Assembly: GCF_963676685.1 (NCBI RefSeq)
Contig: NC_092355.1
Location: 50,096,001-50,160,000, forward strand
From: Mytilus edulis
Taxonomy: Eukaryota
Direction of reading: 5' to 3'
Length of the DNA: 64,000 bases
Shown here: positions 1 to 64,000 of the stretch, piece after piece
Layout of the letters: each line of letters begins with the position of its first letter
How positions within the stretch are numbered: the first letter of the stretch is position 1
Notes under the pieces: model-generated
Seen by the model: the letters and a program-made list of their open reading frames with translations, nothing else
Databases searched by the model: none
What the model was told of the DNA's origin: nothing
Made by a program: the position numbers and the translations under genes

Positions 1-519
1 TAAAAACGCTCAATTCTCTGGTTTTGTTGGATTGATACACACCTTCAAAAATTTGAAGGCTGAAATTTCATTGACTGATGTAATATATACAAGGACAGAA
101 AATAAAATGACGTGTTGTCAGATCCTTGTATCCAAAGCTTAAACAGATGATATGTACATTTTATATTAATAAATAAATGTGTTAGACACCGACTCTAGTT
201 TGAGGGAAGGAGCACGTGTATTTCCTTGTTCGAAATTAATAAAAAAAAAAAAGAAACAAGGTTTTTTTTTTTTAAGTTTCATCATTATTGTTTTATTTTT
301 TCCTCATTTTAAATGGAAACAAACTATTTCGCTTCCCTTCTGAAATAGATAAAATCTATTTCAAGAAATTTAGAATCAAACATTTACAAAACAACTTGCC
401 CCCCCCCCCCCCTCACATAAAAAAAATGGTCGGTACGTTAGCCCTGTTTAATTGAGTATAAAGTGTATACTAGTATATGAGCGGCTTCCCACGAAACCTT
501 TTATATTGCGGGTTACTGC

Positions 520-895
520 ATGTCTAGTGGTGGTACTTTCGTCGTAGCATGTTCGCCTTGAATGAGAGAGGTCGTGGGTCGAACCGCGACCGGGTCAAAC
601 CAAAGACTTTAAAATTCATATTTACATGCTGCTTCCCAGCTTATCATATAAGCTGGCAGGATTAAGGATTCAGAGCAAAAACTGGTCGGCTCGGAATCAC
701 AAAATTGTGTCCGGGTAAGGTGATATAAATGTTTTCCTTCTGAATGCTACCTTTTGAACTAGCATGTTAAAATATCCGGCTCAGGGTGTCAGTCTAGTAC
801 AAAACAGGGTTAATATTCATATCACATTAATATGTTCTTGTACGAATATGCACATATCAATTTCCCGCTGGACCTCAAGAATCCACCCATAATCA
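520..895 (+). mobile_element. tRNA-derived SINE, MetaSINE/MESC-like, degenerate
   Basis: B-box-like GGTCGAACC followed by GGTCAAACCAAAGACTTTAAAATT...TGCTGCTTC...GAGCAAAAACTGGTCGGCTCGGAATCA, resembling the central domain of molluscan Meta/MESC SINEs; boundaries approximate. Confidence 0.6.
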
Positions 896-1009
896 TCTAT
901 AGTTGCAACTGTGAAATATATGCACAAAAACATGAGAAAAAGCTGCACGTAAATGTAATGCACCGAGTTCAGGTTCATTCCATATCTCCTTTAATCCATT
1001 TCGGGTGAA

Positions 1010-1440
1010 AGGGCTGAGCGCTCGGTGGTCGAGTGGTTACATTGTCATTTCGGGGCCTTTTATAGCTGAATATGCGGTATGGGCTTTGATCATTGTTGAA
1101 GGCCGTACGGTGATGTATAATTGTTAATTTCTGTGTCATTTTGACCTCTTGTGGAGAGTTTTCTCTTTAGCAGTCATACCACATCTTCTTGTTTATAAGT
1201 AGTCGAACTGCTGTATCACTAGCATGTCAACGCTTATGTGTGCAATTTCAAATCCAGCACGTGACAGGTCAGCTCGATTCCAATCTTAATTAACCAGAAT
1301 TGTCTGTTTTCCAAACGTAGGTCAGGGGGTCTCTCCGGGCACTTCGACGATCTTCGACTTTCACCACTAAAATAAACTCACCGCCACGAAATAGCATGAA
1401 AGTGTTGAAAGTGGCGCTAAATAACAGTCAATCAATCATC
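1010..1440 (+). mobile_element. tRNA-derived SINE, V-SINE-like, interrupted by another repeat at ~1040-1195
   Basis: A-box-like GGTGGTCGAGTGG head, V-domain-like TCTCTCCGGGCACTTCG, tail GAAAGTGGCGCTAAATAACAGTCAATCAATC. Confidence 0.55.
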
Positions 1441-1589
1441 AAAGTCTCACAAAGTCTATGTATGACATCAGTATACAGAGATAAAAATAATAACTATTTA
1501 CAGTATATACAAAACAAGAGAGAGAGAGGTTTCAAAATTACTAAGCCAGCTGAAGGACAAACGCACGTGTTTATATATTTTTTTATAAA

Positions 1590-1965
1590 CGAACAAGCTG
1601 AAGTTGACATTTTACAGAAATCTTATACATCCTTCCTGTTTTCAAGTTTTCGTACATGGCTTAAAGCCTTATCGGATAAATGTCTTTTGTCATTTTAAAA
1701 TTTCACGTTTTAGTAACAACAATTCCCAAATAGTTAAATTGTTTTATCATCCCAATGTAAGTATCATTGTAAGAAAATCGGAGATTTTTTGGCTTCCGTC
1801 CAAAAATAAATCCCACTAAGACTTTAATTTTGTCAACTTTCCTTTCAAGTTCCAAGCCTAACAATAATCATGGAAACATTGAGTTGAGTCTGCAGGTCCT
1901 GTGCTGTTTCAGACAACAACACCGTGTCATCTGCAAACAATATAACAAAACACTTAAGATATATT
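1590..1965 (-). pseudogene. degraded non-LTR retrotransposon RT fragment
   Basis: Minus strand reads ...VILFADDTVLLSETAQDLQTQL... then ...FNYLGIVV...DKALK with stops and frameshifts; FADD is the catalytic RT motif. Confidence 0.75.
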
Positions 1966-3831
1966 TCTTATTCTCTTTCCAGACCTTCTGGTATAGTTCT
2001 GTTAAGTCCTTGTCGAACACCATTGTCACAAGCAAGCAAAGTATTCCGAATGATAATTACTACCGTGTATCATCGGTACAGCGGATATAACATTGTAGGT
2101 ACTTCGAAGCGTGAAAACCTATATACCGTACATTCATTTAACTATGCACCGTACAGAAGGATTCATGTGGTCAGCTATACACAACGCTTCTTGTCGGAAT
2201 AAAATATCGAAAAATAACATATTTACAAAATATTTCAATGCCAATTATTGAACCAGCTATACTTATAACGCACAAACAGTGGCCTTCTTTCAGAAAAAGA
2301 GTTGCAATGAATATAGAATCATATCGGATGAGACGAGCGCCAACTTCTTTGACAAGTATGTGCACATGTTTTTAGTAAGGGTTCTTGTTTTGGGCAAGTA
2401 GTGAGACTTCTCTAGTCACCAACCTACGACCAAATCATTTCTTAAAACAACAAATATGTTTAGATTGAAGTACATAATGATATAATGTAAACAAAACAAA
2501 GATTTTCGTACCGTGTCAGAAGAAAAATCGATCACGACACCTTGGTTAGTACCTATATCCGCTGTACCGATGATACACGGAGATGCCAGCGAGTGGACAA
2601 GTGTTGAAACAAAGAGTGATGACACAGTAATAAGTTGGACACAGTAATGACAAAGTTAATGCTTTTTATTCTATTTTTTTAAAGAGACTAAAAAGAGGAA
2701 CAAAATGCAAAAGACGGGCGTCACCCCATTCATCTCGGTTGGAAAACAAAAATATTAAATACCCTAAATTGGGAAAAGTGTGGCAAAGTGTGATTTTCAG
2801 TGGGTTTTTTTCCCTTTTAACTCAATAACTGTATCGTCTACGTAAAATTCGTTGCCATTACCAAAAAGGATCAAAATAAGTACCACAATGGGGAAAATCC
2901 GATGTAATCGGACGAAAAATTAAATCTAAAACACGTACTTCATCAGGAATCAACCCCTTGTTTCTCAGAAATCGTTGACGCTACTCCAAATCTGTTGACA
3001 TACTAGTATTCATGTTTCAGAATTTTATTAGCAATTAGAAAAATCTCCATTAAAACAAGTTGAAAATAAACAATCTGTATAGCCAGATTACGATTAAAAG
3101 TAAAAAACACTACATGTAAACGTCATATCACAAATATTTCCGACTTGATAGGGTTTAAGAGGAGTTGCGGCTCAACGAAATCGGTCTCTTCCTTTAGTAG
3201 CATAGATTATATGATATACTAGATTTAATATCATTGTACATAAACAAAATTATTCAATACTACAGTATCTTACCATTTACAGATTAATATTATTCAATAA
3301 CATTTTATAAAACAAACCATCTCGCCATATTATGCATCAGTAGATAATTTTATAGCTATTGTTATGAAATATTTTTGAAACAGACTGTGATTTCAATGGT
3401 GTCTTTTGCAATGAATATTAATAAGCAGATGTGGTATGAGAGCCACTGAGACAACTCCCCATCCAAGTCATAATTTGTAAGAGGAAACAATTATAGGTCA
3501 CAGTACGACCTTCAACACGGAGCCTATGCTTAAACCGAATAGCAAGCTATAAAAGGCTCTTAAATTTGTTATCAATTTCTCCACAGCCGGGAATTTCTTC
3601 AACTAGCTCCTGTATTAACTGATCTTAATAATCTTTAACCGAAATGTTTGAAACGCTGATTTTGTTAAATTGCTTTGTCTCATTTTCCCTATAAATTGCA
3701 CTTTCAATAGCGATATCGATAGACACACACTTGAGCCGGGTTAATAGTTAACAGAAGCAGATCGGAATCAGTTATGAAGTAAACAGTAATCATTCTAATC
3801 GTAATCATGTTCATTGACCATAACGACGATG

Positions 3832-4417
3832 AAAGCACATTATATAATGACGTTTCGACATCATATAATGAAGTAAACCTAACCACATAATATAAGATTA
3901 CAAGCACATAATATAAAGATGTTTGCACGTAATAAAAGGGAAACAGCACATCATATAAGGATATGTACACACCTTATAAGGATATTTGCACATCATATAA
4001 GTATATTTGCACATCATATAAGGATCTTTGCACATAATATACGTACATTTGCACATCATATAATAATGTTTGCACATCATACAAGAATGTTTGCACATCA
4101 TATAAGTATATTTGCACATCATATAAGTATATTTGCACATCATATAAGTATATATGCACATCATTTAAGTATGTTTGCACATAATATAATGATGTTTGCA
4201 CATCATATAATGATATGTGCACATCATATAAGGATATTTGCATTTCATATAAAGGTGTTTGCACATCACATAAAGGTGTTTGCACATCATATAATGACAA
4301 GTGCACATCATATAAAGGTAAAAGCACAGCATATAAAGGTAAATGCACATCATATAAAGGTAAATGCACATCATATAAAGGTAAATACACATCATATAAA
4401 GGTAAATGCATATCATA
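3832..4417. repeat. 21-bp minisatellite (consensus ~TTTGCACATCATATAAGGATA)
   Basis: About 27 tandem units visible directly; explains the repetitive ORFs in several frames. Confidence 0.9.
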
Positions 4418-4666
4418 AAATGAAAATGGTCATAACAAGACAGTGTTGGCGTTCCATAGATATAGGAAGCTGGAATATGAATATTGATGAGACAATTCTC
4501 CATCCAAGTCGCAATTTGTAAAAGAAAAACTATTATAGGTCAATGTATGTTCTTTAACACGGAGCCTTGGCTCACACCGAACAGTAAGCAACAAAGGGCC
4601 CGAAAATGACTTGACTGTGTATTTTTTTTTTATAAATCAAGATATAAAAAACCTATACATGATAAT

Positions 4667-4872
4667 TGAGGGGCGAAAGATACAAAAGGAACAGTCCAAC
4701 GCATAGATAAAAAAATTACAACCCTATGGCTAAAAAATAAAAAAATAAATAGGCAAATAATAGTACACAAGAATCAACATAGAAAACTAAAGACTAAGCA
4801 ACACGAAACTCACCAAAAACTAGGGGTGATTTCAGGTGCTGCGGACATGTAAGCAGATCCTTCCCCACATGT
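4667..4872 (+). repeat. dispersed repeat family (GAGGGACGAAAGATACC... type); other copies ~51133-51363 (+), ~54190-54290 (-), ~56572-56795 (-)
   Basis: Same sequence recurs at least four times in the window in both orientations. Confidence 0.75.
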
Positions 4873-4986
4873 AAACTACATGTAAACAGATAGACTACTT
4901 ACATCGCCGGCACTTTTTCTTTTATGTCACTATAGAAACTTATAAACCTAATTACACAATTAATTAATATTTTTTTTTGTAAATAG

Positions 4987-6363
4987 TTTGATGTAGACGG
5001 CATATGCCTTGGACGACTGTTTGAAAGAAAGATACGATTAATGGCCTCAATAAAGTCACCTACTAAGTTGTCAAGAAGCATGATAGAAGAAATACTTACC
5101 ATTATAGCATGGTCGTTTAGTGATGACATTTCGGCGACTAACTTCAAATATCAATACAATGTAGAAAAGAAGGACTATGTGTTATATATACAAATATCTG
5201 GTGACTTGATAAATGAGCAATCATATGAGGAGGGGTTAAACATCGAAAAACAAATTGGTAAAGCACAGTGGCTAATACGTGTTTCTCCTCGAAATGGATT
5301 TACCTTTCAAGTAAATGTAGTGGGTGTAACAAAAGAACAAGGTGTTGACATACAGCTTTCGGAAGCTACCGTCAAGAATAAATTGAACCAATTTAAAGTT
5401 AACCAAAATGACAGCTTCGAAAAGAAATTATGTGCTAATAGTATTATTGAATGTGAAATATCGAATGACGTTGAAAATCCAAGAACAGTCATCACCGAAT
5501 TTGCTTGTGTTGATTTCATCGAACAACAACCAATTCTTTTCAGCACGAATATAAATATGAATGTTATAACATATACAGGTATGGGAATTTCTGTGATTGC
5601 ATTGACAGCATCTTTACTTGTTTATAGAAGGTTGGGTATGCACAGGAGTATCCCCGGTTCAAATGTAGAAAACCTTACAATTGCTCTGTTAATTTCAGAT
5701 ATAATATTCATGTTAGGAATAGGGGCTAATGATCTCTCTTTGGTTTGCTATAGTGTTGGAGTTGCACTCCATTATCTTTGGCTGGTAGTGTTTTCATTTA
5801 AATGTATTGCTTTGATTCACATGTGTCACTCTTTTACAAAATTGTCACTTATTTCTGGAGATATTGAGGTCGGAATGTTTTCTAAAAGGCCCTTTTTCAC
5901 ATTGCTCGGTCTCCTTCTCCCATGTTTATTTGTTGTACCAGCAGTCTTGATTGACTTTTTGGAGGTTGATGGTGTGAGTATTAATTACAGTGGGTCTATT
6001 TGTTTTCCAACGGGTTATCCAGGTAACTTGATATTTGTTTCTGCTCCTATAGGGCTGGCTGTCGTTATCAATATTACATGTCTGTTGTGTATTGCAGTTG
6101 TGATAACAAAACAGTCATTGGGAATACGCCACATTCGAAGATCAAATTCGTTCCAGTACCTCCCAGTGTTTGTGCGTATTAGTCTTGTGACAGGTATGCT
6201 ATGGATTTCAGGACTGCTCGGAGCCATTGTCCAAAATGAAGCAATTGAATACTTGTTTGTCATATGTTGTAGTTTCCAGGGACTGTTTATTGCCTTCGGA
6301 AACTTGACTACAAAACGTATTTTCCGTGAACTACGGAAACGTAAGCAACCATTAATCAAGTAA
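4987..6363 (+). CDS. last coding exon of a class B (secretin/adhesion/Methuselah-like) 7TM GPCR; upstream exon(s) lie outside the window
   Basis: Polypyrimidine + AG acceptor at 4985-4986, in frame with ORF 5041-6363; seven hydrophobic segments with class-B motifs (C...GVALHYLWLVVF, GLLLP, CSFQGLFI); paralogous exon at 63399. Confidence 0.9.
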   Translation, partial: FDVDGICLGRLFERKIRLMASIKSPTKLSRSMIEEILTIIAWSFSDDISATNFKYQYNVEKKDYVLYIQISGDLINEQSYEEGLNIEKQIGKAQWLIRVSPRNGFTFQVNVVGVTKEQGVDIQLSEATVKNKLNQFKVNQNDSFEKKLCANSIIECEISNDVENPRTVITEFACVDFIEQQPILFSTNINMNVITYTGMGISVIALTASLLVYRRLGMHRSIPGSNVENLTIALLISDIIFMLGIGANDLSLVCYSVGVALHYLWLVVFSFKCIALIHMCHSFTKLSLISGDIEVGMFSKRPFFTLLGLLLPCLFVVPAVLIDFLEVDGVSINYSGSICFPTGYPGNLIFVSAPIGLAVVINITCLLCIAVVITKQSLGIRHIRRSNSFQYLPVFVRISLVTGMLWISGLLGAIVQNEAIEYLFVICCSFQGLFIAFGNLTTKRIFRELRKRKQPLIK

Positions 6364-7704
6364 AAGGTATGATAAACACGGGAAGATAGTTTTCCCTGTT
6401 TTTTATTTATGATTTTATTTTAGTCTTTTATTCCAATGTTTCTATTCTGTATTTTTGCCTATTATTATTATTCGTTATATTTAACATGTTTAAGGAACCC
6501 TGTTTTTATTACTCTTAATTTTTGGTCTATTCTTCGTAGTTGTGTCTTGTAAAAATCTTTTTAATGCTTTTTTTAATTTCTTCATTTGAAATAAGTAATT
6601 GGTATATTTCTTCACGCTAAAACTGTTTTTCTTGTCGCTTAACTAGTCTTCATATTGCAAAATTAATCTTCTTGTTTCTTCTATTCACCAATTAGTGAAA
6701 TCCAAATTTTATATAAACTTAACAATACGTATTATAATATATTTAAAACAGCATATTCAACTGGAGAAAAGTCATGTTCACCGCTTTATGTGTCATGTGT
6801 TCAACATGTCAAATTGTAATAAAATAATTGATATACAATTGGTTTTGGCAACTCATTAAAATTAACCACATCGTTGATTTTATTCGGAATATGGTACATT
6901 TGTGTAATAAAGGTAACAAATTAATAATAAAAAAAAAAAATCGAAAAAAGGGACCTACTCCGACCTTCAATAGATTTACCAAAGAAATTCTATTATTATG
7001 TTTCTATGCTGGCCTGATATCACACAAGACAAGGCTGGACACCATCACGAATTGGTTGATCCATATAATGTCTCTTTAACCAAACTAGCTAAGGACATTT
7101 TTACCACATGGTAGATTGTGGTTTGTCATTATGTCGTCTAATCTTTTAATTACCAAACGTGACTTATTCCCGATTGTGACCGTTTTGCTGAATGTGAATT
7201 CGCATTACTATAAGACGTGTTTCTGTACTTGTTTATCCCAAATTCATGTATTTAGTTTACATGTTTAATGTTATATTTGTAATTCTCATCAGATTTTGTC
7301 AAATGGGTTGACGTCTTCTTATTATATATTTAGGTATGACGTATAGAAAAATTAACCACCTCCTCTTTATTAATTATATTAAATTTTGTACGATTATTTA
7401 CGTTTGAAGTTGGATTCATAACAAACTGGACATATATATATTACAGTTAATTGCTATTAATAAGTATTGCAATATGCATTTTGTTTAAATGAATTATCAG
7501 TATTTAGTTCTAAATCAATCCTAATTCTATCTCATTTTTGAATGATAGTTTTTCATATGTGACGTCATGCTGTTTCTAAATTTCATAAATTCAAATGTGG
7601 CATAACGTTTCTGCCTTTTCGCCATCGTATGTGACGTCACAATTTTTTTTAATTACGTTGACGCTTGGACTGATTCGGATGTGTGTCTATTTTGTGATAA
7701 ACTT

Positions 7705-8240
7705 GGGTTTAGTTTTCTGTAATTAGTTAATATTTCAGTTTCATTATGTATATCTCTTTCATATTCATTTGTTAACATTTACTGTTTGCAATAGCATTAA
7801 GTATTCTATATAATAAGGATGTTCTTATCCCGTGCATAAAAACAATGCCGTATTTGTCAAAACCTTTTCAACTTTTAATCTTCAGTGCTGTACAACTTTG
7901 TACCTTTTTCACGTTCGATCTTTTATATCTAGGCGTTATGTATTCAGGTTTAGTTTTCTGTAATTAGTTAATACTTTAGTTTCTTTGTGTATATCTCTTT
8001 CATATTCATTTGATAAAATTTACTGTTTGCAATAGCATGAATTGTTCTATATAATAAGAATGTTCTTATCCCGGGCATAAAAACAATGCCGTATTTTGCG
8101 AAACCTTTTCAACTTTTGATCTTCACTGCTGTACAACTTTGTACTTTTTTCACTTTCGATCTTTTATATCTGGGCGTCACTGGTGAGTCTTGTGTGGGCA
8201 AGGCGCGTTTTTGGCGTATTGAATTTTAAACCTGATGCTT
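7705..8240 (+). repeat. partial tandem (~240 bp) copies of a retrozyme-related repeat ending in a decayed hammerhead-like motif
   Basis: 7705-7937 is repeated at 7948-8177; CGTCACTGGTGAGTCTTGTGTGGGCAAGGCGCGTTTTTGGCG at ~8175-8216 aligns with the hammerhead at 60633-60672 but has core mutations. Confidence 0.55.
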
Positions 8241-9139
8241 TTTGTTATCTATTAATCATGTTTTTCTGTGTCTAATATGTTCTCCTATTTATTTGTATTG
8301 TAGTCCTGTAATATTATGTTGTCATTTCAATGTTATATTTAACTTTGCCATTAAAGTGCGAGGTTTGGCATGCCTTAAAACCAGGTTCAACCCACCACTT
8401 TTATTCCCCTTTAAAAGTGTCCTGTACCAAGTCAGGAAGATGGTCATTGTTATATATTGTTCGTTTCTCTTTGTGTTGCATTTTAACGTTGAGTCGTTTG
8501 TGTTTTCTCTTATTTTTGAGATATTGAGATAAGACGTGGCACGGTACTTGTCTATCCCAAATTCATGTATTTGGTTTTCATGTTACATTTGTTATTCTCG
8601 TGGTGTTTTGTCTGATGATTGGTCTGTTTCTGTGTGTGTTGCGTTTCGATGTTGTGTCGTTGTTCTCCTCTTATATTTAATGCGTTTCGCTCGGTTTTGG
8701 TTTGTTACCCCGATTTTGTTTTTTGTCCATGGATTTATGAGTTTTGAACAGCGGTATACTACTGTTGCCTTTAAGTAACTATTCTAACTTTTAGGTTCTC
8801 CTGCCCTATTTGTTTATTATGTCTATAATTTAATCTATTTTTGTTTTAAGAAATTTAATTAGTATAGATGTTTCCCAGACTATATTTGTATATTCAAATA
8901 TTAGTCTTACAACAGAAAAAATATAGTTTTTGTATTTTTAACCTTTTTTGGTTTAAAATAAACATAAAATGTATCTAACTACGTCAATCATTTTGTCAAT
9001 TGAGGATACACTTTCTTTAAGGATGTTTGGTCCTCTGTTTCAAAAAAAGAAGCTTGAATATAAGACTCCTGCTCTGTATCCAATGAAATTTATCTTTGGA
9101 ATTGTGAGGTTCAAATGTCTTGAAATATAAATATATATA

Positions 9140-10071
9140 TTTATACTACAATCGTTCTATTTGAGCAGTCAAAATGCTTTGACTTCGGTGTTGACATGAA
9201 TATCAATTATATGGTCATTTTTATAAATTTCCTGTTTACAAAACTTTGGATTTATAAAAAAACTAAGGATTTTCTGACCCCAGGAGTAGATTACCTGAGC
9301 CGTATTTGGCACAACGTTTTGGAAATTTGGGTCCTCAATGCTCTTCAACTTTGTATTTGTTTGGCTTTTTAACGGTTTTGATCTGAGCGTCACTGGTGCG
9401 TTTTATGTAGACGAAACGCGCGTCTGATGTATTAAATTATAATCCTGGTAATTTGATAACTATGTGACTGTATATTTCTTTGTCATATACAGTCACTGAC
9501 CCGATATCACTTTTCCTCATGAATATTTAAATAGAAGAAGACGAAATTATATTTAATTATTCATACGACCTTCTCAACCTGTTCTTGTTTCCAATGTATA
9601 CAATAATGCGTGGAACGACTCAAACTTGTTTCTTCACAATTTTTGGTAACACATATTTCACTTGGTAATATTTTTTGTTTACAACATATACATCAGTATT
9701 TTTTTTATGTTTATTACTGATATTTTAGTCCATACTCGAACAAATTCGTTCACAATCGATTGCGGGTTTCAACAAGTAATGTACATTTCATAGTGCTGTA
9801 TATTTTTCCGCCTGCATAATATGAGGCCTTTTTAAAGGGGAATTTTCCCAAAAATGTAAATCAAATAAATAACATCAACACAAAAAAATTGAAAACGTTT
9901 TTTTAAGATTGCAGTATAAAGACAATAATAGTGCATTGACTTGCCATATCAACGATAAAAGGATTCGGCACCAAATGGGGAAAAGCTCGGCAGAGCCTCG
10001 CATTTCCCCATGTCTAAGCCTCATCCTTATATCGTTGTTATATCAAGTCAATGCACTATTATTGTCTGTAT
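9140..10071 (+). mobile_element. non-autonomous foldback element, Crypton-like, copy 1 (interrupted by a retrozyme)
   Basis: Inverted homolog at 51757-52399; ~146-nt hairpin 9921-10066 with GCTCGGCAGAGCCTCGC in the loop; Crypton assignment is inference from the loop motif. Confidence 0.6.
9178..9464 (+). mobile_element. retrozyme copy with degenerate type I hammerhead
   Basis: Absent from the homologous element near 52355; contains CGTCA-CTGGTGC-GTTTTATGTAGAC-GAAA-CGCGC-GTC-TGATG (core CUGAUGA mutated). Confidence 0.75.
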
Positions 10072-10558
10072 ATATATCTTTGTCAACAGGACAAGTTAAT
10101 ATTTTGTCAATTTTTTTTGAAAATTAAAGGAGTCAAATCTATACTAGCCAAAGTGTCGAGTACCGCTCAATTTCACTAAATCTTGTCTTATCTATTTATG
10201 AGTTTCAATATTTATTTCCTAATGGTATGTAAAATAGTGTTTGTTGTTATATGTGTTTCAATAAATATAAATAAAGGATACAAGATGAAATAAGTTTCGT
10301 TCTTGTTTATTACCATGTATAAGAATAGTTTTATGCAAGATCCCATCTTAAGTACCCAGATATTTTCGCTACGCTTATGGTAGACTTAGTTAGAAAGGCC
10401 CACTAGTAGAGATTGTTGCAAGATCCTCGATCTTTTTACCTCAGGTATACATGTTGGTCTTCAAATGGGTATGACGCGTATGAATTTTTTATGGACCGAT
10501 CCAAACATGATATTTCAATAAATCGTTGTCAAAGCCTATCCCAGCACCCCAACTCCAT

Positions 10559-10711
10559 AGATCATAAGGTGTTTCGAACATCTATTTAGACCAATTAGAA
10601 TTAACTAATTGACCATGGCCATGTCCATCGTCAGGAGCCCAAGCCATTGCATAGTGACACTTATTATAAAAATACTGTAATTTTTATTAGGGGCTCGACA
10701 CCTCATGATCT
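10559..10711 (-). ncRNA. type III hammerhead ribozyme (unit B copy 1)
   Basis: Minus strand: AGATCATGAGGT-GTC-GAGCCC...GGGCTC-CTGACGA-T-GGACAT...ATGTTC-GAAAC-ACCTTATGATCT; stem III 14 bp, stem I 6 bp, stem II 6 bp, full catalytic core; predicted cleavage between 10697 and 10696. Confidence 0.9.
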
Positions 10712-10803
10712 GTTTTATATTTTTCTATACTCTTTATCTACTTAACTTTGTTTATCAATTTAACGAACAAAGTTTAGAAACTATTTTCATAATCTGCAAC
10801 ATA

Positions 10804-11422
10804 TCAATTACCCAGAGTTGCTGATGTTACTGTGTCTTTCAAGTTTTTATGCATACGGAAAGCAAACAGAGGTCTTTTATCAAATAAAATAAAATGTTTG
10901 CCTCTTCGTCATCCTTCAATGTATCCCATTGATTTAAGATATTGTTCTTTACGTGTGATTTCTGTCTTGAAAACACTGTTGAGAATACCAAGGGAGGCCA
11001 CTGTAATACAGATTTGGGCTTTACCATTAATGTGTCTTTTCTTTGTTTTGCAGTCACTTCCTGCATAACCGGTTCATATCCAGATTTTGTTAAAAAAGGG
11101 ATGACGTTTAAAAATTTCACCCTTGTCAAAATGATATTTACATCTTAGTTTTCTTGCAAATTCATTGAAATCTGATGCAATACTAGATTTTGCAAATTTG
11201 GTCGAGGGAGACGGTAGATATTTTAATCCTATACTGAGTAACAAAATCTCATCGTCTTTTATTTTTTCAGTGGTGAATATTTTAACATATTCACGTGCTT
11301 TTTCAATTGATTTTTTTCCTCTTGAGAGAGCGAATCTATATCTTTCTATTTTCTGATAGAAGGCCTTTTTCATGATAGCCTTTTTTGTTTTTTTCGCTCT
11401 CTTAAAGTGTCTGTTAGCCATG
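10804..11422 (-). pseudogene. internally deleted PLE ORF (N-terminus fused to C-terminus, RT core missing, two frameshifts), copy 1
   Basis: MANRHF...LLSIGLKYLPSP...DFNEFARKLRCKY...HPF /fs/ TKSGYEP...PPLVFSTVFS...WDTLKDDEEANILF /fs/ DKRPLFAFRMHKNLKDTVTSATLGN*; aligns by eye with both ends of the 649-aa unit A protein. Confidence 0.85.
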
Positions 11423-12631
11423 CTTACAGATCGGAGGAAATCGCCAGAAGGCAGTGTGCAATTCATTTCTTGATGTTATATTGATTCTTTATCAAGCCTG
11501 TATGAACTCACCAACCAATCAGATATCAGTTACTCATTAGGAAACTAAATAAGGGGAAGAGGAGAACATCCCTCCTAGACATTGCAACCAATCACCATTC
11601 ATTGCTTTATAAACTAACACGTTTACCAGATGCATTTTGACAATTTGACTTTTTAATTTATCAGACAATCAAAAAGCATACATTTTTGTTTTGCAAATCT
11701 CAGCACTTTCTTATCAACTTATTCCTCTCACTAAAAATCTCTGACGTATTGGTTTTTACATTTACTTTCCTTGTATTATCATGTATGTATTACAACTTTA
11801 ACATGAAATTGACATAATTAATCAACCCTTTAACCTTTCGGTATAGATATTTTTCCAATTTAATATCTATTTTGACAGAAATGAAAAACACATTATCAAT
11901 GCACTATTGCTATTGCCGATAATAACCGTTGCATTTAATTATAACGTATTAATTATGACCACTTATCGTAAACAAATATCAAAAATTATCTTTGATGGTT
12001 TTATTTCTCAACTTTAAATAAAGATATATTTGTAAACATTTGTTTATCATCATAATTACATTGGGTTCATTGATAAACTAACCTTCTTTGTTCTGCTCTA
12101 TCAATTATCTATAAATTAAGCGTAACTCAAGAACTGATAAGATATTACACTTTTATTTACACACTTTACAGCTGTTTGTCAAAAAACATCACTAACGAAG
12201 TGTATAGGCACACGTTACATGTTTTATCTTCTTCCAATGACTTATCTGATGTTACACAGTTCAGTTAAATCATATCCATCGCTAGTTGCATTTATGTAAT
12301 TCAAGTTTGTTTATAAAACTGTATAAAATATAAAGCCATAACAGATCACTTGTGGGACTGCCCTTAAAGTGTCAGATTGCAATTTGAGACGATGTGGGTA
12401 AAACCCCAATTTTTTAGCATTGCTGATGATAGATATTTCCTCCAGTGAATAAGCAAATACAGGAAATTGCAGCAGTGTTCAAAATGCACCAAATAACCAC
12501 TTTATTGTGGTACGAGGAGATCATAAAGTCAACAAGATGTCAACTAAACAATTCTCAGGCTGACAGCGTGATAATAGCTCAAATATTTCAATAAATCGTT
12601 GTCAAAGCCTATCCCAGCACCCCAACTCCAT

Positions 12632-12784
12632 AGATCATAAGGTGTTTCGAACATCTATTTAGACCAATTAGAATTAACTAATTGACCATGGCCATGTCCA
12701 TCGTCAGGAGCCCAAGCCATTGCATAGTGACACTTATTATAAAAATACTGTAATTTTTATTAGGGGCTCGACACCTCATGATCT
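12632..12784 (-). ncRNA. type III hammerhead ribozyme (unit B copy 2)
   Basis: Same sequence as 10559-10711, offset 2073. Confidence 0.9.
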
Positions 12785-12876
12785 GTTTTATATTTTTCTA
12801 TACTCTTTATCTACTTAACTTTGTTTATCAATTTAACGAACAAAGTTTAGAAACTATTTTCATAATCTGCAACATA

Positions 12877-13495
12877 TCAATTACCCAGAGTTGCTGATGT
12901 TACTGTGTCTTTCAAGTTTTTATGCATACGGAAAGCAAACAGAGGTCTTTTATCAAATAAAATAAAATGTTTGCCTCTTCGTCATCCTTCAATGTATCCC
13001 ATTGATTTAAGATATTGTTCTTTACGTGTGATTTCTGTCTTGAAAACACTGTTGAGAATACCAAGGGAGGCCACTGTAATACAGATTTGGGCTTTACCAT
13101 TAATGTGTCTTTTCTTTGTTTTGCAGTCACTTCCTGCATAACCGGTTCATATCCAGATTTTGTTAAAAAAGGGATGACGTTTAAAAATTTCACCCTTGTC
13201 AAAATGATATTTACATCTTAGTTTTCTTGCAAATTCATTGAAATCTGATGCAATACTAGATTTTGCAAATTTGGTCGAGGGAGACGGTAGATATTTTAAT
13301 CCTATACTGAGTAACAAAATCTCATCGTCTTTTATTTTTTCAGTGGTGAATATTTTAACATATTCACGTGCTTTTTCAATTGATTTTTTTCCTCTTGAGA
13401 GAGCGAATCTATATCTTTCTATTTTCTGATAGAAGGCCTTTTTCATGATAGCCTTTTTTGTTTTTTTCGCTCTCTTAAAGTGTCTGTTAGCCATG
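12877..13495 (-). pseudogene. internally deleted PLE ORF, copy 2
   Basis: Same as 10804-11422, offset 2073. Confidence 0.85.
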
Positions 13496-14730
13496 CTTAC
13501 AGATCGGAGGAAATCGCCAGAAGGCAGTGTGCAATTCATTTCTTGATGTTATATTGATTCTTTATCAAGCCTGTATGAACTCACCAACCAATCAGATATC
13601 AGTTACTCATTAGGAAACTAAATAAGGGGAAGAGGAGAACATCCCTCCTAGACATTGCAACCAATCACCATTCATTGCTTTATAAACTAACACGTTTACC
13701 AGATGCATTTTGACAATTTGACTTTTTAATTTATCAGACAATCAAAAAGCATACATTTTTGTTTTGCAAATCTCAGCACTTTCTTATCAACTTATTCCTC
13801 TCACTAAAAATCTCTGACGTATTGGTTTTTACATTTACTTTCCTTGTATTATCATGTATGTATTACAACTTTAACATGAAATTGACATAATTAATCAACC
13901 CTTTAACCTTTCGGTATAGATATTTTTCCAATTTAATATCTATTTTGACAGAAATGAAAAACACATTATCAATGCACTATTGCTATTGCCGATAATAACC
14001 GTTGCATTTAATTATAACGTATTAATTATGACCACTTATCGTAAACAAATATCAAAAATTATCTTTGATGGTTTTATTTCTCAACTTTAAATAAAGATAT
14101 ATTTGTAAACATTTGTTTATCATCATAATTACATTGGGTTCATTGATAAACTAACCTTCTTTGTTCTGCTCTATCAATTATCTATAAATTAAGCGTAACT
14201 CAAGAACTGATAAGATATTACACTTTTATTTACACACTTTACAGCTGTTTGTCAAAAAACATCACTAACGAAGTGTATAGGCACACGTTACATGTTTTAT
14301 CTTCTTCCAATGACTTATCTGATGTTACACAGTTCAGTTAAATCATATCCATCGCTAGTTGCATTTATGTAATTCAAGTTTGTTTATAAAACTGTATAAA
14401 ATATAAAGCCATAACAGATCACTTGTGGGACTGCCCTTAAAGTGTCAGATTGCAATTTGAGACGATGTGGGTAAAACCCCAATTTTTTAGCATTGCTGAT
14501 GATAGATATTTCCTCCAGTGAATAAGCAAATACAGGAAATTGCAGCAGTGTTCAAAATGCACCAAATAACCACTTTATTGTGGTACGAGGAGATCATAAA
14601 GTCAACAAGATGTCAACTAAACAATTCTCAGGCTGACAGCGTGATAATAGCTCAAATATTTCAATAAATCGTTGTCAAAGCCTATCCCAGCACCCCAACT
14701 CCATAGTTTATCAATGTCTGTATGAACTCA

Positions 14731-15957
14731 CCAAAAATTCACCGTCTTGAAACAGAGACGTTTAAACAAATACAACATGATGGATTAAATGAATTAAATA
14801 TAATTCCACCTGGCAGACCAATTATATCACAGTGTGGTTCTGTAACTGAACTTATAGGTCATTACGTTGACTATTTTCTTATACCAATAGTTCAAAATCA
14901 GTCTACATATATAAAAGATACTACATCGTTCATTAATATCATTGAGAAATTAAAACCTATGGCAAACAGCCTTTTGGTTTCATATGATATAACACAGATG
15001 TTTACTAATCTACCTCAAGAAGCGTTATTGAGTGCGGTTGAACGAGCCTATGACAGTTTTGACAAATCAAACTTCAAAGTCAATGCTCCGCCAGTCAATG
15101 TATTAATACATTTGTTGAGAATTATTTTAGAAAACAATGTATTTGAATTTGATGGGAAAATTTACAAACAAGTAATAGGTACGGCAATTGGTGCAGTTCC
15201 TTCACCGGAAATCTGTGACATACTTATGTTTGAAATAATGAATCAAATTATTTCTGCATTTCAATATAAAGACAAAATATTCTATCATGGCAGATATAGA
15301 GACGATGGATTCATAATATATGATGGAACATCAGATGAAATTATAGATTTTTTTCGTCTAGCAAATGATTATAACCCCTTATTAAAGTTCACCTATGAAA
15401 TCAAAAACGATAAAATGTCGTTCTTGGATGTTGATGTAATTAAAGGTCAAAGATTTACAACATATGGCATTCTTGACCTCGAAATACATTTTAAAGAAAC
15501 AAATTCTTATCTGTTTCTGCACAGAAATAGCTGTCACTCACAGCATGTATTCAGAGGATTTATTAAAGGTGAAGCAATACGGCAAATTAGAAATACAAGT
15601 GATCATAACAAATTAATAAACAATCTAACTAATTTCAAAGTGAAATTATTAGATAGGGGTTATGATAACGTGGAAATAGATGATAGTATTACTGATGCTT
15701 TATCAATTGACCGTACTGATTTATTACAACAAAACAAATCTAAAGAGAAGCAAAGTATTCCGTTAGTTTTAATAACTAAATATAATCCATATATACGTAA
15801 AATAAAGAAACGTATAATGAAACACTGGCATTTATTACAGTTCGACGAAGACTGTGTACAAATATTCAATACAGCACCAATAGTTGCGTATAGCAAACAT
15901 AAAAGTATTGGAGATATGCTTAGTAGATCAAAGTTAAAGACTTTAACATTAAATTGA
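14731..15957 (+). pseudogene. 5'-truncated copy of the PLE RT ORF
   Basis: Identical to the C-terminal ~408 aa of the full ORF; the ATG at 14722 lies in junction filler sequence. Confidence 0.85.
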
Positions 15958-15962
15958 CAGTT

Positions 15963-16136
15963 GGACCCCTGATGATGGTAGATCTGTCATAATAACTAGA
16001 TATTTTGAAGAAGAATTAAAATATAAATATATCAATATGATAATTTTCATATTAGATTATATTCAAATAATGCATCTTAAAATGACCATCCCAAGCTTAA
16101 CTACCGAAACACGAAATTGATATTTGTGTCGGGTCC
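15963..16136 (+). ncRNA. type I hammerhead ribozyme with 119-nt loop II insert (unit A copy 1)
   Basis: GGACCC-CTGATGA-T-GGTAG-[119 nt]-CTACC-GAAAC-ACGAAATTGATATTTGT-GTC-GGGTCC; all three stems pair; predicted cleavage after C16130. Confidence 0.88.
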
Positions 16137-16566
16137 TATCAGCAATATGGGATGCGTGGTTGCATGGGTGTTTTATTATAACAAAATGTATTCATGGACG
16201 GCTGTCCTACTGCACCTTACCGAGAATCGTTTTCTGCATGGAGAATGATCCGCATTTCCTGTTTGATGGGATACGTATATGGTGTTAATTTATTGTTCCG
16301 GTGGACAAAGCTTTTAGCCTTGAGTTGAAAATACTTCATGACATGATTTACTTTGAAAAGTTCCACAAAACAATGTGACTCATTTATACATCATCAACAC
16401 GGACAATTTATCACTGCTATCTTATCCCCGCCTATCAACCCACGTGAATTTGGGCGGATCTTCTTTCAAGGTTTATAACATGTGTAAATCTAAAAATTCT
16501 TCAGCCACCCAATGTGAGCTCAACAAAGGCACGTAGCTAAGAGAATCACCCAATGTGAACTCAAAA

Positions 16567-18516
16567 ATGGCACGTCGTTTTAATAGAAATGCTAAAAAGC
16601 AAAAATTCCGATTCTACAATAAAAAAGAACGGAATAAATACAATATGCAGCAAAGAACTGCACATGCAAAAAAGCATGTAATTAATCTATCAAAACGCAG
16701 ATTATCAAATCAGGAATATATCCTGTTGGCGAAAGGCTTGAAATTTATACCAACGCCATCAAGCAAAAATGCAAAAATGTCTATACTAAAAGACTACAAT
16801 GAATTTGCTAGAAAATTACGATGTCGGTATATGTTCAGTCAAGAAAAAACTGACCTTCATCCATTTCGTAGCAATACAGGATATAAACCTGCCTCTACGT
16901 GCCATACGTTGGAAAATTATATAGATTTAACCAAGCTTGAATTGTCTTTTCTACCAATAGAAAGAAATGTAAAAAACAATCTTACTAAAGGCGAAAGAAT
17001 AGCGCTACGCAATTTGAAAAATGATGAAACAATAGTAATAAAAAAGGCAGATAAAAATTCAAATTGTGTTATTTTAGACAGGCTAGACTACATAACAGAA
17101 GTCACAAGACAACTAAATACTCAACATTACTGCCAATTAGATTCATTTAACATGGCAGAACTGAAAATCCAGGTCATTGAGTATATTAAATCATTATACG
17201 ACCAAGGCATAATCGACAAAATATCATTTAAATTTTTAACAAATGGTCAAAAATTAAGAGATGCACGATTAGGGAGAATTTATATTCTCCCAAAAATTCA
17301 CCGTCTTGAAACAGAGACGTTTAAACAAATACAACATGATGGATTAAATGAATTAAATATAATTCCACCTGGCAGACCAATTATATCACAGTGTGGTTCT
17401 GTAACTGAACTTATAGGTCATTACGTTGACTATTTTCTTATACCAATAGTTCAAAATCAGTCTACATATATAAAAGATACTACATCGTTCATTAATATCA
17501 TTGAGAAATTAAAACCTATGGCAAACAGCCTTTTGGTTTCATATGATATAACACAGATGTTTACTAATCTACCTCAAGAAGCGTTATTGAGTGCGGTTGA
17601 ACGAGCCTATGACAGTTTTGACAAATCAAACTTCAAAGTCAATGCTCCGCCAGTCAATGTATTAATACATTTGTTGAGAATTATTTTAGAAAACAATGTA
17701 TTTGAATTTGATGGGAAAATTTACAAACAAGTAATAGGTACGGCAATTGGTGCAGTTCCTTCACCGGAAATCTGTGACATACTTATGTTTGAAATAATGA
17801 ATCAAATTATTTCTGCATTTCAATATAAAGACAAAATATTCTATCATGGCAGATATAGAGACGATGGATTCATAATATATGATGGAACATCAGATGAAAT
17901 TATAGATTTTTTTCGTCTAGCAAATGATTATAACCCCTTATTAAAGTTCACCTATGAAATCAAAAACGATAAAATGTCGTTCTTGGATGTTGATGTAATT
18001 AAAGGTCAAAGATTTACAACATATGGCATTCTTGACCTCGAAATACATTTTAAAGAAACAAATTCTTATCTGTTTCTGCACAGAAATAGCTGTCACTCAC
18101 AGCATGTATTCAGAGGATTTATTAAAGGTGAAGCAATACGGCAAATTAGAAATACAAGTGATCATAACAAATTAATAAACAATCTAACTAATTTCAAAGT
18201 GAAATTATTAGATAGGGGTTATGATAACGTGGAAATAGATGATAGTATTACTGATGCTTTATCAATTGACCGTACTGATTTATTACAACAAAACAAATCT
18301 AAAGAGAAGCAAAGTATTCCGTTAGTTTTAATAACTAAATATAATCCATATATACGTAAAATAAAGAAACGTATAATGAAACACTGGCATTTATTACAGT
18401 TCGACGAAGACTGTGTACAAATATTCAATACAGCACCAATAGTTGCGTATAGCAAACATAAAAGTATTGGAGATATGCTTAGTAGATCAAAGTTAAAGAC
18501 TTTAACATTAAATTGA
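16567..18516 (+). CDS. Penelope-like reverse transcriptase, 649 aa, no GIY-YIG domain
   Basis: First ATG at 16567; PLE N-terminal motifs VINLS...LAKGLKFIP, KKADK, LPKIH, PGRPIIS; RT motifs YDITQMFTNL, QVIGTAIG, RYRDDG, FLDV; ends at PIVAYSKHKSIGDML, where the endonuclease linker normally begins. Confidence 0.93.
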   Translation: MARRFNRNAKKQKFRFYNKKERNKYNMQQRTAHAKKHVINLSKRRLSNQEYILLAKGLKFIPTPSSKNAKMSILKDYNEFARKLRCRYMFSQEKTDLHPFRSNTGYKPASTCHTLENYIDLTKLELSFLPIERNVKNNLTKGERIALRNLKNDETIVIKKADKNSNCVILDRLDYITEVTRQLNTQHYCQLDSFNMAELKIQVIEYIKSLYDQGIIDKISFKFLTNGQKLRDARLGRIYILPKIHRLETETFKQIQHDGLNELNIIPPGRPIISQCGSVTELIGHYVDYFLIPIVQNQSTYIKDTTSFINIIEKLKPMANSLLVSYDITQMFTNLPQEALLSAVERAYDSFDKSNFKVNAPPVNVLIHLLRIILENNVFEFDGKIYKQVIGTAIGAVPSPEICDILMFEIMNQIISAFQYKDKIFYHGRYRDDGFIIYDGTSDEIIDFFRLANDYNPLLKFTYEIKNDKMSFLDVDVIKGQRFTTYGILDLEIHFKETNSYLFLHRNSCHSQHVFRGFIKGEAIRQIRNTSDHNKLINNLTNFKVKLLDRGYDNVEIDDSITDALSIDRTDLLQQNKSKEKQSIPLVLITKYNPYIRKIKKRIMKHWHLLQFDEDCVQIFNTAPIVAYSKHKSIGDMLSRSKLKTLTLN

Positions 18517-18521
18517 CAGTT

Positions 18522-18695
18522 GGACCCCTGATGATGGTAGATCTGTCATAATAACTAGATATTTTGAAGAAGAATTAAAATATAAATATATCAATATGAT
18601 AATTTTCATATTAGATTATATTCAAATAATGCATCTTAAAATGACCATCCCAAGCTTAACTACCGAAACACGAAATTGATATTTGTGTCGGGTCC
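18522..18695 (+). ncRNA. type I hammerhead ribozyme (unit A copy 2)
   Basis: Same as 15963-16136, offset 2559. Confidence 0.88.
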
Positions 18696-19125
18696 TATCA
18701 GCAATATGGGATGCGTGGTTGCATGGGTGTTTTATTATAACAAAATGTATTCATGGACGGCTGTCCTACTGCACCTTACCGAGAATCGTTTTCTGCATGG
18801 AGAATGATCCGCATTTCCTGTTTGATGGGATACGTATATGGTGTTAATTTATTGTTCCGGTGGACAAAGCTTTTAGCCTTGAGTTGAAAATACTTCATGA
18901 CATGATTTACTTTGAAAAGTTCCACAAAACAATGTGACTCATTTATACATCATCAACACGGACAATTTATCACTGCTATCTTATCCCCGCCTATCAACCC
19001 ACGTGAATTTGGGCGGATCTTCTTTCAAGGTTTATAACATGTGTAAATCTAAAAATTCTTCAGCCACCCAATGTGAGCTCAACAAAGGCACGTAGCTAAG
19101 AGAATCACCCAATGTGAACTCAAAA

Positions 19126-21075
19126 ATGGCACGTCGTTTTAATAGAAATGCTAAAAAGCAAAAATTCCGATTCTACAATAAAAAAGAACGGAATAAATAC
19201 AATATGCAGCAAAGAACTGCACATGCAAAAAAGCATGTAATTAATCTATCAAAACGCAGATTATCAAATCAGGAATATATCCTGTTGGCGAAAGGCTTGA
19301 AATTTATACCAACGCCATCAAGCAAAAATGCAAAAATGTCTATACTAAAAGACTACAATGAATTTGCTAGAAAATTACGATGTCGGTATATGTTCAGTCA
19401 AGAAAAAACTGACCTTCATCCATTTCGTAGCAATACAGGATATAAACCTGCCTCTACGTGCCATACGTTGGAAAATTATATAGATTTAACCAAGCTTGAA
19501 TTGTCTTTTCTACCAATAGAAAGAAATGTAAAAAACAATCTTACTAAAGGCGAAAGAATAGCGCTACGCAATTTGAAAAATGATGAAACAATAGTAATAA
19601 AAAAGGCAGATAAAAATTCAAATTGTGTTATTTTAGACAGGCTAGACTACATAACAGAAGTCACAAGACAACTAAATACTCAACATTACTGCCAATTAGA
19701 TTCATTTAACATGGCAGAACTGAAAATCCAGGTCATTGAGTATATTAAATCATTATACGACCAAGGCATAATCGACAAAATATCATTTAAATTTTTAACA
19801 AATGGTCAAAAATTAAGAGATGCACGATTAGGGAGAATTTATATTCTCCCAAAAATTCACCGTCTTGAAACAGAGACGTTTAAACAAATACAACATGATG
19901 GATTAAATGAATTAAATATAATTCCACCTGGCAGACCAATTATATCACAGTGTGGTTCTGTAACTGAACTTATAGGTCATTACGTTGACTATTTTCTTAT
20001 ACCAATAGTTCAAAATCAGTCTACATATATAAAAGATACTACATCGTTCATTAATATCATTGAGAAATTAAAACCTATGGCAAACAGCCTTTTGGTTTCA
20101 TATGATATAACACAGATGTTTACTAATCTACCTCAAGAAGCGTTATTGAGTGCGGTTGAACGAGCCTATGACAGTTTTGACAAATCAAACTTCAAAGTCA
20201 ATGCTCCGCCAGTCAATGTATTAATACATTTGTTGAGAATTATTTTAGAAAACAATGTATTTGAATTTGATGGGAAAATTTACAAACAAGTAATAGGTAC
20301 GGCAATTGGTGCAGTTCCTTCACCGGAAATCTGTGACATACTTATGTTTGAAATAATGAATCAAATTATTTCTGCATTTCAATATAAAGACAAAATATTC
20401 TATCATGGCAGATATAGAGACGATGGATTCATAATATATGATGGAACATCAGATGAAATTATAGATTTTTTTCGTCTAGCAAATGATTATAACCCCTTAT
20501 TAAAGTTCACCTATGAAATCAAAAACGATAAAATGTCGTTCTTGGATGTTGATGTAATTAAAGGTCAAAGATTTACAACATATGGCATTCTTGACCTCGA
20601 AATACATTTTAAAGAAACAAATTCTTATCTGTTTCTGCACAGAAATAGCTGTCACTCACAGCATGTATTCAGAGGATTTATTAAAGGTGAAGCAATACGG
20701 CAAATTAGAAATACAAGTGATCATAACAAATTAATAAACAATCTAACTAATTTCAAAGTGAAATTATTAGATAGGGGTTATGATAACGTGGAAATAGATG
20801 ATAGTATTACTGATGCTTTATCAATTGACCGTACTGATTTATTACAACAAAACAAATCTAAAGAGAAGCAAAGTATTCCGTTAGTTTTAATAACTAAATA
20901 TAATCCATATATACGTAAAATAAAGAAACGTATAATGAAACACTGGCATTTATTACAGTTCGACGAAGACTGTGTACAAATATTCAATACAGCACCAATA
21001 GTTGCGTATAGCAAACATAAAAGTATTGGAGATATGCTTAGTAGATCAAAGTTAAAGACTTTAACATTAAATTGA
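19126..21075 (+). CDS. Penelope-like reverse transcriptase, 649 aa, second full copy
   Basis: Translation identical to 16567-18516. Confidence 0.93.
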   Translation: MARRFNRNAKKQKFRFYNKKERNKYNMQQRTAHAKKHVINLSKRRLSNQEYILLAKGLKFIPTPSSKNAKMSILKDYNEFARKLRCRYMFSQEKTDLHPFRSNTGYKPASTCHTLENYIDLTKLELSFLPIERNVKNNLTKGERIALRNLKNDETIVIKKADKNSNCVILDRLDYITEVTRQLNTQHYCQLDSFNMAELKIQVIEYIKSLYDQGIIDKISFKFLTNGQKLRDARLGRIYILPKIHRLETETFKQIQHDGLNELNIIPPGRPIISQCGSVTELIGHYVDYFLIPIVQNQSTYIKDTTSFINIIEKLKPMANSLLVSYDITQMFTNLPQEALLSAVERAYDSFDKSNFKVNAPPVNVLIHLLRIILENNVFEFDGKIYKQVIGTAIGAVPSPEICDILMFEIMNQIISAFQYKDKIFYHGRYRDDGFIIYDGTSDEIIDFFRLANDYNPLLKFTYEIKNDKMSFLDVDVIKGQRFTTYGILDLEIHFKETNSYLFLHRNSCHSQHVFRGFIKGEAIRQIRNTSDHNKLINNLTNFKVKLLDRGYDNVEIDDSITDALSIDRTDLLQQNKSKEKQSIPLVLITKYNPYIRKIKKRIMKHWHLLQFDEDCVQIFNTAPIVAYSKHKSIGDMLSRSKLKTLTLN

Positions 21076-21080
21076 CAGTT

Positions 21081-21254
21081 GGACCCCTGATGATGGTAGA
21101 TCTGTCATAATAACTAGATATTTTGAAGAAGAATTAAAATATAAATATATCAATATGATAATTTTCATATTAGATTATATTCAAATAATGCATCTTAAAA
21201 TGACCATCCCAAGCTTAACTACCGAAACACGAAATTGATATTTGTGTCGGGTCC
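21081..21254 (+). ncRNA. type I hammerhead ribozyme (unit A copy 3)
   Basis: Same as 15963-16136, offset 5118. Confidence 0.88.
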
Positions 21255-22958
21255 TATCAGCAATATGGGATGCGTGGTTGCATGGGTGTTTTATTATAAC
21301 AAAATCGATTTCTCAAATGAATAACAAAAATATAAAGATATCAAGATTTGGTATGATTACCAAGGAGGCAACTTTCTTCCAGTGTTCAAATGAAATCAAT
21401 GTAAGCAATCAAACGAATCGTACGACCTTCAACAATTAGAAGACCTATAACGTATGGTCGGTTATTGAAGGCGCCGACATAAAAAAAAAATAGGAAACAA
21501 TGTAAACGATGAAACCAAAGGTCTAATTTATAACAAAATGAAATACAAATATTGTAGACATCAACAACAACAATTGAACTACAATCTCGGTGTCTTAAGA
21601 CAGGCAAAAACGAGGGTGACGGGATTGATAAAGCTTGTGTAAGAACAAACTGTTAAAACAGACATCGGGTTAACTCAAAAACTCGGCACGATAACTGTTG
21701 TATCCCTTTGTAATAATAGATTGTATGTGTCCAACTGATGTTATGGTAAACATAAACAATGTTCTCATTTTATGTTTTTTCATGACTTTTATTTATTATG
21801 TTAAAAAAAAAAAATACGATATAATTTAGATTATATGTGTTTGAATAATGATATCGAAAATGAAAACTACTTATCCTCTATACATATTGTATATTGTATT
21901 TGTGTTGATAAGAGTAGTACATGTATATTAACCAATCAAAAAGAGAAATATGACACAAAACTAGATCATATGTTCTCAATTGATGATCATGATGATGTAG
22001 AAATAGAAAACAGTGTAATATGTAATTTATCTTATATGTATGTTTATTCACAAAATACCAACAAAAACATATGTCTGAAAGAAACAGATAATTTTAAAAC
22101 AAGCATTAAACCAACAAAAAGAAAAAACTTTTATTCACTAGTTAACAAAATGAAACGATCACTAGTTCTACTATCCACGTCATTAGGCTGTATTTGTTTA
22201 ATTCGGTTCATCACCAAAATGCTTTTATTACACGTAAGCACTGATTGTACAAACAAATCTTCTATTTTCTGCAATTCAAACAAGGATAATCGGAAAATAT
22301 ACCAACCACTTCATATTCCTACGAAAATTGCAAATATGGTACGCAACTACATGTAGTATATCACCAAATACCGCATCACAAACAGGAAGTACGAAACGAA
22401 TTGCACTCATATATTTTTGCACCATACTATCAAGACACACATATTCCACAACCAGCTATGCTAATCTTTTTGACGCAGTATATTCACTTGAAGTACAGAT
22501 CCATATCTTATTAAAACACATGATACACACATGTACAGCAGCGTTAAGTGAACATTTAAAAATCTCCAAAGAATTCTACACAAAAAGATATCATTTCCAG
22601 GTTCAAATGTATGGAAAATTTAAGACGTCATCAAAAACTGTTGAGAATATATTTCATTTGACCACAGTTATAATGTTGATGAGCACTCGAACACTCCTTA
22701 TTGAACAATTCAAATATCTGAAAATAGAAAAAGTAATTTCTGAAAATCAAGCTCCGATATACATACAGGCACAAGTACAAAACTGTATTATTGTAAAAAA
22801 CACATATTATAATGATACATATATATTATATATACTCATGCATTACTACTATTATACGTTTAGTCATAGTTGTATTGTATACAACAACTTAAAACAGTTT
22901 GTTATGATGTATATCTCTGTAGTAATCTTTGCTAATACATGTATAGTTCATTATTTAG

Positions 22959-25900
22959 ATGAGTAATAATTTAAATATTTGCTCCTTGAACTGCCAAGGG
23001 CTAGGAAAAAAAGAAAAGCGAGACAGACTATATATTTGGTGTGAAAATCAAAAATGTGACATCTTGTTTATTCAAGAGTCCCATTTCACCGATAAAAACA
23101 TAAATGTAATAAATAGTGAAACTAAATGTAAGATATACCATAGCTTTGGCAATTCCCTATCCAGAGGTGTTTCAATTTTAATTAAAGAAAACATAAATCA
23201 CAAAATAATAAATGAAATTAAAGATGAGGAGGGCAGGTTTATTCTAATTAATGTAGAACTTGATAATAACATCTTCACTTTAGTTAATTTTTATGCACCA
23301 AATATACAAAGAAATAGAAATTCTTTCTTCAAAAAAATAAACAACTTAATTGAAAATAATAGATTAGGCATTTTAATACTTGGAGGGGATATAAATGAAA
23401 GTCTGACTGAAAACGACAGAAAAAGTACAAGTACACAAAAATTTAATAAACCTGTAAATAGTTTGAAACAATTAATAAAAAAACATAAGTTAGTTGATAT
23501 ATGGAGAGAAATTAACCCAAACAAAAGACAGTTCACCTGGAGAAGGAAAAATAACTTTAACATAGCAAGCAGAATAGATTATTTTCTTATTAGCTCTGAT
23601 ATAAGACCACATATTACAGCAGCAGATATTAGACCCGCTGCTATTTCTTACACTGATCATCAGGCAATTTCATTAAAGCTAAGACACAAAGCACACAGTA
23701 GAGGCCGAGGTTTCTTTAAAATTAATAACAGTATATTGAATGACACAAAATATCAAAATCTCATTAATAACTTAATTCAAACTTATAAACAAAAAATACT
23801 TACTACGGCTGTAGATCCTCGAGTTAAGTGGGACGTTTTTAAAGCTGAAGTAAGAGACATAACCATTAAATACTGTAGGCAAAAACAAGCTGAAAATAAA
23901 AATGAAATAATTAAATTAGAACTGTCATTAAAAAAATTGAACGAAAATGCAGAAAACTTACAGGATAATAATGTTCAAAATAGAATAAACAATGCTGAGA
24001 AAAAACTAGAGAACCTTTACATAAATGAAGCAAAGGGAGCTCAGGTTAGATCACGTGTAAAATGGACAGAAGAAGGAGAAAAAAACACAAAATTTTTTAT
24101 AGGCCTTGAAAAATCCAGACAAACTCATAAAAATATTTCTGCACTTACGAATGAAAAAGGAGAAATTATAACAGATTCATCTGAAATTTTAAAGTTAGAA
24201 AAAAACTTCTATGAAAATTTATATAAAAGTACAAATCCTAATGAAAATGAAATAAAAAAATATATAACAGAAACAAAAGTAGATAAAACTCTTTCTCATG
24301 AGGAAACTCAAAATCTAGAAGGGGAGCTTACCATAAAGGAATGTACAGAAGCTATTAAATCTATGAAATTAAATAAATCACCGGGCATCGACGGGATCAG
24401 TGTAGAATTTTATCGAACCTTCTGGACAAATTTAAAAGAAATTGTTGTTAAAGTTTTTAACACATGCTATCAAAAGGAAGAAATGAGCACACTACAAAAA
24501 ATAGGAGTAGTCTCTTTATTATATAAAAAGGGAAACCCACTTCTTTTAGACAACTATAGACCAATTACTTTACTCAATGTTGATACAAAGCTTATGGCAT
24601 ATTCTTTAGCACAACGTCTTAAACCAATACTAACTAAAATCATCCATAGTGACCAAAATGGTTACATAAAAAATAGATATATAGGTTTCAACATTCGTCA
24701 AATTCAAGACATAATAGACCATGCAGAATACTTTAATATTGAAGGAGCATTGCTCTTCATAGATTTTTCCAAGGCCTTTGACTCATTGGAATGGCCATTT
24801 ATGTATGAAGCACTCAAGAAATTCGGCCTTCCAAATCCTTTTATCAAATGGGTTAAAACTCTGTACAAAGACATAACGGGTTGTATGTTAAACAATGGGT
24901 GGGTCTCATCACCATATAACATTAATCGCGGTATTAGACAAGGCTGCCCGTTAAGTTCCCTGATTTTTGTTATTGCTGTAGAAATTTTGTCCTGCAGAAT
25001 AAGACAAGACAACAACATCAAAGGTTTTCAAATTAAGTTAGATACTAAAACACACAGTTTAAAGATTTCTCAATTAGCTGACGACACAACACTTTTTCTA
25101 AAATCAAAAAATGAAGTACGTCACACTCTTAATATTATTGAAATCTTTGGAACGCTATCAGGTTTAAAATTAAATAGATCAAAAACTGAGGGCATTTGGT
25201 TAGGAAAATTAAAACATTGTAAAGATAAGTTTGAAAATATAACATGGAATAAAGGACCAATAAAAAGTCTAGGAGTTTATTTTGGAACAGATCGAGCTGA
25301 ATGTGATAAGCTGAATACTGAAAAAATAATACAGAAATGTGACAAATTAATAAGTAATTGGAAAAAAAGAAATCTTACAATGATAGGTAAAATAACAGTT
25401 GTAAAATCTCTTCTTATACCTAACCTTACATATTTAGCTTCAGTCACAAACCTACCACATGAATTTATTCAACAGTTTAAAACTATTATCTACAATTTTA
25501 TATGGGATGGTAAACGAGAAAAGGTCAAACGAACCACCCTTAGCAAAAATACTACTACGGGAGGGCTTAAAATGACAGATATAGACAATTATATAACTGC
25601 ACTACAAATAGCATGGATAAAAAGACTTACTGCAGATGATTTTGCTAACTGGGAAGTAATTCCGACATTTTACTTTAATAAATTTGGTGCTAATTTCATG
25701 CTACTTTACATGAATCTAGACAACATTTACTCAATACAAAACCTACATAAAACTTTACCAAAATTCTACTTAGAAATTGTAAAGTCTTGGTTCAAAGTAC
25801 AAAATTTAAATAATACCAAACTCAATATGAATTTTAAAAACATTAGACAACAAATCTTATGGGGAAACAAACTGATAAAATTTCAAGGAAAGTGTTTAGT

Positions 25901-26068
25901 TTTTATAAATTGGATAAAAGAAGGTATTATATACGTTAACGATATAATAGACCAAAATGGTAATATCTCTCAAGAAATAATATCTAATAAAATATCCTCA
26001 AAATCCAATTTAATGTTTGAAATTTCAAAACTTAATTATGCCTTACCAAATGAATGGCTCAAGGTACT
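22959..26068 (+). CDS. LINE ORF2 5' part (APE endonuclease + RT), interrupted by the CACTA insertion
   Basis: APE motifs SLNCQGL, IQESH, GGDIN, SRIDY, TDH; RT motifs KSPGIDG, YRPITLLN, DFSKAFDS, GIRQGCPLS, QLADD. Confidence 0.93.
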
Positions 26069-28008
26069 CACTGCATGAAATGATGCATTTATTAGAAAAT
26101 TATATCCATATAAAAGCTAATATATATTTAAAATTTCAAAATTTATCATTAGTATAATCCATTTGAAAATATCTTATTTACACCGTATTTACTTTAAGTT
26201 TAATATAACCAATAAACTTTTAAGAATAAACCCAATTTACATATACTTTTAAAGTTGTATAAATCTAAAATTTATTTTCTTTTAAATTACAGTAAACCTA
26301 TTTAAATGAGAAATTTAAATTAGGGAAAATTTAAGTAAATTTAATAAAATTAGAAATTTAAAGCAGAACAAATGTCTTTATTTTTCTGATTTAAACCATT
26401 TACTGTGAATTAAATTTAAAGTTTACAAATGCAATAATTAAAATAAACTTTTTATATACTAATTTAAATATTGTTAAATTTTCGTAAATTTGAAAATTAT
26501 TCATATGTAATTGCCATTAAATTTAATATTTAATATCAATTTATTACCCGCAATAAACTGTTCCAAATGTTCTAAGTAACTTCTTTCTTCCTTTTTTTGT
26601 TTGTTTGTTTGTTTGTTTGTTTGTTCGTTTTTGTTTTTTTTTTTCGATTGTTATAAGCGTCAAAAAGGGGAAAGGGTGTGTGCAAATATGTTGATAGTTT
26701 GATGATTTACAAATCTACAAGATTCACAATTAACAAGAGTGTTTGTATTTTTATAAAGATGGTTAGGTGAGACTTAGGCCATAACCTTATGCACAAATTT
26801 GCTGTACCATATGGCTGTAAAAGTTTCAAGCTTCAGGTGTATCTTGACTTGCTACATGCCCCTATGTCATTTATCGTTTTTTGTTCCGTAATGAGGTAAA
26901 AAAGAAAAAAAAAGAACTGCATTTTGCTTCTAATATTCTAAACGCTAAAAAACGTTAAAAAGGACACCGGCACTTTGACTCAGCAAAAGGTAATTCGATC
27001 AATCAGTAATCAGAAGACTCTGGACTATGAATCTTAGAAAAGACTGCCCTGAGAATATTTTCACATCAAACAATTAGAATCACGAAATTGCAACGATAAA
27101 CACCAAAATCGAGCAGCACACCTATATCATATTTCCGATACTCAAGAAGTACATTTTGCAATATAAAACTCTGATATTATATTTTTCTTATTTACACAAG
27201 AAGCCCCGGAACAAGCTATTTAGAAGTATTAATAATAAAGTAAATACATTTTATGTGGTCATATTCTTTATTATACACATTCAAATAGCTACATGTTTGA
27301 AGAAGTGTTACATATTTGGCATCACATTCTGATCAAACCTTATTTTGATAAATATAAATTTAAACAAACTGAAAACGTATTCATTATATTTCTATATTCA
27401 TTTTTTACATTAGATTTATGATTTTTTTTTTCTCGAGAAGTCAGCGTAATGATGACATGTACATATATGTTCATTATTCGCCATACCCTGTTCCTCGTGA
27501 GAAGGGGCAACCAAGATAAGCAAATCTATTTATAAAAAACCATAAAAATAAATGTAATGAATTTTGTGAATTGATTAATAGTTTTAGTGGAAAAAAATGA
27601 TAAGACAAAACAAATGAATAACACATCATAATCAATGACATACACATGCTACATTTCATTTAAAAATAAACATGTACATTATTGAAAGAATAGATCCAAG
27701 CGAACAAAATTTTACAAAAAAATAAACAATTGTGTACAAAAGTGAAAATATGTTTGTGTACAGCGCGTGTGTGTCAATCCGCCGCTTCCCTATCCCACCA
27801 AGCATATCAAATGGTTTTACGTTAAGGGAGAATGACCCGTGGTTCTTTTCATGTTTAGCTGAAACTGAATATAAACACAATGAAACGAGACGGCAACATA
27901 AGTTCAAATTAATTCGTCGTAATAAGTTAAACAAGACCATGTATGCATGCCAAAATGTTTATTAGTACATGTATCTGAAATGACTGATGGTCAAAACTCC
28001 ATATCACC

Positions 28009-31000
28009 TTAGCCAAACATCCACTCCAGTCCCTTGGGCTTTTTGGGACACGGTCTATCTGAAGGCTCCCCGACTGTTCTTTTGGATTTTAATCTCTTCC
28101 CCTGAGCATTTAACATACGATCGTATTTTCTATCCAAACGCTGTATCAGCTGTTTAAACTCTGTCGACACCCACGACAGAGGACGTGTAACGAAGATAGA
28201 ATCGTCCTCAGAATCGGAATCTTCTGAGGACATGGTTTCAATCTCCAATGCTTTCATGAACCTTTCCTCCTCCTTTGGATCAATTTTTCTTTCTTTTAGG
28301 GTTCTTCTTCGGTTGATAAGTTTCTGAAAAACGATACATATGTACAATATACCTTAAATGTTAAACTCAGAAGATGGTGAAATAAAAATTTAAGTAAATA
28401 CCACTTGATGTATAATTTGGATTATTTCCCTTGCATTACTATCAACAAACGAAATTGAAATCGCTATAAATAACGAATAATTAAGTATTGGTACCTTGTA
28501 CAGTTGTTTTCGTATATAGCATAGGCGTATCATCGGGGTCACTTAACTCGGATTAAAAATAAACAGTGTGATTTTAGGGTAAAATGGGTCCCCCTCTTTT
28601 ACAGATTTTAAACAAGGCGCTCTCCTTTTATTTAGAAAAATCCGGACCCGTCTCTGAGTAAGCGATTTGTTAAAATGGTACTTTTCTCATTTACAAAAAA
28701 GTATTGAAGTATGAAAACCATGAATTAACCATTATAATATACGGAAATGAAAAATGAACCTTCAAATCTCTTCATCAAACTGCCTACAACAAATTGATTA
28801 CGTTTAATTCATTTGAACTCATCAAAAGCATCAACCATCTCCTTGGTGTTATATAAGTTTCAATGTGTCTTTAATCAATCTTTATTGAAATTCCTATCTT
28901 AAGAATAATTATCGCCGATGTTTATTCCTAATCCAGATGACTAAAACTGTCTCAAGTGTTAATTCAGTACATACCCTGTGTTTTCGGCCATAGAGAACCA
29001 TTTTTCTATTATGTTCTTCCTTTTTCCCTGTTAACTCCATTATCTCCTTCTGTTTAACAGAATTGAAATACGTTTCAATCCCACCTGCAGAAAAAAAAAG
29101 AACTATGTGAAAATATCAAACCTAAAATTAATACTTCACTGCCAAAGCCTAAATGAAATAATATAAAAAAAAACAGAATAACGCCTCGAACACCAGTACA
29201 GTTTGAATTAAAGGTCCATACATGTTACGCATTGATAAACAAACTGAGGAGGGTTGGGATCCCGCCAATATTTCAGGAGCCAGTGATTCATTGGTTTTCG
29301 TTTGTGTATATGTTACATATTTGTTTTTCGTTCATTTTCTGTACGTTAATTAGGCTGTTAGTTTTCTCGTTTGAATTTTTATACATTGTCATTTCGAGGC
29401 CTTTTATAGCTGATTATGCGGTATGGGCTTTGCTCATTATTGAAGTCCGTACGGTAACCTATAGTTGTTAATATCTGTGTAATTTTGGTCTCTAGTGGAA
29501 AGTTGTCTCATTTGCATTACCACATCTTCTTTTTTATATAAAAAGTTAAAAGTTGAGGGATTTTAGAGCATGCGTATTCTGTTGCCATAGTTAACATGGT
29601 TAAGCGTCCTTAAGTTCAAAGGACACAAACCGAAACTATACCGACTACGTCGGAAAAAAGGCGATGTAGGAATGGCAATTAATCACTTAGGGTAAAGAAA
29701 GACATCGGATACTGTCGTAAATTTACGGCCATTTGATATTCATGGAGGAATTTGGGGATGATCGAATCATTCTTTTCACTTTTTACTAAGCGCGTTTATT
29801 TGATATTGTTTTTGTTGTTTTGTTTGTTTTGGTGTTTGGTTGGATTTTTTTATTTTTGGGGGGGGGGGGGTCGTTTGAAAAAAGTAATTCCCAATCCACC
29901 ATACAATCATAAGTTTAAGAAAACAAGTGATAAAACGCATTGGATAGGTAACTTTAATCGTCTGTAACGACTGTTACAAAATATTATAAGTATAGGTGCT
30001 GCAGCTATAGATGTACTTACACCTGATCACGCCCTCTTCAACAGTTTGATGCTGACCCTTCACATAGATCAAAATCGCCTCTGTCATTGCTTTATTTTCT
30101 TCCGAATTGCATCTATGAATATAAGAATATGTTCATCATCAGTTTCCTTATTTTGAAATTAAACTCATATAGTTCGTTTATTGATACTTTAAACATACTT
30201 GTAACAGAAAGAAAAATGTGGACTAGCCTTCCTTGTCCTTTATATTAAAAAAAAAAGAATTGTCACTATACATGTAGGTGCATTTACGTTGCATACAGGG
30301 GACACTTAATTTACAGGCGGGCTATACAGTTCATAAAAGGCAGAAACGTTTTGATTTGATAACAAACTATTTAAAATAAATAAATAAATAAAAAAAATAA
30401 CATCCATCCGTACATTGCTATACTTTTGTTTGGTTTGTCAACATACAGCGACTCCTTGGACGCAATAGAACGACCATAATCCACACCATTGAATGAGGAA
30501 TCGGATGGTATATGATTGCTTTAATTTTTAATAAATATGCCGTGTTAAGTCTAAGCCATTAATTTCTCTGTTTTCTATAAGGAGTGTGCTCTTCCGTCCC
30601 ACTGCCCAAGCAAGTTCTTAAAAGGTCTTCAGATGTCAAAGTCATCTCGGACTAGGTATTCGATTGCTGTTTTAAGATACATGTTATACTCACTTTAGTA
30701 CTGTACCGGCTGCAGTTTTTGTGGTCCACTTTAACCCATTTGCTCTCTTATTATGTTTAAATCCGTCACGTACAGATTGCTGTAAAAAGTTTAAAGTAAA
30801 CATTATTATATTTCGAATGATGAGTAATGTATTAAAAAAACCAAATGAAAACAAGTATGTTAATTGATTACACAGTATCATCATGACTGTATGCATACAT
30901 GTATATTGATAACTTAATATTTGATTGGTTAAGGCTACTAGTTTATTCCAAGTGACATTAAATAAAACAACAGTAAGAAATGAAATACCTTTATATATGC

Positions 31001-32549
31001 AGGCACGTGAATCTCATTTTTACTTTTATTCAGCTGCTTTCCATTTTCTGGTCTTTTTTCCAAAGTTTTTAACATGGAAAGGCATTCTCCAACAAGAGCA
31101 TTTTGTTTGACAAACTGTTCTTGGAGAAATGTCCTTTGATTGTCAAATAACTTCTCAAGTGTCTGAAAATACAAATATGTTGATATATTTAAACTATCAT
31201 TGGTATTATTAATAATTCACCAATCGTGTGTCAATTTATAGTATTGCACCGTGGATTAGACTTGAACATAAATATGATGATTGAAAGTTATTGAAAAAAA
31301 GAATAGAATGAGATCTTAAAAATAACCATGTACATAACCCTATTGCCTACAAAACTTAAGTATAAATTGCGTTTTTTTAGTTTGTTTGAAATACTGTCAA
31401 TTTTGATTTCGTACTAGAAGAGATAATTCATATGACAATATGCACTTCGCTTTATTTCAGACAGGGCAAAAAAACTGTGGCTGTGCAGTTAATGTATAAT
31501 TCTTAATTTTTTTTTAAATTATCAATTAAATGTGCGACATAACCTTGTTAAATATAATATATGAAGGGGTTATATTTAAAATTGAACGTGTTATGCTTTC
31601 AAATAAAAGAAATAGATTTTCTCCAGCTTAGTTTCCTTTTAGCGAAAGACCTTTATATATATATATATATATATATTGGCGTTTATACTAGCACTTAAGA
31701 TAATACATTTTTTAATCTTCAGGTTGTACGTACCCAACACCTTGACTAATATAAATATTAATTTGGCTCGTTTAATTTTCATAAAATTTTGACAAAATAT
31801 TTACTTTGACCCTTTGACAAAAAATTTAAAAAAAAATCAAAAATTTGAATCAACCACTTTATAAGAAAAATTTCATTTGTTATAAAGCAGTTTGACTAAG
31901 AAGCCTAATATTTCCTTAACAGTACAAAGTGATTGAAACGTTTAACTGAATTTCGGAGTTTTCTCCCTGTAGTATTAGGTACAACCTTAACCAAAGCATT
32001 CATTCAAGGAACCGTAAAAGCTGTCACATCAATCAAAATGAAATATCATTAAACTGATAAAAGTATCCTTATCAAATCTAAAATGGAAATGACCACGCCA
32101 CAAGATGATAAAATTATAATATCGCCTCATTCATGCCTATCAATTCCCAATCGTCATTATATATCGTGGAAGTATGTCAATTTATTACTTCAATTGGTTA
32201 CACACATATGTTCATAAGTTATAAAGTGAAGTACCTTAATACACGAGCTGGATATACGTGTAGTGTTTTCTTGTTGCACTCTACCCAGTAAAGGGGTACT
32301 GGTTTGTCGGGTATACGACCGAGGAGTATCTTGTGGCCCTCCACAAGCACCTGACGAAACTGTGACTGGGCTATTTGCTATAACTGGACTCTGAGTCTCA
32401 AAATGTGGCCTCCATATCTGTGCTGGACTTGGGCTTCTTCCTTGCTCAGGGACTTCGGAAGTCTGTGATGACTCAAGGAACAAATGCATGCTGCTGTCCC
32501 CAATATCTGGATCCTCATCAGAAGACATCAAAGAGTTGAAAGTTGACAT
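28009..32549 (-). CDS. six-exon accessory gene of the CACTA element, ~363 aa, C14orf93-like C-terminus; exons 32549-32235, 31162-30989, 30779-30694, 30112-30021, 29084-28975, 28323-28009
   Basis: All five introns GT-AG with compatible phases (0,0,2,1,0) giving one open frame; C-terminal MSSEDSDSEDD...FVTRPLSWVS...LD motif recalls C14orf93-like proteins (family call is from memory). Confidence 0.82.
31720..31990. mobile_element. small MITE in intron 1 of the accessory gene
   Basis: Inverted termini AGGTTGTAC... / ...GTACAACCT followed by TAA. Confidence 0.5.
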
Positions 32550-33860
32550 TTTGAGGTATGTGCAAATCTTAGAATTCGGAGTTGTGTTTAGAGAGTAAAT
32601 TTTTTATATAAATGAATATGTGTATAGATTCTGATCTTTATAGCCAACTTGCAATTGTTACAACTGCATGCCACATGACCAGAAACAGATTTATCCTATG
32701 CAATTTACAGTGATCTTCGATGACATCAAAGTTCTTCATCTCTATGTGTATAAGGGATCAAAGCTTCCGTGTGTGACATATTAACAAAAGCACTCCTCCT
32801 TTTAGTTAGTCATACAATAGTTAGTGAATGGGACGGAGAAAATAATTATTTGCAACAATTGTGATAATGGTTCAGAAAGGAACTTCAAAATTAACATTGT
32901 GCTACTCATTTACAGATCAAAGTATTTGTATACATTGCATGAACAATATTGTTTAATTACCAGTTCGAGAAATCTTTCAATATTATCATGTATAGATATT
33001 TGATGGTTAAAAAAGAGACTGATTTATTATGATACATGTTTTTATCATTCATATACTACATTTGATAATTGATGATTATTTTCCTTTTTCTATCTTTCAG
33101 TAAATTAAGGTCGCATATTCAAAAGTGCGTAATCATCTCCCTTTATTCATTTGATTATATTATGTACAATAATCAAGTCAATAAAAATTGTAACAGATGT
33201 TAAAAAAAATAATAAACTTTTAAGGAACCGAGTTTTTTCCTAAAAAATATTCTGGTCAAGCAGATGTAAAAGAAAAAATGATTTTTTTTATTGATAGCGT
33301 AAAGGGGAAAAAGGGGGGGGGGGGGGGGGGGGTGGGGTCTGACTCAGACAAAACTTTTGAAAAACACCTCCCCTCCCTTTGAAGTAAAACGGTTGCTCCC
33401 TAAACACAAGTGTTACAAAGTTTACCATTACGAAATTAAAGGGATCGTTAACTTCATTTTGTTTTTATTGTATACACTAGAACACATCCGCGATATCACA
33501 GGTCCGTGACTGAATAAAAGTATATAACTATGTGCAAGCCTTATTTTCGCCTGAATTTTTAGTATTGGTATTGTAATCTGAAAAAGTCATGCTGATTATA
33601 ATATGCACAGCTTTCTTTGCTTTCAAAATCTTTCTTGTTTGAACTCTTCGAACTGGAACTTATCAATTATGGTAATAAGATAGATTAGAATTTTATTAAT
33701 CTAACCAAGAACCTATAAAGGGCATCATTTTACAACAATATTATGACAATATGATTGGTAATATTAATTATAGGGGAAACAAAAGGGTCTGGAATGTTTA
33801 ATCAACTTAAGTGTCTTATATTAGCTATATATAAACAGTTGAAGGACGCCTCCGGTGCGC

Positions 33861-34026
33861 CATAGACGGATCCAGAGTGGGGTCAGAGGGCCCGGGCCCG
33901 GCCCCCTTTCATGGGTAAAATTTGGTGATTATATAGGAAATCACCGAAGCATGGCTGTAGCCCCCCTTTAAGGTCAGTCAGAGCGCCCCCCCCCCCCCTT
34001 TATGAAAAATTCTGGATCCGCCACTG
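33861..34026. mobile_element. GC-rich MITE (CAGTGGCGGATCCAG type) inserted in another repeat
   Basis: Imperfect inverted ends CATAGACGGATCCAGA / TCTGGATCCGCCACTG interrupting GAAGGACGCCTCCGGTGCG|GGAGTTTCTCGC, which is seen uninterrupted at ~42810-42840. Confidence 0.6.
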
Positions 34027-35398
34027 TGCGGGAGTTTCTCGCTGCATTGAAGAACTATGGGTGACCTTCTGCTGTTGTCTGTTCCATGGTCGGGTTGTTG
34101 TCTCTTTGACACATTCTCCATTTCTATTCTCAATTTTATCTATTACAAGACCTTCCTATAGAATTTATTGTTAACTTGTTCTCGTTATGAACATGCATGA
34201 AACATTTGCAACAGGATTTTAAGAAACCAATAATCAATCTTATGCAAGTTTATACACAAAAAATGACAAAGGTCAACTGTGTCCCACACATAAGAAATAT
34301 TATATTTTAAAATTTAAAGTCCTGACCGCAAAGACACCTCCAATATATATGTATATCCACAGCCAGCAAAGTGATAACTTCCTAGCATTCAAACTGTAGG
34401 ATAATTTACCCGAACAGCTTATACCCAAAATGGGACAGATGGACAGAAAGATAAAAGGACACAAGGAAAAATTGACCCCTGATAACTATGCTTGTCTTTA
34501 TGTCTTTATAATGTATACTTTTAATTTTGTTTAGCTATATACAACTATGTCGATGTGCTACAAAATAACTTTTAAAAAGAAATGTCTTAGCTATAGGAAA
34601 CGACTATCGCCTCCGGGTGCGATAATTTCTCGCTGCATTAAAGACCTGTTGGTGACCTTCTGCTGTTGTCTGCTCTATGGTCGGGTTGTTGTCTCTTTGA
34701 CACATTTACCATTTCCATCTCAATTTGATTCAATTATAAGCAATAATGAAAATTGATAAATTAAATTTCATTATTTTAAGGCCAAAGTTACCGGACCTAA
34801 GCCCAATTAAGATAGCACGGGTAGGTCATAAGAAGCAAATATTATAAAAGCACATTTGTCCTTTATAAAACTCGCAAATGTCTAATTAAAAAAGCTCAAA
34901 TTTCTTATGAAAAAGCGCAAATGTCCTGCGCTGCATTGTATAGAAGATACATGTATGTCTGTCAATTAAATAAATTCTGTGAAGGTTTAACAGAAATGCT
35001 GACGTTGAAAAAGAGAAAATAAACCCAAAAATGAATCTAACTGTTGATGACATCACTACACATGCTAGATAAGGATTAGTTTTGTTACATAATTTTTATT
35101 TTATAATTTTAAGTTTCAATCATACAAAAGAAACATGAAAAATACAGAGGGATTTGGAATTAATAAGAATTTATATAAATCCGTTCCTCAAAGAAGGATT
35201 GTTATATCTAGATTTTGGCGACTTTAGTTGCAGTCAACAAATAGCAAATTGTAAAACTGCATGTACAGTAAATATTAAAACTGTTTGTGTTGGTTAGAGA
35301 CACATTTGTAATGATGATGACTTGTAAATTAAGACCGTGTTCACATCAAACGCTATGTACAGTAAACATGTTTACATTTGGTTTAATGTAATGTACAC

Positions 35399-35920
35399 GG
35401 TCACGTCCCATTAGTCCGACAACTATTATTCCGACAGCCCATTATTCCGACAGCCCAATACTCCGAAAGCCCACTATTCCGAAAACCCATTACTCCGACA
35501 GCCCATTACTCCGACAATGCATCTGTCTTGTGTGTATGCATGGATACATTTTCTTTAAGAAAGATACTATACCAATTTTGAAAAAGGACGCATACGGTCC
35601 AGACCGTACGCGTACGGTCCAAATACTCATACGGTCTGGAACATATATATAGAAAGTATTCGAACTACCTTAGTCTAATGTAATATATATACGGAGTTAT
35701 TTCTTAAAATATGTTATTACATAAACGTAATAATACAGACAGGCAAGAAATTAGTTAATCATGATACCCTGATACTTGACTTGATAAGTGTCTGAATTAT
35801 CGGTTCTCGGAGTATTGGGCTGTCGGATCAATAAGTTGTCGGACTATTGGGTTGTCAGACTAATGGGTTGTCGGACCAATGGGCTGTCGGACTAATGCGC
35901 TGTCGGAATAATGGCGTGTC
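35399..35920. mobile_element. foldback-type MITE with arrays of ~16-bp subterminal repeats
   Basis: (CCCATTATTCCGACAG)n on the left and inverted (CTGTCGGACTAATGGG)n on the right; 8-bp TSD ATGTACAC at 35391-35398 and 35921-35928. Confidence 0.85.
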
Positions 35921-37451
35921 ATGTACACTAGTTTCACCGTGATTAAATCTGTTCACATCTATACACCTTGTTTAGCTACATGTACAAAATATTTGTTCAC
36001 ACTTGTAAACTATATGTCATTTATATGTTCATTACCTAGAACCGAATTCAAATTTTCGAACAACTTTTCTAGCAGTTAGGGAACGACCATTTGACTTTAA
36101 TAAAAGGGGGGATGGATTTTCCCACAATTTGATTTAAAAAAATCGGATCATTCAGATGATAAGAATGAACAAATATTCTGAATCCAAAGTTTCCCCATAC
36201 ATTATAGTGTTAAATATTGAATTGGTACCATCGAAAACAATAACTAATTATAAACTTTCGCGCGAGAAAAAATTCAGTCTCAGAACCATTGACACCAATA
36301 TTTAGAGAAAATATTTTCCAAAAATAGTGTGGATGTTGTATGAGAACATTTGATTTGATAACTTCCAGTATACAATTATTTTTTTTTTTAGAAAAATCAG
36401 TCATTTCTTATTGAAATTCATATTAGAAATTTTAATATATAAATATAAAGATAAAATACTAAAAACACATATTTTGTTTTAATTTTTTGCATTGCAAAAA
36501 CTTTAAAAGAAAATAAAAGGGGGGACCTTGTGTATATAAAATTCAAACGTCAGAAGATTTTGCCACTAGCTGATTTTGATAACAATTTATTTATGTAGAA
36601 CAGTACTTTTACAATACATAATACACATGTGGTTATTTCTGGTCTTATCTTAGATGTTGTGGTAATCCGAAGATTTCCTGCTGTGATGACAAATAAACAA
36701 GTGTTTGAATTAATGGTTTGCCAATAAGCTGTTAAATGGTTAATGTTCAGGCTATTTTGCTGAAGAAACTCAAAATCTGGCGTTTGTCCTATAACTGTAG
36801 TTGAATTCCAAGATTTGTCGTTTTTACTCAGGGCGGCTAACAAACTGGACCTCGTTCTTTTATATAGATATCAAAAGTAAACATATTAATTAATTAAATG
36901 CACAGCCTGTTATCTAATCTTATCAGATTAAGTAATTACACTCATTAATTTTATTCAGTTGGAATGCAGATGCTGACTATTACGGTTTTGTAACGACCTT
37001 GACTGGCTATGATGCCCTTGCACAAGTTTAATACCTTTTTATCAATATGCATTATGATTTTATGGGAAAAAGGGTCTTCAAATTATTCAGAAAAACATAA
37101 AAAAGTATTTTATTTCCTGTACTTTCCAGGGCCAGTGTCAACGAAGCTGTCCTAGGACTAAGACATGTCTTAGGATGGTCTTAGGACACGTCTTAGTCCT
37201 AAGTCGGGTTAACGAAAGTCTCCTAAAATAGGATACGTCCTAAATTTGGTCCCAGGATATACAATTAGGTGTCTTAGGATAGTCCTAAAGGTTACATCGT
37301 TCTAAAACGTAATAAAAACAACAAATATCGCATAAACTACTATATTAAATATATTCTATTGTTATGAAACTTTGCAAGTAAGTGTTATAATTTATTAAGC
37401 TTTGGTCATACCAAGTTTTTTTAAGATTTGTCAACTCTTTCTATCCTATTA

Positions 37452-37894
37452 GGTCCGAGACCACAATTGTCGTCCGGCCTTGATTTCACGAATATAGTCC
37501 CTAGTGTTAACAGTGGGTTACTTGCCAATAATTGTTATACCTCTTAATTTATTTCTCCATGTTTAATGCCTCAAATTGTAAGTAGGGGGGTGAAATTACA
37601 CTGTAAAAAAAATTGGGGCCAGAATTTTACAAGAAAGTAGTGATTTGGTCCAGCTGAAAAAGGTGAAAAATTAGCACTTCGGAAGCTGTCAAAAGATTTC
37701 AAGACACCCTAAACACAAAATTGTCCATATTTTGAGTTAGAGGCGATTAAGATTTCTATAATTTTGATATAATTAGTCCCAAAAGTAGTACAACACACTG
37801 TAAAAATTTCATTGAGAAAGCGCAGGTGGGATTTTTTAAATTTTCGTTTATGTTCTATAAGAAACGCACTACGAATTAATTGTGTTCTCGGACC
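37452..37894. mobile_element. MITE with 17-bp TIRs
   Basis: GGTCCGAGACCACAATT / AATTGTGTTCTCGGACC (one mismatch). Confidence 0.75.
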
Positions 37895-38906
37895 ATATAA
37901 CTGACCCAGATACACACAGTATACAGTGTTCGTTTTAAAACAAATATAATTGCGTCGTCAAGGGCCATCATATCACATATATGATATCAGAGACGTAGAT
38001 AACAACCTGTTAAGACCTGTAAAAACGACAGACAACTTTCGAGACGTTCCGAGAATTTTATTCTGACTTCCGGCCGAAAGTTATCGAGTGGCCCATAGAC
38101 ACATCCAAAACACCCCAATATATAAGCCAATATATAAGCATGAACCCCTCAGGCGGTTCATGCAAAAAAAAAATACGGATCCGATATGATTGCCATTGAG
38201 AAAACTTTCCGCAAGAGACCAAATGAGACAGAAACTAAGAGATATGGGTCACCATACGGCCTTCAACAATGAGAAAAGCCTATACCACGTAATCAGCTAT
38301 AAAAGGCCCCGACATTACAAATGCAATACAATAACATAAGTTCGTTTTCTTTGTTGTATCATTAAACACACAACTTATCAGTTGTCTTTTGAACAGCAAG
38401 CATACGACATGAAAATAACACTAGCAAGCCTCACCACTTCTCTCGACATTGACAAAAATGGCCTTGTATATAGGTTAATATCCATGGTGATAGAGATGAA
38501 AGAAAATCAGTTTAAGCTCAAATTTGGATGTTTTTTCTCCATCTTACTTAGGGTCAAACAGGATTACCAAGGCCTGTAGTTCAACATTTACTATGACAAA
38601 ACAAAACGGGATGGTCGGTCTGGGTACTTTAGCAACTTAAGTACTCTAACATTATATTCACGATTGAAGGGTACACAGACATTTGAATAAATGAAAATAT
38701 GAGACTTTAGTTTTCCATTTCTTTTAAATTTTTGCAGTGATTTCATCTGAATTCAATTATATTTGAAAATGCTTTGATAAAAAGTGTATTTCCCTATTTA
38801 TTATTTTACAAAGAACCAATGAACATTTATAATAACATCACTCTGTTTCTTAATATTTACACTGAGAAATAGTATAAGTAAAGCTGTCTTTATTTTTTCA
38901 GCGAGA

Positions 38907-41828
38907 ATGTCAAAAAGAGACCAGCCTGTGTCAACGGCTCATTTGGAATTTCAGAGGAAACGAGGAAAGAAGGAATGTCCTGGTTGTAATGACATATTTG
39001 GGAAGCAGCATTTCGAAAATCATCGGCTTAAATATTATAATAACGGTATATGGCACTGTAGTAGTAAGACATTGAAAAGTCAGGAAACTTCGATAGATGA
39101 CAACCAAGAAACAGCAAGCCCCTATTTGGCATCATCAGCTGATGAAAATGACCGACCATTAATTTCTATTATAAAGGCAAAATTAAAAAGCAATTTGCAG
39201 GCGCTTAACAACGACTCAGATGAATCCGACAGCGAAGAAGAAGAAATTTGGGACAATGTAACGATCGCAGACATTGATTCTGATTTCAACACAGGAGACG
39301 ATGCACGTCAATTTCAGACTATAATCGATGATCATGACAGTAGCCGCTCAAATATGCCTTCCCTTTTAATGTCCTTATTGATTTTTGTTTGTACATGGCA
39401 GGCCTGTCACATTATTCCAGATATAGCAATCCAGCGTTTGCTCTCATTTTTCAGAGATTTTTTCAATGCTTTGTCTGCGGAAAATGTTGCAATTGCAACA
39501 ATATCAGCTGCTTTTCCTGCTTCTGTATACAAATTATATAGAGATATCGGTTTCAAGAAAGATAATTTTACTAAATATGTCATATGCAAGAAGTGTTACA
39601 AATTATATGATTACGAAGACTGTATGCACATTATCGAGGGTCAACAAGTCTCAAAAACCTGTCAGAATATTCGCTTCCCAAATCATCCACAGATCGGAAG
39701 GAGAAAAGTATGTGGAGAACTTCTTTTGAAAGTTGTTCAGCTGCAAAAGAACAGAAAGCTGTATCCTTATAAAACATTTTGTTATAAGTCTTTGGAATCT
39801 TCAGTTTCAAGTCTTGTCCACCTTCCTGAATTTGAAAAGAACTGTGAAAAATGGAGATCAAGACGACAAGAAGAGGGTTTTTTTGCAAATGTTTACGATG
39901 GACGAATTTGGAAAGAATTCCAAGGTACAGAGAAAAACAATTTTTTGTTTAGCGAGAGACATTATGGATTAATGATAAACTTGGACTGGTTCCAGCCATA
40001 TGAGCATGTTCAGTATTCTGTAGGTGTTATGTACGCTGTAATTTTAAATTTACCAAGAAACGAACGTTTTAAGTTAAAAAATGTCGTTCTCATCGCTATA
40101 ATACCGGATATGGGAAAAGAACCAAGTCTACAAACATTCCTTGACCCTCTTATAGATGAACTCAAAAGTGTATGGACATACGGTTTTTCGTCGAATTCTT
40201 TTCAAAGTAAAAAGGATAAACAGAATTTCAAGTTAGCATTGATGTGTGTCGGCTGCGATATTCCTGCAACAAGGAAATTGTGTGGATTTTTAGGCCATGG
40301 CGCTACCTTAGGATGCTCGAAATGCATGAAAACATTTCCTGGTGATATCGGTAGGAAAATATATGGTGGTTTTGACGTTGAAAATTGGATACCCCGGGAT
40401 TTAATTCATCAGCGACAGTTGGTTCATCTCATAAGACAAGCAAAAACACAAACAGAAAAAGACAGTCTAGAAAGCAAATACGGTCTCAGATATTCTCCTC
40501 TTTGGGATCTGGAGTACTTTGATCCAATCAGGATGTCAATTATAGACCCGATGCATAATCTTTACCAGGGAACAGCGAAGAAATTAATTAAAATTTGGTT
40601 GGAATTGAAAATTTTGCTACCAGAAGAATTGAAAACGGTACAGGAAAGGGTAGACTCTGTAAATGCTGCTAGCAACATCGGTGCTATACCAAGAAAAATA
40701 TCCTCCTCTTTCGGTGGATTTACTGCAGAGCAATGGAAGAATTGGACAAATGTTTTTTCCATATTTTCACTAAAGGATGTCTTACCTAATGCAGATTTGG
40801 ATATTTGGCGGAAATTCGTACTTGCAAGTCATACAATCGCTTCTAAGTATGTTACAGAGGCAGATATAAGGCAATATGAGGATAGCATCCTACAGTTTTG
40901 CAAAGACTTTGAAGCTAAGTATGGCAAGGATCGAGTTACACCGAACATGCATTTGCACTATCATTTGAGCGATTGTATAAGAGACTATGGGCCAGTTTAT
41001 TCCTTTTGGCTTTTTAGCTTCGAACGATATAATGGTCATCTTGGTTCACTGCCGAAAAACAATCGATCGGTTGAATTGCAGATGATGCGACGTTTTACTC
41101 GAGATTCTTTTGTAAAATCTGTAAAACTACCACAAAAATACGAAATTACTCTAATAAAACACTTTCAACAGATGGATACCCTTGGAGCAGTAGCAGACAT
41201 AGCTGACGAAGAGGTTAGACATCTTCTCTACTTAGCAAAACGAAGTGCCCCAATTTTAAACCAGGACTGGTCACACATTGGTGCATATCAATACTCAAAG
41301 GCATCACGACATTGTCTTACATATGACGAACACCGTATTATTTCTCGTACTTACAGTGTCATGTATCCAGATTTGTCGGAAGCTGTAATTCCGGAATCTT
41401 GTAGAAAATGCACAGCAGTTAGTTTAGGCAATGAGGTATATGGTTCATGGGACTCTAGACACAAGCGTTCATCATTTGTAATGGCTTATTGGCATACAAA
41501 AGACGGGGAAATAATTACTGAGACCGGCACTGGGGATCTTACACCCGGCATTATCCAGACTTATTACTTACATAACCTGTTGGTCAGAGGTGATAACAAC
41601 ATTCACTTATTTGCAAGGGTAAAGTGGTTACGTGCTCTACCAGCTAGATACAGGTATCACTGTGGGAGACCAGTAGAAGTGTGGAGCCAAGAAATGTTTG
41701 AACCTTTTGGGCCATCTGCATTTATACCTGTTGCACGAATTTATTGTAAATTTGTACGAGCGGATGGTGAGCTTTCAGGAAGGAAAGTTTCCTTTATTTG
41801 TCCATTAAATACTGGAACGAATATATAA
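38907..41828 (+). CDS. CACTA/EnSpm-type transposase, 973 aa, single coding exon
   Basis: Motifs CxxC, DGRIW, NLDWFQPY, LNLPRNERFK, GCDIPATRKLCGF...GCSKC, IIDPMHNL, PNMHL..HL..CIRDYGPVYSFWLFSFERYNG; splice acceptor TTTTTTCAG just upstream implies a 5' non-coding exon; lies between the CACTG TIRs. Confidence 0.92.
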   Translation: MSKRDQPVSTAHLEFQRKRGKKECPGCNDIFGKQHFENHRLKYYNNGIWHCSSKTLKSQETSIDDNQETASPYLASSADENDRPLISIIKAKLKSNLQALNNDSDESDSEEEEIWDNVTIADIDSDFNTGDDARQFQTIIDDHDSSRSNMPSLLMSLLIFVCTWQACHIIPDIAIQRLLSFFRDFFNALSAENVAIATISAAFPASVYKLYRDIGFKKDNFTKYVICKKCYKLYDYEDCMHIIEGQQVSKTCQNIRFPNHPQIGRRKVCGELLLKVVQLQKNRKLYPYKTFCYKSLESSVSSLVHLPEFEKNCEKWRSRRQEEGFFANVYDGRIWKEFQGTEKNNFLFSERHYGLMINLDWFQPYEHVQYSVGVMYAVILNLPRNERFKLKNVVLIAIIPDMGKEPSLQTFLDPLIDELKSVWTYGFSSNSFQSKKDKQNFKLALMCVGCDIPATRKLCGFLGHGATLGCSKCMKTFPGDIGRKIYGGFDVENWIPRDLIHQRQLVHLIRQAKTQTEKDSLESKYGLRYSPLWDLEYFDPIRMSIIDPMHNLYQGTAKKLIKIWLELKILLPEELKTVQERVDSVNAASNIGAIPRKISSSFGGFTAEQWKNWTNVFSIFSLKDVLPNADLDIWRKFVLASHTIASKYVTEADIRQYEDSILQFCKDFEAKYGKDRVTPNMHLHYHLSDCIRDYGPVYSFWLFSFERYNGHLGSLPKNNRSVELQMMRRFTRDSFVKSVKLPQKYEITLIKHFQQMDTLGAVADIADEEVRHLLYLAKRSAPILNQDWSHIGAYQYSKASRHCLTYDEHRIISRTYSVMYPDLSEAVIPESCRKCTAVSLGNEVYGSWDSRHKRSSFVMAYWHTKDGEIITETGTGDLTPGIIQTYYLHNLLVRGDNNIHLFARVKWLRALPARYRYHCGRPVEVWSQEMFEPFGPSAFIPVARIYCKFVRADGELSGRKVSFICPLNTGTNI

Positions 41829-42607
41829 ACATTTCACTATTGATTATTAAAATGTATAAAATTTAAGGCACATATAATTATATGATATTGATTTGAATTT
41901 TTTGAAACAAATATTGATTCTTGACTTTTTTTGTCGTTGGGGTCGTCATTTTTTTTAAAAATAAGTACGTACGTTCCAACTAAAAAGTTTACTTTAATCA
42001 CTTGTGGTAGTAAAAGTCAATTTAAATGTTAAGTTATTGCATTCGAGCCCCGTTTTCAATTGCAGATATTTCTGTTTTTATGGTTTCACAAAGATAAAAG
42101 ATTTAAATAGCAAGTTTCATTTTGGTTTGGGGGGGGGGGTGTCTCTCTGGCAAATTCAGTGCAACAAAATTGCCGTATTTTCAAGGGAAGATAAACTTCT
42201 TTCGATACCTTGCGTATGTAAATATCATTTATCTTCATATTTATCCATTTGGAAACTATTTTCTTTTAAATGTATAGTACTTGGATCGTTTTATATAAAA
42301 TATTGCAGAAGAATCGTGGTCTTTATAAAATCTTTGTAATAGACATACAGACTTATTTTTACAAATGCATAATTTCATTGAATTCTCAAATTTTCTTAAT
42401 CACAAATAAACTTACATTTATATACACAATGGATACACATTTATTTTCTCTTTGACGTCTTTCAACTTCTAAGAAATGATTACTTAATACAGCATTTCGA
42501 GCTCATATTTTGTTTTGATTCGGCTGTTCAAGAACATTTTATTTTTTCATCAGTTAATGTTAACTTACTTTCAATGTTGTTTTTTTTTTAGTCTTTTATT
42601 GGTTCTA

Positions 42608-42932
42608 ACATTGGTTAGAGGTATAGGGGGAGGGTTGAGATCTCACAAACATGTTTAACCCCGCCGCATTTTTGCGCCTGTCTCAAGTCTGGAGCCTCTG
42701 GCCTTTGTTAGTCTTGCATTATTTTAATTTTAGTTTCTTGTGTACAATTTGTAAATTAGTATGGTGTTAATTATCACTGAACTAGTATATATTTGTTTAG
42801 GGGCCAGCTGAAGGACGCCCCCGGGTGCGGGAATTTCTCGCTACATTGAAGACCTGTTGGTGACCTTCTGCTGTTGTTTTTTATTTGGTCGGGTTGTTGT
42901 CTCTTTCCCAATTTCCATTCTCAATTTTATTT
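42608..42932 (+). repeat. dispersed repeat; tail fragments also at ~33840-34140 and ~34610-34720
   Basis: Shared GAAGACCTGTTGGTGACCTTCTGCTGTTG...GGTCGGGTTGTTGTCTCTTT segment in several copies. Confidence 0.7.
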
Positions 42933-45900
42933 TATACTTTCAGAATGAATTTTCTCTTGTTAAAAGTTTGTTCCCTGTATTTTATTTATAGATATAGGAA
43001 GCTGTGGTGTGAGTGCCAATGAGACACATCTCCATCTAAATAACATTTTATAAAAGTAAACCATTATTATAAATAGGTCAATGTACGGCCTTCAACACAG
43101 AACCTTGGCTTTATATCTGTTTTATTTTGTATTTTTTGTATGAGAACCATGAACATGCTACAATTTTACGCTGAGCCATTTAGATTAACTATTAAGTAAG
43201 CATTGTTATTGTAATACAACATATAAATTGGATATTATTATAATTGTTGTATATTAAAAAAAATATGGTTAATTGTGTTATATTTGTGTGTGCTTTGTAT
43301 TATGAAAAGACTTTATAATATTCTAACGAGGAAATGTAAACCTAAATGACCTATCTGAAATCTCGTATTTCCAAAAAATCAATTCCAACTGATCATTTCA
43401 GCTTATCAGGTCAATTTATTATTTCAACAAAGAGATGACCGGATATCGTTGCCTTTACCAATTATCACACTCAATTTACTATGATTTCAACAAATATTTT
43501 ATACTGAAGCGTTGATAATGTGCACAATATGTGGTTTCTTTATAGTAAAAGTAATAGGTCATTGGATCAAAATCAAAACAAATATACAACAAAACAAACG
43601 ATTTACGTCTTCGGTAGACAAATCTTCAAACTATACTGATTAAAGAAGTTATTTTCTTTAAAAAAAAAAGAAAAAAAAAAGAGTAAAACAACACGTGAAC
43701 CTGGTGTCTCTTTGCAAATTCACTAATTTAATCTTTATTGCAAAATTACACCCACATGGCCCATAAGGGTCAAGCAATAAACACAAACAATGATTCAATT
43801 AGATAAAATACAATGCAATGATATGCAATACAATAAAACATTTTCTAAGAAAGAGTTCAATTTACAAATATATAGCACACACAAAAATTATGTGAAATTA
43901 CACATTTTTTATATGAAATGTAGTAAACTGATATGAATTATATATAAATACAATTGGCTTAGATACTGAGAGGACAAACGCGTATTGCCAATCCAGGAAA
44001 AGTAATTTATCGTCCCCTTAAAGCGGGCAGTTTGAAAACGGTTTAACTTATATTTTTGTTCCTTAATCCATTAAAAAGAAACAAAGTAGTTGTTATACAA
44101 ACTAGTCTAATGGAAGCAGGTATTATCCATTGTTATGTACCCTGTAAACAATATGTCACGGGCATGATTGCAAATGAGACAACTATCCTCCAAAAAAAAT
44201 TTCAAATAAATTATAATTATGTAAACAACTTTATGAGATACCATATGGCCTTTAACAATAAGCAAAATGCACAGCGTGAGATTATATACATCCTAAATGT
44301 TAAACAATTCAATGAGAAAGTGAGCGTTCCGATTTATGGAAACGTAGGAAAGAGTAAACTATTATGACAGAAAGCGTTCAAAGCTAGCCAATAAATTATA
44401 AACTGATGACATAGGATATAGAGATGTTTTGAATGGTTGGATTTACTGTGTTTGCAAGCTTTAAATCCCTTCGAGAGAGTTGCTGTATTTATACCACATG
44501 TCTAGTTAGACAGTCTGCATGTTAAAGATTTCTCAAATAAAAACTATAAAATGTGTAAAGATAGTAAACATGATGCTAACATGGCAAAACTTGGACTATT
44601 TCAGCATATTTTATTTTCTTTTCCGTTGTGTCGTTACAATTTTAAAGCTCCTGGTTCTCATCGAAAAGGGTAGGGTTTGGGATATACACAGTGACATACG
44701 ACAACCACTGATAGAAAAGATACTGACTTTAGACAGGGACGTACACAATTTAACGGAATACATAGTATATACATGTATGCGTTTGCTGGAACCAATCCCA
44801 TCACCTTATTGTTCGCCATAGGACATGTATTTGTGATAATCATATATGGGCGGTTTGATATAACTTTTATATTTTGTGAACGGGATGATAATTGGAAAAC
44901 GATAGTAGAGGGCATTATGTTTTCTGGTCTGTGCGTTCGTTCGTTCGTTTGATCGTTATTCCGTCTGTCCCGCTTTTATATTCACATTCACCCTTTTAAA
45001 TTGAACACATCGGTTTATTTAAAATTACAGATAAGTTTTCATCTTATAACCCAACCCCCTTTTTCTCTTTTATAGATTGTATTGTAAAGAAAAGATCTGA
45101 TTCAGAATTAACATCTATTTTCATCTCATTCCTAATAAAACGTCGATTTTTGACGTTGTTCCACGAAAAGTTTCAAACGTTGACCTTATATTCCACTCGT
45201 GTCAAATTGCCGTTTAAAGTACAGAGAACAAGATAATATATATTTTGGTGTTGTTTTTTTTTCGAAATGTTTTTAAACTTTAAAATTTAGTTTGATACTA
45301 TGAGTGAAACAAATGTAGGACAAATCTGAGGCTTACCTCTTTACTCTTAAGACGAGCGTGCTTACAAGTTAACATATCACATTGGCTGTCTTTGCTTATA
45401 ACCTTAAAATTAAGCAATATAAAAAAGAAGATGTGGTATGATTGCCAATGAGACAACTATCCACAAGAAAAATACCAAAATGACACAGACATTAACAACT
45501 ATATATATATAGGTCACCGTAGTGTTCTCTCTGCCAGAGGACGTCTCCTATCTTTGCTAGTAAAAATGTAAATATTTCGTGTCTCGTTTCTGTCTCTTTT
45601 CCCCAATTACACGTAAATATATATATGTTTGTTGTAATTTGGTAATTTCGCTCCCTCAATTTTAATGTGAAATTCCGTTAGAAATGTCTTCCGCAGAATC
45701 TAAACAAAACCAAACAAAAATATACATGCAGGTCTTTTGTAAAATGATTCTGAGTTTTAGAAATATTCTTTTGACTGCAAATAGTCACAGGTCTGTACTT
45801 GAGTGTAGTTTTGTTTAAACAAAGCCAGTTGACTTGTAAATGATGTTTAGTAATGTATATTGTTTGGCCTTTGGGTTGTTTTGATTTCATGGCCATTCTT

Positions 45901-48900
45901 ATTTCTCTTTTTGTATGATTTTATTAAAGTTAAGGCGTATGTATACACTTAGTATTAATATATTTCTATTGTTTTTTATTTATTTTTTTCCGTTGAGCTT
46001 TTATGACATGTTTTTAAAATTTATTTCTGTTTTTATGTTCTACTTGTTTCTATATATATATATACATTTTTTTGTATTTTAGGCAGGTATATATTTTTTT
46101 TAAATGTAAACGATTAATAATAACTATAATTCTTACTTTTAGTTTTGTTGGTGCTGTATCACTCATATTTTCAATTCGAATACACACAACTATTTTAAAA
46201 TTTACGATTTATCGAGTGCAACTTTATGTGTCAATTACTGAGACCCCCTCCCCCCCAAAAAAAAAAAATCCTTTTAAAACAAATAAATATATATAGCGGT
46301 GTTAAAACCTTTTTCATCTATTCCTGCATACACTGTAATGGACATTTCTAGCGCTGGAGAGTACATCTACAGTTGTAGACGTCAGATCTACAGAGATTGA
46401 ACTTAGATCTACTGCGCGAGACTTTTAAATTACATATACATCACTTGGCGTTAGATCTGTAACACTGAACATCAACTCTGCATCTGCATGTGACCAACAG
46501 GGCTCATTACGTTTACAATAAAAGTATATAGTTGGCACATTGATCAAATTATCAGCCGCGAGCCATAAAAACAAGAAACTATAATAAAATGTCACGAATA
46601 AAATTGAAAATTAGATGGAGACAACAACCCTATCAAAGAGCAGAAAACAGCCGATGGGTCTTAAACACAGCGAGAAAATCTCGCACTCGAATGTGTGCTT
46701 CATTTAAACCAAAAAGTGTGCTAGTTCAGTGATAATGGTCGTGTTGTTTTTCCTTTTTGGAAACAAAGATTGTAACCGAAATTTGAAAAGCCTATTTTTT
46801 GTCTCATACTTTCCGAAAGAATCTTGTTATCTCTTTTAAAGATAAAATATATTTTAAAAATCCTTCAACATTGAAATAAAAACCTTTTTCACGTCACAAC
46901 AAATCTTAATGTACCTTCTTGGCAATCAATTATTCTGTTTGGTTAATCATTATCAGTCCTGTATATTTACATTTTCATTATTCAATAAAGCAGAACATAG
47001 ACCTTAGATTTAAATACAGAAAAGAGAAGACACCAAAATTCATACCGAATCAGGCTTCTCTTACACTCTCTTGAAAATTAACATCATATATCTGTGTTTT
47101 TGTCAGATTATTTAGTATTTTTATTTATATCCATCTGATCAGTTAAGCCTTCATCAATTGATTTGTGTAGTTTGTTCTCATGTTGTAGTGTCACAAACTG
47201 TACCTGTTACAAGTGAGGAGACTAATTCAGTGTTTGTCGTTTGTTGATTTGTGAACTTTTTTTCGTTCATTTTTTGTTCATAGATGAAGCCGGTATTTTC
47301 TTATTTCTATTGTTTTACAATAGCCAGTTCGGGGTCTTTTAAAAGTCTATGCGGTATGCACTTTGCTCATTTTTGAAGGCCGTACAGTTACCTTTATTTG
47401 TTAATTGTTGTGTCATTTTGGTCTGTTGTGGAGAGTTGTCTCATTGAAAATCATACCATATCTTCTATTTTTTTTCAATTTATACAACTCAAACCTTGAC
47501 TGCTTCAATCTGTGTAAACTGAACACCTAATAAATTCAAACAAATTCATCATTTACAAACGATCCTACTATTTATTTTTTATCTAAAAAGCGGACAAACA
47601 AAACAAAACAAAGAGATTTTGTATTAATCAATCATACTAGAACCATTTTACATAGACACAAATTTTTCCATACACTTCGACATTTTAAGGCCTTCAACGC
47701 GGAACCTTGGCTCACACCGAAAAACAAGCTATAAAGCGCCCCAACATTACAAGTGTTACTGTAGAACCATTCAAACGAGAAAACCAACGGTCTAATCTAC
47801 TAGTATTTAAAAAAACGAGAAACCAGAAACAATTTCTTTTTAAATGGGTAAGGGAGATAAATCAAACGCATATATTTGACATGTAAACAAACGAAACTCA
47901 ACGTATGAATACGTGACATTCACCAACAGAAAATCAATCAAAACACTAATCTTGAACCACAACAATATAATGCAAGGTTGCAAAAAGAGTATATAATTGT
48001 TTATTGTTGTCTTTCAACATGCTACAATATCGTTGGAAATATTTTACTCCACACAATGACTGCTCCATAACGATACGTTCGTCGAGTTTCGTCCGTTCGT
48101 AAGATGTTGAGAAACCTCTAATATGATTTACGAAAAAGTCAGGAGCAAATACAACCGGAATACAGAAAAATCCCGTTTACTTCGTGAATATTCAAAAATT
48201 TGCGCTTAAAACAGCTCTCACTTTTTTTTATTGTGTCCTTTTATACTAGTGTGCGGCAAGTTTTGTTTAATTTATAAAGAATTATCCAACCATTCTTAAA
48301 CTTGTATTAAATATGAAGAGGAAGACAGATTTCATATGTATTGTTTTAAGCTTTGCCAATGCAATGTTAGGGAAGATAACTTAATTTAAAAAAAAATCCT
48401 CTGAAACAGATATTGTTGACAAAACGAGTGTATCCCATTATAAATATTACTGAAGTAATACGAAATTTACGAAATACTTGAGACAGTACACTGTTGCGGG
48501 AAAAAATAGTATATATATATGATTATTATAAATATTATCAATTGTAATTAAAATGTCATAAATGTCAAAATATATTTAGTTTATTACAAGGGGGATAATC
48601 AAAACTGCTTGTTTAAAAAAAAAATTATTTGTGTATTGTATTGTACATATGTAAATTTATTTGTTGAAACTTATCAGAACTGAATAATTTCTAAAAAAAA
48701 ACCGATAAAAACAAACGATGAAATCAAGCAATTATTTAAGCTCTTGTCATTTGCTGTGTCAGTTTTGTATTTTCTGTTATAGAGAAAAATAACCAGAAAT
48801 ATCTATGGAAATCCGAGAACGACCTTTATCTTGGTTTAACTATATCCCTCATTGGTTGTCATTTTGAAAAGGTTTGGGATATCAAAATTTGAATATTTCC

Positions 48901-49500
48901 TTACGTAAGTTGTTGATATATTTGCAACGAAACTTTCTATTTTTTTCTGTTTGGACAATTTTGATAAGCCGGATTGTAATGTTGTCTTTTCTTCTTCTTA
49001 ATAACGCTCGGTTTTACTTTGAACACCATGTATTCGTCAGTATTGAAGCCTTGTTGGCACAAAGAAGAAGAAGGAGAAGTAGTCCTGTTTAATAAAACAA
49101 GATATAAACACGCTACGAAAACTGGCATTAAATTTCAAATTTATTGAAAAAAATACATTCGTATAATCTTGTTACTTAATCCAATTTAAATTCAATTAAA
49201 TTGTCTTATATTAGTACTTTTGTTAAAATATAAACCTATCTGTAAACTAAAAGTTTAACGAGGGTAAACTAGATTTAAATCTGTTTAAATAACAAATTTA
49301 AACTTGTATTATTTTTCAAATAATTAACAAATTTAATCACCCATATATCGGAATTAAACTCAAGAAAATTTGAAATTTAACAAAAGCATTAAATTTTCAT
49401 AAACTACTTAAATAATTCTTCGTAAATCAGAAGATAAATTTAAAACTAGAAATTTAATATGAGAATAAATTTTGTAAACGTATCATTTCATGCAGTGACT

Positions 49501-50197
49501 TAAATCAGAAAAATCAATAAAATCAAAAGTAAAAAATAAACTTAACCTTTGCATCAATACAAAAGAAAAAAATAAGATAATAATTTTACAAGTAATGGAA
49601 ACAAAACAGATATACAAACACATTAATAGTGGAAATGAAGACACGCCTCCAGGTTTCTCTAAATGGAAACGTGTCCTAAATTTAGATTCGTTAATTCCAA
49701 TTAAATCAATGCTTAACTTTATATTTACTTATTTAAAAGATAACAGATTAAAAATATTTAAATGGAAATTGCTGCATCATATCCTTCCTTGCAAACAATT
49801 GCTTTTGCAATGGAAGATTAAAGAAGACAGTAAATGCGACTTATGTAATGTAACAGAAGATTATAAACATTTTTTCCTAGAATGTCGTTACTTTAAAACT
49901 TTTTGGGAAAAGATCAAAATACTATTAAATAAAGTTAAAATAGGTCATCATATCCTAAACTACAGAAATCTCATTATAGGATATAAAATCGGTGATATCA
50001 ATTATTATGATATAAATCTGTTGGTGACACTCATTACATTTTCTATCCACAAGTGCACTCACAGTTCAAATTATAAAACTACAAATTGTGATGTGTATGC
50101 CCTGTTCAAAAAAGATTTTTTGAACTACTTCAATATTTCGACACTTTCAGGTGGTAAACATGGTAAAATTTTGAAGGAAATAAGCTTATACATATAA
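49501..50197 (+). CDS. LINE ORF2 3' part with C-terminal CCHC zinc-binding motif
   Basis: Joins in frame with 26068 (...WLKV-L-KSEKSIKSK...METKQIY...); CDLCNVTEDYKHFFLEC motif; reconstructed ORF 1268 aa. Confidence 0.9.
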
Positions 50198-51756
50198 TTA
50201 TTATTCTCGCATATATGCTATATGCTAATTTATTCAGCAATACATGTGTCTCTATATTAGTTAATCTTAAAACCACGTGTTGTAGACTTCGTCATGATCA
50301 TGATCAGTGATAAAGATTAAACCCCTACTATTCTGACGCATCCTTCATTTAATATATCACATACTCATAAATAAATATACTTATATAATGTACTTCAATT
50401 CGTAACCAAGTATGTTCACCTACATAATTAATATACAACAAACTGCTTCGACTGTTAATTTGCCTCCATCGTGTAATCCTTGATCAATAGGTCATGACCA
50501 GGTCAACTAGCATATATACAGAGTCAAAGCGGTTCACGAATGTATTTTTTTTCCGGAAAATAATTTCTGTAGTAATCTGTATAATCTGTATACACAATAT
50601 TGTAACATGTAAATCTAACCATTTATTATTATTATTAATAATTTACTGAACAATCTCCCTGTTTGTTCAGTAAAACTAACGCTTCAGGGATGCCCTGTCA
50701 AATGCTGTAGACATGGTATTAATTATAACAGCAATAGTGCAATAAATCAGATTTTAGATAAAAAAAAAAAAAAAAAAAAACTGTTGTATCCCGATTTTGA
50801 CAAGTTTACCTTTGATGTCGGCTTTGTTCACGCATCGTTGTGAATATAATTAAATTTGATGAGGTTGTCAAATATACATAACATTTGAAAACGCCTGTTT
50901 CAAAACAGGAAAATGACAGTTGTTGTCCATTCGTTTAATATCTTTTATCGATTTATTTGATTTTGCCATTTGAGTAGGGACTTTACGTTTTAAATTTTCC
51001 TCAGAGTTCAGTATTTTTTATGATTTAACTTTTTTTTCAGATTAAAACTATAGAACAAAAGCACCGAAATAAGGTACTAGAAGCTAGCTCAAAGCCAGCT
51101 ATGACTCGCAAATAAATGATGTTCTCAAATAAAAGAGGGACGAAAGATACCAAAGGGACAGTCAAACTCATAAATCTAAAACAAACTGACAACGCCATGG
51201 CTAAAAATGAAAAAGACAAACAGAAAAACAATAGTACACATGACACAACATAGAAAACTAAAGAATAAACAACACGAACCCCAACAAAAACTAGAGGGGA
51301 TCTCATGTGCTCCGGAAGGGTAAGCAGATCCTGCTCCACATGTGGCACCCGTCGTGTTGCTTAAAAGTATCAGTCAGCACACAATAAAGAGTGTAGTGTA
51401 AATACACCATAAACAAAAACCTTTAGGAATTTTTGGTCGTCAATACTATTAAACTTCGTACTTTATTTGGCATTTAAACCCTTTTTTTTTGGGGGGGGGG
51501 GGGTTCATTTGATTTACTGAGATGAAACGCGCGTCATGCGCAAATACAACATTTCAATTCTGGTATCTATGATGAGTGTATCTATACTTTGCTTATTTTT
51601 AAAGAGACAGCAGATAAAAAGAACAAAAAAATCGTAAGCAAAAACATACTACATATACTAACCAAAGAAGACTAAAAAAAGACAGAAGACTTATTACTGT
51701 CAATAAAACATTCTTATCACCATACAGAAGACTAAAGTCTGAAAAATACAAACCTT

Positions 51757-52399
51757 TATATAGACAATAATAGTGCATTGACTTGACATATCAGCGATAT
51801 AAGGATGAGGCTTAGAAACGGGGAAATGCGAGGCTGTGCTGAGCATTTTCCCCGTTTTGGGCCGAATCCTTATATCGTTGATATGTCAAGTCAATGCACT
51901 ATTATTGTCTTTATACTGCAATCTAAACAAAAACATTTTCAATTGTTGTTTATTGTGTTAATGTTATTTTTTTTAATTTAAATATTGGGGAAAATCCCCC
52001 TTTAAAAAGGCCTCATATCACACAGACGGAGAAATATAAAACACGACGAAATGTACATCATTACCGCAATCAATGGTGAACGAATTCGTTGCAGACTAAA
52101 ATATCAACAATAAACATAAAACATAATGATTTATAGGTTGCAAACAAAAAAATATTAAAAAGTGAAATATGTTTTCCCGAAAATTGCTAAAGAAACAAGT
52201 TTGAGTCGTTAAACGCATCGTTGTTTACATTGAAAACAAGAACAGGTTGAAGAGGTCGTATGAATAATTAAACATAATTTCGACAATTTCTATTTAAATA
52301 TTCATGAGGAAAAGTGATATCAGGTCAGTGACTGTATATGACATAGAAATATACGGTCAACGCATTTTGACTGCTCAAATAGAACGAGTGCAGTATAAA
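51757..52399 (-). mobile_element. non-autonomous foldback element, Crypton-like, copy 2
   Basis: Reverse-complement homolog of 9140-10071 without the retrozyme insert; hairpin 51763-51909. Confidence 0.6.
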
Positions 52400-53869
52400 A
52401 ACAATTATGATAGATTTTAGTTGCTCCGGTATTGTATTTGGAGAGGATACCAGTTACATGATACACAGTAACCATGAAACAGGTCCCATAATATATCTAC
52501 TATCTTTCAAATCACATATTGTATCTCGTGAAAAAGCATAAAAATAATAGAAAATACCCGTGACAAAATAAAAGAACCTACGTCTTATTCTCAGTATTGA
52601 TTTATAATATTGATATTTTCATCTTATAAAGTCATGCTAATTAAACGGTGCACAGTTTACCCTGTGTTCGTTTTTAACCCGTTATGGTTTTCCTACTACA
52701 TGTACAACAGGATAATTCATGTGCCAATGCAAGATTAAATTCAAATTTGTCAATCCCTGTATGATGATTAAGTTCATATTTGATTATGACCCGTGTACTA
52801 GTATATAGCAAATACATAGTAGTGATTTAAGGTAAAAGGATACAGATAACAGATAACATAATACTATGCCTCACTATTGGTATCGGTATAGAATTCGATC
52901 TCGAACTGTTTAACTATTGGTTACATTAATCATGTTGGAAACATAATGTTCTGGATTTGTGAAGTGTGTAATCAACACTTTTGTCCTATGTTAATTTATA
53001 TACAGTTAAATTCATTCTTTCGCTGTTTTAACGCCATACCGTTCAACAACTTGAACATTGTTTTTTAGGAGTATAAATGTGTATTCTAGGAAGTATTCCC
53101 AAACTATATTCATTAAACAGTGAACAATTCAAGCGATTCTAAAAGTTTTAGGGTGGATGAACAATGGTATATACTGTTTTTCATTTCTAATCTTGAAGTT
53201 AAGAAATTAACCTTATGTATTTTCAAAATAGTACTGCTCTCTTAAATCTGTTCATGACTCTTTAAGAATTCGATCCCCGAGAAACCAAGAGGGCTACTAG
53301 TATGTCAAAGTAAATGCAATTTAATATGTTGGAATCTTACGGTGAAAGAAAATCAATAGCACGTTTATTCATAAGGTTTCAACAGGTAACTATCTAGACA
53401 TTTGGCCATCACTTTTACATTTTTGACGGTTGGACTATACAGAATGCACACATGCTATTGTATGAGTAAAAGTGAAATGAACAAATACATCCTTCAACGA
53501 TTTAGGTTTTATTTCTTTATTAATAAATACAAATAGTTAATAACTTTTAAAAACGTTAAACACATTTCCCGGAAAAAGATACATTTTGACAATACATTAT
53601 AAATCATCAAGATACTGAAGAAATGATTGTATATTAGGGAGACGAAAGATATCAATAAGAACACTCAAACTGAAGAGTCGGTAATTAACTGATTACGTTT
53701 GGGCAGAGAAAAAAAAAGAAAAAAGACCAAAAGGTATTATTGCAATATTTCTTTGGATATTGAAGAATCTAAAAGGTATGAAACAATGTATTTGCAACAG
53801 TCTCAGATCATTAACTGCACGTACAATGTACGAGGTTGCATTGGCTTTCTATTAGATTACACCCACAAT

Positions 53870-54167
53870 TAGTTATCAAAAGTACCAGACTAATAATTTA
53901 ATACGCCAGACGCGCATTTCGTCTTCATGAGACTCATCAGTCTAATACGAAACAAGTACAAAGTTGAAGAGCATTGAGGGCCAAAAATTCCAAAAGGTTG
54001 TGTCAAATACGGCTAATGTCCTTGGTATTTAAAAAAAAATCATACTTTTGTAAACAGGAAATTTAAACAAATGACCATATGATTGATATTCATGTCAACA
54101 CTGAAGTGCTGACTACTTGGCTGGTGATACACTCGGGGACGAAACGAAAACCAGCAGTGGCATCGAC
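53870..54167 (-). mobile_element. retrozyme copy; hammerhead core intact, stem I disrupted by a deletion
   Basis: Minus strand CTGATGA-GTCT-CATGA-AGAC-GAAA-TGCGC-GTC-TGGCG at ~53904-53940; homologous to 60588-60961. Confidence 0.75.
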
Positions 54168-55204
54168 AAAGAATGACTTTACTAACAACTATTGCTGGTC
54201 TGTTTGTCGTTGTCATTTTTAGCCAGTCGTTGTCAGTTAATTTTCGATTTATGAGTTTGACTGTCCCTCTGGTATCTTTCGTCCCTCTTTCACAATGCCT
54301 ATCGTAAAGGATATCCAAATGTGTATTGTAGGCCATAAATAGACATACTGTTTTAATTTACGTCGATCTTCCTGCTACAAAAATAACCTATTGAAAGTAT
54401 GAATAAAATATGCAAAACTTTAATGCCGATACTTTAGAAAAGGAAAACAACTTTTAGGAAAGACAAACTGGCTATTTATAAAATAAATGAAACAATCATT
54501 GTGTTAGGGCTTCATATCTATGTTGACTTCGTAATATTTAGAAAAAAAAATAAGAAGATGTAGTATGAATGCATGTTTTAAAGGAGTAAACCAATTATGT
54601 AGTGACGGGAAATATCGTAACAGCTTCGGCATTTTCGATACATGCCTCTCTCATATATACGATATACAATGACAAGTAACATTTGGTCTTACTAGGAAAT
54701 ACATTCATTTGTCAACATTCTGCATTTGGAATCAAAATGACTACTAAGCATAAAAAAACTATAGGAATGTTATAGAGCTTGATTCCAGCTTAGGATAAGT
54801 ATGGTTGAGATAGATCGAGTTGGAATATTTGAACCGTGATTATTCAGTCGCAAATAATTGCTGTTTGATTATCATTTATTCACCAGGGAGGCGTACTGTC
54901 TGTTCTGTGAGGGGAAAAAAAAAGGTTGCATGAACCGAAACTGCCAATGTACAATCTTTCTGTCGTATATATACATGATTAAGGCAAATTATCAGGAAGC
55001 GCAAAAAAATACGTGGTCTTTAACAGGCAAATCAAAAAGGCAACAACGAACAGAGCAGGCATAATATTCGTAGTACACTAGTATACAGCTCAAATCAAAT
55101 TGTAATGTCAACGGCGTGGATATAAGGTTTCATAATATATGTCTTTTACCAGGTACAGTACATAAAAGGTAGATCAGACATGGTGGGACACATAATAACA
55201 GTCG

Positions 55205-55640
55205 TAGATATAGGAAGACGAGGTGTGAGTGCCAATGAGATAACTCTTCATCCAAATAACAATCTATCAAAGTAAACCACCATAGGTCAATATAAGGCCT
55301 TCAACACGGAACCCTAACTCTCACCGAACAACAAGCTATAAAGGGCCCCCACATTACTAGTGTTAAACCATTCTAACGAGAAAACCAACGGTCTAATCAA
55401 TATAAAAACAAGAAACGGGAAACACTTATAAATTACATTAACAAACAACAACTACTGTACATCAGATTCCTGACTTAGGACAGGTGAAAACATTTGCAGC
55501 GGGATTAAACGTTTTAATAGTACCAAACCTTCACACTTTTTCTGAAACAATAGTTTAACATCACAACATAGACAAGCAGACGATGAAATATCAATTGGAT
55601 GGCTTAACTGAACCAAAAAACGTAAATTAATACACTATGA
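55205..55640 (+). repeat. abundant dispersed repeat family (AAGATGTGGTATGATTGCCAATGAGACAAC... type); also ~1040-1195, 3422-3560, 4455-4610, 21345-21480, 29270-29540, 38183-38330, 42990-43110, 45420-45520, 47230-47470, 62610-62850
   Basis: More than ten diverged copies in both orientations within the window. Confidence 0.8.
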
Positions 55641-57164
55641 ATCTGTATACAAGCAAATAAAATAAATAAGGCTGTCTAGAGGTGGCAATATCTCTGTCGT
55701 ATACACAGAAAAATGAAAAAGAGGATCAACAACATCTGTCATTTATTCAGGCAAATAAAAAAAGATGACTGAATAGAGTTAGTGCAATATATGTCTAATA
55801 TTCAGGCAAATTAAAGGGTAGTGCGGTCAAAAGTGTCACAATAGATGTCGTATAAAAAGACACATAAAACTGGTGGCCAAAAGTAGACGAATATCCGTCG
55901 TATATATAAGCAAATAGAAAAGTAGCTTCGACCAATTTGTGGAAAAATAACCGTCCTAACCGTCCTTAATACAAGAAAAAAAAGGAAAGCGCAAAACTAA
56001 AGTTGCATTATGTATCTGTCGTATATTCAGGAAAATACATAGGTAGTGCTGACATACTGTAGAATAATGTCTTATGTAAATACAGCAAAAACACGCAGAA
56101 GTAAAAAACAAAGAAAAAAACTATGTTCAACAGTCTCAGATTATGAACCGGAAGTACTTTGTACAAGGTTGACTTTCAATTAGATTACACTTACAAAAAT
56201 CGACTTTATCAACAACGCTTACAAATACATATCGTAAAAAATACCAACATATGTAATGCAGACTAAGTAATAGACACGCTTTATAATCATACGTCGATCC
56301 ACATGCTGCAAAGAACTTGTGTATATGAATAGCTTGAATTCCAATATTTAGATCAACAAATTTGAAGGGAAGAATACCTTATTCATTATAAAATAAATGA
56401 CACAAACATTTTATAGGGCTTCATATCTATGTTGACTTCGTAACATTTTGAAAATAAAAATAAGAAGATGGGCATGTTTAAAAGAATATCAATTAGCTAT
56501 ATGTAATGATGGGAAATATCGTCAAAGATTCGGCATGGTCGATGCCTTATTTTTTCAATAGATGTATATAAAGCAACACGACGGGTACCACATGTGGAGC
56601 AAGATCTGCTGACCCTTCCGAAACACCTGACATCACCTCTTGTTTTTGGTGGGGTTCGTGTTGTTTATTCTTTAGTTTTTTATGTTGTGTCGTGTGTACT
56701 ATTGTTTGTCTCTTTGGTCTTTTCAGTTTTAGCCATGGCGTTGTCAGTTTATTTTCGATTTATGAGTTTGACGGTCCCTCTGGTATCTTTCGTACCTGTT
56801 TTACTGACAGGGAAACATTTGGTTTTACTAGGAGTTGTTTTTCCTTGACAACATCCTTCATTTGGAATCAAAGTGAGTATTTAAAAAAAATTGAATATCA
56901 TAGAGTTTATTTTAGGATAAGGAAATTGAAATAGATCAAGTGGACATATTAGAACCGTGTACCTTTTACGCCGTCGCAAATCATTGTTGTTAGATGTACA
57001 GTACAATTATTTAGCAGATAGGCCTAGTGTCTGATAGTTACCATAAACTGCCTTTATATAATCATAATAAAAAGGAAGCGTCGCCCGAGGTTCCGTAACA
57101 TCGATCATATTATGTGACTGTATATTACATTAATTTGTAGGATCCTTTACTATAGATAATTTAT

Positions 57165-58262
57165 CTATATATATACCGGCAAATAAAAGATCAGAGCGTA
57201 CCAGATGTATTGTACTATATGTCATATAAACATACAAATTAGGGTAGCGCGGTCATAGACGTCAGACTAGCTGTCGTAAAACCAGACACATAAAAAGATA
57301 GCTTAGATCGAAATTAGAAAAATATCTGTCGATAATATAATCAAATAAAACATAGCACTGACCAGTTATCGGCATAAGATCCGTCGTATACAGACAAGTA
57401 GAAAAGATAGTGTGAACCTAGTAGGCATTATATATGTCATACATAAAGGCAAATACATATTAAGACGTAAGTAGCATAATATCCTTCGGAAATACAGCAC
57501 ATAAAAAGTAATGCAGACCACGGTGTCATGGTAGTCATACATACAGACAAATACAAACTTATCGCCAACCAATGTGGCATGCTGTTTATCATAATTATAG
57601 ACAAATGAAAAGGTAGTGCAGACAGAAGGTGACCTGTCAGACTTACCGTTATACAAGGTAATGGGGACGAAATGTGGCATTATATTTGTCGTCTTTAGAG
57701 GCTAAAAACATTAGCTAGATTATGATGTGGTTTTTAATCTGTCGTTTATAATGGCTATTGAAATGACAAGGTTGACAAGATGTAGCATACTATCTATCGA
57801 ATATACAGGCAAACAAAACATAAAAATGTAACACGAACATGATGTGACTTTTATTTGTGGTATGCACAGGCAAACAAACACGTTAGAGGCGGCCAGAGGT
57901 GGTATAATATCTACAGTATATGCAGGAAAATAAAAAAGTAACACGGACGAAAGATGGAATTAAAACAGTCATGTTCAAAGGCAAATGCAAAAGTAGCGCG
58001 GGCCAAAGGTAGCAACATATCTGTCTTAAATACAGGCGAATGAACAATAACGCAGACCAAGGTTGCATGATATATTTCGTATATACAGGTTTATAAAAGA
58101 TAGCGCAGAAAAAAGGACATACTATACACGGTATATACAGGCAAGTACAAATGTAGCACGGATCGACCAAAAGTAGCACTGTATCTTTTGTATACACAAG
58201 CAAGTACAAAGGTAGCACGGACCAAAAGTAGCATACTATCTTTGGCAAACACAGGCAAATTA
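57165..58262. repeat. degenerate ~58-60 bp tandem repeat (..TATCTGTCGTATATACAGGCAAATACAAAGGTAGCGCGGACCAAAAGTAGCA..); more units at ~54950-55050 and ~55650-56050
   Basis: Periodic recurrence of ACAGGCAAAT and TAGCxCGGACCAA. Confidence 0.75.
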
Positions 58263-58339
58263 TGTCTACTTATATTCATGGTAGAGTCATATTTCATGGA
58301 AATTTTCTAATAAAACATGTTTTAGAATATTTCATTTTT

Positions 58340-58750
58340 TACTTCACCTAAATAGCAATTATAAAATGAGTACGACAATTTAATGTTAAAAAAGTAAGAA
58401 AACCGAAATGGTAATAAGCTTTAAAGGCTATTTTCTTCACGCACAATCAATTCAATATCAAAAAAGTTAGAAAACCAAAATGGTTATTAGCTATCAAATG
58501 ACTATTTTCTTTACGCCCAATCAACATAATGTTAAAACATAAGGAAACCCGTATATTAATTAGCTATCAAGTGACTATTTTCTTTACGCACAATCAAATA
58601 AGTGTTAAATTAGAGAGAAGACCCGAATAGTCGTTAGCAATCAAACGGCTATTTTCTTTACGCACAACCAATTTAATGTATCACAGTTAAATGACGTTAT
58701 CGAATAATTGGCTAAATACTACTAATTTCTTTACGCCCAATCATTCCAAT
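58340..58750. repeat. second degenerate tandem repeat, ~70-75 bp period (TTAGCTATCAAATGACTATTTTCTTTACGCACAATCAA core)
   Basis: Core recurs at ~58430, 58500, 58575, 58650 and 58725. Confidence 0.7.
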
Positions 58751-59404
58751 GAAAATCGCGTTTTCAACTTTACTAGTTCCAGCTTCACTGATAAGTTTTT
58801 TACTGACAGAAAGTTCATCTGGCGTATAAAGTTCCAATCCAAATTACTTATTTCATTCCGCCCAATCAATCCAATGAAAATCTCCCTTTTCACTTTACCT
58901 GTTCGAGCTTCACTGATAAGTCTTTTAAAGACAAAAAGTTCATCTGGCGTATACAGTTTCAACCTTGTATCTATGATGAGTTTTCAGGTATAATAATACA
59001 ATGATTGTCATCACTGTGTACACTCAATCAAATGTTATAACAAGAAGAAATGCTGACCAATGCATAAACTACCACTACAAAAATCTCAGTAGTAATTTTA
59101 ATTTACTGCATAATGATTCCGTCCTTACGCACAATCAATCCAATTTCAATATAAAATCTATAAGGTAATTAGCTTAGAATGATCATCTTCATCATGTTCA
59201 TTACGAAAAATTTATTCAATATTAAATCAAATTTATTTGAACAAAACTACAATTAATGTGTAGTACATTCAAACCAGGTTTTGATCGACAGATGATATAT
59301 ATTGCTCAGTACAAAAATCATAAAGTAAGTAAATTGATAATCACGAAATTATTCTAAGACGGTATAAATAAAGTGTTTTAAAAGTAACAAATACGGTTTT
59401 TGCA

Positions 59405-60583
59405 ATGACTTTGCAAGAACTAAGAACGTTTTGGATGCTGCTGCTATCAAATTTGCGTTTGATATTTTTGATAATGGTCTTTACCAGTAACTTTGTTTCT
59501 ATTGATGGGATTCAGGAAATGCGTTATACTACATCTATGGTACCGACCAATTCAACCGAATACACCACAGGTCTTTTCCAAAATAACAGGGAGTACCGAA
59601 CAGCAAAAGCTTTTGGTGACAGATCGTCGATTCAAGATGCTTTATTACTGTATTCTTCAAACCTGTCGCCAGATATTGTTTTAAGATTAAGTGGCATTCC
59701 TGAAACAAGAGTAAAACGTGATGTAAGTTTGATAAAATTTGATCAGAGTATAAATACGACGCCAACCAACATATTTACATCATCGAAACCAAACACTAAA
59801 ATCAAGGACCTCGTCCCCTTAGATTTGTGTCAACAATTTAGTTCATGTGAACGTGCTTCAAATCTGATCTTCAAGTTCTGTCGTTGCGATGCTTTATGTA
59901 CACTTTACAATGACTGTTGTTATAACGCTGATATACCCGAAAATTCTACGATTTCCAGTGACCTTCAGTTTGAATGTATGCCATTTATAATGGATAAATC
60001 GGTATTTAATGTTCAAGGCTATTCAGTGGTTACAAGTTGCCCGCAAGATTTGAAAGATACTGAAATTGACATTAAATGTCAATCAGACGATATTTTTTCG
60101 TTTGGCCCATTCGTTATTACTGATTCAAATATTGTGTATAGAAATCGTTTGTGTGCCAAATGTAATAACATCAATGTCTATGAACCCTTTGACGTCATAT
60201 TTACCCATATAAATAGTACTATTCGTAAAAACAGCAATGCATCCATAGTAATGGCCTCTTTGCAGGACACATATAAAAAGAGAGACTTAAACAATTTAGT
60301 TGTAGAGTTTATTTCACCAGTGGCTGAAAATCTCCTCCGAGAATGTATTGTGTACAGTGATCCAAATATTGGAAGCGAAACTTGTTTGAACTATTACATC
60401 AGCCCAGCTTTAGCAAGAGTCAAGGGGAAAAATGTAATAGTCCGAAATACATTTTGCATCGATCCGAATTATTTTTTGGGTTGTGTTGGTATGTTTGATT
60501 CGGTAGACGGTTTGGCTAGCTTTAATGAAGAATCCTATCCAATGTCTGTATTATTCCAATTCCAGCAAGGATGTAAAGGCGAG
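59405..60583 (+). CDS. exon 1 of second GPCR paralog: signal peptide + Cys-rich somatomedin-B-like ectodomain
   Basis: Hydrophobic N-terminus; CRCDALCTLYNDCC and YRNRLCAKCN motifs; donor GAG|GTAAGT at 60583/60584, phase 0. Confidence 0.85.
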
Positions 60584-60587
60584 GTAA

Positions 60588-60961
60588 GTAAATAAACTCG
60601 TCATAGATACCAGGACAAAATTTTGTATATAGGCCAGACGCGCGTTTCGACTACAAAAGACTCATCAGTGACGATCGAATCCAAAAAGTTAAAAAGACCA
60701 AATAAAGCACGAAGTTGAAGAGCATTGAGGACCAAAATTCCCAAAAGTTTTGCATAATCCAGCTCAGGTAATCTATGCCTGAGGTAGAAAAGCCTTAGTA
60801 TTTCAAAAATTCAAAATTTTGTACACAGTTAATTTATAAATATAACCATGTCAATGATAATTCATGTCAGCACAAAACGTGCTGACTACTGGGCTGGTGA
60901 TACCCTCGGGGAAATAAATCTCATCCAGCAGTGGCATCGACCCAGTGGTTGTAAATAAACT
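60588..60961 (-). mobile_element. retrozyme monomer (~363 bp) with a near-intact minimal type I hammerhead at 60633-60672
   Basis: Terminal direct repeat GTAAATAAACT (60588, 60951); minus strand GTCA-CTGATGA-GTCTTTTGTAGTC-GAAA-CGCGC-GTC-TGGC with palindromic stem III, matching the design of mussel non-LTR retrozymes. Confidence 0.85.
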
Positions 60962-63398
60962 AAACATACTGCTAAATACATATATGTATGCACATATGCA
61001 CATCCATGGTTCTACAATCGGCCAATACCTGAATTTTGGCAAAGCACAAGGTCATGTTTTCACTATCTTTTGACAGCATCTGCAAAATTAACTCATTGTT
61101 TGATGTGTGTAGATTGATACGATACTCTAGTTTTAGTTTTGTTAGTTGTTATTGGCTTTCTACTAGTCACCAGTAACTACGAGTAGTCTCAGCTATGTCT
61201 TTTTTTTGTTGTATGGCTGTATGATGAATATTCTGTCAAGACCGGTCCGTGTTTTTTTTACTTGCCATTAACTGTTTTATATCAATCTGATATGTTAATC
61301 TCTTTCAAAAGTTTTATAAAGTTTGTTGATACAAATGTATGTAGTACTGTTGCAACACTGTCATAGGCTAGAGACTGGTTGCCCGCTAATATGGCTACAT
61401 TTTATATTTGCCTGACTGACGTCAGGAGACTATAATTCAGTTATCGTTTGTTGCTGTATAATATATGTGTGTTTATGACCAAGAGATATCTAAGGTCGAC
61501 TCAAAAGAGATTTTGTATTAAAGACTTGGTAAAAAGTCACAACGACGGTCATTCATATTTTGAAAATGGCTACCAACGTCGAGAATGAAACAGAAAATAT
61601 TTATCTAAACTCAATCGTACAAACGTCGACTAGGAACTTGAATTAAGTGAGAAAGAACGGTAAAGAGGGTTATGATAATGAGCTATTTTAATAGTCTATA
61701 GAGATATTGGTATATAATACACCCCTACTTAACCTCATTTCTATTCTGCTTACCTACAGAAATCCCACAACATTTAACATGGTGAATTTTGAATTTCATT
61801 TAATACTGAAGAAAAATGTAAATAGTTGAAAGAAATGTGTTGATGATCAAAGTGCTACGTGATTCCTAGAATTATAAAAACCATTTAGCACTCACATAAA
61901 GAAAATATAAAAAGGGAAAAATACAAAAAAAAACGAAGTTGAAAAATAAATTCAAAACGGTAAGTTTATAATGAAATGGCAAAAAAAACCCGCAATCACA
62001 CCAAACAAGTGAAAAACAATGACATTCTTTTGAACAATTAAGATTGGTAGATATGTTCAAATAAAAGAAATAATCGTTTTCATTTTAATTTTAACTTCAG
62101 AGTTAAAAAAATACAATGTTAAGTAATTCACTTTCTAAACAGTTGACAGTCTTATTAAAGACAATCGTGTAACCTTAATTCTAAACAAACTTATCAATAA
62201 ACGTGTTTGAAAACAGACGTTTCTTAATGAGTACGCTCTCTCTTGAAAATATTTGCCATGATATATGTCTTAGTATTTCCAAAGAAACAAGATACGGCAA
62301 TGTCTTTCTTTACATTGTTATCTACGCACAAAGTCTTTGGTTGAATTACTTTAAATGCATGATTGTTTTTTCATTCAGTTTTATTTTGGTAGTGATACAC
62401 ACAAATATTATAATTGTTTGTCCCATATATACATTGATCATGTTGATATATTTCATTATGCAATCACGTTAAGAGTATAGACGATACGACTGATCTGTAT
62501 TTCTGTATTTCTTTGATAAATAAAGATCAACGAACCAACCAACATATTTACATCATCGAAACCAAACACTAAAATCAAGGACCTCGTCCCCTTAGATTTG
62601 ATTTTATATCGTATGGGCTTTGCTCATTGTTGAAGGTCTTACGGTGACTTACAGCTGTTTCAGTCTGTTTGATTTGGTCTCTTATGGAGAGTTGTTTCAT
62701 TGTCTTATTTCTTTTTTATATTTTATAACTAACTATGCGGTATGAGCCTTGTTCATTACTAAAGGTCATACGGTGACCTATAGTTGTTAATTTCTGTGTC
62801 ATTAGGTCTCTTGTGCAGAATTGTTTCATTGTCAATCACACCAAACCTTTATTTTCATACATACTCCTTACATCAACCTACATGTTCTTAAGGATTCGTT
62901 ATTCGCTACACCAATCGTTGGAGACGTCCTAACATTTGAAGCGTTTAACTAGCACATGTCTTGTTCTATGTTTCTTGAAATTCTTATAAGTATGCCACAG
63001 ACGACACGAAGGTGAACAATCAGACGAAATTTCGAAACATTAAATGAAACTTATTAGTGAATAATTTACATTTCATTAATAACTTTCATTTGCTTTTTGT
63101 CATTTTTCTATTACCTTTTTATATGTGTTTTTTCTCTCTCCATATCAATAATATATTGTTACACAGTCATCCATGTTCATCACAGTATCAAATAATTACT
63201 CGCCAACATGTATTACTAAAAATAAATTAAGGACTGAACGTATATACATTATATGTATGTTATATGAATTTAAGGCGCCTTCCAAAACAAATAACACCAG
63301 CAACACTACTGTTCCCTTTTGTGACTACATATATGTAAACCTATCAACACGTTATATCATTTATTAAGTAATATTTTTTGTTTCTTTTTTGTACACAG

Positions 63399-64000
63399 TT
63401 TGAGGTAGACGGCATATGCTTGAAACGTTTTTACGACAAAGAAATATTTGTATATGCCTCACTGGTGTCGTCTGCTAATTTGTCGGAAAGAATGATAGAA
63501 GAAATACTCACTGTTATGTCATGGTCGTTTAGTGATGAGATTTCGGTGAATATCTTTAGCTTTACTTACAACAAAGAATGGATAGACAATCTTTTTCAAA
63601 TAGTAAACGTGCGTATTTATGGCAAGACGGTAGAAAAGAAATCATATGAAGAGGGATTAATCATCGACAACAAACTTGATAAAGCACAGTGGCTAATACG
63701 TGTTTCCCCCGAAAACGGATCTGTGTTTGAAGTAAATACTGTGGTTTTACCGAGGAAAGGAAGAACTTACAAAACAGAACTGTCAAAAGCTATTGTCCAG
63801 AATAAATTGAACCAATTCAAATCTTTCGTTAATGACAGCTTTGAGAAAAAAATATGTGCCAAGAGTGTCATTGAATGTGAGATATCGAGTGACGTTGAAA
63901 ATCCAAGAACAGTCATCACAGAATTTACTTGTGTTGATTTCATCGACCAACAACCAATTGTTACGAGCACGAATATAAATATGAATGTTATAACATATAC
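63399..64000 (+). CDS. exon 2 of second GPCR paralog, runs off the window end
   Basis: Acceptor TTTTTTGTACACAG at 63398; open frame FEVDGICLKRF...NPRTVITEFTCVDF...NMNVITY, colinear with 4987-5577. Confidence 0.9.

What the first reader, a model, noticed from the sequence alone, without database searches (positions are those of the whole stretch)
10510..21305. Two-component, endonuclease-less Penelope-like system with hammerheads, inserted head-to-head as tandem multimers: a candidate RT-encoding retrozyme plus satellite
Seen: 2.57 apparently identical copies of unit A (intact RT, ribozyme right after the stop codon) on + and 2.02 copies of a different but related unit B (RT core deleted, its own ribozyme) on -. 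Their 3' ends point outward, their 5' ends are fused, and there is no TSD. Both arrays read through the predicted self-cleavage site repeatedly. Established: canonical PLEs need GIY-YIG for internal insertion, and retrozymes form circular RNA by hammerhead cleavage but encode no protein. Inference: each unit is a ribozyme-processed circular RNA copied by rolling-circle reverse transcription. The two ends of one DNA break each primed a different circle, with A's RT acting on B in trans. This would be an RT-coding circular-RNA retroelement linking PLEs and retrozymes.
Basis: partly seen in the sequence, partly recalled or inferred. Interest (0 to 1): 0.93.

Follow-up and report, generated by a model that had tools for sequence, protein, structure and literature searches.

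The report
Endonuclease-less Penelope-like retrotransposons, inserted head-to-head
Two young tandem arrays of Penelope-like retrotransposons from a mussel-type lineage that has no endonuclease lie head-to-head; most of this layout is standard for such elements, and the circular-RNA explanation is an older published idea that this DNA cannot test.

Summary
Unit A (2559 nt) repeats exactly over 14731-21305 (+), 2.57 copies. Unit B (2073 nt) repeats exactly over 10510-14706 (-), 2.02 copies. The 3' ends point outward, a 24-nt filler sits between the 5' ends, and there is no target-site duplication.

The host is Mytilus edulis. A encodes an intact 649-aa telomerase-like Penelope-like element (PLE) reverse transcriptase (RT) that stops just before the point where relatives carry GIY-YIG. 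It belongs to a deep, well-supported group of about 90 sampled endonuclease-less representatives. B is an internal-deletion derivative of a different family of that group (P0075-like, 41% aa identity to A), so A acting on B in trans is not supported.

Both units, and a 42%-identical relative, carry a three-helix hammerhead after the ORF, with compensatory changes in all helices. Rfam misses it.

Partial tandems, an adjacent inverted copy, short fillers and 3' ends downstream of the ribozyme are textbook PLE anatomy. [quoted passage not shown]

What looks new: a large endonuclease-less animal PLE lineage seen here at an internal, non-telomeric site, and a co-insertion of two different families. 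The latter looks like two ends of one break priming cDNA synthesis.

Circle and read-through templates cannot be told apart here.

The parts
10510..14706 (-). Array B: a 51-nt partial unit (14656-14706) followed by two complete 2073-nt units (12583-14655 and 10510-12582). The 3' end of the element is at 10510.
   Evidence: Exact period 2073.
13147..13539 (-). B N-terminal ORF remnant (130 aa). The conserved start, aligned with A's Met1, is at 13494. A second copy lies at 11074-11466.
   Evidence: ORF list. 84% aa identity to P0075 residues 1-130 and 38% to A residues 1-120.
12960..13166 (-). B C-terminal RT remnant, out of frame with the N-terminal piece. The RT core (about aa 130-570 of the parent) is deleted. 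A second copy lies at 10887-11093.
   Evidence: 77% aa identity to P0075 residues 570-643.
12634..12782 (-). B hammerhead motif, type III layout. Order: helix III 5' strand, GUC (cleavage C at 12770), helix I hairpin (6 bp, 50-nt loop), CUGACGA, an unpaired U, helix II (6 bp, 39-nt insert), GAA, helix III 3' strand (up to 12 bp). A second copy lies at 10561-10709.
   Evidence: Descriptor scan. The minimum-free-energy fold keeps helices I and III, z = -3.4.
14707..14730 (-). Junction filler between the two 5' ends. It resembles, but is not identical to, a piece of the B-family 5' UTR: the shared 15-mer GGTGAGTTCATACAG occurs at 13571-13585 and 11498-11512. The match overlaps the first 2 nt of array A, i.e. 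2-nt microhomology.
   Evidence: The 15-mer occurs three times against 0.07 expected by chance. Sequence read.
14731..21305 (+). Array A: a 5'-truncated unit (14731-16187, starting inside the RT at about aa 243) followed by two complete 2559-nt units (16188-18746 and 18747-21305). The 3' end of the element is at 21305.
   Evidence: Exact period 2559.
16567..18516 (+). A ORF: a 649-aa PLE-type RT (N-terminal domain, RT, thumb) with no endonuclease. A second copy lies at 19126-21075, and a truncated copy at 14731-15957.
   Evidence: RVT_1, weak. (99% identity to Mytilus edulis proteins). (ends where the EN+ relative P0109 continues into a Cys linker and GIY-YIG). (pLDDT 93.9; best structural matches are telomerase RTs).
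15963..16136 (+). A hammerhead motif, type I layout. Order: helix I (6 bp), CUGAUGA, an unpaired U, helix II (5 bp, 119-nt insert), GAA, helix III hairpin (7 bp), GUC (cleavage C at 16130), helix I 3' strand. Further copies lie at 18522-18695 and 21081-21254.
   Evidence: Descriptor scan. The fold keeps helices I and III. A homologous motif with compensatory helices is present in L002.
16137..16187 (+). 51-nt module between the 3' edge of the hammerhead and the fixed 3' end of the insertion, taken as the presumed internal start site of reverse transcription. The same 51-nt distance is found in B (12633-12583 on -).
   Evidence: Coordinates. No significant shared fold.

Best explanation
The locus is one recent compound insertion of two endonuclease-less Penelope-like retrotransposons from different families of the same deep EN-less lineage. 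A is autonomous. B is an RT-deleted derivative of a P0075-like family.

Proposed steps:
1. A chromosomal break exposed two facing 3'-OH ends, at 10509 on the + strand and 21306 on the - strand.
2. Each end primed reverse transcription at a fixed internal site 51 nt downstream of the element's hammerhead.
3. The template in each case was an RNA longer than one unit, giving a 2.0-unit and a 2.6-unit cDNA.
4. The two cDNAs met and were joined with a 24-nt template-switch filler and 2 nt of microhomology, leaving no target-site duplication.

Shown: the anatomy, the missing endonuclease, the hammerhead motifs and the family relationships.
Inferred: that this was a single event, how the break arose, and what form the template took.
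For: Arrays and identity:
- Both arrays are exact and internally 100% identical. Each is therefore young and each is the product of one copying event.

Geometry:
- The 3' ends point outward. There is no poly(A), no TSD and no telomeric repeat.

3' ends:
- They lie 57 nt (A) and 187 nt (B) past the cleavage site, and exactly 51 nt past the ribozyme's 3' edge in both.
- The template was therefore not a cleaved linear monomer primed at its end. Reverse transcription started internally, as shown in vitro for the canonical PLE PAc, which also extends both DNA strands (PMC11167929).

Junction:
- The filler matches a B-family 5' UTR segment but differs from this B copy, which fits a template switch.

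Endonuclease absence:
- No GIY-YIG in any frame of the window.
- PF01541 is listed for none of the 120 best homologues.
- All sampled full-length relatives with at least 32% identity lack a GIY-YIG-sized C-terminal extension. Three or four gene models run 60-140 aa longer, none with a GIY-YIG motif.
- About 90 EN-less representatives sit on one side of a branch with SH-aLRT 100.
- 8 of 10 sampled long relatives do carry GIY-YIG.

RT intact:
- The catalytic Asp residues are invariant in the alignment.
- The fold is confident and telomerase-like.

Hammerhead:
- It is conserved, with compensatory pairs in helices I, II and III, across A, B and L002.

Literature:
- Tandem plus inverted copies are standard PLE anatomy (PMC8557442).
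Against: - No empty-site allele or second genome could be examined. A single event versus two successive insertions is therefore not settled.
- The origin of the break is unknown. An endonuclease supplied in trans is not excluded.
- Hammerhead activity is untested. Rfam does not recognise the motifs. One 98.9%-identical copy (L001) has a U-to-C change that breaks the proposed helix II of A.
- The copy number inside each array rests on one assembly.
Confidence: 0.6

Rival explanations
1. Each unit is cut out of a transcript by its hammerhead and ligated into a 2559-nt or 2073-nt circular RNA. It is then copied by rolling-circle reverse transcription from the ends of a DNA break. This would make it an RT-encoding retrozyme (A) with a satellite (B).
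For: - There is one complete three-helix hammerhead per unit, with a real helix III of 7-12 bp. Canonical animal PLEs instead have minimal, dimer-dependent motifs (PMC4209133).
- The units are perfectly identical.
- The insertion ends lie beyond the cleavage site, so the template was either re-ligated or uncleaved.
- The ORF does not span the cleavage site.
- The same pathway was proposed for PLEs in PMC4209133. Mussels do make retrozyme circles (PMC7229834).
Against: - Nothing in the DNA separates a circle from an uncleaved multimeric transcript.
- A tandem array of A exists in another sample (L001), and gene models on five M. edulis chromosomes hint at more. These could give read-through templates.
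- For the one PLE tested, ribozyme mutants inserted normally and no RNA ends mapped to the cleavage site (PMC11167929).
- B belongs to another family, so 'satellite of A' is unsupported.
Confidence: 0.2
2. Two independent, successive insertions. One array landed first and the other later inserted at or next to its 5' junction, for example because PLE ribonucleoproteins prefer PLE sequence or fragile junctions.
For: - PLEs are reported to home to their own pseudo-LTRs and AT-rich DNA (PMC11167929).
- The two arrays belong to different families.
- The filler could be a remnant of the first event.
Against: - Both arrays show zero internal divergence, so both are very young.
- No TSD or flank sequence lies between them, only 24 nt of PLE-like filler.
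- The head-to-head geometry is what two-ended priming predicts and what PLEs normally show.
Confidence: 0.2
3. The DNA ends were made by an endonuclease supplied in trans, either the GIY-YIG of an EN+ PLE in the same genome or the AP endonuclease of a LINE, rather than by a spontaneous break. This is compatible with the main explanation and concerns only step 1.
For: - Bivalve genomes hold very many EN+ PLEs (PMC8557442).
- An apparently intact LINE with an AP endonuclease lies about 530 nt from the A array.
- The junction flanks are AT-rich.
Against: - There is no TSD, whereas staggered nicks would usually leave one.
- A lineage this deep and uniformly EN-less, with intact ORFs, suggests a self-sufficient way of finding 3'-OH ends.
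- No EN+ PLE is present in the window.
Confidence: 0.25
4. The multimers are not products of retrotransposition. They arose after insertion by unequal exchange or replication slippage, or they are an assembly artefact.
For: Tandem repeats can expand by unequal crossover, and perfect identity is also what an assembler produces when it mis-resolves repeats.
Against: - Two unrelated arrays with different periods, sharp non-unit boundaries and a unique junction are hard to obtain from one artefact.
- An independent contig from another sample also spans more than one A unit.
- Multi-unit insertions are normal for PLEs.
Confidence: 0.07

Closest known systems
Canonical EN+ Penelope-like elements (Penelope/Poseidon, Neptune, Nematis)
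   Same: - Telomerase-like RT with the PLE N-terminal and thumb regions.
- Partial or multiple tandem copies with an adjacent inverted 5'-truncated copy and short fillers.
- A hammerhead motif between ORFs, with an unpaired base at the 5' side of helix II.
- Insertion 3' ends downstream of the ribozyme, and no poly(A).
   Different: - No GIY-YIG endonuclease or Cys linker.
- The hammerhead has a full helix III and large inserts, spanning 148-161 nt from C3 to the cleavage site. In the EN+ loci fetched here that span is about 30 nt.
- The inverted partner belongs to another family.
EN-deficient PLEs Athena and Coprina (Gladyshev and Arkhipova 2007, as summarised in PMC8557442)
   Same: - No endonuclease, and a hammerhead near the 3' end.
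- The hammerheads of fungal and protist EN- PLEs also have a large helix III and can cleave as monomers (PMC4209133).
   Different: - Athena and Coprina attach to telomeres through reverse-complement telomeric repeats at their 3' ends.
- Here there are no telomeric repeats anywhere in the 64 kb, and the site is internal, among genes and other transposons.
- Clade membership could not be tested because no reference sequences were available.
EN- families arising inside EN+ clades, e.g. the Neptune-like MjPLE01 of kuruma shrimp and Chlamys PLE-X (PMC8557442)
   Same: An animal PLE without endonuclease that must find 3'-OH ends some other way.
   Different: Those are described as occasional losses. 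Here the EN-less state is shared by about 90 sampled 50%-identity representatives across a deep branch. The relationship to MjPLE01 was not testable.
Metazoan non-LTR retrozymes (170-400 nt hammerhead repeats expressed as circular RNA, including in Mytilus)
   Same: One hammerhead per unit, head-to-tail tandem copies, the same host genus, and a presumed dependence on PLE RT.
   Different: Retrozymes are small and non-coding. Unit A is 2.6 kb and encodes its own RT. Circular RNA has not been shown for A or B.

Membership tests
Penelope-like elements (PLE) | PLE-type, telomerase-related RT with conserved N-terminal and thumb regions | tested here: met
   - Full-length homology to GIY-YIG-bearing PLE proteins.
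- Catalytic Asp residues invariant.
- Confident model whose best PDB matches are telomerase RTs (E 7e-9).
Penelope-like elements (PLE) | Partial or multiple tandem copies (pseudo-LTR organisation), often with an inverted 5'-truncated copy and a short extra 'tail' | tested here: met
   Arrays at 14731-21305 (+) and 10510-14706 (-) with a 24-nt filler. Description of the feature in PMC8557442. The inverted partner is from a different family.
Penelope-like elements (PLE) | Hammerhead ribozyme motif in the inter-ORF or pseudo-LTR region | tested here: met
   Motifs with a complete catalytic core and three helices in A, B and L002, with compensatory changes. Not recognised by Rfam. Cleavage activity not tested.
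Canonical EN+ PLE | GIY-YIG endonuclease fused to the RT, at the C-terminus or (Naiad/Chlamys) the N-terminus | tested here: not met
   - The ORF ends before the linker and GIY-YIG seen in P0109.
- No GIY-YIG-like coding in any frame of the window.
- No Pfam GIY-YIG hit.
- The N-terminus is the ordinary PLE N-terminal region.
Telomere-associated EN- PLE (Athena, Coprina) | 3' ends carrying reverse-complement telomeric repeats, and location at chromosome ends | tested here: not met
   No (TTAGGG)2 on either strand in 64 kb, even allowing 1 mismatch. The flanks hold a GPCR-like ORF, a LINE and a DNA transposon.
Telomere-associated EN- PLE (Athena, Coprina) | Phylogenetic placement of the RT within the Athena or Coprina clade | not testable with these tools
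   No named reference sequences of PLE clades were available by reference. The tree contains only unnamed database proteins.
Retrozymes (metazoan, non-LTR) | Small (about 170-400 nt) non-coding tandem unit with a type I hammerhead | tested here: not met
   The units are 2559 and 2073 nt. A encodes a 649-aa RT and B keeps ORF remnants. B's motif has a type III layout.
Retrozymes (metazoan, non-LTR) | Accumulation as unit-length circular RNA joined at the hammerhead site | not testable with these tools
   No RNA data were accessible.

The most novel reading that the evidence does not exclude
The bivalve EN-less lineage is an 'autonomous retrozyme'. It would be a protein-coding retroelement whose monomeric three-helix hammerhead releases unit-length RNA that is circularised. 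Its own RT would then copy that circle by rolling-circle synthesis from any free DNA 3'-OH at a break. This would explain both the loss of the endonuclease and the perfect multimers. RT-deleted units such as B would be on the path from PLEs to non-coding retrozymes.
Probability: 0.17. Interest if true: 0.85.

Novelty: new variant of a known kind. Interest (0 to 1): 0.55.

Why it matters
How PLEs build their tandem and inverted insertions, what their hammerheads are for, and how endonuclease-less retroelements enter chromosome interiors are all open questions.

This locus is an unusually clean natural specimen:
- zero divergence inside the arrays;
- exact ends;
- two different templates captured at one site;
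- a lineage that has apparently done without an endonuclease for a long time.

It gives defined 2559-nt and 2073-nt targets for testing the 2014 circular-RNA hypothesis in an accessible animal. It also gives a compact 649-aa RT for biochemical tests of break-primed, internally initiated reverse transcription.

If only the ordinary reading holds, the result is still useful. It would add a large unnamed EN-less PLE lineage to mollusc transposon annotation.

Tried and rejected
- **Rfam.** Searched at gathering score over the whole window and at E<=10 over 10-22 kb. No hammerhead was found, only a chance mir-2013 hit. The motifs were found only with my own descriptor, which allows long inserts.
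- **Chance control for the descriptor.** In 60 Markov shuffles of the window, a helix sum of at least 18 was reached twice. A single hit is therefore only modestly significant. The case rests on three independent lineages, the same position after the ORF, and compensatory pairs.
- **The look-up of encoding contigs.** Other genomic copies, empty sites and A/B co-insertions in Mytilus could not be fetched.
- **Viral contigs.** No relatives.
- **Metagenome contigs.** 80 loci were fetched, but only two (L001, L002) belong to the EN-less lineage. The rest are EN+ PLEs with compact hammerheads.
- **Prokaryote genome contigs.** One further EN-less member was found (L081, probably host DNA in a symbiont bin). 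It has a compact hammerhead in a different position.
- **Naming the hosts of deep members.** This failed because the sources give no names.
- **Shared stem-loop at the 3' start site of A and B.** Nothing significant.
- **Target-site duplication.** None found.
- **Telomeric repeats.** None found.
- **Sequence search of solved structures.** Nothing useful.
- **Filler as a piece of A's 5' UTR.** Rejected: it shares only an 8-mer with A, against a 15-mer plus an 8-mer with B.

Full report
**1. The observation**

The window has no N runs and about 32% G+C.

- **Array A.** Exact self-identity at period 2559 runs from 14731 to 21305 (2.569 units).
- **Array B.** Exact self-identity at period 2073 runs from 10510 to 14706 (2.025 units).
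- BLAST of one unit of each against the window returns only these arrays, all at 100%.
- **Unit A ORF.** On the + strand it carries a 649-aa ORF from the ATG at 16567 (and again at 19126). The first, 5'-truncated unit begins inside the RT.
- **Array B layout.** Read on the - strand, it is a 51-nt partial unit followed by two complete units.
- **Junction.** The two 5' ends are separated by 24 nt (14707-14730).
- **Ends.** The 3' ends (10510 and 21305) point outward. They carry no poly(A), and no direct repeat flanks them.

A and B are not close relatives: at DNA level they share one 94-nt stretch at 72%.

**2. What the units encode**

- **Host.** The A protein is 99% identical to annotated proteins of Mytilus edulis. 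Members of its 90% cluster sit on five different chromosome-sized contigs. Several have consecutive accession numbers on one chromosome, which hints at further tandem arrays.
- **Family size.** More than 1000 homologues were found with the word-indexed search. The exhaustive search found 19,851 representatives at E<=0.001.
- **Where the proteins end.** In a 15-sequence alignment, the 12 complete short proteins end at the same place. The canonical relative P0109 continues from that point into a Cys-rich linker and a GIY-YIG domain.
- **Extension versus identity.** The roughly 95 sampled full-length relatives with at least 32% identity to A lack a GIY-YIG-sized C-terminal extension. Three or four gene models are 60-140 aa longer, with no GIY-YIG motif. 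Below about 32% identity most relatives carry an extra 130-165 aa.
- **The extension is GIY-YIG.** 8 of 10 sampled long proteins match Pfam GIY-YIG in that extension.
- **Tree.** On a maximum-likelihood tree of the shared region, 90 rows (88 EN-less plus two over-long gene models) sit on one side of a branch with SH-aLRT 100. Path lengths inside that group exceed one change per site. The tree is unrooted and was built with the quick method.
- **No hidden endonuclease.** No frame of the window encodes anything like the endonuclease part.
- **Fold.** The A protein folds with high confidence (pLDDT 93.9). Its best structural matches are telomerase catalytic subunits.
- **Catalytic residues.** The catalytic Asp residues are invariant across 68 family members.

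So A is an apparently functional PLE RT from an old, diversified lineage that has no endonuclease. Named members are all bivalves (Mytilus, Pinctada, Saccostrea, Argopecten). The hosts of the deeper members could not be learned.

**3. Unit B**

- B keeps about 130 N-terminal residues and about 74 C-terminal residues of an RT. These are 84% and 77% identical to P0075, a Mytilus edulis protein of the same EN-less lineage that is only 41% identical to A. The RT core between them is deleted.
- B is therefore a non-autonomous derivative of a different family.
- If it needs a helper, the natural candidate is a P0075-like RT, not A. The 3' regions of A and B have no detectable DNA similarity.

**4. 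The ribozyme**

Rfam finds no hammerhead. A descriptor that allows long inserts finds five strong hits in the 64 kb, exactly one per unit. The layouts are as follows.

| Element | Layout | Helix I | Core | Helix II | Helix III |
|---|---|---|---|---|---|
| A | type I | GGACCC / GGGUCC | CUGAUGA + unpaired U | GGUAG / CUACC, 119-nt insert | ACACGAA / UUUGUGU hairpin, then C (16130) |
| L002 | type I, starts 38 nt after the stop | GGCCC / GGGCC | CUGAUGA + unpaired U | GGAUU / AAUCC | ACACUGC / GCAGUGU, 80-nt loop |
| B | type III (circularly permuted) | closed by a 50-nt loop | as above, cleavage site upstream of the core | GGACAU / AUGUUC | up to 12 bp |

- L002 is an EN-less relative at 42% aa identity, from a 4362-nt contig whose ends overlap by 111 nt.
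- Compared position by position, the three lineages differ by double, pair-preserving changes in all three helices. They keep the core, the extra U and the ACAC...GUGUC start of helix III.
- A single hit of this quality appears in about 1 of 30 shuffled windows. The case therefore rests on recurrence, position and covariation, not on one score.
- The unpaired base at the 5' side of helix II is a described trait of PLE hammerheads. A large helix III is described for the hammerheads of EN-deficient PLEs of fungi and protists, one of which cleaves well as a monomer (PMC4209133).
- By contrast, the EN+ PLE loci fetched here have compact motifs with about 30 nt between C3 and the cleavage site.

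Caveats:
- Activity is untested.
- A 98.9%-identical copy (L001) has a U-to-C change that breaks the proposed helix II of A but improves a local hairpin.
- Another clade member (L081) has a compact motif in a different place.

**5. Ends and junction**

- The insertion 3' ends lie 57 nt (A) and 187 nt (B) beyond the cleavage site. In both cases this is exactly 51 nt beyond the 3' edge of the ribozyme fold.
- This rules out one simple model, a cleaved linear monomer primed at its own 3' end. It means that reverse transcription began at an internal site of a longer or circular RNA.
- That is what was shown in vitro for the canonical PLE PAc. There, initiation occurs about 90 nt downstream of the hammerhead site on multi-copy transcripts, both DNA strands are cut and extended, ribozyme mutants insert normally, and no RNA-seq reads end at the cleavage site (PMC11167929).
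- The B array's 5' end (14706) is the nucleotide right after the extended helix III of its hammerhead. This suggests that the RT stopped at that structure.
- The 24-nt filler matches a segment of the B-family 5' UTR: a 15-mer plus an 8-mer, with three occurrences of the 15-mer against 0.07 expected. It differs from this B copy and overlaps A by 2 nt. This fits a template switch to another B-family RNA followed by microhomology joining.
- The + strand 3'-OH at 10509 and the - strand 3'-OH at 21306 face each other. That is the geometry of two-ended priming at one break.

**6. Comparison with what is known**

- Partial tandems, an adjacent inverted 5'-truncated copy and a 30-40 nt 'tail' are the textbook anatomy of PLE insertions (PMC8557442).
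- EN- PLEs are known in two forms: telomere-attached Athena and Coprina, and occasional losses inside EN+ clades such as the Neptune-like MjPLE01.
- The idea that PLE hammerheads release RNA that is circularised and used for more-than-unit reverse transcription, explaining head-to-tail tandems, was stated in 2014 (PMC4209133).
- PLEs as the mobilisers or ancestors of animal retrozymes, including in mussels, is also published (PMC7229834; bioRxiv 10.64898/2026.07.22.740005).
- I did not find the following in the searchable literature:
  - a large, deep, uniformly EN-less PLE lineage in animals that inserts at internal sites without telomeric repeats;
  - its expanded three-helix hammerhead;
  - a fresh head-to-head co-insertion of two different families.
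- The library holds open-access papers only, so prior description elsewhere is possible.

**7. Circle or read-through?**

Both predict identical units and internal ends. A tandem array of A is shown in another sample:

- L001 is a 2636-nt contig, 98.9% identical to A. It spans more than one 2566-nt unit.
- Its two overlapping ends differ at 3 of 70 positions, so neighbouring units there are not identical.

Several family-A gene models on five M. edulis chromosomes hint at further arrays. Their existence does not refute circles, but it removes the need for them. I rate the circular-RNA model at about 0.2.

**8. Limits**

No other Mytilus copies, empty sites or A/B co-insertions could be examined.
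- Named PLE clade references were not available by reference, so the clade was not named.
B's break points are described only.

**9. Verdict**

The finding is real and well described. Most of its striking features are ordinary for PLEs, and the proposed mechanism is a published but untested hypothesis. One specific claim, that A mobilises B, is not supported. The residual novelty is the EN-less animal lineage at an internal site, its full-size hammerhead, and the two-family compound insertion. This makes it a new variant of a known kind and a good experimental handle. Interest: 0.55.

Noticed in passing
window 21835-26078 (+): An apparently intact non-LTR (LINE) element starts about 530 nt to the right of array A. 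It has two ORF1-like ORFs (21835-22356 and 22328-22966) and a 1039-aa ORF2 with an AP endonuclease and RVT_1. Whether the PLE insertion relates to the LINE's 5' end was not examined.
   Followed up: partly
window 38907-41828 (+): A 973-aa ORF with a Transposase_21 (tnp2) domain, probably an intact DNA transposon.
   Followed up: no
window 5041-6363 (+): A 440-aa uninterrupted ORF with a secretin-family 7TM receptor domain (7tm_2, E 2e-11), apparently a single-exon GPCR-like gene or retrocopy.
   Followed up: no
window 49595-50197 (+): A 200-aa ORF with the zf-RVT domain, a fragment of another retroelement.
   Followed up: no
window 9465-10072 versus 51757-52359 (-); also 9188-9450 versus 60608-60873 (-): Dispersed repeats (80-85% identity) end about 350 nt to the left of array B. 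The immediate flanks of the insertion are unique within the window.
   Followed up: partly
window about 16505-16534 and 16546-16575 (+): The 5' UTR of unit A holds an imperfect ~30-nt direct repeat containing CCAAT. The second copy includes the start codon (read). This may be a duplicated promoter or start region.
   Followed up: no
window 16137-16187 (+) and 12583-12633 (-): In both families exactly 51 nt separate the 3' edge of the hammerhead fold from the insertion's 3' end. The 5' end of array B (14706) falls on the first nucleotide after its hammerhead. No shared fold was detected.
   Followed up: partly
L081:3094-6953 (contig labelled as a Sedimenticola MAG): This is probably host DNA binned with a symbiont. 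It is an EN-less member of the same lineage with a ~5.3-kb tandem unit, an extra upstream 516-aa ORF with no Pfam match, and a compact hammerhead upstream of that ORF. The locus has a gap at about 8376-8475 that was left as it is.
   Followed up: partly
L002:664-1392: The 4251-nt unit of this EN-less relative carries an extra 243-aa ORF upstream of the RT. It is unrelated to the L081 ORF1 and to anything in the window.
   Followed up: partly
L001 (2636-nt metagenome contig, 98.9% identical to unit A): The contig spans more than one unit (period 2566, with a 7-nt insertion in the helix II insert). Its two overlapping ends differ at 3 of 70 positions, so a heterogeneous tandem array of A exists in another sample.
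   Followed up: yes

Follow-up and report, generated by a model that had tools for sequence, protein, structure and literature searches.

We found an intact type III hammerhead ribozyme, quite probably a circular permutation of the type I ribozyme of the same clade, at the 3′ end of a deleted copy (unit B) of an endonuclease-less Penelope-like element (PLE) in Mytilus edulis. This group of animal retroelements carries hammerheads in two orders, one of which, type III, we did not find in published accounts of such elements, and both are likely to have come from the rearrangement of a single ancestral ribozyme. Unit B lies in the window (the whole 64-kb stretch of DNA that was analysed) head to head with an array of a second element, unit A, which carries the type I order (Table 1).

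The role of the hammerhead in PLEs has been called unclear (PMC8557442). How the three hammerhead permutations are related to one another can usually not be tested, because the RNA is too short for a tree. Since a single reverse transcriptase (RT) family bears both orders here, a protein tree can be used to locate the switch, and the two forms can be compared biochemically.

Table 1. Coordinates of the ribozymes, arrays and coding remnants of units A and B (window positions, except in the last line)
Feature	Position	Strand	Remarks
Type III hammerhead, unit B copy 1	10559..10711	-	motif parse, descriptor and fold
Open stem III	10711-10698 / 10572-10559	-	13 pairs plus the A15.1-U16.1 pair, 14 bp
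Cleavage triplet GUC	10699-10697	-	predicted cut after C10697
Stem I, 6 bp	10696-10691 / 10640-10635	-	closes a 50-nt loop
Core CUGACGA and extra U	CUGACGA at 10634-10628	-	sequence parse
Stem II, 6 bp	10626-10621 / 10581-10576	-	closes a 39-nt loop
GAAA	10575-10572	-	sequence parse
Predicted pseudoknot, 6 bp	10647-10642 (loop I) / 10620-10615 (loop II)	-	goes beyond the original prediction
Hairpin within loop II	about 10612-10591	-	goes beyond the original prediction
Type III hammerhead, unit B copy 2	12632..12784	-	identical to copy 1, 2073 bp away
Array of deleted B	10510..14706	-	two identical 2073-bp units plus 51 nt
B tail	10510..10558	-	10510 is +187 from the cut, within the fixed 3′-end zone of the family
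B RT gene remnants	10806..11475	-	lacks about 1347 bp at 11069/11070 and has small indels; second copy at +2073
ORF1-loss junction of B	12187..12410	-	break at 12275/12276; about 850 bp holding ORF1 missing
24-nt filler	14707..14730		joins the B and A arrays at their 5′-truncated ends; similar to the B sequence that precedes the RT gene
Array of A	14731..21305	+	2.57 identical 2559-bp units, 5′-truncated; ends +57 from the cut site
Intact 659-codon RT frame of A	16537..18516	+	lacks an endonuclease domain; second copy 19096-21075, truncated copy 14731-15957
Type I hammerhead of A	15963..16136	+	further copies 18522-18695 and 21081-21254
Predicted cut sites of A	after 16130, 18689 and 21248	+	pseudoknot position as in B
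ORF1 of full-length B, 266 aa, RGG-rich end	L031 3913-4710	-	genome search

Structure of the unit B ribozyme

The unit B motif is a type III hammerhead, as originally predicted, with an open stem III of 14 bp and long loops I and II. It has the CUGANGA core, the GAAA, an NUH site and the G10.1-C11.1 and A15.1-U16.1 pairs, and its stems I and II are closed by loops while stem III is open, the arrangement that type III requires. The type III descriptor gave it a score of 48, with zero for every other topology, and none of 128 control pieces, each 800 nt long and taken from elsewhere in the window, reached a score of 31. Its fold has a z-score of -4.9, and 0 of 200 shuffles were equally low. The open stem I that had been described for unit A was confirmed as well, and the type I motif was found just 3′ of the stop codon in all three copies.

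When the window was scanned with Rfam to E = 1, no hammerhead match was obtained for either the B or the A motif (a single weak hit was unrelated), and the long loops are the likely reason. In a pseudoknot-free fold, the hammerhead form of B lies 2.1 kcal/mol above the minimum, with a probability of 0.03 for stem II and 0.27 for stem I. Since the hammerhead form is above the minimum and stem II rarely forms in this model, from which the energy of the pseudoknot is excluded, slow or partial cutting by the B ribozyme is plausible.

Unit B as a deletion derivative

Searching the genome with the 3′ part of B gave at least 60 matches, with 40 of the 169 candidates scored. Full-length B arrays are present on C7 and C9, where the units measure 4262 and 4349 bp and the type III motif is identical in kind. 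These units carry a 266-aa ORF1 with an RGG-rich end and an uninterrupted 688-codon RT frame; 12 of the 146 matches listed in the protein search had uninterrupted frames of 688 codons. No Pfam match at the cut-off and no usable Atlas hit were obtained for ORF1. Similar frames of 207-266 aa with a basic end were seen in 8 of the 16 families whose upstream DNA was examined and also in the metagenome relative L217, with none in A.

Compared with full-length B, the window copy is missing about 850 bp around ORF1 and 1347 bp of the RT gene, while the remainder is about 94% identical. The deletions and small indels confirm that its ORF is broken, as had been noted. The claim built on this, namely that a dead ORF beside an intact ribozyme implies selection at the RNA level, fared less well. 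Window B derives by internal deletion from an intact 4262-bp element with the same ribozyme, so that its dead ORF says little, and the pattern is mostly explained by a young deletion derivative of parents with intact 688-codon frames. What is left of the claim is a mild signal in the ribozyme, whose 3 differences from the full-length element in 153 nt are confined to loops, compared with about 6% divergence in other parts (Fisher p = 0.04). The tail has 0 differences in 49 nt, and the dead 5′ ORF remnant is about equally conserved, with 9 differences in 352. Judged from its sequence, window B fits an ordinary non-autonomous copy that retains putative cis signals.

Distribution of the two orders on the RT tree

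Relatives were taken from two protein searches (the best 144 of 5313 and the best 144 of 8307 candidates scored), and 80 regions were hand-picked to cover divergent entries; the resulting 78 RT sequences formed 25 families at 80% identity. Fourteen of these sampled families are type I and 11 are type III. Downstream of the ORF, a complete hammerhead was recognised by the descriptor in 22 of them, of which 13 are type I and 9 type III; the remaining three are degraded, and inspection by eye assigned one to type I and two to type III. Topology was assigned by eye in families 19 and 21, and families 13 and 18 (degraded, near family 3) were omitted from the trees. The opposite topology obtained a score in a single family only (20 against 40).

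The RTs of A and B are 40% identical and a clade uniting the two was rejected by the AU test (p-AU 0.0011), so that the description of A and B as sister elements is not borne out. B sits in a clade of eight type III families, with a support of 97/97 in the careful tree under the simpler model. An expanded quick tree, to which 43 sequences (42 homologues and L217) were added, grouped 10 of the 11 type III families (SH-aLRT 99) and placed the eleventh as sister to a type I group (88); in the same tree, the type I group of families 22-24 falls among type III families (support 88-89).

Mapping topology on the RT tree was the check proposed with the original prediction. It gave two changes in all three trees, compared with about eight for shuffled labels (0 of 500 as low), for topology data that come from one genome except for one locus and with an outgroup tree built without the reference PLE set. 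AU tests rejected neither the monophyly of type III (p-AU 0.31) nor that of type I (0.10). The starred (supported) branches alone force one change, and the deep branches are poorly supported.

Type I is most likely the ancestral order, the switch having gone from type I to type III, since the GIY-YIG-bearing relatives carry a minimal type I motif and the literature describes PLE hammerheads as type I. The minimal motif, with a 5-nt loop II, was present at 9 of the 13 loci of such relatives examined in the same genome, and no hammerhead motif was found at the other 4. We take the nearest endonuclease-bearing relatives to be Neptune-like from a linker and a CCHH motif recognised by eye. Three type I families (L140, L142 and L148), with the motif just 3′ of the RT stop, have a U3-A8 core and stem III loops of 43-58 nt.

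Beyond this genome, 79 candidate stretches from viral contigs included no relative, and metagenome contigs gave 15 loci, among them family A itself (L216) and 13 that are partial or distant. L217, a separate metagenome record, is a two-ORF relative with a type I motif. No type III relative was present among the viral or metagenome contigs searched.

A probable single ancestral ribozyme in two orders

In type I the core precedes the cut, and in type III it follows the cut. Both orders share a predicted pseudoknot, formed between the beginning of loop II and the bases immediately upstream of the stem I strand that leads into CUGA. It has at least 4 bp in 18 of 21 families and fewer than 4 bp in 3, as counted in pairing windows chosen after the motif had been seen. 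Its strands vary by family yet stay complementary (UGACAG/CUGUCA in A, AUGGCU/GGCCAU in B and ACGUGG/CCACGU in family 7). The pairing score was 12.76 within a family's own strands against 9.61 across families, a value that 0 of 20,000 permutations reached, and the pairing was also significant within each order (p = 0.002 for type I; p = 0.004 for the nine type III families). In 16 of 21 families, loop II continues after the pseudoknot strand with a hairpin, which reaches p ≤ 0.05 individually in 9 of the 21, and the cut site lies 64-173 nt past the stop in 16 of 21 families of both orders, the stop positions being approximate.

The original proposal that one ancestral ribozyme was permuted within a PLE lineage is thus supported by the shared pseudoknot and the two topology changes. 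We consider permutation from a single ancestor the best reading because the shared pseudoknot covaries, because only two changes are needed on the RT tree and because the endonuclease-bearing relatives have a minimal type I motif. Two other likenesses that had been taken as signs of kinship are weak ones: 10 of 21 families have the extra U, which has been described for PLE hammerheads in general (PMC4209133), and GAAACAC is present in many families of both orders. A permutation of this kind could come about if the ribozyme region were duplicated locally and the outer halves were lost, which would move the core from before the cut to after it. Duplication with loss of the outer halves has been named as a model for ribozyme permutation, with convergence as the alternative (PMC10085705). 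Type III would have had either two origins or one origin followed by one reversal. No intermediate element with both orders was found among the families sampled and, by eye, no remnant of the old core was seen before the type III motifs.

In a reading that keeps the permutation, and that we consider possible but less likely than not, the template is a circular RNA, joined at the cut and copied by a rolling circle, with the ORFs shifting from loop I to loop III. Such a template has been proposed for PLEs (PMC4209133) and shown for retrozymes (PMC7229834). It would suit the long near-identical arrays (one difference in 5738 bases compared, and six consecutive units on C7) and also the 59 exact matches to the 22 bases after the B cut that we found genome-wide, 52 of which have an intact site; the remaining 7 consist of 5 +1 junctions, spread over three loci, and 2 uninterrupted copies with a single-base change. 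However, in three copies (L045 and L039, with L151 partly covered) the sequence passes through an entire unit with its intact ribozyme before it stops at +1, and copies that end in this way need a linear template with a cut 5′ end. A circle would, besides, alter the intermediate and not the permutation; circles and uncut multimers yield equal DNA, the junction of a circle would be identical in sequence to that between tandem units, and both may occur.

Independent acquisition of the type I and type III ribozymes, by capture from outside or by convergence, would make the shared pseudoknot a common solution, and we judge it improbable. In its favour, the primary sequences have low similarity outside the core, the pseudoknot strands of A and B differ, and a single capture would fit the unrejected monophyly of type III. 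Loop I-II pseudoknots are common among hammerheads (PMC3088659), convergent hammerhead origins have been discussed (PMC10085705), and the RTs of the clade join RNAs of different families. On the other hand, the pseudoknot has the same register on both sides of the core, the two orders share the layout of loop II (strand, hairpin and A-rich linker), the stem III bases are shared in many families, the distance from stop to cut is alike, and a type I group is nested among type III families.

Copy ends, probable cutting and the likely start of reverse transcription

Genomic copies that start exactly at the predicted cut were found in both orders. In type III families, 13 of the 41 distinct 5′ junctions within -250 to +330 of the cut are at -1/+1 (6 of 9 families), and in type I families 11 of 92 are (6 of 12 families). 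If the ends were uniform, about 0.14 and 0.3 would be expected (binomial 2e-22 and 4e-14), although the junctions of any one locus cannot be treated as independent and split alignments are counted in the denominators. Because 5′ ends pile up at the predicted cut in both orders, cutting in vivo is likely, and the predicted cleavage of B at the GUC gains support from genomic copies starting at +1. RNA reads on full-length B were sparse (68, 60, 10 and 7 in four runs, 145 in all); their ends do not pile up, and many enter the flanking DNA at the tail.

That the motif folds but does not cut in vivo, being a structure for RT binding or pausing with +1 ends made by pausing or microhomology, is very improbable. 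Several observations fit it: a competing fold is favoured over the hammerhead form when the pseudoknot is left out, the site is read through in most copies, some 189-bp repeats in B share 4 bases of microhomology, and in the anole PLE zero reads ended at the cut and cleavage was dispensable in vitro (PMC11167929). Against it, 12 of the 21 families, of either order, have +1 ends, most of which abut unrelated sequence with no microhomology at the joint; the two orders differ in local structure at +1 but not in the cut site, and the cores are intact or covarying (U3-A8 in three families).

Of the 3′ alignment ends, 41 of 103 in B lie between +183 and +195, and 30 of 87 in A between +50 and +62. 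Further peaks, at -91 in A and at -195, -372, -2043 and -2383 in B, were excluded as indels or a known deletion junction. By analogy with the anole PLE, for which internal initiation has been shown in vitro (PMC11167929), the fixed 3′-end zone of B is likely to mark where reverse transcription starts. A GGAU(U/A)GG-like motif is found about 30 nt before the 3′ end in the window (10520-10545) and in families 6, 8, 17, 19, 20, 21, 22 and 23, and may be an RT recognition signal. In the tails at L181, L179, L174 and L140, the segment from +1 to +59 (or +6 to +80) is often present in short tandem runs. Targeting to telomeres was rejected, as none of the 3′ junctions, 30 of A and 41 of B, carried telomeric repeats and the positions are interior to chromosomes.

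Pieces that run from +1 to the tail sit behind the tail of another element, which can belong to another family (A to family 17, and family 17 to family 20), and A-B composites recur on C6, on C9 and in this window. Since pieces of different RT families are joined within single inserts, the RTs of the clade appear to jump between RNAs of different families. Tail-to-cut or tail-to-truncation joints between different RT families in one insert are located at L055 (about 2949), L155 (about 4692), L037 (4948) and L097 (3451). A full-length B copy at L045 (9445-9455) turns back on itself precisely at the cut site, and similar strand-switch joints occur in RNA reads.

In the mechanism that we propose, read-through transcripts of tandem arrays would be partly cut by the ribozyme, and this would set the 5′ end of the RNA. 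The RT would initiate internally, about 50 nt beyond the ribozyme, at +184 to +193 in B and +51 to +58 in A, primed by a free chromosomal 3′ end; it would pass uncut (or re-joined) ribozymes, halt at a cut 5′ end and often jump to another RNA, from the same family or a related one. A break could be extended at both ends in this way, after which the two would be joined, leaving head-to-head inserts such as the B/A composite. Deleted B would have kept its ribozyme and tail because it must be copied in trans. A wider reading, which we offer tentatively and give somewhat less than an even chance, is that these elements form an undescribed clade of endonuclease-less, non-telomeric mollusc PLEs, whose hammerhead went from type I to type III and back and cuts in vivo, and whose RTs patch breaks by stitching together cut RNAs of different families.

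Relation to known elements

RVT_1 matched below the cut-off, and the homologues include GIY-YIG-bearing RTs at 24-31% identity, as compared without a curated reference set. The hallmarks of PLEs are present: tandem or partial-tandem copies, a terminal repeat with a tail, inverted 5′ truncations and a hammerhead in the repeat. The best named matches to the A RT are Mytilus edulis proteins (98-99%), and oyster homologues are 40-43% identical. The GIY-YIG domain is absent from the ORFs of A and B, and PF01541 was found in 0 of the first 60 of 92 homologues. Membership in the endonuclease-bearing PLE clade is ruled out by the missing GIY-YIG, and membership in the telomeric Athena, Coprina or Terminon groups by the absence of telomeric repeats and the interior positions. 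A retrozyme is ruled out by units of 2.07-4.35 kb with RT genes or their remnants, in place of non-coding units below about 1 kb.

PLE hammerheads in the published descriptions available resemble those here in lying in a terminal repeat region, in forming head-to-tail arrays and in having an extra base between 9 and 10.1, G10.1-C11.1 and U3-A8 variants. In these descriptions they are all type I, minimal in metazoans and full in plants, fungi and protists, whereas the ones found here are full, monomeric and pseudoknotted and come in two orders. Those of fungi and protists are described as having no recognisable tertiary contacts, unlike ours. Type III had been called atypical of animal PLEs, and this holds: the main texts of the open literature that we searched gave type I only for PLEs and contained no report of type III motifs in them.

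Athena, Coprina, the Terminons and the Neptune-like MjPLE01 share with our elements an RT without GIY-YIG, an upstream second ORF, a 3′ hammerhead, tandem chains and a size class of 4-6 kb (PMC8557442, PMC6431247). The endonuclease-less telomeric PLEs differ from the elements here, which have telomeric repeats at 0 of 71 3′ junctions and occupy interior sites. In PAc, a Poseidon element of the green anole, fixed internal initiation downstream of the hammerhead gives the genomic tail, as seems to be the case here; unlike our elements, PAc has an endonuclease and its motif is described with stems I and II only, and RNA ends are absent at its cut site, whereas here genomic ends mark that site (PMC11167929).

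Toad and termite HDV-like RNAs, as well as hammerheads in termite and fly genomes, are type III with long loops and a Watson-Crick pseudoknot between loops I and II, as in B (PMC7936874). However, the termite genomic motifs are described as isolated, with no recognisable ORF within 2 kb, while ours are linked to ORFs, and in that report the pseudoknot consists of GCCR in helix I with YGGC in loop II, an arrangement opposite to ours (PMC7936874). Plant LTR retrozymes also have the type III order (PMC7229834, PMC7761336). Like deleted B, retrozymes consist of tandem units with one ribozyme each and need the RT of another element (PMC7229834, PMC7761336, bioRxiv 10.64898/2026.07.22.740005), but they are short and non-coding, and those of plants have LTRs and small loops (PMC7229834, PMC7761336). 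Animal non-LTR retrozymes are type I, unlike B (PMC7229834, PMC7761336, bioRxiv 10.64898/2026.07.22.740005), and the retrozyme of mussels has type I motifs in units of 350-390 bp (bioRxiv 10.64898/2026.07.22.740005).

Copies that start exactly at the cut in 12 families provide genomic evidence of cellular cutting, while the sole in vitro study found no such RNA ends. Permutation swaps the end of the cut RNA that bears the folded ribozyme and so offers a direct test of what use the fold is to the RT. If the wider reading above is true, these elements would form a natural permutation series dated by a protein tree, and they would be a candidate source of the type III hammerheads in animal genomes and of animal circular RNAs.

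Other features of the window

The filler between the two arrays (14707-14730) and a junction at L007 both start at a GGUGAG motif that precedes the B RT gene and resembles a splice donor or a preferred stopping point. An intact 1039-aa LINE-type ORF with an AP endonuclease and an RT (22959-26078, forward strand) lies 1.6 kb from the A array. Also on the forward strand are a 1001-codon frame matching Transposase_21 (CACTA-like) at 38823-41828 and a 7tm_2 receptor-like frame at 4987-6363, of which a diverged second copy is present at about 63380-64000. Two 16-bp tandem arrays (35411-35530 and 35789-35920) lie in inverted orientation about 290 bp apart.

Follow-up and report, generated by a model that had tools for sequence, protein, structure and literature searches.

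A complete type I hammerhead ribozyme motif is present at positions 15963-16136 on the forward strand of the window, by which is meant the whole stretch of 64,000 nucleotides of Mytilus edulis DNA that was analysed. It belongs to a Penelope-like element (PLE) whose reverse transcriptase (RT) carries no endonuclease (EN). The motif is real, and its self-cleavage is predicted from the sequence. The ribozyme probably cuts the element's tandem transcript after C16130, which would give the template of reverse transcription its 5' end, and a predicted pseudoknot, called P-A below, probably braces the long loop II.

The hammerhead motif and its host element

The motif starts 5 nt past the stop codon of a 649-aa RT open reading frame, and every feature given in a preliminary description of this DNA was found at its position. 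Stem I is formed by GGACCC (15963-15968) and GGGUCC (16131-16136). The core CUGAUGA (15969-15975) is followed by an extra U at 15976. Stem II consists of GGUAG (15977-15981) and CUACC (16101-16105), which together enclose loop II (15982-16100), a segment of 119 nt with 80% A+U and AU-rich inner hairpins that varies from 93 to 126 nt in other copies of this family, family A. The segment GAAA (16106-16109) leads into the stem III hairpin, which ends at 16129; the stem has 7 bp including one G-U (16109-16115 with 16123-16129), and among copies its ACAC/GUGU pairing is kept while the hairpin loop varies. The predicted cleavage site GUC^G (16130-16131) follows, and other genomic copies start at 16131. 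A CUGANGA core, GAAA and NUH are thus arranged around three stems with stem I open, as in a type I hammerhead. The minimal dimeric PLE form, min-HHR, in which stem III is absent or of 1-2 bp with a palindromic loop, does not describe this motif, and the earlier statement that stem III is of full length holds.

The same motif recurs on the forward strand at 18522-18695 and 21081-21254. A descriptor permitting loops of up to 200 nt, with minimum stem lengths of 6 for stem I, 5 for stem II and 4 for stem III, matches the window at these three tandem copies only (15963, 18522 and 21081), and gave no match in any of 40 dinucleotide shuffles of the window. The expectation that standard models would miss the motif proved correct: Rfam gave no match at the gathering score in the window and none at E<=5 in 12400-16600, and the Rfam hammerhead models gave none at E<=5 in 10 loci of family A and related families. 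Within family A, 17 usable copies show the third pair of stem II as U-A (7 copies), as C-G (8 copies, GGCAG with CUGCC) or as a mismatch (2 copies); a mis-cut row, L009, was left out of this count. Both changes are present in contigs from three of four sequencing runs. An inner helix, GUCAU/AUGAC, was dropped, as its folding probability is 0. Nested folding of 15963-16136 gives stem II a probability of only 0.11; when the flanks are included, P-A reaches 0.99, a further duplex P-B reaches 1.0 and stems I and II fall to 0. Nested folding disfavours the ribozyme stems because the program is unable to score pseudoknots.

If the 119-nt loop were an intron, its removal would leave a compact hammerhead. 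The AU-rich composition of the loop would suit such a reading, and PLEs can have introns beside the hammerhead (PMC4209133). However, the loop ends are AU..AA and not GU..AG, the nearest GU would remove stem II, and the loop contains one strand of the pseudoknot. No joint that skips the loop occurs in the contigs of any of four sequencing runs, and contigs of two runs labelled or guessed as RNA cover it. The intron reading has almost no probability and was rejected.

The host element forms a forward-strand tandem array at 14731-21305, which comprises 2.57 units of 2559 bp with 100% identity and ends 57 nt past the third cut site. It contains two intact RT-only ORFs of 649 aa (16567-18516 and 19126-21075, both forward) and a 5'-truncated copy (14731-15957, forward) with its stop codon at 15955-15957. 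The ORF ends after the thumb, and no GIY-YIG domain was found in six frames of the spacer. Its motifs GLKF and ADKN correspond to GxKF and the DKG-like motif named for PLE RTs (PMC8557442). The best protein match, 99% identical, carries the label Mytilus edulis. Among the 120 matches listed, about 90 precede the first one with GIY-YIG; many of the EN-less relatives among them are full-length (about 645 aa), the named ones coming from mussel, oysters and scallop, and the GIY-YIG-bearing relatives among the matches listed are 28-36% identical to the family A RT.

The element differs from the PLE classes with which it was compared. It has neither the C-terminal GIY-YIG of the canonical EN+ clades (Penelope/Poseidon, Neptune, Nematis, Hydra) nor the N-terminal GIY-YIG without canonical hammerhead of Naiad/Chlamys. 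The telomeric site and reverse-complement telomeric repeats of Athena/Coprina are also missing: family A copies sit at internal positions of many large contigs, and no telomeric repeats were seen by eye in the family A unit. Its insertions have PLE traits, namely partial tandems, 5' truncation, inverted 5' copies and a fixed tail. Many intact EN+ PLEs are present in the same genome and could supply a nuclease in trans to the EN-less elements.

Several other features of the window were recorded, all on the forward strand where a strand is assigned. A non-LTR retrotransposon ORF of 1039 aa with AP endonuclease and RT (22959-26078) lies 1.6 kb downstream of the array. An intact 1001-aa ORF (38823-41828) matches Transposase_21 (tnp2), and we take it to be a CACTA/EnSpm-like transposase. 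Pieces of adhesion/secretin-type 7TM receptor genes (4987-6363, 59372-60595 and 63363-64000) appear to be duplicated, with 74% DNA identity between 4959-5576 and 63363-64000. A 21-bp tandem repeat at 3835-4426 has open frames encoding an HHI-type heptad peptide.

Sister families, the predicted pseudoknot P-A and permutation

Forty of 152 genomic matches were examined, of which 32 are diverged loci (37-52% protein identity) and 8 are family A loci. They yield 12 families besides A, and the window itself adds family N, for a total of 14. In all 14 the hammerhead is downstream of the ORF; eight families (A-H) are of type I and six (I-N) of type III. Five single loci (L039, L042, L046, L052 and L057) are truncated or mutated. 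The covariation in homologs that had been proposed as a check is present: all three stems pair in each of the 13 tabulated families despite their differing sequences. The core nucleotides, including the covariant U3-A8 of families F and G, are kept across the whole range of protein identity.

Two points of the preliminary description read differently in this wider set. The extra nucleotide between A9 and G10.1 had been compared with that of some viroid and satellite hammerheads; Cervera and De la Pena (2014, PMC4209133) describe it as a conserved trait of PLE hammerheads, so that it is not unusual here, and five of the 13 tabulated families (B, F, G, K and L) lack it. The long loop II, taken at first for a single insertion, is of variable length throughout the clade, with 28-119 nt in the eight type I families and 13-43 nt in the type III representatives. 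Loops elsewhere are also long: loops III of families F and G have 52-73 nt and loops I of the type III families 30-81 nt. Stem III of the type I families has 4-8 bp.

Family N occupies 10510-14706 on the reverse strand, head-to-head with the family A array; the member found there is internally deleted and repeated in tandem (2 x 2073 bp + 51 bp). Its type III hammerhead (12632-12784, reverse strand) has stems I, II and III of 6, 6 and 14 bp, a loop II of 39 nt and a 5-bp pseudoknot, with the predicted cut after 12770; the second copy (10559-10711, reverse strand) would be cut after 10697. The full-length N unit of 4262 bp encodes a 266-aa ORF1 with an RGG-rich end and a 667-aa EN-less RT (L252, L253), and the 2073-bp form is an internal deletion that is dispersed in its own right. 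Between N and A there is a patch of 24 nt (14707-14730) that resembles 13562-13585 within the N unit with 2 mismatches; it looks templated from there and shows microhomology to the start of the family A copy.

The covarying tertiary contact of the clade, as judged from these alignments, is P-A, which the preliminary description had overlooked. Here the bases immediately 5' of stem I pair with the initial bases of loop II. In family A the leader strand UGACAG (15955-15960, forward) overlaps the ORF stop codon and pairs with CUGUCA (15984-15989, forward). The two sides covary in 13 families, and pairs such as UAUUGG/CCAAUA, AUAUAGG/CCUAUAU, UGAGUC/GACUCA, ACGUGG/CCACGU and CAAGGC/GCCUUG are found in the others. 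Cognate leader and loop sequences have a mean of -7.7 kcal/mol, against -3.7 kcal/mol for non-cognate combinations, and none of 100000 permutations was as good, in a comparison whose windows were chosen after the pairing was seen and which includes related families (C/D/E and K/L). The cognate pair ranks first in only seven of 13 rows, and P-A has only 3-4 bp in families F, G and M. Three of the four motifs found later contain it (N 5 bp, L167 6 bp and L210 5 bp; 2 bp in L168). Stem I-stem II pseudoknots are required for fast cleavage in other hammerheads (PMC3088659), and P-A likely braces the fold in a way that lets loop II be long. Only the first bases of loop II are used by P-A, and therefore the remainder of the loop would be free to vary.

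The EN-less proteins form one supported group in the trees (SH-aLRT 99-100), which adjoins a group with the GIY-YIG domain inside the RT thumb. That sister group (P0093, P0095, P0097, P0098, P0101, P0104, P0106, P0109, P0117, P0119 and L240) has a zinc-finger linker together with GIY-YIG inserted in the thumb, so that the domain is neither N- nor C-terminal; our literature search found no endonuclease inside the RT thumb of PLEs. On the tree the two type labels are clustered: 2 changes are needed, and about 5 of 500 shuffles are as low. At least one switch between type I and type III happened within the clade. Multiple switches were considered and set aside, since a single origin of type III is compatible with the data (p-AU 0.83) even though the trees need two changes. 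In these loci the hammerhead region is often duplicated in short tandems, and duplication followed by loss may be the route of the permutation.

A first metagenome scan with one protein query found nothing. The second gave 79 loci, five of them with a convincing hammerhead after the ORF, of which two are near-copies of families H and I. The three independent ones (L167, L168 and L210) are of type I, with loops III of 80, 17 and 106 nt, respectively. By descriptor, no hammerhead was found in the EN-less metagenome loci L177 and L190, for which downstream DNA is present, or in a more basal EN-less group (L184-L188, L192, L196 and L205). The members of that group have frames of 850-940 aa with a long N-terminal extension. 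Descriptor matches in L057, L052 (as type I), L175, L178, L196, L205 and L242 were judged to be due to chance. Within a high-copy repeat (L141-L145, query 121-259) there is a decayed remnant, 122 nt long, of the type III hammerhead region of family J; in L143 and L144 this remnant starts at the nucleotide after the cut.

Copy ends, the predicted cut and the duplex P-B

The predicted cut after C16130 has indirect evidence in genomic junctions. In an unselected search of family A, 3 of 13 internal match starts, from two loci, fall at 16131, the first nucleotide after the cut (+1), with p about 1e-6 per junction. Targeted fetching gave five such junctions, spread over four loci, in which the DNA immediately upstream of +1 is foreign or non-templated. 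Three of these five are pieces of 62-75 nt from +1 to the tail, as would be expected if an RT began at the tail and ran off the cut end. Of 43 internal starts in family L, a type III family, 12 fall on +1; they come from eight loci with differing upstream DNA. The corresponding count in family K is 3 of 15. Families C, E and J have single cases, two of them with 1-2 nt of microhomology. The +1 junctions of family N (4 of 11 internal starts) were discounted for their 4-nt microhomology. These copy starts suggest that cleavage gives the copied RNA its 5' end. The majority of copies read through the site intact, and cleavage would therefore be partial or reversed.

Alternatively, the motif could be real and yet uncut in vivo, with the +1 junctions produced by RT stalling at the folded ribozyme or by transcription starting there. 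The frequent read-through of the site and the nested folding against stem II would agree with this, as would the Anolis element PAc, whose insertion in vitro needed no cleavage (PMC11167929). It is difficult to reconcile, however, with junctions that fall on one and the same phosphodiester (after NUH) whether the motif is of type I or type III, although the flanking structures and the sequences differ, or with the retention of the core, covariant U3-A8 included, among such diverged proteins. We regard it as quite improbable.

Several copies of family A (L013, L016, L018, L021 and L075) begin within the U/A-rich terminus, at +42 to +48, which possibly marks a second RNA start or a preferred junction site.

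The 3' ends are fixed: 56 of 63 match ends lie at +55 to +62 after the cut, where overlapping loci repeat some copies. A G-rich signal with 2-4 GG runs and 26-38% G, against 16% in the background, precedes the fixed 3' end in 12 of 13 families, the end called for family M being unreliable. Head-to-head composites make up 8 of the 21 family A loci examined, and in four of them the partner is a different family: N in the window, L in L072, a relative of 41% identity in L073 and N in L081. A tandem N-to-A junction is found in L253. In the composites of different families two different RNAs were therefore used in one insertion, and it is likely that priming took place at both ends of a DNA break. 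No target-site duplication stood out in 20 insertions, in which the longest shared words were 3-7 nt in AT-rich flanks.

These observations can be arranged in one mechanism. The hammerhead would cut the tandem transcript of the element after C16130 and so define where the template RNA has its 5' end. Reverse transcription would begin inside the RNA, just past the G-rich signal and about 57 nt after a hammerhead; an internal start downstream of the hammerhead has been demonstrated for PAc (PMC11167929). The RT would proceed upstream through uncut or re-joined junctions and give tandem arrays, or it would stop at +1 on reaching a cut end, from which it could move on to a different RNA, a sister family's included. 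In the sister families with the type III permutation the ribozyme would do the same job.

As a variant of this mechanism, the template may be a circular monomer made by cleavage and ligation, with the arrays arising from rolling-circle copying. Such a template would fit the arrays of identical units, which occur in the window and at further loci, and a near unit-length copy (L075, +42 to +56); P-B would keep the two ends of the monomer together, and mussel retrozymes form circles (PMC7229834). Copies ending exactly at +1, on the other hand, require a linear or re-nicked template, and multimeric transcripts of an existing array could also yield arrays. The circular template is possible but somewhat unlikely.

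The duplex P-B is formed by a 5' arm in loop II (16066-16099, forward) and a 3' arm (16140-16187, forward) that includes the G-rich end signal and the U/A-rich terminus. It contains the pairing of CAUCCCA (16087-16093) with UGGGAUG (16148-16154) that had been proposed as a pseudoknot or switch. The pairing is real and is the core of a long duplex of -23 kcal/mol, as strong as which none of 300 shuffles was found. It is not a conserved contact, and P-B was rejected as a feature of the whole clade: it is missing in 11 of 13 families. Its one counterpart, in family H, is of 12 bp at the same position (3 of 300 shuffles) and adjoins a 13-bp P-A. No compensatory change in P-B was seen among the family A copies. 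UGGGAUG is also the onset of the G-rich end signal, and A and H have the shortest tails (57 and 53 nt); in families B-E the end signal is 100-200 nt farther on and has no pairing beyond chance.

The strength of P-B, its equivalent beside P-A in family H and the short linkers on all four strands would allow it a place within the active fold. There, P-A and P-B would close two hairpins whose loops kiss as stems I and II, which gives a four-way junction. Such a junction is compatible with cleavage and alters only the role of P-B. Against it are the absence of P-B from most families, the identity of its 3' arm with an end signal that lies far from the ribozyme in B-E, and the need for about one turn of linking if both rings were closed. 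This arrangement is unlikely, and P-B is more likely a family-specific switch or clamp. In this role, which is a weaker part of the mechanism, P-B would span the cut and cover the end signal after transcription passes, acting as an off-switch or clamp that leaves cleavage partial.

Comparison with known systems

Published accounts assign PLE hammerheads to type I, wholly or for the most part (PMC4209133; PMC6765202; PMC7229834; bioRxiv 10.64898/2026.07.22.740005). In PMC4209133 the metazoan motifs are minimal and dimeric, and those of fungi and protists have no recognisable tertiary contact. The Mytilus families, in contrast, have a full stem III and a covarying pseudoknot, and six of 14 are of type III; together with the metagenome motifs they have loops of up to 119-126 nt (II), 106 nt (III) and 81 nt (I). 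Watson-Crick pseudoknots between stems I and II are known in all three hammerhead types, in about 40% of the set of Perreault et al. (2011, PMC3088659), and the present motifs resemble these but differ in the PLE host, the very long loops and the retention of the pseudoknot across the type I/III permutation in one clade. The discontinuous Clec2 hammerhead of mammals (PMC6155905) is likewise a hammerhead with a long insert and an example of type III in an animal. Its insert is in helix I, in an mRNA 3' UTR, while the mobile elements here carry theirs in loop II (or I, or III).

Among mobile elements, the Poseidon element PAc of Anolis (Frangieh et al. 2024, PMC11167929) shares with family A the fixed 3' ends and tandem arrays and, as proposed for family A, the internal RT start and extension on both target strands. 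PAc has GIY-YIG and a protein-assisted hammerhead, and no reads started at its cut, whereas the family A ORF is EN-less and copies start at the cut. Athena, Coprina, PLE-X and MjPLE01 (Craig et al. 2021, PMC8557442) also combine an RT without GIY-YIG with a hammerhead near the 3' end, and the upstream ORF1 of family N resembles these EN-deficient PLEs. Athena and Coprina are telomeric with telomeric repeats, whereas the Mytilus copies are internal on many chromosomes. The Mytilus EN-less RT groups with GIY-YIG-bearing Neptune-like proteins, in trees that lack curated reference PLE proteins and where the outgroup proteins are termed Neptune-like by their CX2-5CxxC linker. For the loss of EN from a Neptune-like element, MjPLE01, compared here by its description, is the precedent given (PMC8557442). 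The non-LTR retrozymes of Mytilus (Cervera and de la Pena 2020, PMC7229834) have the host genus, type I motif and tandem units in common with family A, but they are non-coding units of 350-390 bp, compared with a unit of 2.56 kb with an intact RT.

A literature search whose scope excluded most subscription papers, Repbase and Dfam returned no type III or long-loop pseudoknotted PLE hammerheads and no EN-less bivalve clade. In the supplement of PMC8557442 Mytilus is listed solely as Naiad families, and an earlier annotation is possible.

The odds slightly favour the following general reading. The EN-less, non-telomeric PLEs of bivalves would constitute a widespread, active clade whose pseudoknot-braced hammerhead is circularly permuted between type I and type III, accepts inserts of 30-130 nt in any loop and gives the retrotransposing RNA its 5' end; in family A, a second duplex would switch the RNA from self-cleavage to reverse transcription and back.

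What the hammerhead does for PLEs has been stated to be unclear (PMC8557442), and PAc, the one element that has been reconstituted, inserted without cleavage and gave no cut ends (PMC11167929). As far as the sequences indicate, the Mytilus genome records RNA 5' ends at the predicted cut for both type I and type III motifs, which would make this role testable with an intact endonuclease-free RT. The change between type I and type III among close relatives offers a natural case for the study of ribozyme permutation. Since neither Rfam nor published searches with short spacers pick up these motifs, censuses of hammerheads undercount them, and PLE clades that have been called hammerhead-less may merit a search with long loops.
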